DNA from: Catajapyx aquilonaris
Lineage: Eukaryota
Reading direction: 5' to 3'
DNA: 64,000 nt
Assembly: GCA_000934665.2 (NCBI GenBank)
Contig: KZ538241.1
Location: forward strand, 1 to 64,000
Shown: piece by piece, positions 1 to 64,000 of the stretch
Position numbering within the stretch: position 1 is the stretch's first letter
How the letters are laid out: each line of letters opens with the position of its first letter
The notes under the pieces: generated by a model
What the model saw: only the letters and a program-made list of their open reading frames with translations
What the model was told of the DNA's origin: nothing
Databases searched by the model: none
Made by a program: the position numbers and the translations under genes

Positions 1-1190
1 CCTCGTGACCCAATTTTGAGGGGGGCAGAGGTCAAATTTCGACCTCACCGGATTTTTTTCAAATTTGGTGCATTGGTAGCCCACACCAAGGGATGAAAAA
101 CGCACCTATAGTTACCTGATCAAAATGACCTCGTGACCCAATTTTGAGGGGGGCAGAGGTCAAATTTCGACCTCACCGGATTTTTTTCAAATTTGGTGCA
201 TTGGTAGCCCACACCAAGGGATGAAAAACGCAACTATAGTTACCTGATAAAAATGACCTCGTGACCCAATTTTGAGGGGGGCAGAGGTCAAATCATAAAA
301 TTCCGACCTCACCGATGTTATTGAAATTCGGTGGAAGGGTAGCCCACGCCAAGGGATAAAAAATGGCACCTATAGTTGCCTGATCAAAATGACCTCGTGA
401 CCCAATTTTGAGGGGGGCAGAGGTCAAATCATAAAATTTCGACCTCACTGATTTTCTTGAAATTCGGTGCATTAGTAGCCCACACCAAGGGATGACAAAC
501 CCACCTATAGTTCCCTGCTCGACATGACCCTGTGACCCATATTGGAGGGGGACATAATTATGTCAATGCACCGAATTTCAAGAAAATCGGTGAGTTATAG
601 GGCTGTGCGATATCCGAAATTGCATATCGACTTTCGATACTCAAAAAATATCGAATCGAAGTTCATGTATCGAAAATCGAAAAACCGACATCGAAAAATA
701 TCGAAAAATATCGCAAACCGACATCGAACCGACATCGAAAATATCGCAAAATATCGCAAACCGACATCGCAAAATATCGCGATGTCGGGTTGCGATAATT
801 TGCGATGTCGGTTTTTCGATTTTCGATATATCGACTTCGATGCGATATTTTTTTAGTATCGAAAGTCGATATGCAATTTCGGATATCGCACAGCCCTACC
901 TATCGGTGAGGTCGAAATTTTATGATTTGACCTCTGCCCCCCTCAAAATTGGGTCACGAGGTCATTTTGATCAGGTAACTATAGGTGCGTTTTTCATCCC
1001 TTGGTGTGGGCTACCAATGCACCGAATTTCAAGAAAATCCGGTGAGGTCGAAATTTGACCTCTGCCCCCCTCAAAATTGGGTCACGAGGTCATTTTTATC
1101 AGGTAACTATAGGTGCGTTTTTCATCCCTTGGTGTGGGCTACCAATGCAATGCACCGAATTTCAAGAAAAACGGCGAGGTCATAAAATTT
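1..1190. mobile_element. Foldback-like repeat: ~128-bp tandem units arranged as two inverted arms (truncated at the left window edge)
   Basis: Unit starting CCTCGTGACCCAATTTTGAGGGGGGCAG recurs at 1, 129, 257 and 393. Reverse-complement copies (GGGTCACGAGG) occur at 951 and 1079. No coding capacity seen. Confidence 0.8.
598..898. mobile_element. MITE with TAGGGCTGTG termini nested in the foldback repeat
   Basis: TAGGGCTGTGCGATATCCGAAATTGCATATCGACTTTCGATACT at 598 has its reverse complement ending at 898. The interior is made of short CGAAAAATAT/CGACAT repeats. No clean flush TSD. Confidence 0.85.
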
Positions 1191-2442
1191 CCGGAAAAGG
1201 GGGGAAAAAAACTCAGGCCCTGGGGTAATGCAATCCCTCAAAAACTCCGTCATCAAAGGGTGATTTTCCAAAAACTTACTACTGTAATGCGATGTCCCGG
1301 CATATAATAACTCAAAAATGGCTTGACTGAGAGAGTTGATTATTTAACATCTGTTGAAGCAGTTGACACCTAGCCATCCCCATGCAAACAAACTGAGAAA
1401 AATATTAAATTACCTTTTGCTGCAAAAAAATGTCCGAGGGCCTAGAATCACTCTTCCGGACATGTCCCGATCATATTATATTTAAAGCATACTATATTTT
1501 CTTGCCATTTTATCATTAACATTAGACATGTTACAATATTATAATTAAATTGTACATACTTGACGATATAAAACAGCATCTTAAAAACAATTTAATCATT
1601 TGACATGACCTTGCTGCATCACCCCAGAGTATGTCCCGAGTTTTCATGTTACTCTCCTGGATCAGGATATTTTAAGAAAATTGCAGCGAAACAACTGAAT
1701 TTTTTACTCAGTTATTTGGCAACAATCCTTCTCCATGAGACCTTGATTTAACTACTGATTTCAGTGCAAAAAGTACGTCTCCTAGTGGGTTTTTAAAAAA
1801 TTAAGGAGTTATAAATTCATTTATGTAGCACATTTTTCACTCACACTCCTGGCTCAATTTTCTACGGCACATAATGAGTATTATGTTTTGAAATAACTTT
1901 ATTCCATGGCATGAATGGACCTCATCACCTGACAGTTTCTAGAGTCAACATTTGTTCTGGACCGTGTTATTAACCCTAATGCATCCAAAGGTCATTCTTC
2001 TGGGTTCTGGCTGCCAAACTCCTGGCAATAATATTTAACAATATTAATATTTTAACAAAATTATCGTTCTTGAACAAGATGCGACTCAAAAAATTGGCCA
2101 TCATCAACTAGTGTCTGAAAAATTAATACTGTATTAAAATTCTGGCAGCTTTTTAGTGCCGGCCGTGGCCATTTCAAGTGCAAAACAATGGGAAATTCTC
2201 GACTTTTGAGCCCAGGTTTTCACTACTTGGGGGAGGCCTCATGATACGAGGAGCGTTCATAAAATTCGTACCTTTGGGTTTGAGAAAAAGAGAGAAAAGG
2301 TTCAAATTGCAATAATACGTAATTACCAACACCATATACGCATAAATCTGTGTTTTTATTGTTCGCAGGGCATATATGCGATGTTATGCACATGCTGTGC
2401 CCCATAGCAAACCCATAAGACAGTTCTTACCCACCAGGTTAA

Positions 2443-3369
2443 AGGGACACTCCAGTCTGAAGACAAGTTGATGTCTAAAAATCAGGCAAAAAATCCTGAC
2501 TCCAACGCAAAAATCAGTTTGTCTCAAAACAGAACCGTAACCGGGGTCGCGGGGTCAAATCCTCGCCGTCTGCTAACCAAGCAGAGCCGCCACTCGGGGA
2601 ATGGCAGTTTCAATGCGTTTTTCCCTATTCGGGTGTGTCGCCGCCTGCTGAGGATGATGTCAAACATCAAGCAGTCATACCTTTGGGATGGACCTAAGCG
2701 TTATTGTATGCGCATCTACAATTAGCTGCTACTTTTAGCTGCTAATTAGGTCCATGAATCCCAAGATGGCGGCGCCCGGGCGGTCGAGAGCTAGTTGTAG
2801 CAAGTTGTAGTCACACGGAGGAGTACCGGTAAGTACCGGTAGTACCGGCTGATATGTAAATGCAGCTGTAAATAAATGCGTCAAATGCTGTCGCAGGTGA
2901 TGTGGAGGGCCCCGCCGAGGTTGGCAGTGGCCCCAGTGGGGAAGGAGCGGGCTACATGGAGCCTAGCTGGCACGGGTTTCTCCCCTACCAATTCCAGCTT
3001 CTGGTTCCGGTTCCGAGTTCCGGGCGGTTCCAACCCCACCCAGTAGGTTGGAAAAAAATTGTATTTTGTTGCGCTTGGATCCATGGTTGGATCCGCCGCA
3101 TTAACATTTATACATTTTCAATCACGCGCGCCAGGCATGTACGGTCGTCGTTTCGCCACCCACCCGAGTGAGGCGCCACTTACGGCGAGTAGGCGATTGA
3201 CACGCCTCCCGTGACGTCACTCCGCAAGCGGGGGATACGAATGCTGCCAACTTTGACCTTCTCTCCGGGCCTTACGGTTCTGTTTTGAGACAAACGGATT
3301 TTTGCGTTGGAGTCAGGATTTTTTGCCTGATTTTTAGACGTCAACTTGTCTTCAGACTGGAGTGTCCCT
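2443..3369. mobile_element. Non-autonomous Kolobok-type DNA transposon (MITE)
   Basis: 98-bp near-perfect TIRs (2443-2540 and 3272-3369) starting AGGGACACTCCAG. TTAA on both sides (2439-2442, 3370-3373). Purine-purine termini with a TTAA TSD fit Kolobok. Confidence 0.85.
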
Positions 3370-3377
3370 TTAAGGAT

Positions 3378-4387
3378 TTACTGGGGACCTTTAAAACACT
3401 CTTCTATTGGCTTGAAAGTGGTGCAGTCCTTCGCATTGCATTTACTTCCTGTCAAGGTGGAAAGTGCGTAAGTTAATTGATTGCACCAGGCATTTCAGAA
3501 TAATTGCGATTACATTCGCATCGGTTGAAATATCGTGGGCTCTCCTGCGACAAGTTGGTACTCGTGTCATTTTAGTAGATCAAAGAACCCATTGCGTATT
3601 CATTCATGAAATGTGCATTTTCGGCCACATGATATGACTTTGTTTTATCCCTTCTCTCCTTAGGGCACCAACAGCACTAGTGGACGTTTGCGATATTTCA
3701 GCCGATGTGTAAGCCTAACTCCGAAACACATGATATGCATTGCATAATATGTCAAATATACAGTAATATTGTAGTTACGCTGTTCCTTACCTGCGTTTCT
3801 CACGCAATCTTGAATTTCCTTATCAAGTCCTGCCACTTTACCGTCAGGACCAGGGCACTTTTTCAGCTCATCAAAGAATGTGTCGCAGTCAAATGTACCA
3901 TCCTCCTTAAGCTGCATGGAACAAATTACAGTAGATGTGTCAAAGAAAATTTTGCTCAAAATAGTTTTGTGATGATCAGTGATCGAACACTGTTGGTAGA
4001 AACTTACCGTACCAGCCGTCTTGAGTGCACATCTAATTGGGCACTCCTAAAAATAATGAGTTTAGTAAAATTAATGACGCTGTACTTTTAAATTAGTGAA
4101 GTATATGTTTACCGGGTCCTCGTCAGCGCATTTTCGGAAGTTTGGGTCCGAAAGTTTACACTGTAAGAAAGTGATGTCGTATAAGTCACATTAAACTTAT
4201 GCTCTGAAGTTGATTGTCCTTGCGATTACAACACCGCTAGGGTAATCAAGAGTCACTCTCTATTCCTGTGGTGATTTGATGTACCGAGAGTCTTAATTGA
4301 GTAAACCTGACTTACCTCACCATCACCCTGAGCTTGATTGCTCATGAATAGCACAGCCACGCAGCAGAAGAAAAAGACAGTCTTCAT
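3378..4387 (-). CDS. Odorant-binding-protein-like secreted protein A (116 aa, 10 Cys in mature part)
   Basis: Exons 4387-4316, 4160-4113, 4046-4008, 3911-3791, 3448-3378, all GT-AG and in frame: MKTVFFFCCVAVLFMSNQAQGDGE/CKLSDPNFRKCADEDP/ECPIRCALKTAGT/LKEDGTFDCDTFFDELKKCPGPDGKVAGLDKEIQDCVRNAG/SKCNAKDCTTFKPIEECFKGPQ*. Signal peptide, C-X3-C followed by G.L.EDG.FD, terminal C-X8-C. Confidence 0.85.
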
Positions 4388-4435
4388 GGTTTACCCTCAA
4401 GTGAGAAAATGATAATCATTGCAGACTTTCACGTC

Positions 4436-4443
4436 TTTTTATA
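4436..4443 (-). promoter_or_regulatory. TATA box of OBP-like gene A
   Basis: TATAAAAA on the minus strand about 50 bp upstream of the ATG. TATA-like boxes lie at similar distances before genes B (~6537-6544), D (~10262-10269) and F (~18494-18502). Confidence 0.6.
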
Positions 4444-5512
4444 GCGTTGCTGTGCCATAGGGATGATTGATGATGTAATTGTGTCACCTTGCACTTATTG
4501 ATGCCATGCATTCCATGGTGTGAATTATGCAATTTCCTTCTGATTTGTTAAGAACAAATGCATGGGTGAGGTTATTTCCTCAGTTCGTGTCAGGATGCTG
4601 TAGAATTCCTGAATGACGTGTAAATCACGCCAGTGACCACAAACCTACACTACATCTATACTGTGCATTGTGTATTTAAAAAACTCACTTTTTGTTGACC
4701 ACTGAATGCAATTTTTTTATGCCTTTGGGAGATCACAGTTTTCCGGTGACATGATATGTCACAATTGTCACTGACAGTGACTTGACGTGCTTTAAAAAGT
4801 ATCGGCCTTGTCCTTTCACTACTCCATGCAAAGTGTTGGGCATTTAAGAGCTAATTACCAGTACGTAGCGTCGTAGACTATTAGAGATAGTATATTGTTC
4901 ATTTTTTAAAAGAAATTGCGTGACGGTTTGTCCCAATTGAAGGGGTATCCGGCGGTATCAAAAGAACCGCAATAATAATGGCTTCTGCATTCCTCATAAC
5001 TTACATAAGATTGTTTTTCCTTCATTTATCTTAGGTTTAACTTCAGAGTAGGTATAACTTCGAATGATTTCCAACCCGTAGATGCGTTACCAGCACGGTA
5101 GTTTACTCTGAAGGCCTTACACGTGACCTCCGAAGCTTTGCTGCCAAGAGTAGAGCGCTGAATATGCAGGGACAGGGTGGGAAGTTAATTGATATTAACT
5201 TTCAATTACTACCCAGCATTCACTCAGAACCACCACCAAGAAAAATTATCTCGGACAGGAAAACTTGCACGAGCAATGCAATGATGGACCTTTTATTCAC
5301 ACCTTACCCCCTTGAACCATGGAGATGTATATAGGACTGTAATGATCCAGAAACTGAAAAAAATTACAAAGTAGGTACAAACAGTATACTAGCACCAAAC
5401 ACTAAACATATTTGCCTGTACTGTGTATTGTATGTACATTATTACGAACATGCCTTACTTCACACCAAACCAATACGATTTTGTCACCCACATTCCGAAA
5501 AATTGATGATTG

Positions 5513-6490
5513 TTAATGAAAACAGTTGAGTAAGTCGTCGTAACTGGAGCAATTTTTGTCATTGCATTTTTCTCCTGGAAAGGAAGGAAAGTGTTTCAGT
5601 TTCTGAAATACACTGAATTGTCAATTGTCGTTTCAACTGAATTGTCCGTATAGCAGTGTTTATGAATATTTGACATTAAGCAGCTTATTTTAAGCAGTTT
5701 CTTTGAGCAGCTGCTTTTGTAAGTTATAAAATATTTTTGTTGTTACCGTATTTTTTGGAGCAAGCTTTTTCGTCGTCATTCAAGTCTGATACTCCTCCTG
5801 GGAGGGGGCATTTTCTCATCTCAGCAAAGAATGTCTCGCAGTCCAATACACCACCATCTTTCAGCTGTGTGCGAAAAGTGATCCGTATCGAAAATGTAGC
5901 TTTGTGTGCTTTACACACAAAAAAAGTGCACATTGTCATTGTCTGTGCACTTTGTGACTCTTTATAAAGTCTATTCCATCACCAGCAGTCACCGACCATC
6001 ATCATATGCTTTATTTATCATGGTCCGGCCTGCAGCAACGTCCACGTGGCCGACCAACAATGCCTTCACATTTTATTTATACACCATAAAATCACATACA
6101 ACACAAATACATTAGACATGATTTCATATCTTTAAAAATTGTAGCAGTCACCGAGCACTATACTTACAGTTCCAGCTTTCTTGAGTACGCATCTCATTGG
6201 GCAATACTGAAATGAGCTCAGTGAAATTATTGGCGCTACAGGCCTACATTTAAACTAGTAAGGTGTAGTGGTTACCTTATCCTCTTTCTGGCATTCTTTG
6301 ATGCTCTGGGACGACAATTTACACTAAAAAAAATGACACCGCGTAAGTTGCACGAACATTGCACTAATAGCAGCTATAATGAGACATCATAGTAACATGC
6401 CAGTTCGTTACTTACTTCGCTTTTATGAGTGTGAACTTGATTGCTCAGGAACAACAGAGCCAAACCGAAAAAGAAAATTACGATGTTCAT
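5513..6490 (-). CDS. Odorant-binding-protein-like secreted protein B (113 aa, 10 Cys)
   Basis: Exons 6490-6416, 6323-6276, 6206-6168, 5864-5747, 5574-5513: MNIVIFFFGLALLFLSNQVHTHKSE/CKLSSQSIKECQKEDK/YCPMRCVLKKAGT/LKDGGVLDCETFFAEMRKCPLPGGVSDLNDDEKACSKKYG/EKCNDKNCSSYDDLLNCFH*. Closest paralog of A. Confidence 0.85.
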
Positions 6491-7062
6491 GGTTTATCCC
6501 CGAGTGAGAACATCAGACATGCATATTTTCACGTTGTTTTTATATCCCTACTGTAGTAGGATGTAACTTTTTCAGCTTGCTCGTGTATCATGCAATCCGC
6601 AATTACGTCATTTCCTCCCTATTTGTTAATGACAATTGCTTGTGTTTGATTTATCCCTCAGTTCCTGTCAGTAAAATTCTAAGAACAAATTATCGAATTC
6701 TATGTCAAACATGTTATTCCAAAAAAATAAAATAAGAAAAATAAAATAATAGAGGCTGCTGTCTTGCAACTTATCAGAAGAATTACGGCTTTACAATTAC
6801 TGAATATCGGAGCTGGTTATTATCGGTGTGTGTTCATTCACTTACGGAATAGCGTCAGGAGAGGAGCTACGTATTTTGGTCCCATTGCGATAAAGGGAAG
6901 AAACGTAAGGAGCAAGGCTATATGACCAACCGAAATACTCGTACTGAATGATATACAGTACGTCATAATACCGTACAAGAAGAGACGCGTTTCCGATGTC
7001 ATGCAGACCTTTATTGTTCATTTCCTTCTTTTCCTACGATAGTTACACATTTACCTCCAGTA

Positions 7063-7818
7063 TTAGCGTTTTCCCGGCGGTTTTTTCAAGCAGGTCCTAT
7101 AATTGTCGTAACAGGGGCAGTCGTTATACTTGCATACACTTTCTGAAAATGAAATGTGGCATTAACATTATTGCGAAATAACATACTGTCATAGTTAGAA
7201 AAAATAATAATCTATCACTTACGCCACTTTCTCATGCAATTTGGTACAAAACTAGGAAGTGGGATGGGCGAACATGACTGCAATGCAGCTGCTACTTTTT
7301 CAACGGCCACAGTGCCGTCCTTGCTCAACTGTATCGATTAAAAAGTTGTCTCTTAGAAGATAATTATCAGAATACCGTGCAATCATGTTACAATATGGTC
7401 ACACTTACCGCGCCACCTTTTTCAAACGTGCATCTTGCGGCACATCTCTAAAAATGGATAGGAGAAAATAGGCTGTATCAGGCGTAATATTGAAATTGAT
7501 GTACAACCTACCTCGTCTGCCTCTTTGCAGGCACGAAAGTAGTCAGAATGGACTTTACACTGTAATTGAAAGACTGCGTGTAAATTTCATACAAATAATT
7601 ATTGTTACCTGCAATGATACGAGACCAATCTCTCTGGTTGCATCTGATTGTTTGATTATACAAGTCACTGAGTAGGGACTCCTCTTGATTATTTAGCAGA
7701 ATTTCAATGACACTTAGGTTGCATTATTGCATCGGCTTACTATTACCTGAGCCTGAACATCATGGATCAAAATCAGAACAGCACCGCAGGATAGTATGAA
7801 GGCAAACACCTTCTCCAT
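7063..7818 (-). CDS. Odorant-binding-protein-like secreted protein C (114 aa, 10 Cys)
   Basis: Exons 7818-7747, 7559-7512, 7447-7409, 7328-7223, 7142-7063: MEKVFAFILSCGAVLILIHDVQAQ/CKVHSDYFRACKEADE/RCAARCTFEKGGA/LSKDGTVAVEKVAAALQSCSPIPLPSFVPNCMRKWQ/SVCKYNDCPCYDNYRTCLKKPPGKR*. Absent from the ORF track. Confidence 0.85.
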
Positions 7819-8267
7819 GGCTATCTCATGATGTGCAGACTCAGCTTCATGCGTTGCGACTGAAGCTTTCGAGCTCTATTGTTCTCCGTTATATGGCTGA
7901 TAGAGCCTAAACAATGAGTGCCTTGCAGGTCATTAATACATTTCCTGTCTACAGTTTCATTTTTATTTCTCGGGAACAAATCATATTCTCCAGCCTCGTT
8001 ACGTAATTCCAATGAAATGATGTGCAACAATACAATGGAGCGTGACACAAATGATAATAAATTGCAAGTCATCGTTTTATAGATGTCGAGGTGACGCCTT
8101 GGATTTTATTTCTGAAATTTAATGGCATTTTCTGAAGTTGATCTGTATGACGCTTCAGTGTACTGTTATACTTATACACTGAAGAGTCTACAGATCTACT
8201 TCAATAGGTCGAGGCTTGTCATTGAGAATCATACGTACTTTCAAAAGCATGCTGTAAATGCCATTAA

Positions 8268-8792
8268 CCCTTTGCTGCCTACGGACATCATAATATGATG
8301 TCCTGCTGGTTTTTGAACTGGGAGCGCTAGAGTTTACACAAAAATGGTGCAGTTTGAGGCTCAAACTGCACCTACCACCTCGTGGAAGGGGGCTCAACTA
8401 CCATGGCGTATGCTAATCAGTTTTCCCCCCTCCCAGAGGGAGCTAAGCCTACCCCCTCCCGCCTGAAAGTTTTTGACAACATGCAAAGTCTGGACTCGTG
8501 GTAATTTCTCAAAATACAGTGTTTTAGTAGTATTATGTAACCACAGTAACAATTTTATAGTGACGTTAAAAATTTAAATAAATTTAATTACGATTCAAGT
8601 TAATTGCACTTTAAAATTTTTCTGGACCACCCTGTAGATGAATTTTTTCGGCATTTTACATTCAAAAGGACCACCACGAGTTGAAATGATAAATATTGGA
8701 GCATATTGTTTTTCATTAATATTACTCCTACTAGAAATTTATTTTTTTCATAAAGAGACTAAAATGGCCAAAAAAACTCAGGCATCAAAGGG
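8268..8792. mobile_element. piggyBac-type non-autonomous element
   Basis: TTAA|CCCTTTGCTGCCT ... AGGCATCAAAGGG|TTAA: short TIR with one mismatch, TTAA at 8264-8267 and 8793-8796. Confidence 0.75.
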
Positions 8793-9097
8793 TTAAATTA
8801 CTGTATAGAAGGAATAAGGTGAAGGCTACAGTTTTCTAGCCATTACCATACATATAGCACACAACTATTATTATTATTAATGTTGAGGGTATGCACCTAT
8901 AGTACGTGCGTCTCTGAAATTTTTAGAATGTAGGTCACACTTGATGTGCAATAAAAATGATCCATTGCAGTTATTGTTCAATCATACTTCTCGCACCATT
9001 CTTCACTTGTTGATACAAACGCGGGCAACGTACTGGCATGCTTGTGTTGTCATCAATGGAAGTACACTATAGGACGTGCTATCGGTGCAGTCTCTCC

Positions 9098-10203
9098 TCA
9101 ATGAGAAAAACACTCATCCAGCTTATCGAAACCACTGCAATCATCTGCATTATACTCACGAGCTGTATGAAATGTGGGAGAAACCAATTAATTATTATTG
9201 GAACTATACTAAAGGGCCATTCTTAGCCATTTCATTTCACAAACGAGCTTTATACACTCGCTACATGTAAAAGGGGGATTTCAAAACTCGTTTGGGAAAA
9301 ATAGCGTATGTATACAGGGTGTTAATCCTAAGCGTGTCACCAGAAAAGGTGGTGGTAGAGGGCCAAGGTGTGAGCATTTTTGCATAAGGAACTAGGGGTC
9401 GGAAACGCACCCTCACCGAGTTACGCCCCTTTCAAGTTTGCGGCAGGCAGTGTGCAAGAGGCGTGCGGCACGCGGCGGAGTGACTCGGTGAGGGTGCGTT
9501 TCTGACCCCTAGTTCCTTATGCAAAAATGCTCACACCTGCGCCCTCTACCACCACCTTTTCTGGTGACACGCTTAGGATTAACACCCTGCATATGAACTT
9601 ACGTTTTTTTACGCATTCTAAAATCCGATTTTTTATATTCTCGTGGCTATCCTTCAGAAGACAAGCTTCCAAAAACTGTGAAAACTTGCTAATATTCGGA
9701 GTGTTATCCTCTTGGAGCTGAATTGTAATTAAAGATGAGAATTAAGTGGTTATTATCAATACACTAAAGTGTATACGTATGTTGCATTGTGTACTAACCG
9801 CTTCAATCTTGCCCATCATGCATTGCATAAAGCACTGGAAAGCAATAATAACAATAATTAGGGGATCATTATTTCTATAGTATTATTAGTGTAGGTACTA
9901 GTGGTCAACGCTAATGAATATGCAGGGTTGTATCAACAGGCTCAACAGAATTGTTGTATTAATTTGAGTTGATGCAACCGGGCCTAACTGTCAGTGACAT
10001 TTACCTTGGGCTTATCCTCTGTGTCTATCCTGCACCGATGTACATCGAGTGGTTTTTCTTCCGGGCACTGAAGAGGTACACATTATTTGAAATTATGCTG
10101 TACTTTGTATAGCACATGCTTAGTTTACCTGATAAGGTTCAGCTTGAGATTTGTTCCCAACGAGTATCGCACAGAGAATGATAAATAAACCGCTGTGCTT
10201 CAT
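9098..10203 (-). CDS. Odorant-binding-protein-like secreted protein D (117 aa, 8 Cys)
   Basis: Exons 10203-10129, 10067-10005, 9834-9799, 9717-9603, 9162-9098: MKHSGLFIILCAILVGNKSQAEPYQ/CPEEKPLDVHRCRIDTEDKPK/CFMQCMMGKIEA/LQEDNTPNISKFSQFLEACLLKDSHENIKNRILECVKKP/REYNADDCSGFDKLDECFSH*. Confidence 0.85.
9315..9589. mobile_element. Tc1/mariner-type MITE in intron 4 of OBP-like gene D
   Basis: CAGGGTGTTAATCCTAAGCGTGTCACCAG ... CTGGTGACACGCTTAGGATTAACACCCTG with ~105-bp arms. TA on the left, CA (probably a mutated TA) on the right. Confidence 0.85.
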
Positions 10204-11101
10204 GTCTAATGCTTTTTTTTTTGCAAATGTTTCGATGATTTATGGGCTCGGCGTACCTTCATTTATATACGGTTCAGTGCTTTGAGTGCACAATTCATGT
10301 GGACCATGCATTTAAAATGAGATCCGGGTTTTTTACTCCGTCCATTTACAATGCTTCCGGCATACGTAGGTTTTGTACAACAAGTGCCATTGCCAAGGTC
10401 AATTCCTCGTGATATCTTTACAATAGTTGCCAATCGCGACTGAGCTGTGCTGAAAAAAACGTTGCGACAAGCAGGAATTTAACAGAAAGTAATCAGCTTG
10501 CTTTTGTGCGTTTCTACTTTTTTGTTGCCCTTGTTGGTCCTTTTCTAGCTGTCAGAGTTGGCTATGAAAAAAATAGTTGTTTGTACACTACAAGTACGTA
10601 ACGTACAAAAAATAGTATTATCTTGTTCTTCTGAATGCTGTAATGTGAACAACATACTGTGTAACAATATTGTAAAACTAGCGAATTTCATAATGTTCAT
10701 AATGTATAATTATTCATTCCATAATTCCTTCAACATTGAATCACTGACTTATGTAACGCTTCTTCTACATAATACAAAAAGTACACAGTTTGTTGAAGGT
10801 TGCCGGATATCTTGAATAGAAAACAGATGCCCTCTGACCCACTTGCTTCCTTCTTATGTCAGATCATTCAGTGTGCTGGCTATGAAAATAACTGCAGATT
10901 TAATTGTAATTGTTGGCGCAGGGTTGGAAATTACTTCCACAATTTATTGAATGAAATACTCGTACATTGTGTATGTAGCAGTGCATTTTTTGTTGTGCAT
11001 CATTTGTGCTTGAGTAATACAAGTAAGCATAGTCGCATGTCGTCATAATTCATAAATCCATATGGGTGTCACACTGTAGGCTAACTCCAGTGTGAAGGTG
11101 G

Positions 11102-11821
11102 CTAATTATCTGGCAAGCAATCTCCCAACGCTTTGTAAGAGTCGCAACTATCTTTTCGCACATTAGGGGCTGTGAAGGTGATGTGAGTTATTATTAATAC
11201 CAGGCGTAGCAGTGTATTCTTCCTGTTACTTACCAGCTTTCTCAAAGCATCCGCGTTCCCCATCAGTAGCATCCGTTTGGTCGCTTTTTAATTTACAGAC
11301 ACTTATGAACTTACACATATTTTCAGTGTTAAGTGTCCCATCTTCATTCAGCTGGAATGAGCGAAAGGAGTAACACCTGCGTTGGAACAGACTTGATCTA
11401 ATCTATTAAAATAATCTTCATTGATTATAAGTTATATCAATTTCACTCACCGCGCCGCCCTTTTCTAAAATGCACTTTGTTTGACACTGAAACATTGTTC
11501 AAACAGAACATTACTGATTAGTACAGCATTATATGTACGGACAATGTATAATTTATTAGTGTTGAACATGCGGTGCTGCAATACTTACGTTGTCTTCACC
11601 TTCACCGTCAGGACACTCCACATCCCATTTTTCTGGTGGAAAGGCACACTCCTGTGTAAATGATACAATGTAAATATTATAGTGAAAGTTGGCAGTACGG
11701 GCCATAATTATCCTAAAAACACAATACTGAAATAAGTCTTGCAGTAACTTACACCATCCGCCAGGGCATGATCGCTCAAGAATGTTACAGCGCCACATAT
11801 AAAAAGTAACAATAACTTCAT
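11102..11821 (-). CDS. Odorant-binding-protein-like secreted protein E (117 aa, 9 Cys)
   Basis: Exons 11821-11753, 11651-11589, 11486-11451, 11351-11234, 11169-11102: MKLLLLFICGAVTFLSDHALADG/ECAFPPEKWDVECPDGEGEDN/CQTKCILEKGGA/LNEDGTLNTENMCKFISVCKLKSDQTDATDGERGCFEKAA/PNVRKDSCDSYKALGDCLPDN*. Confidence 0.85.
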
Positions 11822-13060
11822 GTTGAATGTTCTGTAGGAGTCTCCCGATGAGGACTGCTGACTTTTTTGATTGTAGCTCAGTAAACAAGCAATAACCAAG
11901 AAGGTAAGTTCAGAAATATTGCGCTACACTCCCTTCCTTCTGTATTACGTGTATCACAGTTTTATGGTGTCACTCCACATGTCCTTGAAACATTTGGTGA
12001 TATATTGCGTTCACATCACATTTGAAGTGAAAGAAAGCTCGTTTATTGTCCTAATTGCATGCGAACGTGGAGGATCCCGGATACAAATACTCAAATATCT
12101 GCTGCAACAAAATATTGTATGACATACGCATCCTGGAGTCATCAACGAACATGACAGAGAGGGCTCTAGAATCTAACGCTAACTTCCCATGAATGCCATG
12201 TGAGAATAAAGTGTGTTGAGTGCTGACCTGTATCCTGTATGCAGACGTAGGGCCTATTTAATCTCGAAATTTTAATTCGAAGTCTTCTGTCCCATCTGTG
12301 GTCGTGAAGTACATGATGTGCCTACTCTGGATCTGGTCAAGGGCCACCCCAATGAGAAGCCAAAAATGAAGTTGAGTGAATAACACTTCAGTATTATGAT
12401 GTCAGGATTTTGGCTGCCTCTCATTGGGCCTGTGAACGCATATGCTCAGGCTGAATCTGGATGGATGAGTTGTTGCCTCTACTTTGATGCTTCAATTCTT
12501 GAACCATCTCTTGCTTGCAACTTGCGTCCTCTGGTTTCAGGCAAAAAAAGTGGCGAATCCAGTCAGGAATCTGCAGAATGCCAACACTACTCCTGCAATG
12601 TAACCACAGCCAGATGCCTGAATAAATAATGATTAAATGTTAATCTACACCATCATGGCAAACCGCAAGAACTTGTCTAGAATGGAAATTGCCTGTTCAG
12701 TACCTTTACTTTAGTACTTTACACACTATGGCAAAAGTTCATTAAAAATACCTGACCAGACCAAACAAAAATTCCTTTAAAATTAAATAAAAAATAAATA
12801 AACCATAAGATAAACAGATTAATTAATTAATTAACCAATAAATAGATAAATAAATATATGTTTTCACTGATTCCAGGGTCTGCTACAGGTCGATTAATTC
12901 ATTGCATATGTCCTTGAATAAACCCACCAAGATCTCATACAGCTTCATTCAATTATTGTACGGTACAGACACACTCAGTTATAAATGTCAAATATTCGCT
13001 TGAGAACTTTACATCGAATCTGGCAAGCCTGAAAGGACATACCAGCTGCTTCTACAGCAA

Positions 13061-14165
13061 TAATAATTTAATAATTCATAATTCATACGTTATCAGCAAG
13101 GTTATCAGCCATCGGCTCGTTAGGGGGGAAATTAGTTTTGCCTGGAACTATTTGCTTTTTTTTATTTTACTGTGCTCTTTGTGATAGGATAGGGACGGAA
13201 GGAAGCGGCTGTGGTCTATTAACCCCTTCGGCCCCAGATCGGCCCGAACCACACAGTTTTTGGCTTACGCGTACTCCGAAGATACGGACAAGATATTTTG
13301 CAAATAATAACAGCTATACTTACGAGATCTGGGAAAACCCTATGAATGTGTCTGGAACCATTTTACTCGTCTAGAAGTCCTTAAATTAATTTCCAAAAAA
13401 GGGCTATAATGACTCGAAATTGGACTACTGCCGCCCAACTTTTAGGCTGATTTAATTATGAAATGCGTGAAAATATGCGGAATAACAACTTTGAGAACCA
13501 TGCCAGACGAATTTGCTGAAATCGTCGTACTTTGCGAGAAATAAATTAATACTTATTTGCGGCTTTCTGGCACTTCGGAAAGCTTCGGAAAACTCCCAAA
13601 TTTATTTGTTTCTCATGCAGTACGACGATTTCAGAAAATTCATCACATACTCATTTAGGAGTTTTCCTAAGTGCTGGAAAGTCGCAAATAAATATTAATT
13701 TATTTCTCGCAAAGTACGACGATTTCAGCAAATTCGTCTGGCATGGTTCTCATGGTTGTTATTCCGCATATTTTCACGCATTTCATAATCAAATCAGCCT
13801 AAAAGTTGGGCGGCAGTAGTCCAATTTCGAGTTATTATAGCCCTTTTTTGGAAATTAATTTAGGGACTTCTAGACGAGTAAAATGGTTCCAGACACATTC
13901 ATATAGGGTTTTCCCAGATCTCGTAAGTATAGCTATTATTATTTTCAAAATATCTTGTCCGTATCTTCAGAGTACGCGTAAGCCAATAACTGTGTGGTTC
14001 GGGCCGAAGTGGGGCCGAAGGGGTTAATTACGGAAGCAACTCCTGAATTTTCCTGGAAGGACCGTGGGAAACCACAGAAAACCACAGAGTTGCCGGCCCC
14101 GGGATTTGATCCCAGGACCTCCTGATTAGCAGTCAGACACCATATCCCCTCCTCCAACCTGCTTC
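13061..14165 (-). mobile_element. tRNA-derived SINE (family 1), split by a MITE insertion
   Basis: 14165-14024 plus 13222-13061 align to the intact copy at 36700-36995. B-box-like GGGATCAAATCCC and an AT-rich tail are present. Confidence 0.85.
13223..14023. mobile_element. piggyBac-type palindromic MITE (801 bp, ~375-bp arms)
   Basis: TTAA|CCCCTTCGGCCCC ... GGGGCCGAAGGGG|TTAA. The arms 13223-~13600 and ~13652-14023 are near-identical inverted copies. Confidence 0.9.
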
Positions 14166-14291
14166 GGTTTCTTCTACAGTAATACTGTACCACCTGAACA
14201 TGACACAAAACATATTAAAACCTGATCATGAAACCTTGAGTTTATTCTCAGTAGTACAAAAAACACATGAATATTTGTACTTTCTTTTGCA

Positions 14292-17200
14292 TCAGTTCTG
14301 GGTTGTTTCTTCTGCCTCAACCTTCTCTTGTCCTGAAAGTAATAAGTGATTATTTTAAACAAATTTATGAATAATATATAATTAAAGGAAAATCCACATA
14401 GAGAAATTGTTTTCACCTTGTTTCATACCTAATAATCAGTTACCACTATATACCACTATATACTGTATATAATTATATATACCACTACTTCATAACTCAT
14501 ATTGCATTGTACAGCATCAGAATATGATTGAGATGGATGCTTCTTTTGACATAAAATGCAGTGCATACATTGGGAGATGAGTTTTAAAATGAAATGGGCT
14601 TCTGAAGCCTATGATTTTCAATCACATCTACAAATGCGTTATTTACCAGTGCTAGTCCTGATGGTCCAGGTTTTGCCACTTGCAACTGGTCTAGCTCACG
14701 TTTTAAAAATCCTTGTCCCTTTCCCCCATACCTGATAGCTACTGTGGTATGCAGGGTCTGCTCAAATTGATGAGTTCAGATCAACTCCATAGAAATCCAG
14801 TGTACACCACCATGTTTCTCGAAGTGTAAGTCATAACTTGCTTACATTGCAGCAGCACAATTACTTTCATACTTTGCAATAACATTTTTTTTAAATGTAA
14901 TTGTTAAGGCAACCAATAGCAGACTCTGGTAGTCATTGCCCAAGTCTGGCTCACCAATGAGAAGGGGTTATCAATATGTGCCTTTTTCCTAACCCTGTAG
15001 TCTGCCATCAAAGCATACACGCTAGCTGCAGGTGACATAATGAAATGCAACAATTCCATGCGTCTGTTTTTTCAGTGCAATATAATCAGTGAACTGATTA
15101 AAAATGTTGAAGCATAATACCCCATCATGCATAACCAATTTAAGACCATTGTAGCTATCACCTGACGACTTATGAATATTGCGAGTAAACAATTGGGTAC
15201 AGATTTTTTTGGAACTATTAAAGCTGCTCATTTTATGCAGTCACTTTTAATAGTTACTCTATTATTCTATTGATTAGCTGCTAATATTAGGAACCATCCA
15301 AGCTCTGAATTACAATGACTTCTGATCGGTAATGTCCCAGTGAGAAATTTGCCTCGAACATCAGTAACTGAACCCACATTTACAGACCAGAGCCCCTTGC
15401 AGCATTGAAAAGGATGGGCCTGTGCAACCTAATTTTAGAAACTAATAATATTGATAGCCCCTAAAATAACTGGTCTAAAGTAATTTTTAAAATGAGCAGC
15501 TTAGTGCCAAAACCAAAAGAAAGCCCAAAAAACACTATTATAATACAGTATAATTTCAATTAGATTCCCCTGCAAGTTAGTTATTTCAAAATAGGTCCTA
15601 TAAATGCTGGTGGGCCTCTGCATTGGACCACAGTGTAAGAAAAGCTGAACTACGACAGAGATCCCATTTCATTGTCAAAGATGTCCCATGATACAAAAAT
15701 CCTGGAATGTGCTGTGTGACAATCACCCACACCTGTCTCCCACTTCTTCCCATCATCTTGAGATTGTTGCTTCCCAGAATCCCTAGTCCGCGCCTTAGTC
15801 TCGCTCATATTCCAGTTGCTAGCACCAGCTGCCATCTCTGCTTCCTCCTGCGATTCTGAAATTATTATAGGTTGAGAAATTCCGCCAAAACAAACTAAGG
15901 GCTTTCAGTTTTAGCAAATGATACTTCTCAATACCTGAATACGTCACGTAAAGAAAGTTATTGAACTACAATGTACTCACCCATATCTAAGTCTGACTTA
16001 TGTACGTCTTCTTGGGAGTGTTCCTCGATGGGATTGTTAGTCTCATCCACAGACATTCTGCCTAGAGTTTCTTCCAGCTGCTGGGCAGCAGTACTCGTTG
16101 GGGGAACGACCACTTTTGTGTAGTAGAGAATACAGGCGAAGTGTCCAAGCTGTGGAAAATAAACACTAGATTTAGTCTAATCATTCACTTTGGGCAAATG
16201 TCTGGCAAATGTTTCCAGCTGCACACTTCAAAATTAGAGCATTGGATATAAAGTCTCAGTAATGATTTATGGCAGTACCTTCACATTCCAAGATATTGTA
16301 GATGCTGTAAACTGGGGATATGCAGAGTGCAGCAGTATACAACTTACCAGCCGATCTAATGAGGATTCCATGAAGCACTTCTCAAGCAACATTATCTCTA
16401 AAATGATCCTGGGTTCCTTCAAGCCATTGAGAAAAGCTTGGTCTGTCAATTTCCTGAGACTCTTGTAGGTGTCGGAGGAGATCCTGATCTTTGTCAGAAC
16501 TGGCACAGGCTGAGCGAGGTACATCTCGTAGAGCAAAAACAAATACGCTGCCCTGATTTTCATCATATTGTATTTTTCTTGTGGATTCAGGAAGCAATAC
16601 AGTAAGTGGAAATAAACCGCTTCAGTAAAACATTGCAGCTGCGCGTGAGTCTGGCGGCCCCTGAAACAGATTAATTAGTACTTTAAGTAGCCTGATACAA
16701 ACAAAATTAAATTCGCACTTGGAAAATATATTAAGTTAATGGCATTAAAAAGCCCATTCAATGATTATAATTTTTTGCCCAGGTGATGTAGTGACTTACT
16801 TGTAGACCTTGTAGAAGCGCTTCTCCCTCCACAGATCCATGAAGGAGGCCAGGTCTTGCTTCTTCATCTGGACCCAGTTGGCCATGATGAGACGCTCCAC
16901 GTCCTCGTCGAAGCCCTTGGCGCACCCACCAGGCACCCAGCGCTCTGCCACTTTCACCTTGGGCAAGGAGGTGGCCGAGGACTGCTCCGATGACGGAGTG
17001 GGTCCTTCGCCCTCATCCCCAGACTGAGGACAGGGCCCATTGCACGTCGCACCACCATCACCCCCGGCATCGCCTCCTGCTGCTCCTCCCTCCGTGTCCT
17101 GATCCCCGCTCTTCCTTCCCCTGGGCGCGGCCCCCGACCTGCCCCTGCGAGTTCTGCCCCGCTCGCCCCTGGTGCGCTGCGAGGCTCCTCGACCCACCAT
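14292..17200 (-). CDS. SNAPC1: snRNA-activating protein complex subunit 1 (SNAP43/SNAPC1) homolog; 3' exons uncertain
   Basis: Exons 17200-16800, 16660-16348, 16149-15981 and 15855-15733 (or reading on to a stop at 15650); possible last exon 14332-14292. Spliced core GFDEDVERLI...FMDLWREKRFYKVYKGRQTHAQLQCFTEAV...IRAAYLFLLYEMYLAQPVPVLTKIRIS...LLEKCF matches the SNAP43 N-terminal domain as I recall it (F..LW...F..I..GR, IRVGALYLLYGLYNTQ...KIRV). Confidence 0.8.
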
Positions 17201-17404
17201 ATCCAGCACACCGTCAGTCGTCCTTGTACTGCACGGAGTACTCGCTGCTTTGTTCCCGACACGACAGTGGGAGCATGCGGCGAGGCGAGCACCCGTCGGA
17301 GGGGAGATGCGTTCAACCGACGCTCAACTGCCGCACTCAACGGTCATACCTGTGCGTCGAGGCCTCTGCGCATCCTCATCCCCACTGCCTTCCAATGTTG
17401 CCAA

Positions 17405-17442
17405 CAGCAATTACGTCACCCACCTAACGTCACTTCCTGGAG
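17405..17442 (-). promoter_or_regulatory. Candidate TATA-less housekeeping promoter of SNAPC1
   Basis: Minus strand reads CCAGGAAGTGACGTTAGGTGGGTGACGTAA: an ETS-like GGAAGT and two TGACGT CRE-like sites, directly upstream of a GC/CpG-rich first exon. Confidence 0.45.
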
Positions 17443-17675
17443 GGATAACTTTTAAATTTTTGAAATCCTGAGGATGGGTGGCACTTGGTCCTGGTATGGC
17501 ACACTACAGCATGATCACTTCAACGTCGGCACCCGTCACGTCACAGCAGGTTTCAGAAAAAGAGAACCACATGAACCATGATATGGGCAGTCAACAACTG
17601 CACTTATTTTTTATTTTCAAATCATCCCGGGGAGTAGTACAGTGTTTCCACCGAGGTCTCCACGTCGTTGCAGGT

Positions 17676-18412
17676 CTACTGCGCCGCTATGCACTCTCGC
17701 AGTTCATCGTATCCGGTGCATGCGTCTAAATCAAATGTCTCTGGAAATTGAAACAAAGCGGTTGCCTACATGTTGCTTCAATGGGTTGTGCGATGAGGCA
17801 AGGTGGGTTACACAACGCCTTACGATTTTCCACGCAACCGTAGATCCTGTCCCATACTTTTTCGGGGGCATCACGTAGAGCGCACTCCTTCAGATATTTA
17901 CAGAGAAAATCTTTGTCTATTGCCGTACCATTCTCATCCATCTGGGAAATGATGTTATAGTCGCAGAGTGCAAGAAAGGATAACATTTCGCTAGTTTTAA
18001 TTGTTAGGTTTTACAGGCATACTCACCATCCCAATTCTATACATCAGGCACTGCATCATACACTGAAAATGTAATATTTTCATTTCATTAGTACGTTGCA
18101 ACTGCGAGCTATATAAGACTATAAAAAACCGAATAATGTTGCTCATTGACAAGATGTATAGGGAAGGAAACTGCTATATGTAATACTTCTTTAGTTACCT
18201 CAGGCCTCGCTTGTGTTTCGTGTTCACATAGTTCAATATCTTGAGGCCCGTGCTCTGGACACTAGAGAAAAACATAACCAGATTGATACGTATGACCTCT
18301 GTATAGTTACGTGGAGTAGTTTTACCTCACGTATCTCGTACTCTTCAGCTTCCGTTCCAAAGAAAACAGCAGTCCCCGCACAGAGCAGGAGGATAGCTAC
18401 GTTCAGAATCAT
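17676..18412 (-). CDS. Odorant-binding-protein-like secreted protein F (117 aa, 9 Cys)
   Basis: Exons 18412-18326, 18261-18199, 18062-18027, 17941-17824, 17725-17676: MILNVAILLLCAGTAVFFGTEAEEYEIRE/CPEHGPQDIELCEHETQARPE/CMMQCLMYRIGM/MDENGTAIDKDFLCKYLKECALRDAPEKVWDRIYGCVENH/ACTGYDELRECIAAQ*. CMMQCLMYRIGMMDENG is a classic OBP-like segment. AATAAA at ~17615-17610. Confidence 0.88.
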
Positions 18413-18668
18413 GTCAAACTGTCGCGAAACGCAAAGTAAGTTCAGGATTTATAATTGCGCCTAGCACATACACAGAGTTATTCCCATGAGTCATTATATA
18501 TACGCACGCTAACCGCTAACGTGACTGACATTTTCAGAGGAACTATAAGGCAATGGAAGTCCGGGTTTTTTAAATTCCATCTCTCACACAGTGAACGGAA
18601 GGTACTTCCGCTGCTCAAGTCATGCAAATCAAGGTGACTGTATAGCGATATTGTTTCATTTGGTGCTA

Positions 18669-19349
18669 GGAAATTTTGTCCCCGACAAAACGTCCCCGGA
18701 AATTCGTCCCTGACAAATTACGTCCCCGGAAACAAACGTCCCCATCGGGGATGTTCCAAGGGAAAGAGGAAAATCATGTCGCCTACAGTGTAATAAAATT
18801 AATATCCATATTAAAGTCTAACCTCCTTCCAGTAGGCCGAGTAGGGGATCTCCGTGAAAATGAGTTCCTTCAAAGCTCAGACGAATGCCAATAGAAAGAC
18901 TTTCATATCGAGAGACAGATTGTGGCAGGGATAGGGGCACGTTGTACTGTACCAACCTACCCCATGACCTAACTTTCCTTCCCAGCAGATGCAAGCCTAT
19001 TCTTCAGCGGATACACACAGGCTATCCTTCAGCTAGTTCACCAGATACTAGCATATAGGAAAGCAGGTAAAAGTGTGGGGGTCTCCCAAAGTGATAGCGT
19101 AGCCATGCCAAACCTACATGTATACTACGATCTGTGCTGTCTAATGTGGGATACTCCAGTGCTGACTGTGCTGTGGGGATTGGATAACATTGTCCTTGAT
19201 TAATTATCTTGTATCACTATACACTCTATTTTAGAGACTATATTTTCCGTGGGGTTATCCCCGATGATGGGGACGTTTTTTCCGGGGATGTAATGTGTCA
19301 GGGACGAATTTTCGGGGACGTTTTGTCAGGGACGAAATTTTATAATTCC
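18669..19349. mobile_element. MITE with subterminal CGTCCCC/GGGGACG repeats
   Basis: The left end has several tandem (A)CGTCCCC units (18676-18745) and the right end carries the inverted array (19260-19340). Exact termini and TSD unclear. Confidence 0.7.
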
Positions 19350-19979
19350 TTTAGAATTTCCGTCTGTTTTGTTGAACACGTCGAAAAATTAGAACAAAAC
19401 TATGCAGTAATTTTTCATTGCATTAAATGGTAGCTATTGGAATTTGGAAGCGCTTACAGGTACAAGCATGATGTCATGAGGTCATCAAGTCCTTGGTGAA
19501 CGAATCAACGTACATCCGCAGGCAAGAAAGCAACTAACACTTCCTGCAAAAACCAAATTAGTATATCTCACAAGTACACACCTCGGCAGCCTAATCCGAA
19601 CATGTGGTCGAAACTAGCTCCTATACGAGCACTTACTACCCTTCGTACCAACAAACCACAAATACAACAATCGGAACCAAGCACACGTAAGTTACTGTAC
19701 GCATACCTATAAAGTATATAAACTATAAAGGGGGAAGAACGTAGCAGGAGAGGTCAGGGGACAACGGCTCCCGAACTCGGCCCCCTATAGCACCCTATGT
19801 AGATGGCAAAAAATAAATAAAAATTTAAAATGTGCTCCTTTGAATTGTAGCATATGTAATGACTGTTGTAGTATATCAGTGATTTTGGCATTTGGGAACT
19901 ATGAATAAAGTTCACTGTTGACGTTATGATTTATTTAGTTTATCAGAATTGAAGAAGGTTGTGCAGGTTGGATCACATT

Positions 19980-20028
19980 ATATATACCCCATATACCCCA
20001 TATACCCCATATATCCCATATATCCCCA
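19980..20028 (+). repeat. (ATATACCCC)n short tandem repeat
   Basis: About five copies of a 9-10 bp unit. Confidence 0.8.
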
Positions 20029-20256
20029 TTTTCAGAGTATTATTTTAGAGTGCTGATGTCTGACTGTACCTTTTTATACGGATATACAACGGAAAACCTG
20101 AAATACAAATGATCATAATTACAATCGACTATATCAAGATGGGGAAGTTTGCCCTTATGGAATTCGTTAATAAATATCATCAGTTTTCCCTATTTCAATT
20201 ACCTTATATTACTCAATGGGCACGTAACATAGACTCACGAGTCAGATATGATGACC

Positions 20257-21071
20257 TCAGTGGTAACCAGGATAACCAGGGTGACCACATTTAAATATAT
20301 TTCCGTAACTCTCACAGTCGCTGGGGTCACATTCACTTCCTGAAAATAATGCCACGTTACATAAACAGGTGCTGAGAAAATACTGAAATGAAGTGCATGA
20401 GTGATCCGCACCATTTTTCCTTATGCATGCCTGTTCCTCTTCTGTAAATCCATCCGAAGGTCCTCCTTTTTGCTTCCGGCATTCAGTCATGACTTGAACT
20501 AACATGTCGACGTCAATTGGACCGTCCTCCTTCGTCTGCATTGGTAAAACAACAAAATCACTTCTATCATTTCAAACACATGAGTTCTCAATCAGAACTA
20601 TCGCAACCAGTAAGAATATCGAGAGAAGAGCATGTGAGTCATATATAGGCACATTTATGAAGATGTAACACTATAATTATGGTGCTTCATTAGTTTAAGT
20701 AGATTTGAGATTTGGTCAGGTGAGGCTATACAACTAAGGACGGAGTACTTACGGCAGCAATCTTCTCTACAATGCATTTGAAGGGACACTAAAATGTAAG
20801 GTATTAAAACGTATTCGTTAATTGCATGTTACTGCCGTGAAAGAAGTACAGTAGGCCTACTACTTACAGCAACACCTTCACTAGTACACTGCTTCATGAT
20901 TATACCTTCGCTATTTAAGGGACACTATCAGAAAAATTAGTTGTTAGCGTATCATGTTCAATAAGAGTATATGTCCAAGCTGATGAGTTAGTAACTTACG
21001 TCAGCATAAGTTTGATTGATGAAAAGGAGAAAAACCCCGCAGGAGAATGCAAAGGTACGCATTGCCTTCAT
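20257..21071 (-). CDS. Odorant-binding-protein-like secreted protein G (123 aa, 9 Cys)
   Basis: Exons 21071-21000, 20924-20868, 20788-20753, 20535-20412, 20339-20257: MKAMRTFAFSCGVFLLFINQTYAD/CPLNSEGIIMKQCTSEGVA/CPFKCIVEKIAA/TKEDGPIDVDMLVQVMTECRKQKGGPSDGFTEEEQACIRKNG/SECDPSDCESYGNIFKCGHPGYPGYH*. Confidence 0.85.
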
Positions 21072-24000
21072 GGTGGATAGCATGTCAATGCAGTATGTGA
21101 CATGGAATGAGAGAAGAGTCATGCCAAGAGTGTAGTTTTCATCATTCGCCGACTGATTGTCACGCAGTCAGGGTGTTTCCTTTATGTAATTTCCGTTTAA
21201 ATAGTGCCATGTCATGTGTTGAATAATTGTGGCATGACTGGTATCCCCAGCAGCAAGATTAAAATTACACGTACTTGGTGTCACCAAAACCAATTTATTT
21301 GTCACCCTGCCATGTATTCGCAATAAATTGCACGTAAATAGTGCAAAGTGTTATTACTTGTAGAGAAGCTACACACTGAATCATTGGGACATTGACTTGT
21401 ACATAAGCGATGTTCACACATATGCTACTTGTACCATAAGTCCATAACAGTAGACCTAACGTATTGTACGCCTGAATGTGCAGCATACAATGTGTTGTTT
21501 TGGGATGGGGTAACATGCGAGAGCATATAAGGATGTGAGGTCAAACAGCCTGCATAATCAGGTTTGGTAAAAGTTTAAGGTGTTAATACCAAACGTGTAC
21601 AGTGTCCTCAATATGTTAATTACTATACTTGTGCAGAAAAAAGCGATAATGAGTGCTTGTAATATTTTATTATTGTACTTGTACTGTAATTAACAGAGCA
21701 TCGCACAACCTTCGCATATACAGTCATGGGGGATACCAGAACAAATATTAATAATCTACTTGTCATTTTATGTGACAGACTGATAAAAATTAAATCTGCA
21801 AAGAATATCATGTGGTCGACATACTGGAATGGAAATTGTAGCCTCATTATGAGTACAGCACACTATAGGGGATCAGAAGAGGACTGAAAAATGAGTAATA
21901 AACGTAACAATTACCCACGTTTTCATGCGGTACAAAACCGCAGACGTCACGCGGCTTATAATATCATGGCATTTAATTTATACAGTACAGCCCTACTTTA
22001 TGATTTGTCTTTTCCGCAGCTGAGAATAAAATGCGGAAGAAGACATCACCCCCACCCAAACCTCATTCCCTCATTATTCCCACTTTTGACCTACTATCAC
22101 GTCCGCATAATACACTTGACCCTCCTGACCTCATCGCACATGGTCATTGGCAAGACCTGCCCACCTACTGGAACTTTCATGTGGAAAATTTATTCTAAAC
22201 CACTCTACTTGAATCCGACTACAGCACGTGCCGTTCAGTAGAAGAAATTGATATTCTACTCTAATTGCTTCAGTTCCATCCCATATAATTATTACACCAA
22301 CAATCATAAACATACCCATCAAACGGTCAAGCCATTTGTCACAATGACATACCCTACCTTTCTATTTCATTTTCCCCGTGCTATAATGAGTGTGTGACCG
22401 GCAGGACGCGACCCTGATGCTCACAGTGGCTAACTAGACCACAAAATGGTGGCATTTGGACAAAAGAAAACCAGTGCATTGTTTTAGTCCGGTCCGTATC
22501 AGCATGTCCATCTGGCAAGAGCTCTCAAGTCCAAAACAACAGGCTTTCACTGCTCTGAATAGGCACACACGATTCCTCCCTAAGTATTTTTTCCCTCATT
22601 CCCTAATGACCACCATGACCTCCCAACATTTTTTTTAAAAAAAATGTGTGGCCCACCCAAATTCCTGAAAGTTCCGTTGAAACAGCGAAGGCCAATAGTG
22701 TCACCCTCTTCCTTCAGCGATGGTATCGTCCAAGTGGATCGGGTCCGCTCGGTCGACGGAGCCAGACCTTACTTTTCCCTTTGCCAAAAATTGCTTTTTT
22801 AAAAAAAATGGTATCGAGGACGTCCTGTTAATTGCGAGTTTTCTTTTCTGCCCAGCTTTCCTTTGCCCACCACGAGTGACAGAGTTTGAGAAAGATGATG
22901 TGACACGTCCATGTCATTGTCGGTCATCTTGGGAGTTTCTCTTGTCTGTCACTTGCGTGAGTGAAACGAGATGAGAGCATCTAGCAGAGATATGAGAATG
23001 ACTGTGTTATCATGCAAAATTCTCGCTATGTACGTGCTGATTAAACTTCATGATTGTCGTCAACAATGCGTGATATTAGGATAGAATTTTAAACGGGAAT
23101 TCCAGAATTAACTATCAGGTATTTGTTGGTAGGATCAGTCCACATAATCTAATACCGTGTTAAGGTATCATCTCAGGATAGTGTGTACATCTGACAATAT
23201 TCATCGGTGCAATTATTCTAAAATGGTGGTAAACCACCCCCCTATAAACCCTAATCGGGTTATCACGGGGTAATAATAATTTATATAAAATTCATCGGTG
23301 CAACCTGGTATCACCTCGACTTTGTACCCGGTAGCATATCAACTGCATGGGATCGGCTTCGAGAGCGTCGATCTTTGAGCAAGTGGCCCATCCTCCACAT
23401 ATGTCCTCTAATTCAGTGTGTTTCAGGACGTGAAAGGAAAAATGTGTCATCTCCACTTGGCATGTCTCATGATTCTCTCAAACCCTCTTGGCATTGGTCC
23501 TCTGATTCCTCTAAGACAACGGGACAAGAGTGAAACCGACGCAAAGAGGGTTTTTGGGAGGGTCGAGAGAAAAAAAAGGTCTGGGCTTTCAGACACTTAT
23601 CTGTCATTGGAAGGTTTCCACTGACCGTTTTGTGACAGTGCTGCTGTGGCGCCACCTTGGTCCTTGTCTTCTTAAGGGGTGCGACGTCAGCCGGTCCTCA
23701 TTGACAGTTCGACATCTGCTGCTGCCGAGACAAGTGGGGTGTTCTCAGGTGCTGGTAGTGTCCGCAAGTACTGGCCTGACCCGACATATCTGGTGCGTGG
23801 ATACTCTTGGTGACCTCTGTATAAAGATTGTAACTTGTTAAGTTTCTGCCAGTTTTTAGACAATACCGGTTTGAATTTTTGCAAATCTTAGCAAGCAAAT
23901 TTCGACATCCTTTTGACAAGCAGAGCAGGAAGTCACGGGTTTTCCCACTTGATGGAAAATTCCGCGCCAGACGATGAAACAAAAGGACGCGAAGAAGTCA

Positions 24001-24495
24001 AGTAGAAACGACATACACACGCAGCATGTACCGTAATTACTATTGCACACAAAACGTCGAATTCAAATCGTTCAATGCAGACCCATAAAACTAGACGAAG
24101 CGAGGATTACAAGTCACGTGCAATCCGTCCGTTATGGCAAGCCGGCCATAAGAAGCCATTGTCAAGACAGACACCGTGTGTCAGCTTCATTTTCATGCTA
24201 AAAGTACAGCAAGCAGGGATAGGTGCAATACGCATTGTTAGTAGAGCGTGTAATGTATGGCCGTAGCTTGTTCTTCAGATGCCAGGTGTCAGTACGTTGA
24301 AACAGGTGACAAACAGTTCAGTTCGTCGGGTTAGAGCTATTTGTAAGGCTCTCTCCAGCCTGAGTAAGTAGATAATACCGATTTCATTCAACGTTTGGCG
24401 CGTTATTTTACAATATGGGGGTGTGCACAGTTGAGGTATTTTGTACCTGACAGTATACCATATTGCACGGTGACTTTTGTTTTTTTACAGACAAA

Positions 24496-25387
24496 ATGCG
24501 TGGGTGGTTAGCATCGTGCGTGGTGCTAATAGCACTAGCGACGTTAACGTCTGCCGATCCGCCCAAGACAGCGGCAGCGGGCAGCAAAGACCAGGCATCG
24601 GCATCGGCGTCGCCCCTGATGGACGTGGCCCAGCAGCTGGTGGCCAGGTCCCATTCGGTCAGCGAAGTGCTAACCCTCAACCTGACCAACCTGCTTATTC
24701 TCCTGGTGCTGAAGGCCATCGTCTTCGGTGTGGGCATGTTCTACATGAACGGAAACGGCGGAGGCGGTGGTGGTGGCGGTGGGTTCGGAGGCAGTGGGTA
24801 CGGAGGCGGGTACGGCGGAGGCAGCGGATATGCACGTAGCTCGGACGGGGGCAGCGAAGGCGGCGGGGGCATGTCCCGATGGGTCACCGAGAGCGAGATG
24901 ATGCTCCTGCTGACCTACCTCCTGGGGTCATCCACCGAGGATTACAGCTGCCTCTACCGCACAGCCTGCGAAGAACCGCAAAAGGCCAAGGATTACCTCA
25001 CCGCTGCCAAAATGGCCATCAAGGGAGCCAAAATGTTCAACAGGTGGGTCCAGCATGCCATTTGAGTCATGGGAGTGGGTCATTGGGAGCGACTCTTGAC
25101 CTTACCCCTCTGGAATGTTGGCAAAGTCACAACACTCTAACGGTGAATGTTTTTCGCGGAGGGAAATCCGTTGGGGTAGCCGGTCACATTATGAGGTTAC
25201 CAGACCTTCGGAATGATTAACGGCAATTATTGTGATTATGCATCGGTGTGTCCGTTTCAGGTTCGTCTCAGTCAGCCCCAAGTACGAGCACATCGTGTAC
25301 GGGCTGCAAGAGGCAGTCGAACACCGGAAGAGCGGAGCCAATTGCAAGGCTCGATATGCTTGCACAGGAGTGGGCAACTACCAGTAA
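24496..25387 (+). CDS. Secreted/membrane protein, 224 aa, with Gly-rich linker and DM4/DM12-like Cys domain
   Basis: Exons 24496-25043 and 25261-25387 (phase 2). Signal peptide MRGWLASCVVLIALATLTSA, hydrophobic segment LTNLLILLVLKAIVFGVGMFY, GGY repeats, then SCLYRTACE...YGLQEA...GANCKARYAC*. An acceptor just before the ATG (24490) implies a non-coding first exon. Family assignment rests on Cys pattern only. Confidence 0.85.
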
Positions 25388-27299
25388 GGTCATCCAGAGT
25401 GATGAAGAGTCAGGCGTACCAGTCAATTAAAAGTTCGAGTGTCGACACACGATACCCAGCAAGTGAACACAATGCATTCGCAAGCTATGAAAGGCTTGCA
25501 CGAGCAAGCCTCTTCATATCTGTTGCGTACAGTCGGCGTACAGTACTTGACATCTACTGATGTTCACACTCGTACTCTTAGTTTTCATTGCCTAGTTTAT
25601 TGTATCTGGTCACATGGACTACTTCAGTGGTTTGAGCTTTACAGAAATTCTGCCGCAAAGTCTTGAGTTTCATTTTTGTACATAATTATTACCAGCATAT
25701 TCATTCAGAAATAGACAAATACCCGCTACATAATATATACGCCAGTGAAAAGTGTCGGAGGTAAGTTGTCAATCTATGTTATTAATGGACTTTGCTCAAA
25801 GAAATGAAAAAAATATGCATTTACACCTAATAAAACATGTCCACCTCTTGATTTTGCTGTTTCAGTCTTTTCAGGTTACTTGAATTCAAGGTAAGTGTGC
25901 GATACGGTTTACGGCGGTCTCAGAATTAGAAGAAGACTCGCCTTTCCCACAAACTATTTCAACAATGGGGGTAAAAAGACCACTGACTCTTTATATGCAA
26001 GAAAAATAATGGGAGGCCACTGGCAAAAGTCCGATTTCGCTCCAGCATAAATAGTTATGCACCGTGAAGCATTGTAATTTGGTCGAGTAGTGAGACGGGT
26101 TTTCTAAATTCTTTATTAGCAAGCACTCCTATTTATAATTATAACTAAAATTAAGTCAAATGAAATTTAGCCTTTCATTCTTCCTAACGTCATGGTCTAC
26201 TTGGCTAAAACCGGAGTACTTCTATTCATTACCAAATAAACATGTAACAAACGGGAATTGTTGTTTTTGAAAAGAATGGTACCGGTAGCTAACCAAGTAA
26301 TGTTATGCCGAAATTGATGGACACGTGCACCATTTAAGGTTAATAACGGGCTTATACAATATTGCCTATTATGTAAAGATAACGTTTAGCAAAATGTACA
26401 GGCCTAACACCGTAGTTTCACCATCTGATTTGTGCATCTGACAGTTTACAGGCAGGTGTATGGGTGTATACTAGAAGCCGTTCCTTCTACAGAAATACCC
26501 ACATATTTGATTCCATACCTGTTTGATATCCAATTGATTTTTTCAAGACTGTCGCGGTCATATTTACAAGCCATAAATACAGGGTGATCCAACTTTATGG
26601 CCACAACAGTTATTGGAAAAATCGCGCAAACTACTACTTTTTAAGCAGCTACTTGCTAAGAGTTACTTTCTCGAGTATCTGAAATGACCAGGGTCACCTA
26701 CATGAGAGCACACGTAATGATTACAGAATGCGTTACTGTGAGAGATGGGATGAAGTTATTTCCCATACCCTCTCCCCTCTTGAACTGAGGAATTGCCAGT
26801 AAATCATCCTATACTCTATTTAATTTCTTCAAAAAACTTGAACAAGGGGTAATCTGCTTAATGCAATCAAGTCACCACATATGAATATTTGAAGTTGTTG
26901 ACCTCTCTCCTGTCAGTAAAAAAATTAAAACGTAGGTATATAAAATTGACATGTCGACACCCTCTTAAAAATCTGAATAATACAATATCTCAAAATCCTG
27001 ACATCAAAACTACGAACCAACATTTTATTACAAGGCTTAAATACGAAATACAAAACATAACTTACATCACTGACAAACAATATAAAGAACGAGAAAGTGT
27101 TGTACTGCAGCATACCAGCATTATTACTCAGCTGGGATCTTACCTAGTAATTATTCTGGACCACTATCAAGAAGGTTAACAACTCGCACTTTATTGAACA
27201 ATGGGAATGACACGTGATTGGCAATCGGGTGTGTGAGAGATGGGAGCTATGTACACGCACGTATTTACAGGCAGACAACTGGTCGTTGACCTCAGGTCA

Positions 27300-29662
27300 C
27301 TACCGAAGGATGCTTTCCGGATCCAGGTCCAGGTTGGGGCCGGACTCTTCTCCGCCCCCACATGAAAACGAAGAGCAATCTCTTTGTCTCACAGCTTCCA
27401 TCACATCCACCAGCAAGCTGCTCAGTCTGCTGGACACATCTCTGGGCAGCCTGAAAATGGGCGGCATCCTTCTTGAGAAATGCACAATGCCATACAACTG
27501 GGTTACGAAACAGGAATTGCGCCCTTGGCCCATCACCTAGTGGGCTTGTGACAGCTGTATCATCTTCTGTCACGGTTCCGGGCCTATCTGGGTAAGGAGT
27601 TTCCGACTTTCTCGAAGGGACCCCGCGGGACCTGCGATGGTCACCCAGGTCGCACCCAGTGTTATTTGTGGCCTCCCACGAAGACCGAGAGAAAGGCGGG
27701 TCCTTCCGCATAATTCGCGACGACCTACATGTAAGATGCTCTCTTACGGAGCCAGCTGGCATTCTAAAGCTTCCGTATTTCACGTACGGAATTGATAAAG
27801 CCAACAACAATGGCACCGCTGCAGTTCCTTTATCAGTTGTTGACTCAAAACCTGTTCGGCTCTCTCCGTAAGTAAGCACATAACCCAATGGGGTCACGGG
27901 GAAGGAGCCGCGCTGCAACTGGCTTCGAGAAATTTACTTCTTGATGCACCGAGAATAAGGATGTGATAATCCTTAGGAAAATTTAGTGCGGAGAAACTAC
28001 TTGGCCAAGCCCAGTACTGTCTTTCTTCCGCGATGTGTACGCAATGCTTACTGGACTGGGCATCAACCGGCTAGCTCTAAGCGTGAATCCTGTGGATCCC
28101 TTGCGTAATAGGGGTCCCCTCGTTAGTTACACACAAGCTGTTCCAAGATCAGCTCCTTATATCCGGCCCAGTAACCTACGCAATACCTACATGGAGAGAA
28201 ACGTGGTCATCCTCTTCTCCATCAGCATGACGGCGTCATCCTTCTGCTGCACCATTACGTCGCAGAAGATCCTCTTGGCGCATGGAGCTTCTCTCCACCC
28301 GCCGAAGCCCATGTCCTGCAGCTTCTCCAGGACGCTCCTCTGAGAGTGCTCCAGACTCTCCAGCAGGTTGTCCATGATGGGTTGGTCAATACCTGGTACC
28401 TGTCTCCTCTCCCTGCTTCGGACTTGTATCCCAAACTTGCCCATTTTGCTCAGGTACCAACTGAGGGCCAGTGCCCCGACCCCAAGGGCAGCTCCACCTG
28501 CAAGGACGGCTGCTGGAACCACGGCCTCAGACTTTCCAATCTTGTCCCCAACTTCGTCTATCTTCTTGCTGATCCCCAGGTTGTCGGATATCTTGACTGA
28601 GGCCTCCATCAAGGGATCGAACACGGGCTTGGTGAAGTCGCGGATCTTCTCGCCGACTTTTTGAAAGATGTTGGTCCGGTTGCGTGGACCGTGTGACGGG
28701 TAGGCGTAGTAGTAAGGGGGAAGGAGGTAGGTCACCTTTTGGGCAGGGGGTGCTGGCTGGATGGCAAATCGGATTGTCTTGCCGTGCTGGTCCTTTGGGA
28801 TGGGGATTGGGACGGTGAAGACTGGCTGTCCGGGGCCGGCTTGGTATGTCTGGGGCTGTATCACGAAGGCGTTGCTCGGAGCAGGCTGGATTCCGTACGG
28901 ATTAGCAGGTACGCCGGCCTTCTCTTCAGCAACGTCCTGCTAAGCAATGGGCAGTATTGTACAGGGTGTTTCTTAATGAAGTGGTATATTATGAGCACTC
29001 GTTAACATCACTGCTTCTCTAAGTCCGCCGCCAGACGACGCGACGCCTATACAAGCTTAATATTGTGCAATCTTATTTCATTAACTGATAGAACATTTAG
29101 CAGTGTGGGTATGCCTTAATAATTAACTTATTCAGGAACATCGTCTTAGAAGCAATGGTCAGATTGGGTCTACCTGGTAACCCTCTGATGAAGAGGCCTC
29201 GGGGGATTGGTAATTCATGGGTTGAAAACCATCCTCCTTCTTTGATGACGGAAACTTGATTCCCTTGGAGTGAAGTATCCTGCTCTGAATGGTCAGCGAC
29301 GCTTTCTTGGGAACCAGCACTCCGTTGATGACCCTTGCGTTGCGCCACACCTTCACCTTGTCCTCTTCATCATCCGGAACTCGAACTCCGACGATGGTTT
29401 GTATTCCGTCAGTTCCGACTTCGATACGACGTCCCTTGCGGCTCTTGTCTCCGGGCACGTCTTTCACTGACAATACATCAGAAGTGATTGTGATTGGCGG
29501 AGGCAGGGCAAACTCGTCGTCACTTCTTCTCTGAAGCACCGGGAGCTTAACCGTTGTCGTGTCGATGTCAGCCACAGTTGTCGCTTCTTCAGGAGGATCT
29601 ACTGTAGTTGTCGGCATCCCCGTGGCCGTTGCCACGAGGACCACAAGTAACCCTCGCCACAT
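27300..29662 (-). CDS. Uncharacterised secreted/membrane protein, ~461 aa, with DM4/DM12-like Cys tail
   Basis: Exons 29662-29174, 28936 (or 28939)-28191 and 27450-27300 join in frame (phases 0, 2). Signal peptide MWRGLLVVLVATATG, motif GVRVPDDEEDKVKVWRNARVINGVLVP, Pro/Tyr-rich middle, hydrophobic AAVLAGGAALGVGALALSWY, RERR site, then PCAKRIFCDVM...MEAVRQRDCSSFSC. Confidence 0.85.
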
Positions 29663-32600
29663 CTCGCTGCTGAAATAGGATTTCCAATCAGTAAATTGAT
29701 TCATGCGTAGCTAATATTCTCTCATCCCAAATATTTCTGTGGGTGCATGAACCTGACATGTAGCGGATATGGGGAACAAACACTACAATTGGGACTACAC
29801 ATATACGGTTTAGTAGGACGACGTAAAGCTACACAAGGTCACAACACGCCTGTCATGGAGCGTCTCCTCTTCCAAAGATGGCGAAATGAGTGAGAGCCGG
29901 ACAAGTACGTTGATTGTCGCGATGAACACAACACATGAACCTGTTCGGAGTATAAATTACCTGAAGGCTGCATGTAGCATGTAGGCTCCTCGCTTATTAT
30001 AAAGTGCTGTCGTCTAACGGTGACTAGATCTTTTGGCGTGGTCTAGTGACCTCCACCCAACAAAGGTGACAATAACGCCAAGGAAAAAAATTTAAGGAAG
30101 GGCATCAGTCCCTCCACCCTGTCCCTATTCTTCGTACTTTTTGTTCGTTACATGGAACAGATGGCACCCGATTACACCATTAAAAGTACTTTCACACTTG
30201 CCAACCTGCAATTACTGATAAATATTGGTCCTGCAGAAAGGACCTTCTCTACTTCCGGCTCAAGTGGGACACTTTCCCTGAAAATTAAATGACTCCCACT
30301 TTTTTCCTCCATCTCCGACCAGGTCGCTCCAGAATAATTTCACCGGAGAGAAGAATTTCCGAGATGATGATGGCCATCACCGCAAGGGAAGCGAGTATTT
30401 GCCTTAAAAATCTCTGAACCGTAGATGATGACCACGGTGAGGGAAGTTGTAGGATCAGATACCGTCACTGGGTCTTTGGGTCACAGGGCCAATTTCTGTG
30501 GTGCTGAGCAATTTCGCTTTCCTCCACTGGACTTCAGCTGCTTCTTCGGCTGCTCTCTCTTCAAGGTGACTGGCCTTGCCCATATACATGCCTTCAGGGC
30601 ATGTTCATCATCTCGGAAGTTCATCTAGAAGCTCTATATTTGACACACAAATTATTACAACAAAAAAGTCATTGCTGTTTACCGGTTTTGGAGCACCTGT
30701 TAACGTGATAAAACGTGACTTGGTATTTTTTACGGAGGGGCAAAAGAGGTCTCAGTGAAAGCAAGTCTTCTTTAAGTAGAATCTTAACGGTGTGCTCGGA
30801 CAGGAGTAGCCTTCGCAACATTTTTACAGGGAAAGTGTAGTGTTAGTCACCTGCTTTGTAAACACGTGTTGCCACTTCCAGCACGTGTCCTAACAATATT
30901 AATTTTTCTTTGCGCCGTATTGGCGTTCCGGTAGGTAAGATACCGTTACAGGAACAATTCAAGAGTGCAAATTATATCACGTGAAGCGAGCACTTGGATG
31001 TTGTATAACGGTAATAAAATACCAATTCCAGTTCGAAAGGTCGCCTCTTAAAATCGTCAACAGGCTTTTTGCATTTTGATATTTGCGAACTACAAATATT
31101 TACCTTATTACACAAGCGATTATATCGCTGTATTTTCTTACAAATAGAGGAGTGCCGAAGCAGGCTGACAAATATCAGCACTTGTAAATAAAACAGACAT
31201 TTATCTCCCATGTTTTTTCCGTGGTCGTGTTTGTATTTTCACTTTTAGAAAAACAACGCTCATCTTGTACTGAAGCAGGTGAAATTTAGCCCGTGTCTGT
31301 TTCCACAGAGTGCATGATATGATCTTCGTGACAACATGATGCTCTTTATAAACCTTTTTGTATGCAAGCCTCAGCACGATCCCAGGAATATGACTTTCAA
31401 ATGATATTCTCTCCAGTAGATAATGAATCAAAAGAATGAAAATGACACAACTTTCGCCATATGTCGAAAATATCTCAGTCGTAATCCTGTTGAATAACTT
31501 TCTAATTGCATTTCTGTTATATTACGTGACAAATGGTACGAGATGCGTGGTGTACACTCTTGCTCACTATGACATTAATTGGTATTTGCCGACGTCCTGT
31601 TTGTGACTGTCAATCCAAATCGCTATATTGTAATGCTGATTTTTCAGGCTATTAGTTAACCGGATGTTGCATAATTAGATCACAAACCAGTATCGGAATT
31701 TTTCTGACATTTCACAAAATTCCCTCCCTTCATAAATAACTAAAAAAACCAAGGTTGCAATTAACTACGTAACTACTCCATGCAAAACAAAACGACCGTG
31801 ACCGTCACGGTCCTGGATTAGACCCTTAAAATTGCTAAAACACCCAACACCGTCTGTGACCAGTTCCAGCCCCAATCGACTACCAGAAGTAACTGTATCT
31901 TTCGTGTCCCATTTCCCCACTGAACGAGCCCTACATGTTTCACTTGGGGAACATCCATCGACTTCGTCTATCCCGAGTCCTGAAGGCAGGTGAAATTGTA
32001 CCCAGTTTTTTTTTTCTCTAACTTCAATCTCTCTCATTTCTCCTGCTAATCCCATCCCACAAAACTCGCTTTCACAACATATACATCAATAAAAATCCTT
32101 CCGGTGTTAAATGGAGCGTGGTGTGAAAATCACTGCCAGCATGCAAATGAAGCAAAGATCTTACCATGTACTGAATGATATATAATCAACACATACTTGT
32201 ACGACCAGCTAATTGCTACAGGTTCCTTTTTAAAAATGGGCCAAGCGCCCAATACTTAAAAACCAGTAACTATTTGCGAATTATTCCACATCCAAAATAA
32301 CGGAATTTTTTCGCATGGCTTCTCATCTTTTGTTTTTGAACTGATATGTAGGTTGATTCTCAAACGTATAGTTAATAAATCTAGATTTTGCGGATTTTTA
32401 TTATTTGCAAAATGAGTTTCTTATTGTTCCACACACAACTGGGAAAAACCTCGTCATTTGATTCGCCAACATGTGAGGGTTCGTGACAGGTACTTTGCCT
32501 GCTGGGAATGGTCTTTAGCGCTGGTTTCATGCTTATGCCAAAAATGGGGCATTGCCTTCACAAACATTTTCTTTCCATGGATCAGGAAGCGCTGCTAACC

Positions 32601-33508
32601 CAAAACCAGGGAGCCGCAAGTGATTGCGAATTCCTAAATGAATATTGCATTAGACGGAAGTCTTGTCCGAGAGGCCGTAACCCCTACTCGGCTAATCACT
32701 TTACGAGGTGTTGGCAGGCAAGATAAAAAGTCGGACGTGACCAGGTTTTATGGGGGTTAAAGAAGCATCAAACCGCATTACAATATTGTGGTGCAACATT
32801 GACGTGATTATGACATGAGTGCTTAACAATGTTCTAGTAAAGGAGGCTGAGAAACCATAATGATCTCTCCCACGATGTAACCTTCAATACTGTAATTTTT
32901 TTTGTTCGAAATCCCAGCTCAAATTATAGTGTTATGCATTCTTTTTATCAAGTGCAGCGATCCATAATAACAAAGCACATACACATTTTGACAAATAGGT
33001 TCTCATGACAATATTTATGGGATCAAATACCACTGTTGGTAATGGGTAAGAAGAGGAGCGAACATCGTGAGAAGACGAAACAAATTGGCACCCTTTGACT
33101 CACGATTCTTCTGGCCTCCTTCTAAAAAATACAATAATGCTTTAACACGTTACAGGTAGCATGAAGCACGTGCCCGCAATAATCCGTCATCCAGCGTTAA
33201 GGTGGCAGTAAAATCACAACTGTTGTAAATCCACTGAACGCAACCCCAGCAATTGTTATAGCTCAGTGAATGAAACAAATGGTTGCAAATAATAAATGTT
33301 GAAGTCCCCATGCAAATTGTCACATAAGATAAGTGACCACAAACTCCCATTACCCAATTCCCTGCTACAGACCTATCCTAACAATGTTTTAGATCTTTAT
33401 CCAGATCTTCAGATACAGCCTCCATCCATACATACAGCGACTCCAGTGTAGTGGCTGTATGGATGGAGTACAGTGTAGTGGTCCACACATCCACTACACC
33501 CATACACC

Positions 33509-33602
33509 CATGACCCTCTACAATATAACCCATGAGTTCCTCTACAATCTACTCCATGAGTCCCTCTACAATCTAACCCATGAGCCCCTCTACAATATAA
33601 CC
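33509..33602 (+). repeat. Minisatellite, four copies of a ~24-bp unit
   Basis: CATGAG(T/C)(C/T)CCTCTACAAT(A/C)TAACC repeated four times. Confidence 0.85.
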
Positions 33603-36600
33603 CAACTCACGTGCTTGATGTCCGTCCGGTGTGCTGTTGTGTGTATCCTTCAGGAGCACGAGGGGGGCCTAGGCAGTTGGGGCAGTCTCTGGACTTGACT
33701 GAGGCTCCGGTGAGGCCGCAGTCACTAAAGGCGGACGCCTAGCCTACTTTCGTCCCACTGCCTGCCTGTCTCCATGGCCTCGATTGCCTGCCAGCCACAA
33801 GCCAGCTCACATGCTGAAGATCATACACCTCTTCATGCAAAAAGGGGGATATTCCTATCACCGACGAGTGAAAACGACTTTTGGTTTCGTTCCGGGATCC
33901 CGCATCCGGATACAAACCTCTTTTCAGGAACATCCGGTTCCTTTCCCTTTGTCCCGGAAGTTTTCTCTTGCCTTTTACCACTTGGCTGGCTGGTTGTGTC
34001 ATTCACAACCGGCCATAATTTATATGGGGCAGTTCAGGGTATCGGACATGTCCACAAAAATATGATCCTCTTCCAAAATGTAAAAAAAGGGAACATGCTG
34101 CACAATAGCAGCACGATGTAACGGACAGGGCTAATTTCCCCCCATTAAGGCCACGGGGTTCCTGTGTAATGCTAATTTTCACGGTATGCAACTGTTATGG
34201 CAGTTTCCAAGCATCACATCATCATAATTCACGCCTCAACGCTCGCATAAAAATGGTGAGGTAATCGCTATACACTTCCACCGGATTTTGTCAATTACCT
34301 AACTGCATTGCTAGTTTAAGCACGAGACAATTTATGTAATTTTTGGGCCCAGCCCTTTAGGATGGGTCTCATTGAATGCTAATGTTTGGTGGTCCACCTC
34401 GACCTGATGAGGCCCAGTGAAAGCCTGAATGAATAATGAGATGAATCGCGCCCACAGATGGTGTCAACAAAGGTCTCGCCAGATAATACTTGCGACAAGC
34501 GGACAAGGGTGGTTCCGTTTACTGTTCAGATACTTCCGGAATGGAAATGCGGCCAATGGGTGATGTGCAAGAATTTCTTCCGCGTCGATGGTTTTTTTTT
34601 TCCTGCTTCTTTAGTTGGATCTGACTGCTGGAGGCATGGGCGTGAGGAAATGGTTCCAAGGAATCTCAATGATACTTCATCATTTTACGTGACGGTTTTA
34701 CATTTTGTGCTTCCCGTTGGAGACAAGAGAGAAAAATTATTCGGTTAAAATGGAAAGGAGTCAACTCTGGCAGTGGTCCAGACGTTTAAGTAGCAGTAAC
34801 TGTTGACGTATGCCCAGAAAAGGTGTACCATATACTACTTTTATAATCCCGACAGCAAATATTGAGATCATAGTGTAGCTTGCATGAACGGTTTCAGAGT
34901 TAAGTGTGCTATATTGCCATACCATAAAGCCTGCTGTGTACAAACCAGTACAGTATTGTTGCGAATTACCATCCCGACGACCACACAATCCTGTTTGACA
35001 ACCCTGGTTCTTCGTAATGGTCCATCAGCTTAGTTACCTTGGCAGGTTCCCGCTGTTCCTTAAATCTACGACTTTATCATACGGTCGTCTTTCCAAGTTA
35101 TTTGCAGTAAATTTTAAAACGTCCATAGTATTTTTCCTCAAAGCAACTGGTTCTTGACGGCTCACCCACAGCCTTACGCGACACGCAACTTACTCGACCA
35201 TAAACTACATAGAGTTGACCTCACCCATGCAATCACGCTTCTTAATATCAGTTACTTAGTCATGTCCCCATCGTTCAGACTCCCGTAACTGACACTAATT
35301 TAGGTCGCAAAATATGACAAAAATCATTCACTAACATAACAATGTAAGACCGGATAGTAAAGAATTTTCTGTAGGCCACTGAAATTTTTTTTGCGTAAAA
35401 TGCCACAAAATTTTTGACTTGTGACTACTGTCCGTATTGGACAAGTTTCCGCTGTATCCAGGGTCTGACACGTATCGCTGTATGTAAATGAGGTTTATGA
35501 ATCAGCATGATTTTATCGGCGCATAAGTAGGCTGTGCAAATGCCACATATTTGCGCCGAAAGTGATGCAATAAATTACACTGCAAAACAGCGCATGAAAT
35601 TACCCATGCGAAGGTTCCCTCAGTGAAAATGTCTATTAATCTCATGACACATTCCCACCCATTCTATTGCAACCAACTATTGCAAACAGGCGCCTATCTA
35701 ATTACATTGCAATAGTACGGCACCCACGCCGCACCCAAGCGACATACCGCCTGACATTTTCCCTTTCAACGGAGTACCCCGGCAGCCAAACAATGCAAAT
35801 TGGTCCACGAACACAAACCAGTCCCGAAGGAACGTGCAAAAGGGCAGGCTTATAGAAGGGGGTGGTGGTTTTCCCCTTGCGAAGAAAGTGTCCTTGGTGG
35901 AACGATGGGAAAACAACCCGAGGCGGCCATGAACTTGAGGAACATTTTGCTTGCACGGATTGCTTGACTGCTTTACCTTCCTTTCTTCCTTCCTTCCTAG
36001 TCCCACTGACCCACTTGGCTCTCTTTGAACCTTGTGACTCCTGCTGATTCCCATCCGCGGAACTCGGGGAGTCGCTCCTCTATGCGTGATTTCAGAGGAA
36101 GGGAGGGGAAACCCATGCTGGGATGCAAACGAGATCCGGATGGCACACTTCCTTCATCGGACAAATATACGGCTTCACAGCCATGAGATCATCGCAGTGA
36201 AAGCTCAAATGGATGGCTCTCTTGGATTGATGATATCTGAAGCGTGATCTCTCAGGTGTTGCTGGACGGAGGTGTTCTCTGGAGGCGAAGAGGCGAAGTG
36301 CGAAGGAAGTTATCCTGGTTTGAAGCAACCAACATGGCAGGACCGGCAAGCAGGCCTGCAGCAACGGCAGGATAATCGGCGTCAGTCCAACAATAAAGAC
36401 GGATATTATTACTTGTTGAAGAAGAAGCAATAATCACGACATGCAAATTGCCAAGATGGTTGTTACTCTTGAAATATTGACATACTCCCATATATGACTT
36501 GTATTTAGCTACAACAAACCTCGGTTATATCAGAATGATTTCTTCGATCCGTTGAAGTCGATTATATCCGCAGTCTGTACAAGAAACAAAATTACATGTG

Positions 36601-36699
36601 TAGCTACTAATATTTAGATTCACTCAAATATCACAATATCAGTATGTGATCGTATCGAACTTGAGAAAACGAAAATATATACCGTACGTATAATAAACT

Positions 36700-36995
36700 G
36701 AAGCAGTTTGGAGGAGGGGATATGGTGTCCGACTGGTAATCGGGAGGTCCTGGGATCAAATCCCGGGACCGGCAACTCTGACCGTGGTTTTCTGTGGTTT
36801 CCCACGGTCCTTCCAGGAAAATTCCGGAGTTGCTTCCGTAATTAATAGGCCACAGCCGCTTCCTTCCGCCCCTATCCTATCCCAAAGAGCACAGTAAAAT
36901 GAAAAGCAAAGAGTTCCAGGCAAAACAAACTTCCCCCCTAAAGAGCATATGGCTGATAACGGGGTGTGAATTTAATAATTTAATTTAAATTTAAT
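36700..36995 (+). mobile_element. tRNA-derived SINE (family 1), intact copy
   Basis: tRNA-like head with GGGATCAAATCCCGGG, body GTGGTTTTCTGTGGTTTCCCACGG and an AT-rich tail. Second copy at 13061-14165. Confidence 0.85.
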
Positions 36996-37300
36996 CTGTA
37001 TAATTCACTGCAAGTCTGGCTTTAACTATCCCCATTCAAATTACTGCATTTTTGTCGGTAAAGCAAAATCCTATTTTTATCACATTAAAAATCTTAAGGA
37101 GGTAACAGAAGTTCTATAACTTGAAAATTAGAATGTTAGTGGAAGTGAGCCGGTACTCTTGGGTTCCGTTATTTCTAAGATGAAATAGCCAAGGAAATAA
37201 CATTAATATTGATTTTGACATTTTTTAGCTTCATGGCAGAAATAACTCATTGGATATATTAGGGTCATTATCGTGAGTTTTAGAAAGTAACCTGTGGCTG

Positions 37301-37334
<34 letters not shown>

Positions 37335-37356
37335 CACTACTACCACTACTACTACT
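37301..37356 (+). repeat. (ACT)n microsatellite
   Basis: About 18 ACT/ACC units. Confidence 0.95.
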
Positions 37357-37832
37357 CAGCTTCCACCTAAAGTTGTGAGAAACAAAATTTTCCCCGTGTT
37401 AACCTTCGCAGTGAAACCAAATTCGCCAAAATTAACTGCAGGGTACACCAATTTCTTTGCCTTAAAAATTCAAAGGACCATATTTCGAAGAGTACGTTTT
37501 CATCACCCTCTAATTAGTCTAATATATTATGTGTTTCACGACATTGCAATAAACTACGAGTACCGTACAGTATATGTAGCTTTTTGTAATATTGCAAAAT
37601 CAGTTATGCGTAATATGAAAAGCGGGAGACTTAGCTGTAGAAAAGATGCACCTTGTAACTCATCCCAAACAATGAATGGCTTTGAATCACACTAAACATT
37701 CTGGATCATTTTCCGACCTACAATACAACCCACAACAGCTTCTTCTCAATATTCCTACTTTACAAAACCTGAATTCTATCGTACTAGCTCCCGTATAGTA
37801 CGATATTATTTTAATGCCATGTACAGTGAAGT

Positions 37833-37966
37833 CAAGGGGTTAGCAACTCCCCCAAAAAAGTGTACACCAGATCCTGGAACCGGGAGGTTCCACCCGGTTC
37901 CAAGCCGGTTCTACCTGGTTCCTTGGCCAGTGTGTACACCGGTTCCAGGGAGTTGCTAGCCCCTTG
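37833..37966. mobile_element. 134-bp hAT/P-type MITE with 8-bp TSD
   Basis: TIR CAAGGGGTTAGCAACTCCC / GGGAGTTGCTAGCCCCTTG, flanked by AGTGAAGT at 37825-37832 and 37967-37974. Confidence 0.88.
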
Positions 37967-39088
37967 AGTGAAGTACCTATGACAAGGCGGCCAGTTCTGT
38001 GGCATGTTTCATTTTGTCCATTTTTGGCGCACTGTGAATAAGAGCACAAAAATTCAACAAACAACGCGCGTATTTTTTTGTAATCAGACTAAAACAAGGC
38101 GTGACATGAGTAGAAATAAGTGCGGTAAACTGTCGTTGCAGCGGGATATATGGACGAGACAAGAACAATCAGACCTTTACTAGACTTTGCAATTAGGTCA
38201 TGAGGCTTTAGTATTGACAGATGACATGTAAATTAATTGAACCCTATATATCTCATATTATTTCCTGACACAATACCTACAAAAAATACTGCAACCTTAA
38301 TGTATGTAACAAAAATTCCTTCCATTACGTGCATTTCCAGAACTTGTCACTGCATTTGTATCCAATTCTCATGCAAATGGAGCGAATCTCGGTTCCTATT
38401 CCGCTACCCTTCCTCTCATCCCATTTCATGCTCCAGCTTCAAAGCGTGTCCAGGGCATGACCTTACACTTGTTTTGACGCACGTCCACTCACTTAACTGG
38501 ACAAGCACCCAGGCCTACTTGGTCCCAAAATAACAAACAATCTTTGTAGCTTGTAGGGAAAGCCACAAGTCTAATTTATCTTTGCATACTTTCCCATCAC
38601 AATCTACCTTGACTTGATTAATAAGCGTGCTCTGTCACGCCAAGGTGTGGTCAAGGCCGGAGGGGAAATCTCCCTTTCGCATCTAACCGTGGACTTTGCT
38701 ACTTTTAGAAACCACAAATCTCTGCATGACCAGGACGTCCAAGACATCCGCACTAGATTTTATTTTGCAAGTAACCTAGGCATAAAGTTTGAAAATCCTG
38801 GCTTCCTGGCTACTTATAAATCTCCTGATCAATCGTTAAGACTCTAAGACTTCACCAGGCGATAGATCAGAAAGGCTGCTATATATAGTGTGTTTCACTT
38901 GCATGATATCATTTGAGTAATCAAAGAGCGAATTCATAACTTTGCTTAGTTTTGGACAACCCTGTTACATTATTGTCATCATCTCCAACTGGTATTTAAC
39001 ATTCGGTGTGTCATAGTGGGGGCATAACTTGGGGCACAAAAGGAATATATTTCAAAGACATGCGTTAAATTGAAGTAGGCGTGTATTT

Positions 39089-39317
39089 TAAATAATGGAT
39101 ACCCCGTGATAGACCCCTTGGGCCTCTTAGGGGATCATCTTTTGAATAACCGACTTTAATCATTTGCCTGTAATGTGATGGATTTTGATAGTGGGAGGAA
39201 AAGGGAGAACCCATCGAAACTCTATCCATAAGTATCCTCCGTCCGACCCGGGGATCGAACTCGGGACCTTAGAGGTGGAAGGCTGCGGCGCTAACCACTC
39301 GGCCACCGTGTCGCCCT
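39089..39317 (-). mobile_element. tRNA-derived SINE (family 2) with 15-bp TSD
   Basis: Minus-strand head GGGCGACACGGTGGCCGAGTGGTTAGCG...GAGTTCGATCCCCGG contains A and B boxes. TSD AGTAGGCGTGTATTT at 39074-39088 and 39318-39332. Confidence 0.9.
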
Positions 39318-41831
39318 AGTAGGCGTGTATTTATGTATCCGCATGAGAGTAGAAAACTGCTACGATGCCTTCAGTAATTAAAGAAGTGAGATCGAGAGAT
39401 ATTCGTCCAAATGCAGAATTAGGCTGGCAGTGTCTACGAGTCCGCCTCTAGTCAAATTATTGCAAAAGTGTGACGAATTCCTGAACCGAAATAATCTAGT
39501 TTCACAATTATGTCCAGCTAAGACAAAAGCTCCACACTGGGGAGTTCCAGTCGCGTAATTATGTATTATTAATCTTAGGTTTTTTCTGTATGCCTAAATT
39601 TGCATCCCCTTGAAATCTACCGCTCTAGGCTCCCTTTCCGTAAATCCGGCGCTGAGAGGGACACAGTGTATATTGTTCATCATTTTCCCTTGCAGGACAC
39701 GTGAACGATTTTGAGGTGTAATAATTTCTCCAGGCACTAAAATGAGACGGGAAAGTGCATCACGTATGTTTACAATGTGACAGAAACCGATTTGGGCCGT
39801 CAAGGCAGCTCTAACTTTACTAACATTAAATTCGTATCGTGGAACGAATGTCATTAGAGTTACATGGCGAGTAATGAAAAGGATGTCAGGCTTTGTGCTA
39901 GTCCGCTTATGGATTTCACTGGAGTAAACAATAATATAATGTGATACACTGTGCTCCACAAAGTATAAAAGAGCACTAATTACATGCACAAATCAACAAT
40001 CTTATCGTTAGGCATTGGAGGCCTAAATTTCAGTGAGTTATTAAAAATTAACCGTATTCAGAGCAGTTCCTTAATCGTGATAGCAGCTATTAAATCACGC
40101 AAACATTTTATCAGTGTATGAGGAACAGGAAAGACTGCAGACACACCGGTCTTGTACAGAGAGCTGAAGACTAACTGTCACAGCAGTAGTTATACACTCA
40201 ACAGCCAATACTTCGCCTGCAAAAACGTGGTTTGCCCTAACTACCACCTTAGCATAATACTTGGCACAAGCATGTAGTTATGAAGTAGCAAGACCACAGA
40301 GCATTATCCGAGATGTCATCTCTGCATGACGAACCAGATTTACCAAACCCGGAATGGAGGGCAAATGCCAGGATCTGAAAGAACCCAAACGGATTCCATC
40401 TGATCTACTTCTAGGCCTAATCTTTTGCCGCTTTTCGTTATTGCCAGGTGAACAACACGAACAGTGGTACAACCATGTCGAATGCATAAGGTGAGGGGCT
40501 ACGTTTATGCGAATCATATTAATAGGCCACCCGTCGCGTGCATGAAGGAACATAATTAAGCTAGTTATATGCTTCCGTGGTCATCCCCCTTCTCCAACAT
40601 AGCCATAAGAGACCGTGAATTAAACGTGGTTCACAATCACGAATCTATTGGCATACGTTGATCCTTACATTCGAAAAAAAGGACTCCTCTACAGTACGGG
40701 GTTCTCTGATATTACTTTTCATTACACTTTAAGAGTTGCTATGACACTCTGTACGTTCAGTGCCTCCACTTCTGCAAGGCCGGCTAGGTATCCTCACAAA
40801 AGGGCAGGAAATGACAGTTAAAGTAAACGCTATTATCAGATCTGCCATACTAGACAAAACGTGGCAGAGCTTGACTCACCGCTATCCTGTAGTGATGAAC
40901 TAATAGCATCGTTTGTAAGCATAAAACTGAGAGACAAAATAAACCTATCCGGTAAATTATTTACGTAACAAATTATGCCGCGTCAAATTATTATTAGTGA
41001 AGAAGCAAAAAATTTATAAATCGAAACAATTACGCTGTAAACACACTATATTCCGCCTTCACCAACCCAATTGCACTGATTATTTTGGAACTTCACTAAA
41101 AGCATATAGTGTTACATTGTGGCATATATCATGAGAGTATGACAGGATTTGCGCTAAGGTCTCATCACATTACGCCAGTCTGCCCTCAATAGTCGCGGTA
41201 AACCTAATGACCGACATAAAGCTCACTGACTCACATAAACCACATCCGAAAAAAAAACCAGCCCATAAATCCGATAAAACTCGTAATGAGCATTGTAATC
41301 ATCCTTATTAAAATTGCGTGACCCATTATCACCCGCATATCAACCTAACAATTATTCGCATGCAGCCTCTCGAAAGGAATTCTCATTCGAATGCCATATT
41401 CTTTCGCCCATTATTTTCCGGAAACTCTTTCATGCAAAATCCCCTCATTAGACACATTAGCCCATCAATCAGGACTATGACAATAGATGATTGTGTTATT
41501 TACGCATATGGCCACTGGGGGTTGACTCCCATCTCAGATGCTCAAGGACTGCTCAATCATCAAATGTAGGCCACCGTGATACATCAAATGTCAGGTGTCC
41601 AAAAATCACTGGTCAGACACCCTATAACCTTTCGATGACCTGAAGCCCTATCGGTAAAGGTCTTATCGAGAATCCTCTGCAACAATTCATCATCATCTTT
41701 ACCATGCCTCTGGCTGGTGTCGTTATAGGCGCGTGGACCCCTCTCCCCATCCATCGGTTCCAGCTGGCAGTTCTGGGTCAGTGTCATGGCGGCTAACGGC
41801 ACCGACCAAATCGGAGCAAAGCGGCTGCCCC

Positions 41832-42035
41832 TATAAACTGCGACCGAAGCACGGCACAAGGCTTCATTTGCATCCTGTCTCAGATCCAGGCGCATCTCGA
41901 CCGTCTCAGGTCAGTCTCAGATCCATCTCGCACGAGGACGGCCGGGTGTGCTCTGTGATACCGTGCTGCAGGGACAGGTCATAAGGAGAGGACGACGGTG
42001 ACTTGTGGGTGGCGCGACGCACCTCGCGGTATGGT
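41832..42035 (+). promoter_or_regulatory. Candidate TATA/Inr promoter and non-coding first exon for the 43.4-kb gene
   Basis: TATAAA at 41832, TCATT initiator-like site at ~41864, GC-richer exon-like stretch ending in G|GTATGG at ~42029. A matching acceptor TTTTCCAG lies at 43359. Confidence 0.45.
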
Positions 42036-43392
42036 ACACGGTTCTGCGGTTGTCGAACATTATAATACTAATCTAAATATTGGAATATCTGTTTATTGGA
42101 CTTTTTGGCAATAGCCTATCACTTGAAGGCTCGAAATGCAGAACGATCCGAGTCACACTTGTTATGTAGATCTAAATTGAGTTAGGAATTGCTAGATATA
42201 ATCCTTGATTATAGCACTTTCTAACAGTTGAGTCAGTTTGCACATTGTGCAATAGCAGAAAAATGTTGGTAAATCTTATCCCATAAGGTATAATGCAAAC
42301 TTCAAGAGCTCTTATCTCGAAAGTATTTAATTCTACCATAGTTCTGCATACCGGCCTTCACTTTTAAAAAGCCACTGAAATGTCATGTAAATAGCCTTCT
42401 CTTAGAAAACTAGCAGTATTGTTTCCTCGGTAATGGAGGTAGTCAGCGGTGAAGAAGCAAGATAATCCTTAATCGCTGACTACATATTTTTTATAGAAAA
42501 ATGACATTATGTTGATCATGATTATTGCTATATTTACATTTGGACAATTCAGTGATTAATCGAATGCAAAAGTTTCAGTGACTACTATAGGGTCACATAT
42601 ACAGTATATATATTTTTAACTGTGCACTTACATTGCAGAAGATCATAACGCTGAATTGTCACCTTCTGAAAAGAAACAAGATAAGCCTAATTATTTCAAG
42701 CAAAAATGTGGTCGTTAAATTAATATGCTTTACGCCAAATAACAAATTGTCCATATAATACCGTATATAAAAAGTTGCTACCCAGGCAATGTCTGTCACC
42801 TAGTGCACCATTAAAGTTATTAAAGTTTAAATTTTAAAACGTTTTATGTGGAGCATCACACAGGCCTACAGGATCAATTACGTTAACCACAGTTTACGCC
42901 TGGACACTTCATAATACAATTTAGGCCGGTTTGCAGTCACTGAAGTGTATCAAAGATGTCATGAAATGTATTTAAAGCTAGCGGGTAACTGTACCACTCA
43001 ATTCCGGATTACATCCTAAATGTTCGATGAGAACACCCACCCTTTGTTGCGGTTTTACAGCCGAGTGTAGGGCAGTTACTGAATAGTCCCATCTATGCGG
43101 AACATTACGTACAGTAACCTTTACCGTTGAGCCCACATACGATATCCAGCATATTTTTCAATTTCTGTCAATCAGTTTTTATAAATTCATTCCTACATAG
43201 TATTCAAGTCATGGCCATCAGCATTGTATTACCAGGAGTCTCGTGCCTTCCATTAACCTGCCAATTGGCAATAAAGCACACTAACCGGATCTCATAACCG
43301 GGTAATCTACAACTGCTGAGTGCAAAAAGAACCAGAAAACAGTTTAACCCCTTTTCCAGATGTCCCTCCCGGGCTCGAGGGCCCCATCTGCG

Positions 43393-45471
43393 ATGCTGCG
43401 AGCCCTCACTCTCCTGACCACCTTGGCCGCCGTCTCATCCGAAGACAGGGCGACCCTTCACCTGTCCGAGGGGGAGGACCGACCTCTGGCCCTCTACAAT
43501 GCACCTCCGACATACGACTCGGGCCGAGAACACAAGACGACCATCCTGGTGGCCAACCCTTCCACAACATACTCTTCCAGGAATGTCGAGAACATTCCCG
43601 TTTACTCGCTGGACTGCCAGGGAAAATCCCGATGCAGCAGGACCATACACCACCGTACAATAGACGCCACCACTCCTTCGCCGTACAGCCGAGACGGACG
43701 GGACAGGTCACTCAGGAACTTCTACAATGACATGTGGTACAATCACCTGGGCGGAAGGGCCCTCGCAACACCGACTTTCTCCGATGACTACTACTTCGGC
43801 AGGAGGACAGGTGACGTATCGTTATCGGAACCGATCGACGAGTACTTCAACAACACATATTTGGAAAAGATCATGGATAAAAACCCGGTTCGCAACTCGT
43901 CCGAGTACGACCCGTTTAGGTTCCGACCCAGTGAGGAGCGTGGATGGCCATCGCACTTGTCTCATGTGCCGTCAGGGTACGAAGGTCATCCTAAACGTCC
44001 CTTAACCAGCGGTCTCGGGCTGGGTCCAGGTTTCGGGCAAGGCAACGGCCTCGGGCAGGGTCCTAGTTACGGGCAGAGTCACAGACCGAGGCCCGTGCAG
44101 GGTGAATGGGTCAGCCTGGAGCAAGTCCCATACACGGCGACGCAAGTGTCCAAGTGGGTATCCCATCGCAATGACCTGCCTCCACATGACCGGTGGTCAG
44201 AGGACCGCCCTGGATCAGACAGCTGGCCTAACCGTCTGTCAGACCGGCCAGGAAGTTATTGGGGTGTTGCTAACAGTGGTGGTGGCGGGGCACGACCCAC
44301 TCAGCACTGGAACTACGAACCATCCCCATCATACCCTTCCTCCATAGTGGCCACCCCATCACCCTCCTACTTCAGCTCCTGGGAAAGACGTCCTTACAAG
44401 CACGCCACCATTGACAAGATCCCATCGCCATCTTCCTGGAGTGGCGGTGGTAACCGTCGTCCTACCCAGTCATTCAACCCTTCCGGTTCCTGGCACCGGC
44501 CCACGCTGGCACTCCCCAACTCCCTGAAGCACCAGAACCATCAGAACCACCACAACAAGCGGCCCATTGCCCCTACGCTGTACAACAACCCGATGCCGTA
44601 TCAAGATGAGGGATGGGACTCCCCACCTGCATGGGACCGTCCGAAGCCGTCCGCGTCCCAGTGGGACCAATGGGCCGACTCCAGCGACCAGTCAGCGCCC
44701 ATGTCTGCCTCGTTCTGGACACGTCCAAACGGAGCCGGAGGAGGTTCGTCCATGGAACGACCTGGCTACACCCAGATTGAGACAGAAGAAGGTGGCACCA
44801 GATGGGTTCTACTGTCCAGCACCAAGGGAGGTGTGGACTACTCCCCAGCCAGAGCCTTCTCCGATAGGTCACTCAGCCCGCCCAGGTCATCCATGGGCAA
44901 CACCATCATGAACACAAGGGCCACCATACGTCTGAACGTGCTTCCGCAGGTCGGGTTTCCTGACGCCACCTCACTGCCATGGCCCAGCAATACCCCAGTC
45001 ACAAAATGGGTGGTGACACGTCGACCCGGCTGGTTAGGAAGCTCCACCACCTACTCCAAGCCATGGGATAAACCATCTGGTGTATCCTCAGTGCCCATCA
45101 TCAAGGACAACAAGAAGAAACCTCCAGGTCTAATACCCTGGCCTAACAAGCCCACGCAAGGTCTGGCCACACCTGACTATTTTGAGAAGCTGAATGCCAC
45201 ACTTCAGTCGTTGAAACCGGTGCGTGTCCGCAACCGAAAGAAGAAGCCGCTTAACTACACGTACATTAGCACAAAGTGGAAGGGAGAGGGAGGTAGGGGC
45301 AGTGGGAAACTAGTGGATGATCTTGACCTGAGTATGGAGGAGAGGTCAAACTCTGATGTGGCTGGTTCTGGTAGAGCCATGGGTGACACTACCACGACGG
45401 AAAGCAGTCCGTCGGGTGCGTGGGTCAACTGGCCTGCTAGCAATGTAGCTCCGAACTATCGTCAAGACTGA
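43393..45471 (+). CDS. Uncharacterised secreted Pro/Ser/Trp/Gly-rich protein (~692 aa, single coding exon)
   Basis: 703-codon ORF from 43360. The signal-peptide-like MLRALTLLTTLAAVSS starts at the second ATG (43393). Mostly low complexity, with islands such as YDPFRFRP, GEWVSLEQVPY...VSKW, WVLLSSTKG and ATIRLNVLP. Confidence 0.85.
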   Translation: MLRALTLLTTLAAVSSEDRATLHLSEGEDRPLALYNAPPTYDSGREHKTTILVANPSTTYSSRNVENIPVYSLDCQGKSRCSRTIHHRTIDATTPSPYSRDGRDRSLRNFYNDMWYNHLGGRALATPTFSDDYYFGRRTGDVSLSEPIDEYFNNTYLEKIMDKNPVRNSSEYDPFRFRPSEERGWPSHLSHVPSGYEGHPKRPLTSGLGLGPGFGQGNGLGQGPSYGQSHRPRPVQGEWVSLEQVPYTATQVSKWVSHRNDLPPHDRWSEDRPGSDSWPNRLSDRPGSYWGVANSGGGGARPTQHWNYEPSPSYPSSIVATPSPSYFSSWERRPYKHATIDKIPSPSSWSGGGNRRPTQSFNPSGSWHRPTLALPNSLKHQNHQNHHNKRPIAPTLYNNPMPYQDEGWDSPPAWDRPKPSASQWDQWADSSDQSAPMSASFWTRPNGAGGGSSMERPGYTQIETEEGGTRWVLLSSTKGGVDYSPARAFSDRSLSPPRSSMGNTIMNTRATIRLNVLPQVGFPDATSLPWPSNTPVTKWVVTRRPGWLGSSTTYSKPWDKPSGVSSVPIIKDNKKKPPGLIPWPNKPTQGLATPDYFEKLNATLQSLKPVRVRNRKKKPLNYTYISTKWKGEGGRGSGKLVDDLDLSMEERSNSDVAGSGRAMGDTTTTESSPSGAWVNWPASNVAPNYRQD

Positions 45472-48400
45472 GTGGCATTTTTGTACCGATCACACCAGTT
45501 ATTTGCACTGAAATTCTGAACTGTATTTATCCATAGATTAGTTTCGTCGTTGTTTTTTTTGTTATGGCTTGTACATATTGTACTAAAAGTTGATCCAAAA
45601 GTGTTTTTAAAAAGTTATAAATTATTGGATATGTTACTTGTTACGCTCTTGTAAAGAGTCGTCCATTACAATATTGTGTGCAAATTTACTGATCTTCTCT
45701 CTGAAAGACTATAAGGAGTGAATTGCAGTGTCAATTTTGAGGTCAGCCAAACTACCTATTGTCAAAAATATTTGGCCAAAAATTCGTAGCCAATAATAAA
45801 GTCAACCCCCTCCCCCCCCCGGTACACATAATCATGAGAATAAAAAAGAAATCCATAAAATTTCATGTTTAATTTTGGTTTCGTCATGAAAATAATCTCA
45901 CTTTTCCACTTGCGTGTGAATTGTACCTGAATTTTTTTTAAACGCGAAAAACAGTAAAATTGTTGCCCTACTGCACTGGGCCTCATTCGTGTACAAGAGA
46001 ATTAAAAATAAACAAAAAAAATATTCCACATTTCCTACCCTAACCCCGCCTTATTTACTGTATCATATAAATGCATACCACTCGCTGATTTAATTAGCCC
46101 AATATCTCTCCGAGATTATGCGATTACTTTTTTTTACATAAGTCTCACGCGTGAAAACGATGCAATCAGATAACCACACATTACTGTTCATGACGCAGTT
46201 TGGTACAATTATTTCTTCTGTTTCCCCCCGAAGTGGAGCAAACGTAGCTGGCAACTTGGCGCAGAAGACGGCCTCTCAAACGGTCACCTAGGGACCCAAA
46301 AGATAACTGGAGCATAAAAGGGGATTCGGCATTTCAGAACTTCGGTCACTCCAGCTTTGACAACATTTTCAAGCTCGGTGTCTTCTGGATGTAGTGCGAG
46401 AAGAAGGATGAAAAAAATATATATAAATTTGCAGCGAGCCAAGCGTTTATAATGGATGATTCATTATTTCTGACTGCGACTGTAGTGTGATCTTTCGTAT
46501 AGTATTCAAGTAACTCTCCTTAATGAATTGCACGCACAATTAATTGTCGCTAATTTAATTAAAGCTGCTTGTTTCAAAGTCAAGCACATTTCACATTACT
46601 AGTAGGTACTTTGTTTTCATTTAGTTCTAATGTCGCTCCTTGAACGAATAATTTAGGATATGACCTTTATCAGCAGTACAAAGCAGCCACGAACTGGGAC
46701 GTGCATATGCGGAACTGAAACCTTGCCTTGGATGATCGATTTCTAGAAATATCTTCATACCGGTTCATTCCTTTGTTAAAGAGAGCTAGGCAGTGACAGC
46801 AGTCATGCAACAATTCACCCTGACCAATATCTTTATTATGTAACAAAAGAGCAAGTGTGAACATTGGATAATATTTCTCTGGTTGCTGTAGTGATTCACA
46901 TTCCAGAGAAAAACCACGGTAAACTGACGGTAAAAGAACCTATGCCATGAGTCATTTTCGGCTGGACACTGATCATACAATATGGCCTATGAACACTGCA
47001 TTACAGATATGAAGCCTGTTTAATGACGCTATTAAATACGGTAAGTGCGAGCAGCGCGGTTTTTGAATGTTATTTCACACCACGATACCAGTTTGCTGTT
47101 ATAGCAATAAAAACTCGCTGAGTGACAAGAGACTCAGTAAGTGTTGAGGCCATTCTAACAGCAGTTAGGACAATGAATACTGATAATTAACTTGATGGAA
47201 CCTTCTCCTTTCCAGGAATAAGCGTGGCTAATTTTAGGCATAACTAATATCCTTTGGACAAGCCACATTAAAGCAATGCCTTTTAGCTGCCTAACCACTC
47301 CTCCTGAGATTATTTCACGGTGAGAAACTAACCAATTATTAGAGAACTAACGGTATCGCTCGTTCGTGTTTCCATTGCCAGTTGGAGTTGCTAGGTGGCC
47401 TCACCGTACGCAGTAAGAAGCAAGGAAATCTCTCCATCTGGTGGCAATGTGTCACACTTTGAGCTGAGACCGGCCTTAATATTTTTTTATTGTAAGGCAC
47501 GCCCATCCGCCGTAATCAGAGCAAATGAGAGTGAGGTTCTCTATTAGGAGAGCGTACGTGTATTTAAGAATAGGATCCTTTTTCTCTGCCAACTCAAGCA
47601 GAAGATATGCACGAATGCATAACTGCAATCCTCATATTCCACTTGACATCGGGGTTTGTCGCCAAGCGGCCGCAAAAACGTGCAAAACGAACCCTGTAAC
47701 CTACTATGGTTTACCCGGAGATGTATTTTTATCATTGATATTCTCGACTATTTGCGTACCGAGAATCTCCTCCCCACTTGGGTCTTCACTTCTTATTATA
47801 GTATTATAGTTATTATAGTATAAAAATTAATGTAAACATAATATTCAGCGCCAACCATGCAAAATTTATAAACAAACTTCCTAAAAAAATAGAGATATGG
47901 ATATCCGGACCACTACCACCACAACGCCTGGTAGCCTGGTAGTAAAATATAAATATTCGATTCGTGTAAATATTTTTGTCACTTTAAACACACGTGACCC
48001 TCGCATGTTGGTAGAGGCGTGATGATAATGATCCACCTGTTGCAATATTTACAATAATTCTAGTGGAACAGATTCCTTGCAAGTGTGTCAAATTATGAAG
48101 ATGGAAATTATTCCCACACTGTGAAAACACATGCAAAATGTTTAAATCGGTCGTCACGGTAATGACAGAAAAATTATAATACTGGTAAGTTTCTGATGAA
48201 ATGTAATGACATTACACAGCATGCAGGGAATAATTTATGGTTGGAAAATCCCATTACTCAATTTGACCATTTGGCTTTAGCTTCCAAAAACTCATTAATT
48301 ATTATAGATATGTAGGATATGTAGTTTCTTATTTTAACTGCATCGTCTTATGACATGTGCGTAAGTGTAATACTGTATAGGCCTATCTAAATCATGATAC

Positions 48401-48582
48401 AGTATACATACGTGTAGCTTATAAGTATTTTACTATTACTGCATCGTGTCAACATATCGTACCTTTACGCTTTACCGAATATTGATCCAGGTACAGTACC
48501 TACATAGGAAGTATACTAACAGCTAACCATTCAGAGTATAGCATATAAATATCGTTGCAATCCTACTACTGCACAACTGCTA

Positions 48583-48948
48583 CAGGGTGCTATACGAATA
48601 AATCTGCCAATATGATACGGGTGCGTATACGGAAAGGCCGGCGACAATCCGTTTCAAAGATATCGACCTTTGACGTAGACGACGTCTACCCTTACAAGTG
48701 TGGATAGTCCCTGTACATGTCTGCATTGCTGATTTCCGGAGTCAGGTGCTCGCACTCCCAGACAATTGCTCAACCGGCCTGACCCCGGCAACCAGCAATG
48801 CAGGCATGTAAGGCGGTATCCATACTTGTCAGGATAGACATCGTCGACGTCGACGCTGTCACCGGTCTTTTGGACACATGCCATGCTTCTTCCACATTCA
48901 TCCCCTACCACCCGTATCATTTGAAAAGATTTATTCGTATACACCCTG
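48583..48948. mobile_element. Degenerate Tc1/mariner-type palindromic MITE
   Basis: TA|CAGGGTGCTATACGAATAAATCT ... AGATTTATTCGTATACACCCTG, with internal inverted arms at ~48672-48745 and ~48778-48855. Confidence 0.75.
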
Positions 48949-51900
48949 GTATACACTCTGGTGTAAATTATTACTGGTGTTTCACTGATCTCAATGTATA
49001 CAAAACAGTAGGGCTATTGTTCTGTGCAAACAAAGTAGTCTCACTGGGCAAGTCACGGATGGATGCTTCTATGCAGGATCTTGCGGAACTACTAACCATA
49101 TAAACTACTTCGAGCTGAATTCTTGATCACTTCCGGATGATAATTGTTTTTATGTTCAGGTATTATTTGCTCTGGGGCGTCTTGTTAACCAAGTACTAGC
49201 CTTCAAATATACAGTATGGGCAAGTATATCCTAGCAAGTATAAAACTCTCTGCGCCAGAATGCACATTTAATTTAAGCTAAAAATATGTATGATGACATT
49301 ATAAGCTTTTTGTGGCATCATCAATTACATGAAATGAAATATCTTTCTGGTTAAACCACTCTCATACCTCCCGTGAGATTTGCGTTATCTAACTAGCGGG
49401 ATACTTCCAATCATTCAAGTGGTGATGTCACCATAATTTGCGATGACGGAGCAAACAAGAGTCCTGGCAAGAAGGCCCACATTTTCGTCTTAGAAGAATT
49501 CGCGCAAGTCGCCCATTATTCAGGAGTTACTGACCAATCCGCATACTTTAGCTCTCAAAACTTACGACATTTGCTTAAATTATGCCAAGATGTCCCTTTG
49601 CAACAGCCTCTGCAATATGTTAGGTGACTTCAAACACTTTTAAAAGTGTTACAAAAATTTTCCAGAAATGCGTCAGGAAATCGGTGGAATTATAATACTA
49701 CAAAAAGTGACTGCATATCGCTGACCGGAAAGGTTGTTCACCCAGTTGCTCTAACTTCGTAATATAAGACACGAATTAAACTCGCATTATATTTGCAAAT
49801 TATTCAATTCGCCGTGATCCATGGATGGCACAGAAGCTCTGCATTCATGAAGACGCCCATTCCATGGCACTAATTAACCTCCCGTGTCAAACCTACATTC
49901 ATTCGCTTTGCACTGTGCCCCTGGCCATCTCTTCATCAACATTTACATGATTGTCATCTTTTGCTCTCGATTCATTCACTACCCGCATGGAAATGATACT
50001 TGACAAACTCTAGTGCTGCAAAGCTGGTTTCGGGTTACCTCGCATTTGTTTCCTGCGAATGTCTTGCTTGCAATAAATCTGAACATCCGCGACTTCCTCC
50101 ACGTCCGTCAACCTACCATAAGTCATTTTAGCAGATATACCATTAAGATGCACCACGCCTCTGATAAGCATGAAGCGGTGCAGTTCCACAATATTCACAC
50201 CTGAAGTGAATATGAAGTATTTAAGTGGTTAGGAAATAAGCGCGCGTGGGTCACGTATGCCTACTACATCACACGCATCTTAATTGCGACAGTTTTCCTT
50301 GGCGTCCTCTTCTAAATATGATATATTTAATGGTTTTACAGGATTACCGAGGTAGAAACCAAGAGGATTCTCTCAAGAGTGCAATTGCGTTATGTTTCCA
50401 CTGACAGGGCTGTCACTGCCAGCAAGAGAAGGATGGCAGGAAGGATCCCCGTGGTGTAGAATGTTCTCCATCATCTTGCCCTCTTGAATCCTCCCATCTA
50501 CTCCTTCCCCCACGACCAACCCTCCTCTTCCTACACCCAACTCCCTTCCTCCCTCCGCCACCGCCTTACCCCACCCCACAATCAACCTGAGCGTATCCCC
50601 TCTTAACCGGTACCAGTCCACTCGAAACCTGTCCCTTGTTGCACCTGCTTTGCCAACTCTCTCTGTGTTAGGTATACTCCGATCCTCAGGTGAGTAACTG
50701 TCAATTTCTCGTGCCGTATCTCATTAGAAGATGTATATGACCATTCAGTTTAGATATTAATAGGATTTATACTGTATTTCAAAAATGTATTTGTATCTGT
50801 AATCATTATTTGCAATTGTTTCCACCAAAGCAGATAATCTCATGATTGGGGTAGTGAAAACATACCAGTGATTACAAGCATGTTACTTACATAATATGTT
50901 TCAACCCATCTAGGAGTAAAATGCAAAGTAGTGTAAGCCACAGTGGTCCAAACCCAAAAGTATTATTGGCATGTATGACGACACATACAACGGCATTTTC
51001 GCCCAACCAGCCAACACATGAACTTTGCATACAACTAATATATCTTCAGGGCATTTAACAATCTGACGTTGAATTCAAATCAACAACTTCACTCTCGTAA
51101 CGGACACTCGCTATGCAAAGTCCTCTTTGCCCTTTCGTTGCGCCTGATTACTTCTTAATGGCGATCATTTGTTTGGAAAATTGTACGAAATAAAAAGTAA
51201 AGGAATGTAACTGTAGTACAACATAAATCCAGTAATTCGAGTTTCTTTCGCGTTCAAAAAACCGGCGCCAGATTCACTGTAGCAAACACGTTATGGGCAC
51301 CGAGAAAAACCTACTCTTCCCATGGTACGTTCTGAGATCGAACCAGCCGCTCATTAAATTGACGTAACACCCCCCTTCATCCCGAGAAATTCCAATGGGA
51401 AGAGTGGCTCACGTCACGCCAACAAATTATTACCAAACACTTCCCATGAGTCAACCTGATTCTCGTTCAATTCAAATCAAAGGGTCACTCCTCACCTTCT
51501 CCATACATTTCCTTAGAAGTTATCTGTCCCAGGACAATGCGGAAGTAAGCACCATATGAGTAGTAGCTTCCAAGAAAATGAGAGCGAGAGGACATCAAAA
51601 AAATTAAAGGTAGAGAGAGAGGGTTTTAGTTCAGGTGCGCATCTGCTGTGATGGGCGCACCGTTAGGACTCGTTCCGCCGAGAAGAGCCAGAGATATGCG
51701 TGGAAGAGCACGCTGCCCACTTCACCTCACCTGTGGGCCAGCTTTACCCCCTCTGCTCTGACCCCGTGACCAAGCCTCAGGACCGATCATCTAACATGAA
51801 ACGCACCATCATATCACGGATGGTCAAGTACCGGTGTCAACCTAGGCCGTGCGTGTGAGATGGGCCTTGATAAATCAGAGGGTACGTGAGATAAAGTCCA

Positions 51901-52374
51901 AAGCACGAGTCCAAAGAAGAAAAAATAATAATATCGGGCAATCTAGCGCTCTACAACCATCAGACCTCTATCAAGGTGCTATTCTGCACCTTATGATCGT
52001 GTATGATCGTGTTTATGATCGTGTGGACAAAAGTTGACAAGGTCAGGGAAAGTCTAGCTGGATCTCTCAATTTTGACAGTCTCCGGATCAAACTGAGAGT
52101 GCAAATAGCATAGTACGGCAATAAAACTTGACCTCTTCGTACAGTACGTATACAGTGTGAGAACAAGCAACAGCATGGCACAAATTGAGGTGGAATGCTA
52201 CATATTGAGGCTATACACGAGATCTGATCACAACGTCACGAAACAAACTGACCCACTTTAATATTTAATACCCAAATTTTTAAATCAATTGGTGTATGAT
52301 ACTTATCGTGGGCATACAAGATAAATTCAGTGTTCAATTTTGGTGGTTCTGATTTATTTACACCACCAAGTAGC

Positions 52375-52717
52375 TAGGGAGGCGGAGTGGTGCTGCGGTA
52401 ACGTATGCGCCCACGGATGTTAAGGTCCCGGGTTCGATCCCAGCCCGGGGACACCCCCTTCATCTCGTGCAGAGTTCAGGGTCACCTCTGGCTTCGTCTC
52501 GGGTGGTATTTCCTCAGATTAAACCACCCGGGGGAGTTCACTAAAAATGGCCACATTAAGACATTGCACTGCACCTTGCACATCCCCTCCTGTCATCCTG
52601 CCCGTGGGCCCGGGCGTTTCGTATAAAGGCTCCAATGTATACCATAATAAATAAAGGTCCGTGCTGCATACCTCAGAGGAGGTCAAGCACTACCCCGGAT
52701 TATTATTATTATTATTA
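52375..52717 (+). mobile_element. tRNA-derived SINE (family 3) with (ATT)n tail and 17-bp TSD
   Basis: Head with GGGTTCGATCCC B box, a tail of about seven ATT units, and TSD TTACACCACCAAGTAGC at 52358-52374 and 52718-52734. Confidence 0.9.
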
Positions 52718-52919
52718 TTACACCACCAAGTAGCATTTTTCTGCTTTAACGCGTCGTAATGAATCATAATGAGCCAAAAAGCCAGGATGCACTGTCTTCA
52801 CTACAGCATGTATACAAGTGCAATAATTATCTTGAAGCTGTTTTTTTATTGAATTTAGAGAATTCATTTTGTATGTTCACATTATTTCTTGGTCAATATA
52901 ATTTATTTACTTTTACCTA

Positions 52920-53128
52920 CACTGTAAACCGCAAAAGATTAAAAGAGCATCATTGGTGAGTCTCTCATGAAACATCAATTTCTAATGCTCTTCTAATGCT
53001 CTTGCGATGCTTTTTGTTGCTAAAAAGCATCACAAGAGCATTAGCACAGCATTAGAAGAGCATTAAAAATTGATGTTCGATGAGAGACTCACCAGTCATG
53101 CTCATTTAGTGTTTTGTGGTTTACAGTG
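52920..53128. mobile_element. Palindromic MITE with CACTGTAAA termini
   Basis: TA|CACTGTAAACCGCAAAA ... TTTTGTGGTTTACAGTG|TA. The whole element is an imperfect hairpin with internal TAATGCTC repeats. Confidence 0.8.
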
Positions 53129-54487
53129 TAGGTATATAAACACCTGAAACAATACCAAAAATTGCAATGTCAAAAGTGACGTAAAGATTTGCGTATTGGA
53201 AACAGTTAAATGCATATTCAAGCATTAATATGTAAATGATCCAGCGTTTTGAGCCAATAGTAAATCCGCAATAAAACTGCCTTTTAAAGACCTCCTTTTA
53301 AAACAAAAAACAGTTCGACCTCGCTTTCTCGTGCAATAAATACCTCTCACTCTCATCAAAATCCTGGCCGGTCCCCCATTACTTTAGTAATCCATGTCAC
53401 GTCCCCAACAAGCATTTTTCCTCAGTTTCCTGTATGCGAATCACAGTGAATGTCAAGAACCCCACAGACAACCACGCCATGTGCACCCGCCCTCAAACAA
53501 GAACAGAATAATCGTTCCGTTGTTAACTCATAAGCCCGACCTGATTTGGATACAGGACACACAGACACCGATCTGCCAAATGATGAGGAATCTATCCAAA
53601 TTGGTAGCTTCTCGATCTGATCTCAAGAAGCTTCATGTCCTGTGGGTTCCTTTCCCATGATTAGCGGTAATACCTTGGGACACTTCCTGCACCGTACTCA
53701 CATACACCCTAGATATGTGTCAGTGGGCAAGGAAAATGTTTACAAGAGGCGTCTCCTTGTCCCGTGAAGGTACCCTTTTTTCAAGTTCCCACTTCCCAGA
53801 TCTCACCATCGTTGCCTGAAGGTATCAATAAACCAGCTCTTCCCATGACGTAACTACTTAGACCGCTTTGGCTCATCCAAACGGAAATGGGACAAAAAAT
53901 TCTGGCCTGCAAAACTGACTGGGTAAATTCGGGTCAGTTTTATTAACAGTTGGAGGCGTTGCCGTGAAAATTCGTCGATGAGTGGTGAAGAATACGTGCG
54001 GAGAAAAAGGAGGACGTTGATCGTTTTAAGCATTAAATTGTTGGATGCCATGGAGCAAAGTGTGAAATTTCTGCAGGTTACGCTGACTAGTAAATGACAC
54101 AAATTACGTGGGAACATGTGTACACATCCGCGTAATAAAATTCGGGCACCGGTTACACGAATCACGTGCGTTACATTCAAGAGAGATTGTGCCACAAGAG
54201 ATAAATCACGTCAGACAAATGATTTGTGGATGATAACGGAGTAATGGCATGTCTGTAACCAAACTGTAACCTAGGCCAAATATTGGTCACGCCACATAGC
54301 ATCAGTGTTAATAGCAAGCCGGCGCTTAAGGTAAATTGCCATGACGATAGAGCACACGCAATAGTCTGGGGTGTTTGGGAGCCCCAGTGGGTTTCTCGAC
54401 CATGACAGATAGTAGTTTTTTTTCGTGCCAGTAGTGCTATCGAAAGCGTACGGTACAGAGAGCGATATTCATCATATGGTGCATATA

Positions 54488-54703
54488 CAGGGTGTTTCAA
54501 CTTTTTTGTCCGAACAGTTATCGGAAATATTGCGTTGAGCTGCTACATTGTAAGCAGTGTATGCCACTTCAACTACCTAAGATTCGTAGGAAATATTCCC
54601 CATTCCTCTGACAAACTGGTTGCAAGTCACTGCTTACAAAGTAGCAGCTTATAGTGCAATATTTCCGATAACTGTTCGGACAAAAAAAAGTTGAAACACC
54701 ATG
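54488..54703. mobile_element. Tc1/mariner-type MITE, TA TSD
   Basis: TA|CAGGGTGTTTCAACTTTTTTGTCCGAACAGTTATCGGAAATATTGC ... GCAATATTTCCGATAACTGTTCGGACAAAAAAAAGTTGAAACACCATG|TA. Confidence 0.85.
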
Positions 54704-55100
54704 TATATTTGCCTCACACATTCTTGGCCGTTCACTTAACAGTAGTGGCCAACATGGCCTTCTCGATATAAGGAACAAATCCAAATAACGTAACTATCCA
54801 AGCTTATAACCGCGAGCAACTGTGCCAAATTGAATCTCACCGCTGAAAAGGAAGATTGGGTTTGGACATGCTGATCAAAATGCAAAAGACGAGGAAGAGA
54901 TGCTAACGCAGCATCCCGTTATTTCGAAGAGAAGGCCAAACCGTTCGGTGGCTTCCTCAGCATCTGCCGTGGGTTATGAGCTTAACCTATTTTAGGGACA
55001 AAGAGGAACGACGCAATGGAAACCAAAGAATAGACAAAATAGAGGGCAAACTGGTTGACAACCTGGCTTACAATTTCCTCCACTTTTCAGCCAGTCCAAA

Positions 55101-58100
55101 ATGAGGAGGTTAAGAGTCAACTTCTTCTGGATTCTCCTTCTCAGCGGAGCCGGTGTGACCACGGTGGCCCTCAAAACACACCATGGACATGACCAAGGTG
55201 AGAGCAAAAACCCAATTTGCTACTACTCTAATCATTTGAACTCAAAAGTGACGGAAGAAGTTGGAATTATTCCTGCCGATTACCCTCTTCCGCTTGAATT
55301 ATATCGTTTAAAAAAATGTTGTTTGCAACGGTATCTTTTGGCAAAATGACCGTTTTTATTTTTCTTTAACAAGATTGCAACTTTTATTACTGATTAGATG
55401 CCGTTACCGATTTTTAAGATCTTCACTGAAATCACGTAATAACATCGTTAAGGATCGCCTCAATTTCACCACACAGCCTTCTCATTATATCAGGCATGTA
55501 CAGAAATTGTGGAAGAAATGCGGTGCTGAGGCTATGACTACAAGAAGTTAAAACTGTCCATGTACAGATTGTAATGACATTACTGCAAAGTGGGAATATT
55601 GGGGAAGAAGTACTGTGCTCTTAATTGCAGCATTTATGACCTCGTTTGTCTCCCAAGGTAATATTCAGACCCGTTCCACATGGTCCATCCAGCAGTGTTG
55701 AATACAATATCGCTCCTTCACTTGGCATATTCAGTGAAATAAATGCCAATATTTATCGTGATAATTTCTTCCAAATAATAAGTTCTAAAAAATATTGGCT
55801 GAAGCAATCTGATACGTTACACCATTATTTTATGATTGTCGAAATATCGCATCACTGTCTAAATCGGAAATGAAAGCTAATATTGATATTGCAGGTTCCA
55901 AGTTCTGCGTCCAATGATGCTACCTGGAAGGTGGAATGGGAGGGGGGAGAGTAAGTCATACACTACAGTATAATGAGGAACCATTTGCATTCTTTGCATA
56001 TGCAGTGGGTATATACCAGGTTGAAACTTTGCCAAAGAGATCCTTTAAAATGGAAGAGAAAGTTTTGCGTTACTGCTCCAACAATCTAAACTGCCTTCAT
56101 TTGTTTGCATGCCAGGGGAGACAGTGGCAAATGATGATCTGAAATGCAGAGCGATCCAAGCCACAATGAAATAATTGCGAGTTGTGACACTTTGAAGCAT
56201 TAAGCTTTATTCCTTTGTGTAGGATTCTTGTTATTTAAAAATCCTTGACTATAAGGAATGGTTCATTCTTGGCATATGTTACTGGACAAGTGTACCCTCA
56301 CGAACTACATTAAAACATGAATAAATAATCAACTTAGAGCAAGACTTCACTCTAATGGAACTCATAGATATTAAAGCCTTTGATGTCTATGATAGAACTG
56401 CAGTTCAGGTCTTATTCAAATAAGAGGCGGATTCCAAACTATCCAAAGTCCATTTTTGTTCTTTTGATATATTTGGGTTGGCACGAATGTGCATGGACTT
56501 CAGAAAATTCTCAGATTTCTGCGCTTGGAGTTAGGGACATTTGGTGTGTTCTGACCTCAGGAATGGGGAGTACCATAAGCTACCAATAGGTGATATCTGC
56601 TCATTTTTTAATGAAAATCGACTTAGGGGACTTTGGAATCCCACTCTTATTGTGGTCATGATGGTTGATTTTTATTTAAAAAATTTAAAAATAGGTGTCG
56701 AGCTGGCAAACACTAACATGTTTTGTCTTACAGAATAATAGCACGACACTCTACGTTCATGTACATTAGAAAATATCACTCTCCTGTAACGGTAAATTAA
56801 TATAAAATATTTGAAAGTAATACGCATATCTCTTCAGTTCTAGGTAGAGTGACAGTGGAAAAATTACAGTACATACGTACATACAGTACTCGTAAAGTTA
56901 TTTTAATTGCCATATTGCTACAAGCCATAACTAAACGTACAAACGGCACAGTATCAGGGTACAATTTTCATTGGTGGCGCCACATGCATGTCAATGTGGT
57001 ATAGGCTCATATAAAATGGTATAAACCCCATTGTGCTATTTCGTAATTTTAGCATTCAGACCAAATTAAGCCACATTTGTTACCCAATATTTCCATATTT
57101 AAGCTCCAATAAGCTTCGAAGTCCTACATTTACATACATTTAGTAACAAAATATTCCATATCATGCATATAGTAGATGACAGCTTTTATAACAAGTGTCC
57201 TCTCTTAGGTGCCGCACGAGCAGCAGCAGAGAGCTCCGAAGACCTGCTAAGGGGCATGGAAAAAGTAATCACACCTGCATCAACATTACCATCCACACCA
57301 TCATCCACGTCGGCGTTCAACACGGCGACCAAACCACGAACCTCATCATCGTCGGCATCGACGCAGAAGAACACGACAAACTACCTCCTGTTGACAAGAA
57401 CCACTCCATATGCCAGGTATGACACCATCTCCAAAGTACTTCCGCTTCGGCATGCCAGTGGAGCAAAAGCACAAAACAAAAAAACACCCTTCCATAGAAA
57501 GGATAGAAAACCTCGCGAATCCACCCGTTGGAGGCCCGTTCTACTTAATCGGAGTCACCATTATTTGGAGCAAGCCGCTGATCCGGAAAGCCCCGCTGAT
57601 GATGATTCTCTTCCGGACAGCCAGCAAGTCGAGGAAGACGAGACGGAAGAAGAGGATGAGTCGGAAAAGGCAGAGGAAATACCCCAAGGAGACGATCACG
57701 CAGACAGAAGCAGGACAGAGGCTATCGTTCGTCACGTCCTGAGGGACATGTTTCAGCAACTCAACGAGACACAGTCTGACCTCAATATATTTGTGACTCC
57801 CACTAAGAACGACACAGAGACAGATGACAGCCCAAAATTTATGGTGATGCCGACTGCTCAGGTAAAACACATGTTGCCAAAAGACGCTGACCTGGAGGCA
57901 GCTGTTCAGAGAGTGGCTGCATCCCTGCGATTACCGACACCAACCTCTGGGTCGTACGTCTTGAAAGGAAACGTGCAAGTGGGCAAACATGCTTCGTCAG
58001 TAGCCAAAGTACCCGGAAGCGAACCGTTTGACACTGCAATACCACTGGTGGTGAAGACGCCCGATGCTCCTTCTAATCAGGACGAATACATCCGTGACTT

Positions 58101-59580
58101 CGTCGAAGGCGTGTTCACTGGTCCCCAATTCAACTCTTCCCGGAAGCCCAGTGTGGTCAACATCTTTGTGCTGAATTTAGGAGAGAAAAACGACACCGTT
58201 GTTAGCACCGGTGACTCACAAACGGTGCCGTTTCACAACAACCCTAAACAAGGAGAGCCTGCTAGTAACCCTATTACTCAAAAAGTAAATATTCTGGAAC
58301 TACTGCCCGGTAATCTCAACTTGGGCGGTCCCAAGTTGACCCAGAAGTTAAGCCTGACCTCCAAGGAGCCTGAATGGTCAAACACTTCCACACTTCAGCT
58401 GACATCTGGAACTGCACCAGCATCGGTAGAGACTGGAAATAAGCCATCGACATCGACGCCCGAACAATATCCTCTAAGTGGTGGGGGTGGGGTGGGTTAT
58501 GCCACAGGCATTGGTGGGATAAAGCAGAAGAAAAAGAGGAAGAAAACGGGGCAGATCATTACACCCGCGGTCAATCAGAACAAGCTGAGAAACATGGTCA
58601 CTGCATTGGGTATTACAGCACTGCCTACGTTGGCGGCTGGGGCTGCAGCCACGTGGCGGTACTGGGTACCCATGCTGACCGGTCGTCGTGCACGTCGTTC
58701 AGCGTCATTTTCTGAAGAGCTGCCGCCCGTTCGTAAAACAATTTTAATATCTCCTATGGAAATGCCCATTCCAATACACTGGATACCTCGACTGGGGGAC
58801 TCAGCAGAGAGAGAATATCTTTTCCATAGAGATGGCGATACCGGAATTGAGAACAAGTATAAAAAGCTCAAGACACTTTCAGCACGTCCGCAAGATCTGG
58901 AGCTGGTGGCCAACTTTTTAGAAAAAAATGTGCAGTGGAAAGAAAAGAGCTCGGACTCTCATGATGACCCTGCAAAACCCAAGCAACTGTCTAACTCTTC
59001 GGACACAACAATACAACGCACGCCTCTGTATGAGAGAATTTCATGGCTGCCTCCTAAGAAGATACAACAGGAGCAGTTGTCCACTATTGAAAACGACCTT
59101 CAGAATCATGAAGAGACAACAATAGACAGTCCTACTATCTCACCTCGTGATGGAAGCTCCCACTTAATTATATCCCTCAAAAAGGAAGAAACCGAATCTA
59201 ATGCACCTGTTCCCGTTACACTTCCACCTATTGTAGTTCACGCCAGCATGAGGACTACACCTGTAAGAGGAGCTATTAATGTATTGTCATCGTTTGGCAG
59301 TACGTACAAAACCCCATCGGCCACAAATACAATTGATGTTGCTCGAACTGAAGATAATTTCGGATCGTACACGTCCGTCTCGTCTAATTCGGTGCACTAT
59401 GCTACAGAAGAATTTGATTCATTTGAGCAATCATCTCCTAATTTTAAAGCAGTTGCGTTAATATTCCCTCCTCGGATACACAAGGTCAACTGGTACACGC
59501 CTGCAACCGTGACCGAAAAAACAACAGGACAAGTTAAAGAGAGGGGCTTCCTTCCGGTTAAAACTTTATCTCCTCCATAG
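55101..59580 (+). CDS. Large secreted/membrane Ser/Thr-rich protein, isoform A (822 aa)
   Basis: Signal-peptide exon 55101-55197 (MRRLRVNFFWILLLSGAGVTTVA...DQG, phase 1) splices in frame to 57209-59580 (acceptor TCTCTTAG). Acidic patch, KQKKKRKK, hydrophobic ALGITALPTLAAGAAATWRYWVPMLTGRRARR. Confidence 0.8.
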
Positions 59581-59830
59581 GCAACGGTAAGAGGCAAGTT
59601 GCAGTAGGTAAACATGGGCAAGACTAATTAGTAATTTAAGGTTTTCCTATTATTTAATTTTCTGTGTCAGAATCCTATTATGCGCGTTTTAAATTTAAAC
59701 AGGGTTTTAAAAAGTCAAATATTATACCAAAAAAGTTGCAGGTGCTAGTCAAGTGTGTATGGTAGAACTCACCCATTAAATTATACTCATGTAATTCTGA
59801 AGTCTATTATTTTTTACCCTATAATTGCAG

Positions 59831-62699
59831 AACTTCACCATCACTATTTCTTTCCAGAATTGAAAGCGACACTGATCCGACTGAATACGACATGACCGGC
59901 CGACCCACGACTATAGTAGATCATACGGACACGACGGACACAGGACAGAGAAGTCACACGACCTCCAGGGCGACTTCCCTCTTCGGAATGGCCAACCCCC
60001 TTATGGACTTTGCCCTTCACTTTGATGACCCTGACCACAACTATATCCGACCAGACAAACAAACGACTTCTATGGTAGACTCTGCAGGCCAGCCTTTGCA
60101 AAGTTCCTTCAATTTGCTAGCAGGTCAGCTCCTACGACCAGGGTCTTCCATGGAAGAGTCATCCACTCCACGCTCTCACCAGTCGCCAGTAACCATTACA
60201 CTGTGTCCTCCGGGACATACATCCTGCAATCCTACCATGCCCGTCCACTGGACCGTAATGTCCGTTCCAACGACGAAACCATCTACCAAGCTGACTACGT
60301 GGAGCAGCGTGGAAGAAAACGGCGAAATGGTTCCCAATCGAGGGAGGCCTATTTCTTTGCAGACACAGCAGAGTGTACAGACGACTGTGGGCCCAACCAT
60401 CTCCACGACTTCGGAGATGCCTCGCCTGCCTGACTTCAGCACCATACAAATGGTGTCAGCTTCAACTGCGACCACAGCCTCAACACCACTTCTACAACCG
60501 CTAGCCCACTATTCAACCACACTAAAGAAGAATACCATGGCATCAACAACACCAGTGAAGGCAACGGAGAAGCACACCAGCGCAACAATGTCCACAATGA
60601 AGCCAACAACGCAGACTAAAAGGTCACCAATACCGCCGACGGTGCTAAAACGAACAACTTTAGGACCGACTACTATCACCCGACGACCGCCAACTATTAT
60701 TGTGAAAAGAACTACCCTGGTACCCACTACCATACTGAAGGAACCGTTCAGTCTGACGACACTTCGTAGAAAGACAACTCCTTTCCCAACGACGCACTTC
60801 AAAGAAACAACTGCATCGCCAGAGTCACTAATCATTAGGCGAACAACAAAGGCACCAACAACGCATTTCAAAGAAACGACTGCATCGCCAGAATCACTGA
60901 TCATTAGGCGAACAACAAAGGCGCCAACAACGCAAGCTCTCATTCGACACACGTCCCCATTCAGGGTCAAACCATCCCATTTGTCAAGCTTGACCCATTA
61001 CCACATGTCATCCTCTCCATCATTCGACCCTTACTCGGAATATGACGAGATGGCCACACCACCTCCCAAAAGCTACGTCAAAGTAACATCCCTGCCACTG
61101 GACGAGTACAAGCACAAATTTACGTACAAGTTTAATTCCACTCGGACCACTACCCCATCACCTACAAACCACTTCGACGATCAAGAGACTAACTATCTTA
61201 CGTCCTGGGGAGGCCTGACTCAACTCTTTCCTGACGATAACATCAACAAGCTCACAACTGTTCTGCAAGAGTCTCTCAATTTCACTGTCACCAGGTTGCC
61301 GCCAGGTTCCAGTACAGGTTCACCTTTGATCGTTCTGGCAGGAGGCTCCGCAGCACAAGGAGTACCTGCTGGTTCGGGAGGTGTTGTTGCACCAGTTGCC
61401 CCAGGAGGGGTTGCTGCTGCACCAGGAGGTGTTGCTGCTGCACCAGGAGGTGTTGCTGTTGCACCAGGTGGCCTTGCTGCAACAGATGGTGCTGGTGGTT
61501 CAAGCGAGCTGGCTGCTGGAGATAATTCAGCTACCGTTATCAATGGAACCAAGTCACCCGGCAGCAACAACGGACCACTTGCCACCAAAGACGGGAGTCA
61601 AAGTTCCGGCGGAACTGCGCAAATACCAGGAGCAGGAACTCTGTCCGCGTCCAATGGCACTTCTACTAGTAACACTACAAAGGCGACCTCCAGCGAAAAA
61701 GATTCCAGCGAGTCTTCTGAAAGCTCAAGTTCGGAGGAATCCTCCAAGGAATCCTCAGAAGTGACGCAGCTCTCCAGCGCCCAGGTCTCCAGCGCCCAGG
61801 ATACCAGTGACGGACCTACTTCAACAAAGGACTCCTCTCAACAAGCCCATAGCGGCGGATCTTCTGGGCAACACGGCGGTGGCAAGAAGAAGAAGCAGCA
61901 GAGTTCAGGGGGCAAGAAGAAGAAAGGTTCCGGGGGTTCAAAAAAGAAAGGACACAAGAAGAGGGGGAAGAAGAAGAAGGGCGGCGGATATAAGCACCAT
62001 CACAAGAAACCTTCCTTCTTCGGCCTCCACTCCTTCAATCCTCCAATACCTATCGGTCCTCCCCAATTTTCCGAACATATTCCTGCCCACCCACAAGGTT
62101 ATCCTGCTCCTATGAAACCGCCTAATCCTCATGTTGAACCAGAGATCAGTTTCTACCCAATTCAGCTAAACTACGACTTTTTTCGCAGCAAACTGATTCC
62201 AACTCTAGGGTTAGGTCTAGCCGGTCTTGCAGTTGCCACTTCTCCGTTCTGGATGCCTCTGGCAGCAGGGAGAAAGCGGCGGATATCCCCAACAGAAAGC
62301 GAGATACCAGAATATTACCCTGAAGATGATGGACACGCATCGGAGCACCTGGAACATTCAGGTCAATCAGCGCAGCATTCAGGACAGCTTTCCGACGGTG
62401 GAGAAGGAGAAGAGGAGTGGAAAGATCGGTATGATTCGGGCTTGGGCTTACCCTATCGTTACGAACCAGACTATCAATACCAACAACCACGTGCCAAGGG
62501 TTCTCCAAGGCAAATAGAAATGCTACCACCTATTCCAGCGATCCATCTAAATAACGGTAGGTGGATGACCGATCCGTACATCGTGTCAGGTAGGCAAAAA
62601 AGGGCTACCAAGTGGAAAGGCGATCACCCCAGAGGAGAGACCCAGACGTTGGTTGAAGACGACGAAGACAATGATGACCACGATGAAACCCAAGACTGA
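59831..62699 (+). CDS. Mucin-like Thr/Ser-rich coding exon (956 codons); probable C-terminus of isoform B of the 55.1-kb gene
   Basis: Frame is open from the acceptor at 59830 through the 935-aa ORF, with no signal peptide of its own. Thr-rich repeats, APGGVAA repeats, Ser/Glu patch, Lys/Gly/His block, hydrophobic LIPTLGLGLAGLAVATSPFWMPLAAGRKRR. Confidence 0.8.
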
Positions 62700-63724
62700 C
62701 AACTGGAGATGGATAAACATGCCCTGCCACCACACACCTAGTCTTCCAGCGCAGCCTCAAGATGACAGGCCGGCCAGTCCACGTCTGTGTTGTCGGCGGA
62801 TGAAATCACAGCATACGTTAATTCGTTGCAGTAATTAAACAGCTGATATCTGTGGTCGGTCTTGCGAAACCGCATTGATGTACAAATGAGAAGCCTTTTA
62901 GTAAAATAAAATGTACGTGATATTGAAAAAAAATCCAATGCTGTAAATATAAAACGCCATATGAAACCAAACTAAAGTCAATGCGTCAAAAAACTAAACG
63001 CAAAACCATACGTATTTATTGTCTTTTTTTTCTTTCTGAACATGGTGTTTAGCATCCATATACCCGCTGATTTCTCATTTTTGGTCATTGGAACTTGTCT
63101 CCCATGACTTTTTCATCCCCTCCATGACATGTCATGAACCCAAAGCTCTGTACTGTACATACCTACAATAAATGTCTCAACTTTCCATAAAATTTATTAT
63201 CCTTTTTTCGCACGATAAATATTCACATTCGCACTTTTTCATACCACACTAACCACAGCCTCATTGAGCTAAGATTGTAATGCACACCATTTTATTGTCA
63301 TTCACAACCAAGCAATGCGCAAATAATCACCTGAAGCGTCAATGAATTCATGAGCAGTCACAAACCAGTAACCAACTGACCCTCAAAATAGGCCTATACC
63401 CGCATAGGTGAACAGAACTTACAGGACAAATATTCGGCCATGTTTTAGGTAGAGTATGGAAAATGGCTCTTGTATTTCCAGCGGATTCAAAAATGTGCAA
63501 AGGGCATGCATTATAAGGTAAGAAATAATACTACGATTATTTAATACTTCAAATATATTGGTAATTGACACTTCAAGGAACCGGATTGCTAGGTCAAGGC
63601 AATATTACAAATTAACACAGACCACAAATCCAAATAAATATGACGGGTAGGTCATCTCGTTACATGATTTGTTGACTTTGGCACACCCTGTTCGTTTACC
63701 TTCGTGACTTAACATCCACATGCT

Positions 63725-64000
63725 CTAACCATTCGGTTTCATTGACTTGACTCTGGGGCGTGACGTCCTACCGACAATAAACTGCGGGACCGTCACAAGG
63801 TTCGTTGAGTTCAAATAAGTGGCTAAGGAAACTCCGTTTCTAACTGCGTAAACGTCCGAAGGCGCCCAACTGTCACTTATGGGTGCACTGCTTGAATCAA
63901 AGTGAGTGTGGTTATCTGGGGCGGCGCTTGTGACCGTTTGTAAGGCGAGGGGTAACTGAGCCAAGAACGTGTCCATTCTCTCTTGCATGTAAATGTACTG
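63725..64000 (-). CDS. 3' end of a gene entering from the right edge; possible paralog of the 27.3-29.7 kb gene
   Basis: Frame is open to the window edge (QYIYMQERMDTFLAQLP...). MQERMDTFLAQLP resembles MEKRMTTFLSMLP of the 27.3-29.7 kb protein. Confidence 0.55.
   Translation of the reverse strand, partial: QYIYMQERMDTFLAQLPLALQTVTSAAPDNHTHFDSSSAPISDSWAPSDVYAVRNGVSLATYLNSTNLVTVPQFIVGRTSRPRVKSMKPNG

Follow-up and report, generated by a model that had tools for sequence, protein, structure and literature searches.

The question raised by this Catajapyx aquilonaris contig is whether a tandem array of small, cysteine-rich genes belongs to the odorant-binding protein (OBP) superfamily or to a secreted family of some other origin. 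In the window, that is, the whole stretch of 64,000 nucleotides that was analysed, the minus strand holds seven intact five-exon genes, g1 to g7, between positions 3378 and 21071, predicted from the DNA sequence alone. We put the chance that the array is a divergent, shortened expansion of the OBP superfamily at about even. The genes are as follows:

g1: 3378..4387, minus strand, 116-aa precursor; exons 4387-4316, 4160-4113, 4046-4008, 3911-3791, 3448-3378
g2: 5513..6490, minus strand, 113 aa; exons 6490-6416, 6323-6276, 6206-6168, 5864-5747, 5574-5513
g3: 7063..7818, minus strand, 116 aa; exons 7818-7741, 7559-7512, 7447-7409, 7328-7223, 7142-7063
g4: 9098..10203, minus strand, 117 aa; exons 10203-10129, 10067-10005, 9834-9799, 9717-9603, 9162-9098
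g5: 11102..11821, minus strand, 117 aa; exons 11821-11753, 11651-11589, 11486-11451, 11351-11234, 11169-11102
g6: 17676..18412, minus strand, 122 aa; exons 18412-18326, 18261-18199, 18062-18027, 17941-17824, 17740-17676
g7: 20257..21071, minus strand, 123 aa; exons 21071-21000, 20924-20868, 20788-20753, 20535-20412, 20339-20257

These models come from a constrained search that scored every GT..AG five-exon chain running from ATG to stop, with one best model per gene; the g1 stop codon ends at position 3378, and the A of the g7 ATG is at 21071. Re-translation of all seven models encountered no internal stops. Exons 1 to 5 measure 69-87, 48-63, 36-39, 106-124 and 62-83 nt, respectively, and are separated by introns of 61-440 nt in phases 0,0,0,1. 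Some boundaries are uncertain: the exon-4 donor of g1 lies at 3791 or 3779, with equal scores, and starts at 21071, 21062 and 21083 score alike for g7. The intron-4 donor of g7, GTGCGG, is weak, and because this intron (72 nt) is in frame and free of stops, its retention would likewise keep the frame open. When exons 2-5 of g1 are read through with their introns, nine stop codons appear. Within intron 4 of g4 (440 nt), the segments 9311-9427 and 9477-9593 are the two arms of an inverted repeat.

GTAAGT was found in 13 of the 28 donors and YAG in all 28 acceptors; the GT..AG boundaries themselves are not independent evidence because the model search required them. Four of the seven genes carry TATA-like boxes 41-66 nt upstream of the ATG, including TATAAAA 56 nt ahead of the g1 ATG and at −54 in g2, and TATAAAT at −41 in g6. 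Downstream of the stop codon, AATAAA or ATTAAA is present in six genes (for example, AATAAA 48 nt past the g3 stop and 61 nt past that of g6); in g1, the 400 nt after the stop showed no polyadenylation signal. No 7-mer or 8-mer was common to at least four of the seven upstream regions.

The seven genes have diverged extensively, with pairwise identity of only 17-46%, g1 and g2 being the closest pair (46%). The mismatches between paralogues follow a coding-type pattern, most frequent at the third codon position, then the first, then the second, in all five pairs tested. For g1 and g2, dN is 0.41 and dS 0.79, giving a dN/dS of about 0.5. When the 64-kb window was translated in six frames and searched with exon HMMs built from the seven genes, no eighth copy emerged (rows for exons 1, 2, 4 and 5), the next-best E-values beyond the seven being 0.098 for exon 1, 0.71 for exon 4 and 0.51 for exon 5. 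Exon 2 of g5 is the most divergent, reaching only E 2.1 against its own exon-2 HMM.

The predicted precursors comprise 113-123 aa, with an approximate mature size of 92-100 aa. All seven begin with a hydrophobic, signal-like N-terminus (best 9-residue Kyte-Doolittle mean 2.6-3.6, followed by small residues at −3/−1), and the approximate mature pI is 4.3-5.0 in five of them; g3, with a pI of 9.0, is the only basic member. Eight cysteine columns are invariant across the seven proteins, with the spacers Ca-X9-11-Cb-X6-9-C-X3-C-X25-26-C-X11-17-C-X10-12-C-X8-C. An earlier note on this DNA had described seven same-strand genes sharing five exons, phases 0,0,0,1 and an exon 3 of 36-39 nt, and the best models agree with it. 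Its series of cysteines (a pair in exon 2, C-X3-C, a pair in exon 4 and C-X8-C), the 6-9 residues that it counted from the preceding cysteine to C-X3-C, and its mature size of about 90-100 aa are likewise borne out by the measured spacers, in all seven genes for X6-9, and by the approximate mature lengths; C-X3-C falls in exon 3 and C-X8-C in exon 5. Its 8-cysteine core stands as eight invariant columns, but exactly eight cysteines follow the signal region only in g4; there are nine in g5, g6 and g7 and ten in g1, g2 and g3.

Exon 4 opens with a conserved L-x-E-D-G-T-x-D turn. The Gly 12 residues after the second cysteine of C-X3-C, with a hydrophobic residue next to it, presumably resembles the turn after helix 3 in several insect OBPs. 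Chou-Fasman analysis and hydrophobic-moment spectra gave a weak helical signal, with a weak periodicity peak near 95-100 degrees, and AlphaFold rendered exon 4 as two helices in both models, at low confidence and from folded pieces that carry intron-encoded inserts.

Classic insect OBPs (PBP_GOBP, PF01395), which occur in Hexapoda and fold as a six-helix bundle with the interlocked disulfides C1-C3, C2-C5 and C4-C6, have in common with the array small size, acidity and tandem gene arrangement and, as predicted for the array, a signal peptide and a helical character, together with a C-X3-C followed by spacers of X37-43, X10-12 and X8 that fit C2 to C6. The classic signature, as given in the available part of PMC5623005, is C2-X3-C3-X36-42-C4-X8-14-C5-X8-C6. 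Apart from one additional invariant cysteine inside the C3-C4 interval, which classic insect OBPs lack, the last five invariant cysteines of the array fit these spacers in six of the seven genes; in g7 the interval is X43, one residue over. When eight cysteines were placed at random in 95 residues, 285 of 200000 placements (0.14%) fitted the classic spacers, under what is a naive null; the match is a single observation, noticed after the fact, and it counts once because the seven genes share ancestry. In contrast, the N-terminal part departs from the classic form. No gene has a cysteine 25-30 residues before C2 (C1-X25-30-C2); two cysteines stand there instead, the nearer at X6-9 and the farther at X16-20. 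The mature proteins, at 92-100 aa, are also shorter than the usual 120-140 aa stated in the available part of PMC8222343. The claim that the N-terminal part is too short for a classic OBP is upheld by these spacers. As for OBP-like identity, which the earlier note had also proposed, the C2-C6 spacing in six genes speaks for it, but Pfam, PDB and fold searches of fragments produced no OBP match, and membership of the array in the OBP superfamily is a partly supported reading.

Other OBP-type systems resemble the array in part. Plus-C OBPs, in the portion of PMC5623005 available, have C4a between C4 and C5, C6a and C6b beyond C6 and a Pro as the residue next to C6 on that side, and share with the array more than six conserved cysteines around a C2-X3-C3 and C5-X8-C6 core. 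In the array, however, the extra cysteines precede C2 or fall in the C3-C4 interval, none lies after C6, C6 is followed by F, L, I or G, and the proteins are much shorter; furthermore, the additional cysteine of g1, g2, g3 and g7 (four of the seven genes) stands 4 residues ahead of C5 and not at the X9 of Plus-C OBPs as there described. Plus-C membership was rejected, neither Pro nor Cys following the last invariant cysteine in any gene.

The Varroa protein VdesOBP1 (PDB 7NZA), as far as the available part of PMC8222343 describes it, has about 150 residues, cysteines at 21, 41, 68, 111, 132 and 141, a spacing of about 19, 26, 42, 20 and 8, and disulfides C1-C6, C2-C3 and C4-C5. Chelicerate and myriapod OBP-like proteins, compared here by their partial descriptions, are divergent OBP relatives in which a helix of the N-terminal half is missing and the N-terminus is tied by a disulfide, and they form lineage-specific expansions. 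They share with the array the final C-X8-C and the X42-like spacer before it, but have six cysteines, no C-X3-C and a C4-C5 spacer of 20, as opposed to eight cysteines, C-X3-C and 10-12 in the array. Membership in the VdesOBP1 type was rejected on the cysteine pattern as available, in which agreement is limited to the X42-like and X8 spacers. Expansions of divergent OBP-like families, either lineage-specific and in tandem or species-specific, include 21 centipede genes and a second spider mite family of 12 seven-cysteine proteins, according to the accessible parts of PMC5952958 and PMC8269058; in that of PMC8269058, a common precursor of insect OBPs and the chelicerate/myriapod OBP-like proteins was not found. 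The candidate carrier proteins (CCP) of spiders, set beside the array by description, are secreted and fast-evolving; their conserved cysteine pattern is said to be OBP/CSP-like, they form species-specific clades and they lack a dependable structural template. The available parts of PMC5381604 and PMC5952958 mention them in spiders and a scorpion only.

Searches for relatives were run on fragments only, and their negative outcomes are therefore weak. In Pfam, neither PF01395 nor any other family appeared at E<=10 for the seven exon-4 peptides or the two read-through pieces (85 aa, exon 3, intron 3 and exon 4 of g1; 92 aa, exon 4, intron 4 and exon 5 of g7), in a search whose HMMER filters discard the majority of matches with E greater than ~0.1. 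In the PDB, the exon-4 profile retrieved no OBP among 11 weak rows that included CIDE and troponin C (best E 0.33), the exon-5 profile gave one unrelated row, and the two read-through pieces gave none. A fold search with the sole foldable piece, intron-encoded insert included, returned no significant match; fold searches are uninformative here because the foldable pieces carry such inserts. Among longer proteins, none of nine candidate relatives of g1 exon 4 scored. An exhaustive search with the exon-4 profile gave two matches, both in internally repetitive proteins (434 and 632 aa, 8 matched stretches each) and judged spurious; with 39 columns, and given the size of the library searched, this profile can pick up only sequences that are nearly identical, which makes it weak evidence. 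The g7 read-through piece gave 99 pattern matches in metagenome contigs, none of them confirmed, the g1 piece had no usable match in the ESM Atlas, and Rfam yielded no matches. The literature search found no paper pairing 'OBP-like' with 'eight cysteines', and the literature searched on OBP intron phases, including the available part of PMC6720082, offered nothing usable.

The surroundings of the array bear on how these negatives are read. A SNAPC1-like gene sits between g5 and g6; protein searches with its ORF (111 candidates) and with a 707-aa ORF (8000 candidates scored) found no relative, so that the lack of matches to the array says nothing about novelty. In the ESM Atlas the SNAPC1-like ORF matched SNAPC1 clusters only. 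Pfam recognized SNAPC1 alone among nine larger ORFs of the window and no family in any of the 91 further ORFs tested, from a total of 163 ORFs of at least 75 aa. This genome and its close kin seem to be absent from protein databases. The CpG observed/expected ratio of 0.78 is that of invertebrate-like DNA.

A substantial chance, although one short of even, goes to the view that the array is a lineage-specific secreted, disulfide-rich family unrelated to OBPs (gland, defence, pheromone or effector proteins), its cysteine likeness being due to convergence or chance. The fragment queries gave no profile, sequence or fold link to known families, the rest of the window is likewise rich in orphan ORFs, the N-terminal third fits no OBP pattern, and fast divergence, with the dN/dS of the g1-g2 pair, is typical of secreted effector and defence families. 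Yet the joint fit of three consecutive spacers with C-X3-C and C-X8-C is rare at random, the array matches OBP-like carriers in tandem layout and size class as well as in acidity and helical tendency, and the negative searches carry little weight, having used fragments.

Two further explanations appear very improbable. Decay or chance would make g1-g7 non-functional, either chance ORF chains or degraded pseudogene copies; the model search dictated the splice sites, the models are known from DNA sequence alone, g1 lacks a nearby polyadenylation signal and the upstream regions share no motif. However, the spliced frame is open and all eight cysteines are kept in seven of seven genes, intron positions and phases are common to all despite the low identity, mismatches cluster at third codon positions, and TATA-like boxes are present in four genes and polyadenylation signals in six. 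The turn that opens exon 4 prompts the other explanation, that the proteins are EF-hand derivatives which are secreted and bind calcium; we see hardly any prospect for it. The weak PDB rows of the exon-4 profile include troponin C and a Kv-channel-interacting protein (E 1.9-8.9), but these are not significant. A canonical EF-hand calcium loop has 12 residues, acidic at positions 1, 3, 5 and 12; with the conserved Gly at loop position 6, only positions 5 and 6 (D-G) fit, g1 having T, K and T at positions 1, 3 and 12. Pfam, moreover, found no EF-hand in the exon-4 peptides or the read-through pieces.

Under the OBP reading, the array would have arisen long ago by tandem expansion, its seven functional genes encoding small (~10-12 kDa), secreted, mostly acidic and largely helical proteins, probably held by four conserved disulfides, and would represent a branch of the arthropod OBP superfamily that has diverged and become shorter. 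Built on the C-X3-C...C-X10-12-C-X8-C core, helices 3 to 6 would provide their usual scaffold round a hydrophobic pocket, and a short two-cysteine N-terminal segment would replace helices 1-2, stapled through the extra mid-exon-4 cysteine to the helix after the E-D-G turn. Outside the cell, such proteins may carry or buffer small hydrophobic ligands. The analysis establishes the genes, their structure, the conserved cysteine pattern and the coding-type substitutions; we infer secretion, a helical fold, disulfide pairing, OBP ancestry and ligand carriage. The suggested fourth disulfide between an exon-2 cysteine and the mid-exon-4 cysteine, the loss of a helix, a change in the pocket and expression outside olfactory tissue would likewise be inferred features. 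A more specific proposal, which we find possible but rather doubtful, is an undescribed 'mini-OBP' clade with the insect-type C2-C6 core, C-X3-C included, that lost helices 1-2, acquired an N-terminal two-cysteine staple to helix 4 and stands structurally between the OBPs of insects and the five-helix OBP-like fold of chelicerates and myriapods; its lineage may be one without reported OBPs.

If the array proved unrelated to OBPs, it would be one more lineage-specific secreted cysteine-rich family, of local interest only. Should these proteins be genuine OBP relatives, they would rank with the smallest in the superfamily and their disulfide architecture would be new. They would then also bear on the relationship of insect OBPs to the OBP-like proteins of chelicerates and myriapods, and would show that such short-exon families escape routine annotation.

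Among the stop-to-stop open reading frames (ORFs) at 3.3-21.2 kb on the minus strand, several kinds of pieces recur: hydrophobic N-termini after an ATG, short segments with C-X3-C, segments starting with L-x-E-D-G, and C-X8-C followed by a stop. The model of the first gene (g1) was first read by eye; all five-exon chains from ATG through GT/AG introns to a stop, within size limits, were enumerated and ranked by splice-site quality. The top-ranked chain yielded one model for each of seven genes (g1-g7), and a single layout is common to all of them:

Exon 1, 69-87 nt: signal-like peptide
Exon 2, 48-63 nt: two cysteines
Exon 3, 36-39 nt: C-X3-C
Exon 4, 106-124 nt: two invariant cysteines
Exon 5, 62-83 nt: C-X8-C and the stop

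The introns (61-440 nt, phases 0, 0, 0, 1 in every gene) occupy homologous positions, namely directly before the first cysteine, 0-1 residue before C-X3-C, 8 residues after it, and 4-5 residues after the sixth cysteine. Two structural subgroups are apparent, g1-g3 (exon 2 of 48 nt, exon 3 of 39 nt) and g4-g7 (57-63 nt and 36 nt). The constrained chain search reproduced the seven same-strand five-exon genes of an earlier note, including the phases and the 36-39-nt exon 3; the limits proposed there are exact to the base, 3378 coinciding with the stop of g1 and 21071 with the ATG of g7, and the observation as a whole was accurate and careful.

The spliced products comprise 113-123 aa and have no internal stops. 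Pairwise identity is only 17-46%, yet eight cysteine columns are invariant in the alignment of the seven proteins. In all five pairs examined, paralogues mismatch most often at codon position 3 and least often at position 2. The closest pair, g1-g2, has dN 0.41 and dS 0.79; in the remaining pairs examined, synonymous sites are saturated. Because GT..AG was a search condition, its presence is not independent evidence; the donor is GTAAGT in 13 of the 28 predicted introns, and the acceptor is CAG or TAG in all 28. TATA-like boxes lie 41-66 nt upstream of the ATG in four of the seven genes, and AATAAA or ATTAAA occurs within 400 nt downstream of the stop in six. These are seven intact paralogous genes with a conserved eight-cysteine framework and coding-type divergence, and we regard it as highly improbable that they are non-genes. 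No nucleotide-level repeat connecting the copies was found; therefore, the duplications must be old. Among the matches listed for exons 1, 2, 4 and 5, the exon HMMs revealed neither an additional copy nor a fragment in the rest of the 64-kb window (the next-best E is 0.098 for exon 1, 0.71 for exon 4 and 0.51 for exon 5); with the exon-2 HMM, the g5 exon 2 itself reaches only E 2.1.

The window is eukaryotic DNA of 38-52% G+C, with an invertebrate-like rather than vertebrate-like CpG observed/expected ratio of 0.78; this ratio is 0.33 in the 2-kb block 14001-16000 and 0.63-0.97 in the rest of the window. The array shares the window with the following features:

1-1149: inverted repeat region at the window start; 128-nt tandem units in inverted arrangement
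2439-3373: inverted repeat with its end 5 nt away from the stop codon of g1
9311-9593: inverted repeat within g4 intron 4, accounting for the length of this intron
13218-14028: largest inverted repeat, in the gap between g5 and the SNAPC1-like gene
16267-17323, minus strand: SNAPC1-like gene (snRNA-activating complex subunit 1) in the array interior, between g5 and g6, on the same strand
18671-19340: inverted repeat
24451-25065, plus strand: orphan secreted-looking gene, Gly-rich; no Pfam family
28187-29710, minus strand: orphan secreted-looking two-ORF gene, hydrophobic stretch then R-S-R-E-R-R; no Pfam family
43348-45471, plus strand: very long intron-free ORF, 707 aa, Ser-, Thr- and Pro-rich; no Pfam family
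57103-59580, plus strand: the same kind of ORF, 825 aa; no Pfam family
59766-62699, plus strand: the same kind of ORF, 977 aa; no Pfam family

The SNAPC1-like ORF 16267-16674 (minus strand) matches PF09808 (E 8.1e-15), and the G+C-rich upstream ORF 16796-17323 probably holds the first exon of this gene. The inverted repeats, at five places, are foldback or MITE-like, with arms of 65-248 nt that are 91-98% complementary. By reading, the 825- and 977-aa ORFs each contain a hydrophobic stretch and then an Arg/Lys run near the C-terminal third, and both orphan genes carry a similar C-X5-C motif in the terminal domain. No protein-database relatives of the SNAPC1-like ORF or the 707-aa ORF were found, so this genome and its close kin seem to be missing from these databases; accordingly, the lack of database matches to the array sequences is uninformative on the spread of the family.

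In g1-g7, a strongly hydrophobic N-terminal core is followed by small residues at −3/−1 before the first invariant cysteine. Under a crude cleavage rule, the mature chains are 92-100 aa long (10.2-11.7 kDa), and five of them have a pI of 4.3-5.0, against 6.9 for g2 and 9.0 for g3. The cysteine spacing is Ca-X9-11-Cb-X6-9-C-X3-C-X25-26-Cx-X11-17-C-X10-12-C-X8-C, where Ca and Cb are encoded in exon 2 and Cx is an extra exon-4 cysteine. Only the eight invariant cysteines are present in g4, compared to nine in g5, g6 and g7 and ten in g1, g2 and g3; the odd number in g5, g6 and g7 could entail a free thiol or disulfide-linked dimers.

The classic signature of insect odorant-binding proteins (OBPs), as outlined in PMC5623005, is C1-X25-30-C2-X3-C3-X36-42-C4-X8-14-C5-X8-C6. 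When C-X3-C is equated with C2/C3, and C4-C6 with the three invariant cysteines nearest the C-terminus, the spacers are X37-43, X10-12 and X8, which strictly fits the classic C2-C6 spacers in six of the seven genes, g7 being off by one residue. By chance, such a fit arises in 285 of 200000 random placements for 8 cysteines in 95 residues and in 1113 of 200000 for 10. The fit is real, yet it is a single and post-hoc observation. In contrast to the classic pattern, with X25-30 before C2, the array proteins have cysteines at X6-9 (the 6-9 residues of the earlier note) and X16-20, and they are shorter than the 120-140 aa quoted for insect OBPs in PMC8222343. The Plus-C signature, again as outlined in PMC5623005, adds C4a, C6a/b and a proline after C6; Plus-C identity was rejected, none of the seven genes having Pro or Cys after the last cysteine. 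Nor is the pattern shared with the chelicerate OBP-like protein VdesOBP1 of Varroa, which, on the positions listed in PMC8222343 (21, 41, 68, 111, 132, 141), lacks the C-X3-C present in the array.

Homology queries were contiguous window translations, namely exon-4 peptides, exon profiles and two read-through pieces. The latter, longer natural pieces (85 and 92 aa) could be tested because g1 intron 3 and g7 intron 4 are in frame and stop-free. Pfam returned no family at E<=10 for the seven exon-4 peptides, which are fragments, and none for the read-through pieces, which are fragments with intron-encoded inserts; with these inserts, the two pieces matched no PDB chain at E<=10, and the g1 piece had no usable Atlas match. 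Exon-4 and exon-5 profiles retrieved only insignificant non-OBP rows from PDB. AlphaFold without an alignment rendered the g7 piece all-helical (mean pLDDT 62.3), with the intron-encoded insert as the longest helix, and produced an unusable model of the g1 piece (pLDDT 48.2); exon 4 forms two helices in both low-confidence models. Because the queries were fragments, two of them with foreign inserts, these negatives are weak evidence against OBP membership.

The OBP reading of the earlier note is reasonable but unproven: the C2-C6 spacers fit in six genes, whereas the N-terminal spacers do not, and the fragments have no Pfam match. We give OBP-superfamily ancestry about an even chance. That g1-g7 form an unrelated lineage-specific cysteine-rich family has a substantial, if minority, probability, and an EF-hand origin is very unlikely. 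In the proposed mechanism, the proteins would be secreted, with a compact fold that is largely helical and held by four disulfides; the OBP helix-3 to helix-6 scaffold would be reproduced in their C-terminal two thirds. The C-X3-C cysteines would form bonds with C5 and with the N-terminal segment, and a further bond would join C4 and C6. Through the extra exon-4 cysteine, the short N-terminal segment would be tied to the helix that follows the E-D-G turn. Such proteins might carry or buffer small hydrophobic ligands extracellularly.

OBP-like genes are reported in spiders, ticks and a centipede, and candidate carrier proteins (CCPs) in spiders, in PMC5381604; PMC5952958 gives 1-4 such OBP-like genes in chelicerates, 21 in the centipede Strigamia and none found in crustaceans, and PMC8269058 describes a second, species-specific family of twelve seven-cysteine proteins in Tetranychus. 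The three studies provide precedent for divergent, lineage-specific OBP-like families. Our literature search found no single paper combining 'OBP-like' with 'eight cysteines'.

Follow-up and report, generated by a model that had tools for sequence, protein, structure and literature searches.

The anatomy of the sequence at positions 55101-62699 of the analyzed window, a 64,000-nt stretch of DNA from Catajapyx aquilonaris, fits an alternative 5' splice-site switch better than any rival that was tested. We tentatively conclude, at slightly less than an even chance, that a cellular gene here produces two mucin-like proteins by a switch of the type found in the SV40 early region. In the proposed animal transcription unit, a signal exon (55101-55197) would be spliced to a large exon starting at 57209, and two 5' splice sites, 57416 and 59586, would compete for one 3' splice site at 59830 or 59857. 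If the 57416 donor were used, 2.4 kb comprising the first protein body (body 1) and a 244-nt gap would be removed, and the signal peptide with 69 shared residues would be fused in frame to the second (body 2) in a protein of 1057 aa. If it were skipped, translation would proceed through body 1 to a TAG at 59578-59580 and yield 822 aa; the transcript would then either be polyadenylated within the gap, where ATTAAA lies at 59775, or use the proximal donor 59586, which would presumably turn body 2 into 3' UTR. Both products would be secretory-pathway proteins, mostly disordered and mucin-like, each with a single hydrophobic segment and, after it, a GR[RK]xR[RI]S cluster. The coordinates given in the original prediction for exon 1, both donors, the stop, the acceptors and the downstream reading frame were all confirmed, and virtual splicing by coordinate reproduced its two joins as two proteins with one terminal stop each, isoform A of 822 aa and isoform B of 1057 aa. 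At the RNA level, that either junction is made, and in which ratio, we infer from the sequence.

The signal-peptide exon (55091-55197, like all features of the locus on the plus strand) has an acceptor, ttttcag/, at 55090, an ATG at 55101 and a donor, AAG/GTGAGA, after 55197. Its peptide, MRRLRVNFFWILLLSGAGVTTVA..., has a hydrophobic core that starts at residue 8, and the donor leaves over 1 nt (phase 1) and scores 10.56, the top value among the 355 GTs in 55050-62700. Among 50 ATG-initiated reading frames of at least 18 aa in 54000-59890, only the one in exon 1 begins like a typical signal peptide, with its core in the usual place. A candidate at ATG 56383/56389 is more hydrophobic, but its core lies at residues 21-32, and it sits in the span of an inverted-repeat element (56419-56651). 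The four signal-peptide genes that were examined in the window each have an acceptor 0-10 nt upstream of the ATG, and the acceptor of exon 1 lies 10 nt upstream of ATG 55101; the start of the SNAPC1 gene has no nearby acceptor. Intron 1 (55198-57208; 2011 nt, 31-42% GC) would end at the acceptor tctcttag/G at 57208/57209, which requires exactly 1 nt, is the top-scoring AG in 57090-57330 and coincides with a rise in GC content from 31% to 53%. Note that the intron also contains a MITE-like inverted repeat with arms at 56419-56456 and 56614-56651.

The upstream reading frame, ORF1, is open from 57103 to 59580, ends at TAG 59578-59580 and has a length of 805 aa when counted from ATG 57163. The putative shared exon 2a (57209-57416; 208 nt, 69 Ser/Thr-rich codons) ends at the donor CAG/GTATGA, which leaves over 2 nt (phase 2), and the remainder, body 1 (57417-59580), is coding sequence if this donor is skipped and intron if it is used. 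With a score of 8.18 the donor ranks fourth of the 355 GTs in 55050-62700 and first within ORF1, and among the 40 best-scoring of those GTs it is the only one that lies inside ORF1 in phase 2. After the stop, and separated from it by a spacer of six bases (59581-59586), follows another strong donor, ACG/GTAAGA, which scores 8.66 and ranks third of the 355; donors as strong as that at 57416 occur 42 times on the plus strand of the 64 kb (0.66 per kb). In 2000 codon shuffles of ORF1 some donor as strong as that at 57416 was found in 76% of cases and one in phase 2 in 4.6%, and the chance of a donor of this strength occurring at most 10 nt past a stop is about 0.7%; both values (0.046 and 0.007) are rough, as the donor matrix is a generic consensus untrained on C. 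aquilonaris, and both were calculated after the post hoc search of the original prediction. As measured with this rough matrix, the pattern of the two donors at 57416 and 59586 exceeds chance. Strong, presumably unused donors are also present in other long reading frames of the window, one at 62589 in ORF2 and three in the frame at 43348-45471.

The rarity of strong phase-2 donors arises because an open frame in this phase forbids GTAA and GTGA, which are read as TAA and TGA, and hence also GTAAGT and GTGAGT; GTATGA is therefore near the best donor that a frame read through the site permits. Codon choice at the 57416 donor (AGG, TAT) is nothing unusual for ORF1 and ORF2. A repeat search revealed no inverted repeat pair linking the donor with the acceptor for long-range RNA pairing. 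As a removed intron, body 1 would have 48-54% GC, in contrast to the AT-rich introns nearby.

The gap (59587-59830; 244 nt, 31% GC) has the look of a plain intron and ends at the acceptor tgcag/A; counted from the stop, the non-coding stretch up to the acceptor comprises 250 nt (59581-59830). It contains one ATTAAA at 59775, 55 nt upstream of the 59830 acceptor, and then a T-rich stretch that doubles as the pyrimidine tract of this acceptor. Over the last 19, 11 and 5 codons of ORF1 codon usage prefers the ORF1 frame over the +1 frame, and by this measure the ORF1 stop looks genuine.

The downstream reading frame, ORF2, is open from 59766 to 62699. Counted from its first ATG at 59892 it has 935 aa and, as had been noted originally, no signal peptide. 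This ATG is located 61 and 34 nt after two acceptors, tgcag/A at 59830 (score 4.57) and ttccag/A at 59857 (score 5.09), which are the two best AGs in 59740-60000. The second lies 27 nt beyond the first, in frame, and both require 2 nt, so that the proposed phase match with the 57416 donor holds for either of them. A screen of 156 ATG-to-GT candidates in 50000-59800 gave no convincing alternative phase-2 signal exon for ORF2. Body 2 (59831-62699; 955 codons plus stop) contains Thr/Ser/Pro-rich mucin-like repeats along with a 69-nt tandem repeat and a Gly/Ala/Pro 21-nt repeat, with further Ser/Glu-rich and Lys-rich blocks and an acidic tail, and it is followed by candidate poly(A) signals in 62834-62910 (ATTAAA at 62834, AATAAA at 62905).

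Both bodies are real coding sequence. ORF1 and ORF2 stay open for 825 and 977 codons, respectively, in DNA of 42-51% GC, and the exon-like blocks have about 50% GC versus 31-40% in intron 1 and the gap. The combined share of Ser, Thr and Pro is 28% in body 1 and 34% in body 2, and Cys is almost absent. Body 1 is acidic, is rich in Ser, Thr and Pro, contains a Lys-rich cluster, and carries a hydrophobic segment and GRRARRS at about 58594-58700; the corresponding elements of body 2, with GRKRRIS, are found at about 62200-62290. The best 19-residue Kyte-Doolittle means of these segments are 1.54-1.58, borderline for a transmembrane helix, and the segments include Pro, Gly and Arg. The basic GR[RK]xR[RI]S cluster could act as a stop-transfer signal or, alternatively, be a site of the furin type (R-x-[KR]-R), and to judge by its composition body 2 would need a signal peptide. 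Seven of eight N-glycosylation sequons in ORF1 and all five in ORF2 precede the hydrophobic segment, which is not significant given the segment lengths. Both bodies contain, in colinear order, a G-rich, a K-rich, a hydrophobic and a GR[RK]xR[RI]S part that form a shared module, and they match each other in BLASTP with E=0.001. The score of 69 for their C-terminal parts, which were picked post hoc, was matched by one of 500 shuffles, and similarity over the whole proteins was not significant, its score being reached by 48 of 300 shuffles.

In searches against Pfam neither body matched a family at the curated cut-off (best E = 0.11 and 0.17), and 15 other-frame or minus-strand reading frames of the locus yielded a single row with E = 0.006 and 16.9 bits, where the cut-off was 30. 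Among 75 other reading frames of the window only SNAPC1 passed the cut-off; a VSR_TRX row at 11559-11909 on the minus strand was below it. HMMER found no homologue of body 2 among 1.84 billion representatives, and a word-indexed protein search found no match for ORF2 residues 22-977 or ORF1 residues 470-825. The conserved SNAPC1 exon was also without a match in the latter search, suggesting that close relatives of this organism are missing from the collection, and the missing homologues are therefore no evidence for orphan status. Metagenome scans with the two bodies gave 140 and 87 pattern matches, none of them confirmed, and no related locus. A search of sequencing runs for RNA matching 55000-62900 returned an empty list. 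In a protein atlas both bodies retrieved the same three arthropod clusters of 'hypothetical protein' at 0.78-0.87, under the counting level of 0.9.

The two bodies might instead belong to two separate genes, with body 2 having its own promoter and one or more unrecognized 5' exons and the 57416 donor being a chance match, an arrangement that we consider unlikely. A non-coding first exon could end at 59586, with the 244-nt intron spliced out and a start at ATG 59892, or a multi-exon signal region could lie elsewhere. Introns in the 5' UTR are the local rule, as evidenced by the acceptors 0-10 nt before the ATG in four of four signal-peptide genes; an acceptor heading a coding block may merely mark a gene with a non-coding first exon; and the 59586 donor and the acceptors would be explained without alternative splicing. 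A chance donor in phase 2 is, by the rough estimate of 4.6%, not very rare, and unused-looking strong donors are known in other reading frames of the window. Nevertheless, ATG 59892 lies 34-61 nt and not 0-10 nt from the acceptors and would give a Thr/Ser/Pro-rich protein that has no signal peptide, the 156 candidates in 50000-59800 supplied no convincing phase-2 signal exon, and a promoter would be needed either within the coding sequence of body 1 or in the 244-nt gap. Far less probable is a dicistronic mRNA of exon 1, exon 2 (to 59586) and exon 3, in which body 1 would be translated from the cap and body 2 from ATG 59892 by reinitiation or internal entry or, if the organism trans-splices, from a downstream cistron capped at 59830 by a spliced leader. 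The 59586 donor and the acceptor at 59830/59857 do bound a plain-looking, AT-rich intron of 244 nt, and the ATTAAA 55 nt upstream of the acceptor resembles operon spacers. Body 2 would be left without a signal peptide in such a message, and reinitiation after a reading frame of 822 codons is not expected, which counts against it; as to trans-splicing, neither an SL RNA nor any other Rfam family had a match in the 64 kb, a span for which this is weak evidence, and SNAPC1 starts without an acceptor nearby.

The position of the 59586 donor so near the stop would also be accounted for if the locus encoded a single protein of ~1770 aa in three coding exons (55101-55197, 57209-59586 and 59831-62699) that is interrupted by an indel of 1 nt toward the end of exon 2, be it a short homopolymer wrongly assembled or a genuine frameshift allele. 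From 59513 on, over the final 24 codons of exon 2, the +1 frame stays open and reaches 59586 in phase 2, exactly what the acceptors need, and the stretch contains homopolymers (A6 at 59516-59521, G4 at 59543-59546, A4 at 59560-59563). Yet codon-usage log-odds trained on the long reading frames of the window prefer the ORF1 frame over +1 after each homopolymer (D = 7.7, 5.6 and 5.0), values that fall in the 55th-86th percentile if the ORF1 frame is the true one and are reached by 0.3-0.8% of stop-free windows if +1 is. The +1 frame is moreover open for at least 24 codons at 35% of ORF1 positions, and one chain would hold a mucin-like block flanked on both sides by a hydrophobic-plus-basic module; we regard this possibility as very improbable. 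We give just as little credence to a direct route, in which exon 1 in phase 1 would be joined to one of four weak acceptors of the ORF2 frame (59802, 59916, 59919 or 59943), the bodies would serve as terminal exons that exclude each other and have a common signal exon, and 57416 would go unused. All four of these AGs require exactly 1 nt and keep the ORF2 frame, but they score 0.02-1.96 against 4.57 and 5.09 for 59830 and 59857, and both strong acceptors and both strong donors would be left unexplained.

If the junctions of the proposed switch exist, a lineage-restricted, fast-evolving secreted protein would have acquired another body while needing neither another promoter nor another signal exon, and the need to keep a splice donor in a phase from which the consensus is barred would have shaped its coding sequence. 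Such a locus would be mis-annotated by gene finders, most likely as an 822-aa protein and an orphan reading frame with no signal peptide. Should the junctions not exist, the locus would be an ordinary neighboring pair of low-complexity genes.

Both bodies resemble mucin-like disordered secreted or membrane proteins in their richness in Ser, Thr and Pro, their tandem repeats and the near absence of Cys, but differ from known ones in that neither matches a Pfam family. For a type I membrane mucin-like protein the signal-like exon and the composition fit, whereas the hydrophobic segments reach a mean hydropathy of only 1.54-1.58. With regard to the gene architecture, composite terminal exons with intronic polyadenylation are known from the secreted and membrane forms of immunoglobulin mu and from calcitonin/CGRP. 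As in these, an internal donor would lie in an exon with a second possible use, reading on to a stop and a candidate poly(A) site of its own, and the predicted products would have the same signal peptide and N-terminus and different C-terminal bodies; unlike in these, a strong donor directly follows the stop, and the putative poly(A) site of the gap is marked by a single ATTAAA. Body 1, coding if kept and intron if spliced, also resembles an exitron as introduced by Marquez et al. 2015 (PMC4484396), and a passage in PMC10985678 places exitrons within one coding exon and without a premature stop. The exitron class was rejected for body 1, as the retained block ends in a TAG and the acceptor lies beyond the 250-nt non-coding gap.

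In the SV40 early region, by the account in PMC2999850, one pre-mRNA with a pair of alternative 5' splice sites plus a single 3' splice site gives rise to two proteins with a common N-terminus. At the sequence level the Catajapyx locus likewise has two consensus donors upstream of one acceptor, of which the distal one, 57416, joins the downstream exon in frame and leaves 1057 aa open. In SV40 the small-t frame has its stop shortly upstream of the small-t 5' splice site, and the second exon of large T is untranslated in that mRNA. Here, too, the frame read through 57416 stops (59578-59580) before the proximal donor, 6 nt ahead of 59586. In contrast to SV40, this is a cellular animal gene, the common part would be a signal peptide with 69 residues, and the coding block that would be alternatively removed and the downstream exon that both forms would share extend over 2.2 kb and 2.9 kb, respectively. 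The class of mechanism, two 5' sites, one 3' site and a stop before the proximal donor, is thus already known from the SV40 early region. It is possible, although on balance somewhat doubtful, that the trick of the polyomavirus early region operates here at giant scale in a cellular gene, where the choice of donor, between two sites 2.2 kb apart, would provide either of two distant paralogs, about 800 and 950 residues long, with the one signal peptide, body 1 serving as coding sequence or intron and body 2 as coding sequence or 3' UTR.

All features of the locus lie on the forward strand. Exon 1 opens with the ATG at 55101, encodes a peptide starting MRRLRVNFFWILLLSGAGVTTVA whose hydrophobic core begins at residue 8, and ends after 55197 in the donor AAG/GTGAGA, which leaves 1 nt. 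Scored with an approximate consensus matrix, this donor ranks first among the 355 GTs of 55050-62700. The best acceptor within 57090-57330, tctcttag/G at 57208, requires exactly 1 nt; at the same place GC content rises from 31% to 53%. From here the first coding body, ORF1, runs to a TAG at 59578-59580. As predicted, it contains the consensus donor CAG/GTATGA after 57416, which leaves 2 nt (phase 2), and six bases past the TAG a strong donor, ACG/GTAAGA, follows after 59586. A gap of 244 nt with 31% GC separates the latter from the acceptor tgcag/A at 59830, and ttccag/A at 59857 is located 27 nt downstream; these are the two highest-scoring AGs in 59740-60000, and each needs 2 nt. The open frame of the second body, ORF2, spans 59766-62699, and from its first ATG at 59892 it encodes 935 aa (MTGRPTTIVDH...) with a start that is not hydrophobic, in agreement with the claim that it has no signal peptide. 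Joined by coordinates, exon 1 and ORF1 yield 822 aa and the route through donor 57416 yields 1057 aa, with one terminal stop apiece. All features listed in the original prediction are thus confirmed.

Exon 1 provides the only signal-like start in the usual position among 50 ATG-initiated ORFs of at least 18 aa in 54000-59890. The 156 candidates running from an ATG to a phase-2 GT in 50000-59800 include a single one that is more hydrophobic, 56383/56389 to 56543, with its core at residues 21-32, and this lies within the span of an inverted-repeat element, 56419-56456 / 56614-56651. The element, in intron 1, has 38-nt arms that are 82% complementary, with 157 nt between them and a MITE-type look. 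Body 2 consists of 34% Ser, Thr and Pro and contains tandem repeats and two cysteines, a composition that suggests a secretory, mucin-like protein. Its repeats include a 69-nt tandem repeat with a Thr-rich unit at 60786-60934 (2.2 copies, 92% matches) and four copies of a 21-nt repeat with a Gly/Ala/Pro-rich, elastin-like unit at 61397-61480.

Both bodies share a module in the same order, in which a Gly-rich stretch is followed by a Lys-rich cluster, a hydrophobic segment and a basic motif, GRRARRS in ORF1 and GRKRRIS in ORF2. The hydrophobic-plus-basic part of body 1 matched body 2 in a single BLASTP comparison with E = 0.001, and a six-frame search of the window showed no further copy of the motif. 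The whole-protein score was not significant, being matched by 48 of 300 shuffles; that of the C-terminal parts, chosen once the motif was known, was matched by 1 of 500. In our view this hints at distant paralogy between the two bodies. The hydrophobic segments are borderline as membrane helices (1.54-1.58), furin-type sites would match the basic clusters as well, and an additional RQKR occurs in ORF2; with either reading the secretory pathway is the predicted route for both proteins. Word-indexed protein searches returned no relative of body 1, body 2 or even the conserved exon of the SNAPC1 gene, so the collection seems to contain no close relatives of this organism. HMMER gave 0 hits for body 2 against 1.84 billion representatives, metagenome scans with each body gave no confirmed relative, and a protein atlas returned clusters of arthropod 'hypothetical proteins' with scores of 0.78-0.87, as leads only.

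The window as a whole is eukaryotic and looks like part of an animal genome, with exon-like blocks of about 50% GC amid surroundings of 31-42% GC. SNAPC1 (16270-17323, reverse strand; exon 16270-16674 with Pfam PF09808, E = 8e-15) has a GC-rich first exon, GT-AG introns and GTAAGT donors. Low-complexity, secreted-looking genes are found at 24451-25065 (forward strand, Gly-rich, signal-like start at 24496) and at 28187-29710 (reverse strand, signal-like start at 29662), and genes for lineage-restricted, disordered secretory proteins seem to gather in this window. A further ORF at 43348-45471 (forward strand) encodes 707 low-complexity, Ser/Pro/Gly/Arg-rich residues with a signal-like start, MLRALTLLTTLAAVSS; it matched no Pfam family, and toward its 3' end there are three strong donor-like sites, at 45219, 45292 and 45415. 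In all four signal-peptide genes examined, a pyrimidine tract and CAG stand 0-10 nt upstream of the ATG (ATGs 55101, 24496, 29662 on the reverse strand and 43360; acceptors 55090, 24490, 29669 on the reverse strand and 43359), and no such acceptor occurs at the start of the housekeeping gene SNAPC1 (17200, reverse strand). The pattern suggests that genes of this class either have a 5'-UTR intron ending right before the ATG or undergo trans-splicing.

ORFs of 825 and 977 codons are no accident, so both bodies are translated now or were until recently. Donor 57416 is the highest-scoring GT in ORF1; of the 40 GTs that score best across 55050-62700, no other is both in phase 2 and inside ORF1. Note that in a phase-2 donor bases +2 to +4 make one codon, by which GTAAGT and GTGAGT introduce TAA and TGA; an open frame is limited at best to GTAT, GTAC or GTG[TCG], and GTATGA is therefore near the attainable ceiling. 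Among 2000 codon shuffles of ORF1, a donor of this score appeared in any phase in 76% but in phase 2 in only 4.6%, and with 42 such donors on the forward strand of the window (0.66 per kb) one is expected within 10 nt past a given stop in about 0.7% of cases; the 4.6% and 0.7% are rough and somewhat flattering, as the donor matrix is generic rather than trained on this species, and the locus was picked post hoc. Another strong donor-like pair, ACG/GTAGGT at 62556 and CAG/GTAGGC at 62589, lies 33 nt apart in the last 50 codons of ORF2.

These statistics lend partial support to the proposed switch, in which donors 57416 and 59586 compete for one acceptor, 59830 or 59857, and so does the failure of a frameshift to explain the locus. 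A three-exon gene whose frame was broken by one surplus base in the assembly would fuse the bodies into about 1770 aa. Donor 59586, the AT-rich gap and the strong acceptor do have the appearance of an ordinary intron. In the +1 frame no stop interrupts the final 24 codons of exon 2 (59513 onward), a stretch with homopolymers A6, G4 and A4, and this frame meets donor 59586 in phase 2, precisely as the acceptors require. However, that frame is open for at least 24 codons at 35% of ORF1 positions regardless. We scored both frames by codon log-odds trained on the window's three long ORFs, excluding the last 66 nt of ORF1 from training. The ORF1 frame was favored past A6, G4 and A4 by 7.7, 5.6 and 5.0 bits, respectively, values that fall between the 55th and 86th percentiles of windows whose true frame is the first and that are reached by 0.3%, 0.8% and 0.5% of stop-free windows whose true frame is the second, in a test self-trained on low-complexity genes with overlapping windows. 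The codon test clearly speaks for a real ORF1 stop, and we consider the fusion very improbable.

With its elements in place and the switch itself supported in part, we give donor competition slightly less than an even chance. Body 2 might instead be an independent gene or have its own 5' exon, for instance a non-coding first exon ending perhaps at 59586; in line with the local habit of 5'-UTR introns this would account for one donor and the acceptors, but body 2 would then have no signal peptide, and 34-61 nt would separate its ATG from the acceptor; we regard this reading as rather unlikely. A dicistronic or spliced-leader message, with an ATTAAA 55 nt upstream of the acceptor as its only support, is improbable. 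The phase-1 exon 1 could also enter the ORF2 frame directly, but only at weak acceptors, 59802, 59916, 59919 or 59943, which score 0.02-1.96 where 59830 and 59857 reach 4.57 and 5.09. Another route to the shared signal exon is very improbable. The remainder falls to explanations of some other kind.

The proposed competition of two donors for one acceptor recalls the polyomavirus early region, where two 5' splice sites are paired with one 3' splice site. As there, the predicted products would begin with the same N-terminal part, and the frame that reads through stops just short of the proximal donor. In polyomavirus, the stop codon of small t directly adjoins its donor. Composite terminal exons, such as those of immunoglobulin mu and calcitonin/CGRP, also resemble this locus. 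Unlike in an exitron, the retained block terminates in a stop, so that it falls outside that class. The splice mechanism itself is already known, and the locus would add one more case; if true, it would be unusual for its scale, with 2.2 kb of coding sequence that would also serve as intron and 2.9 kb that would also serve as 3' UTR, as well as for a signal peptide shared between two bodies in a cellular gene.
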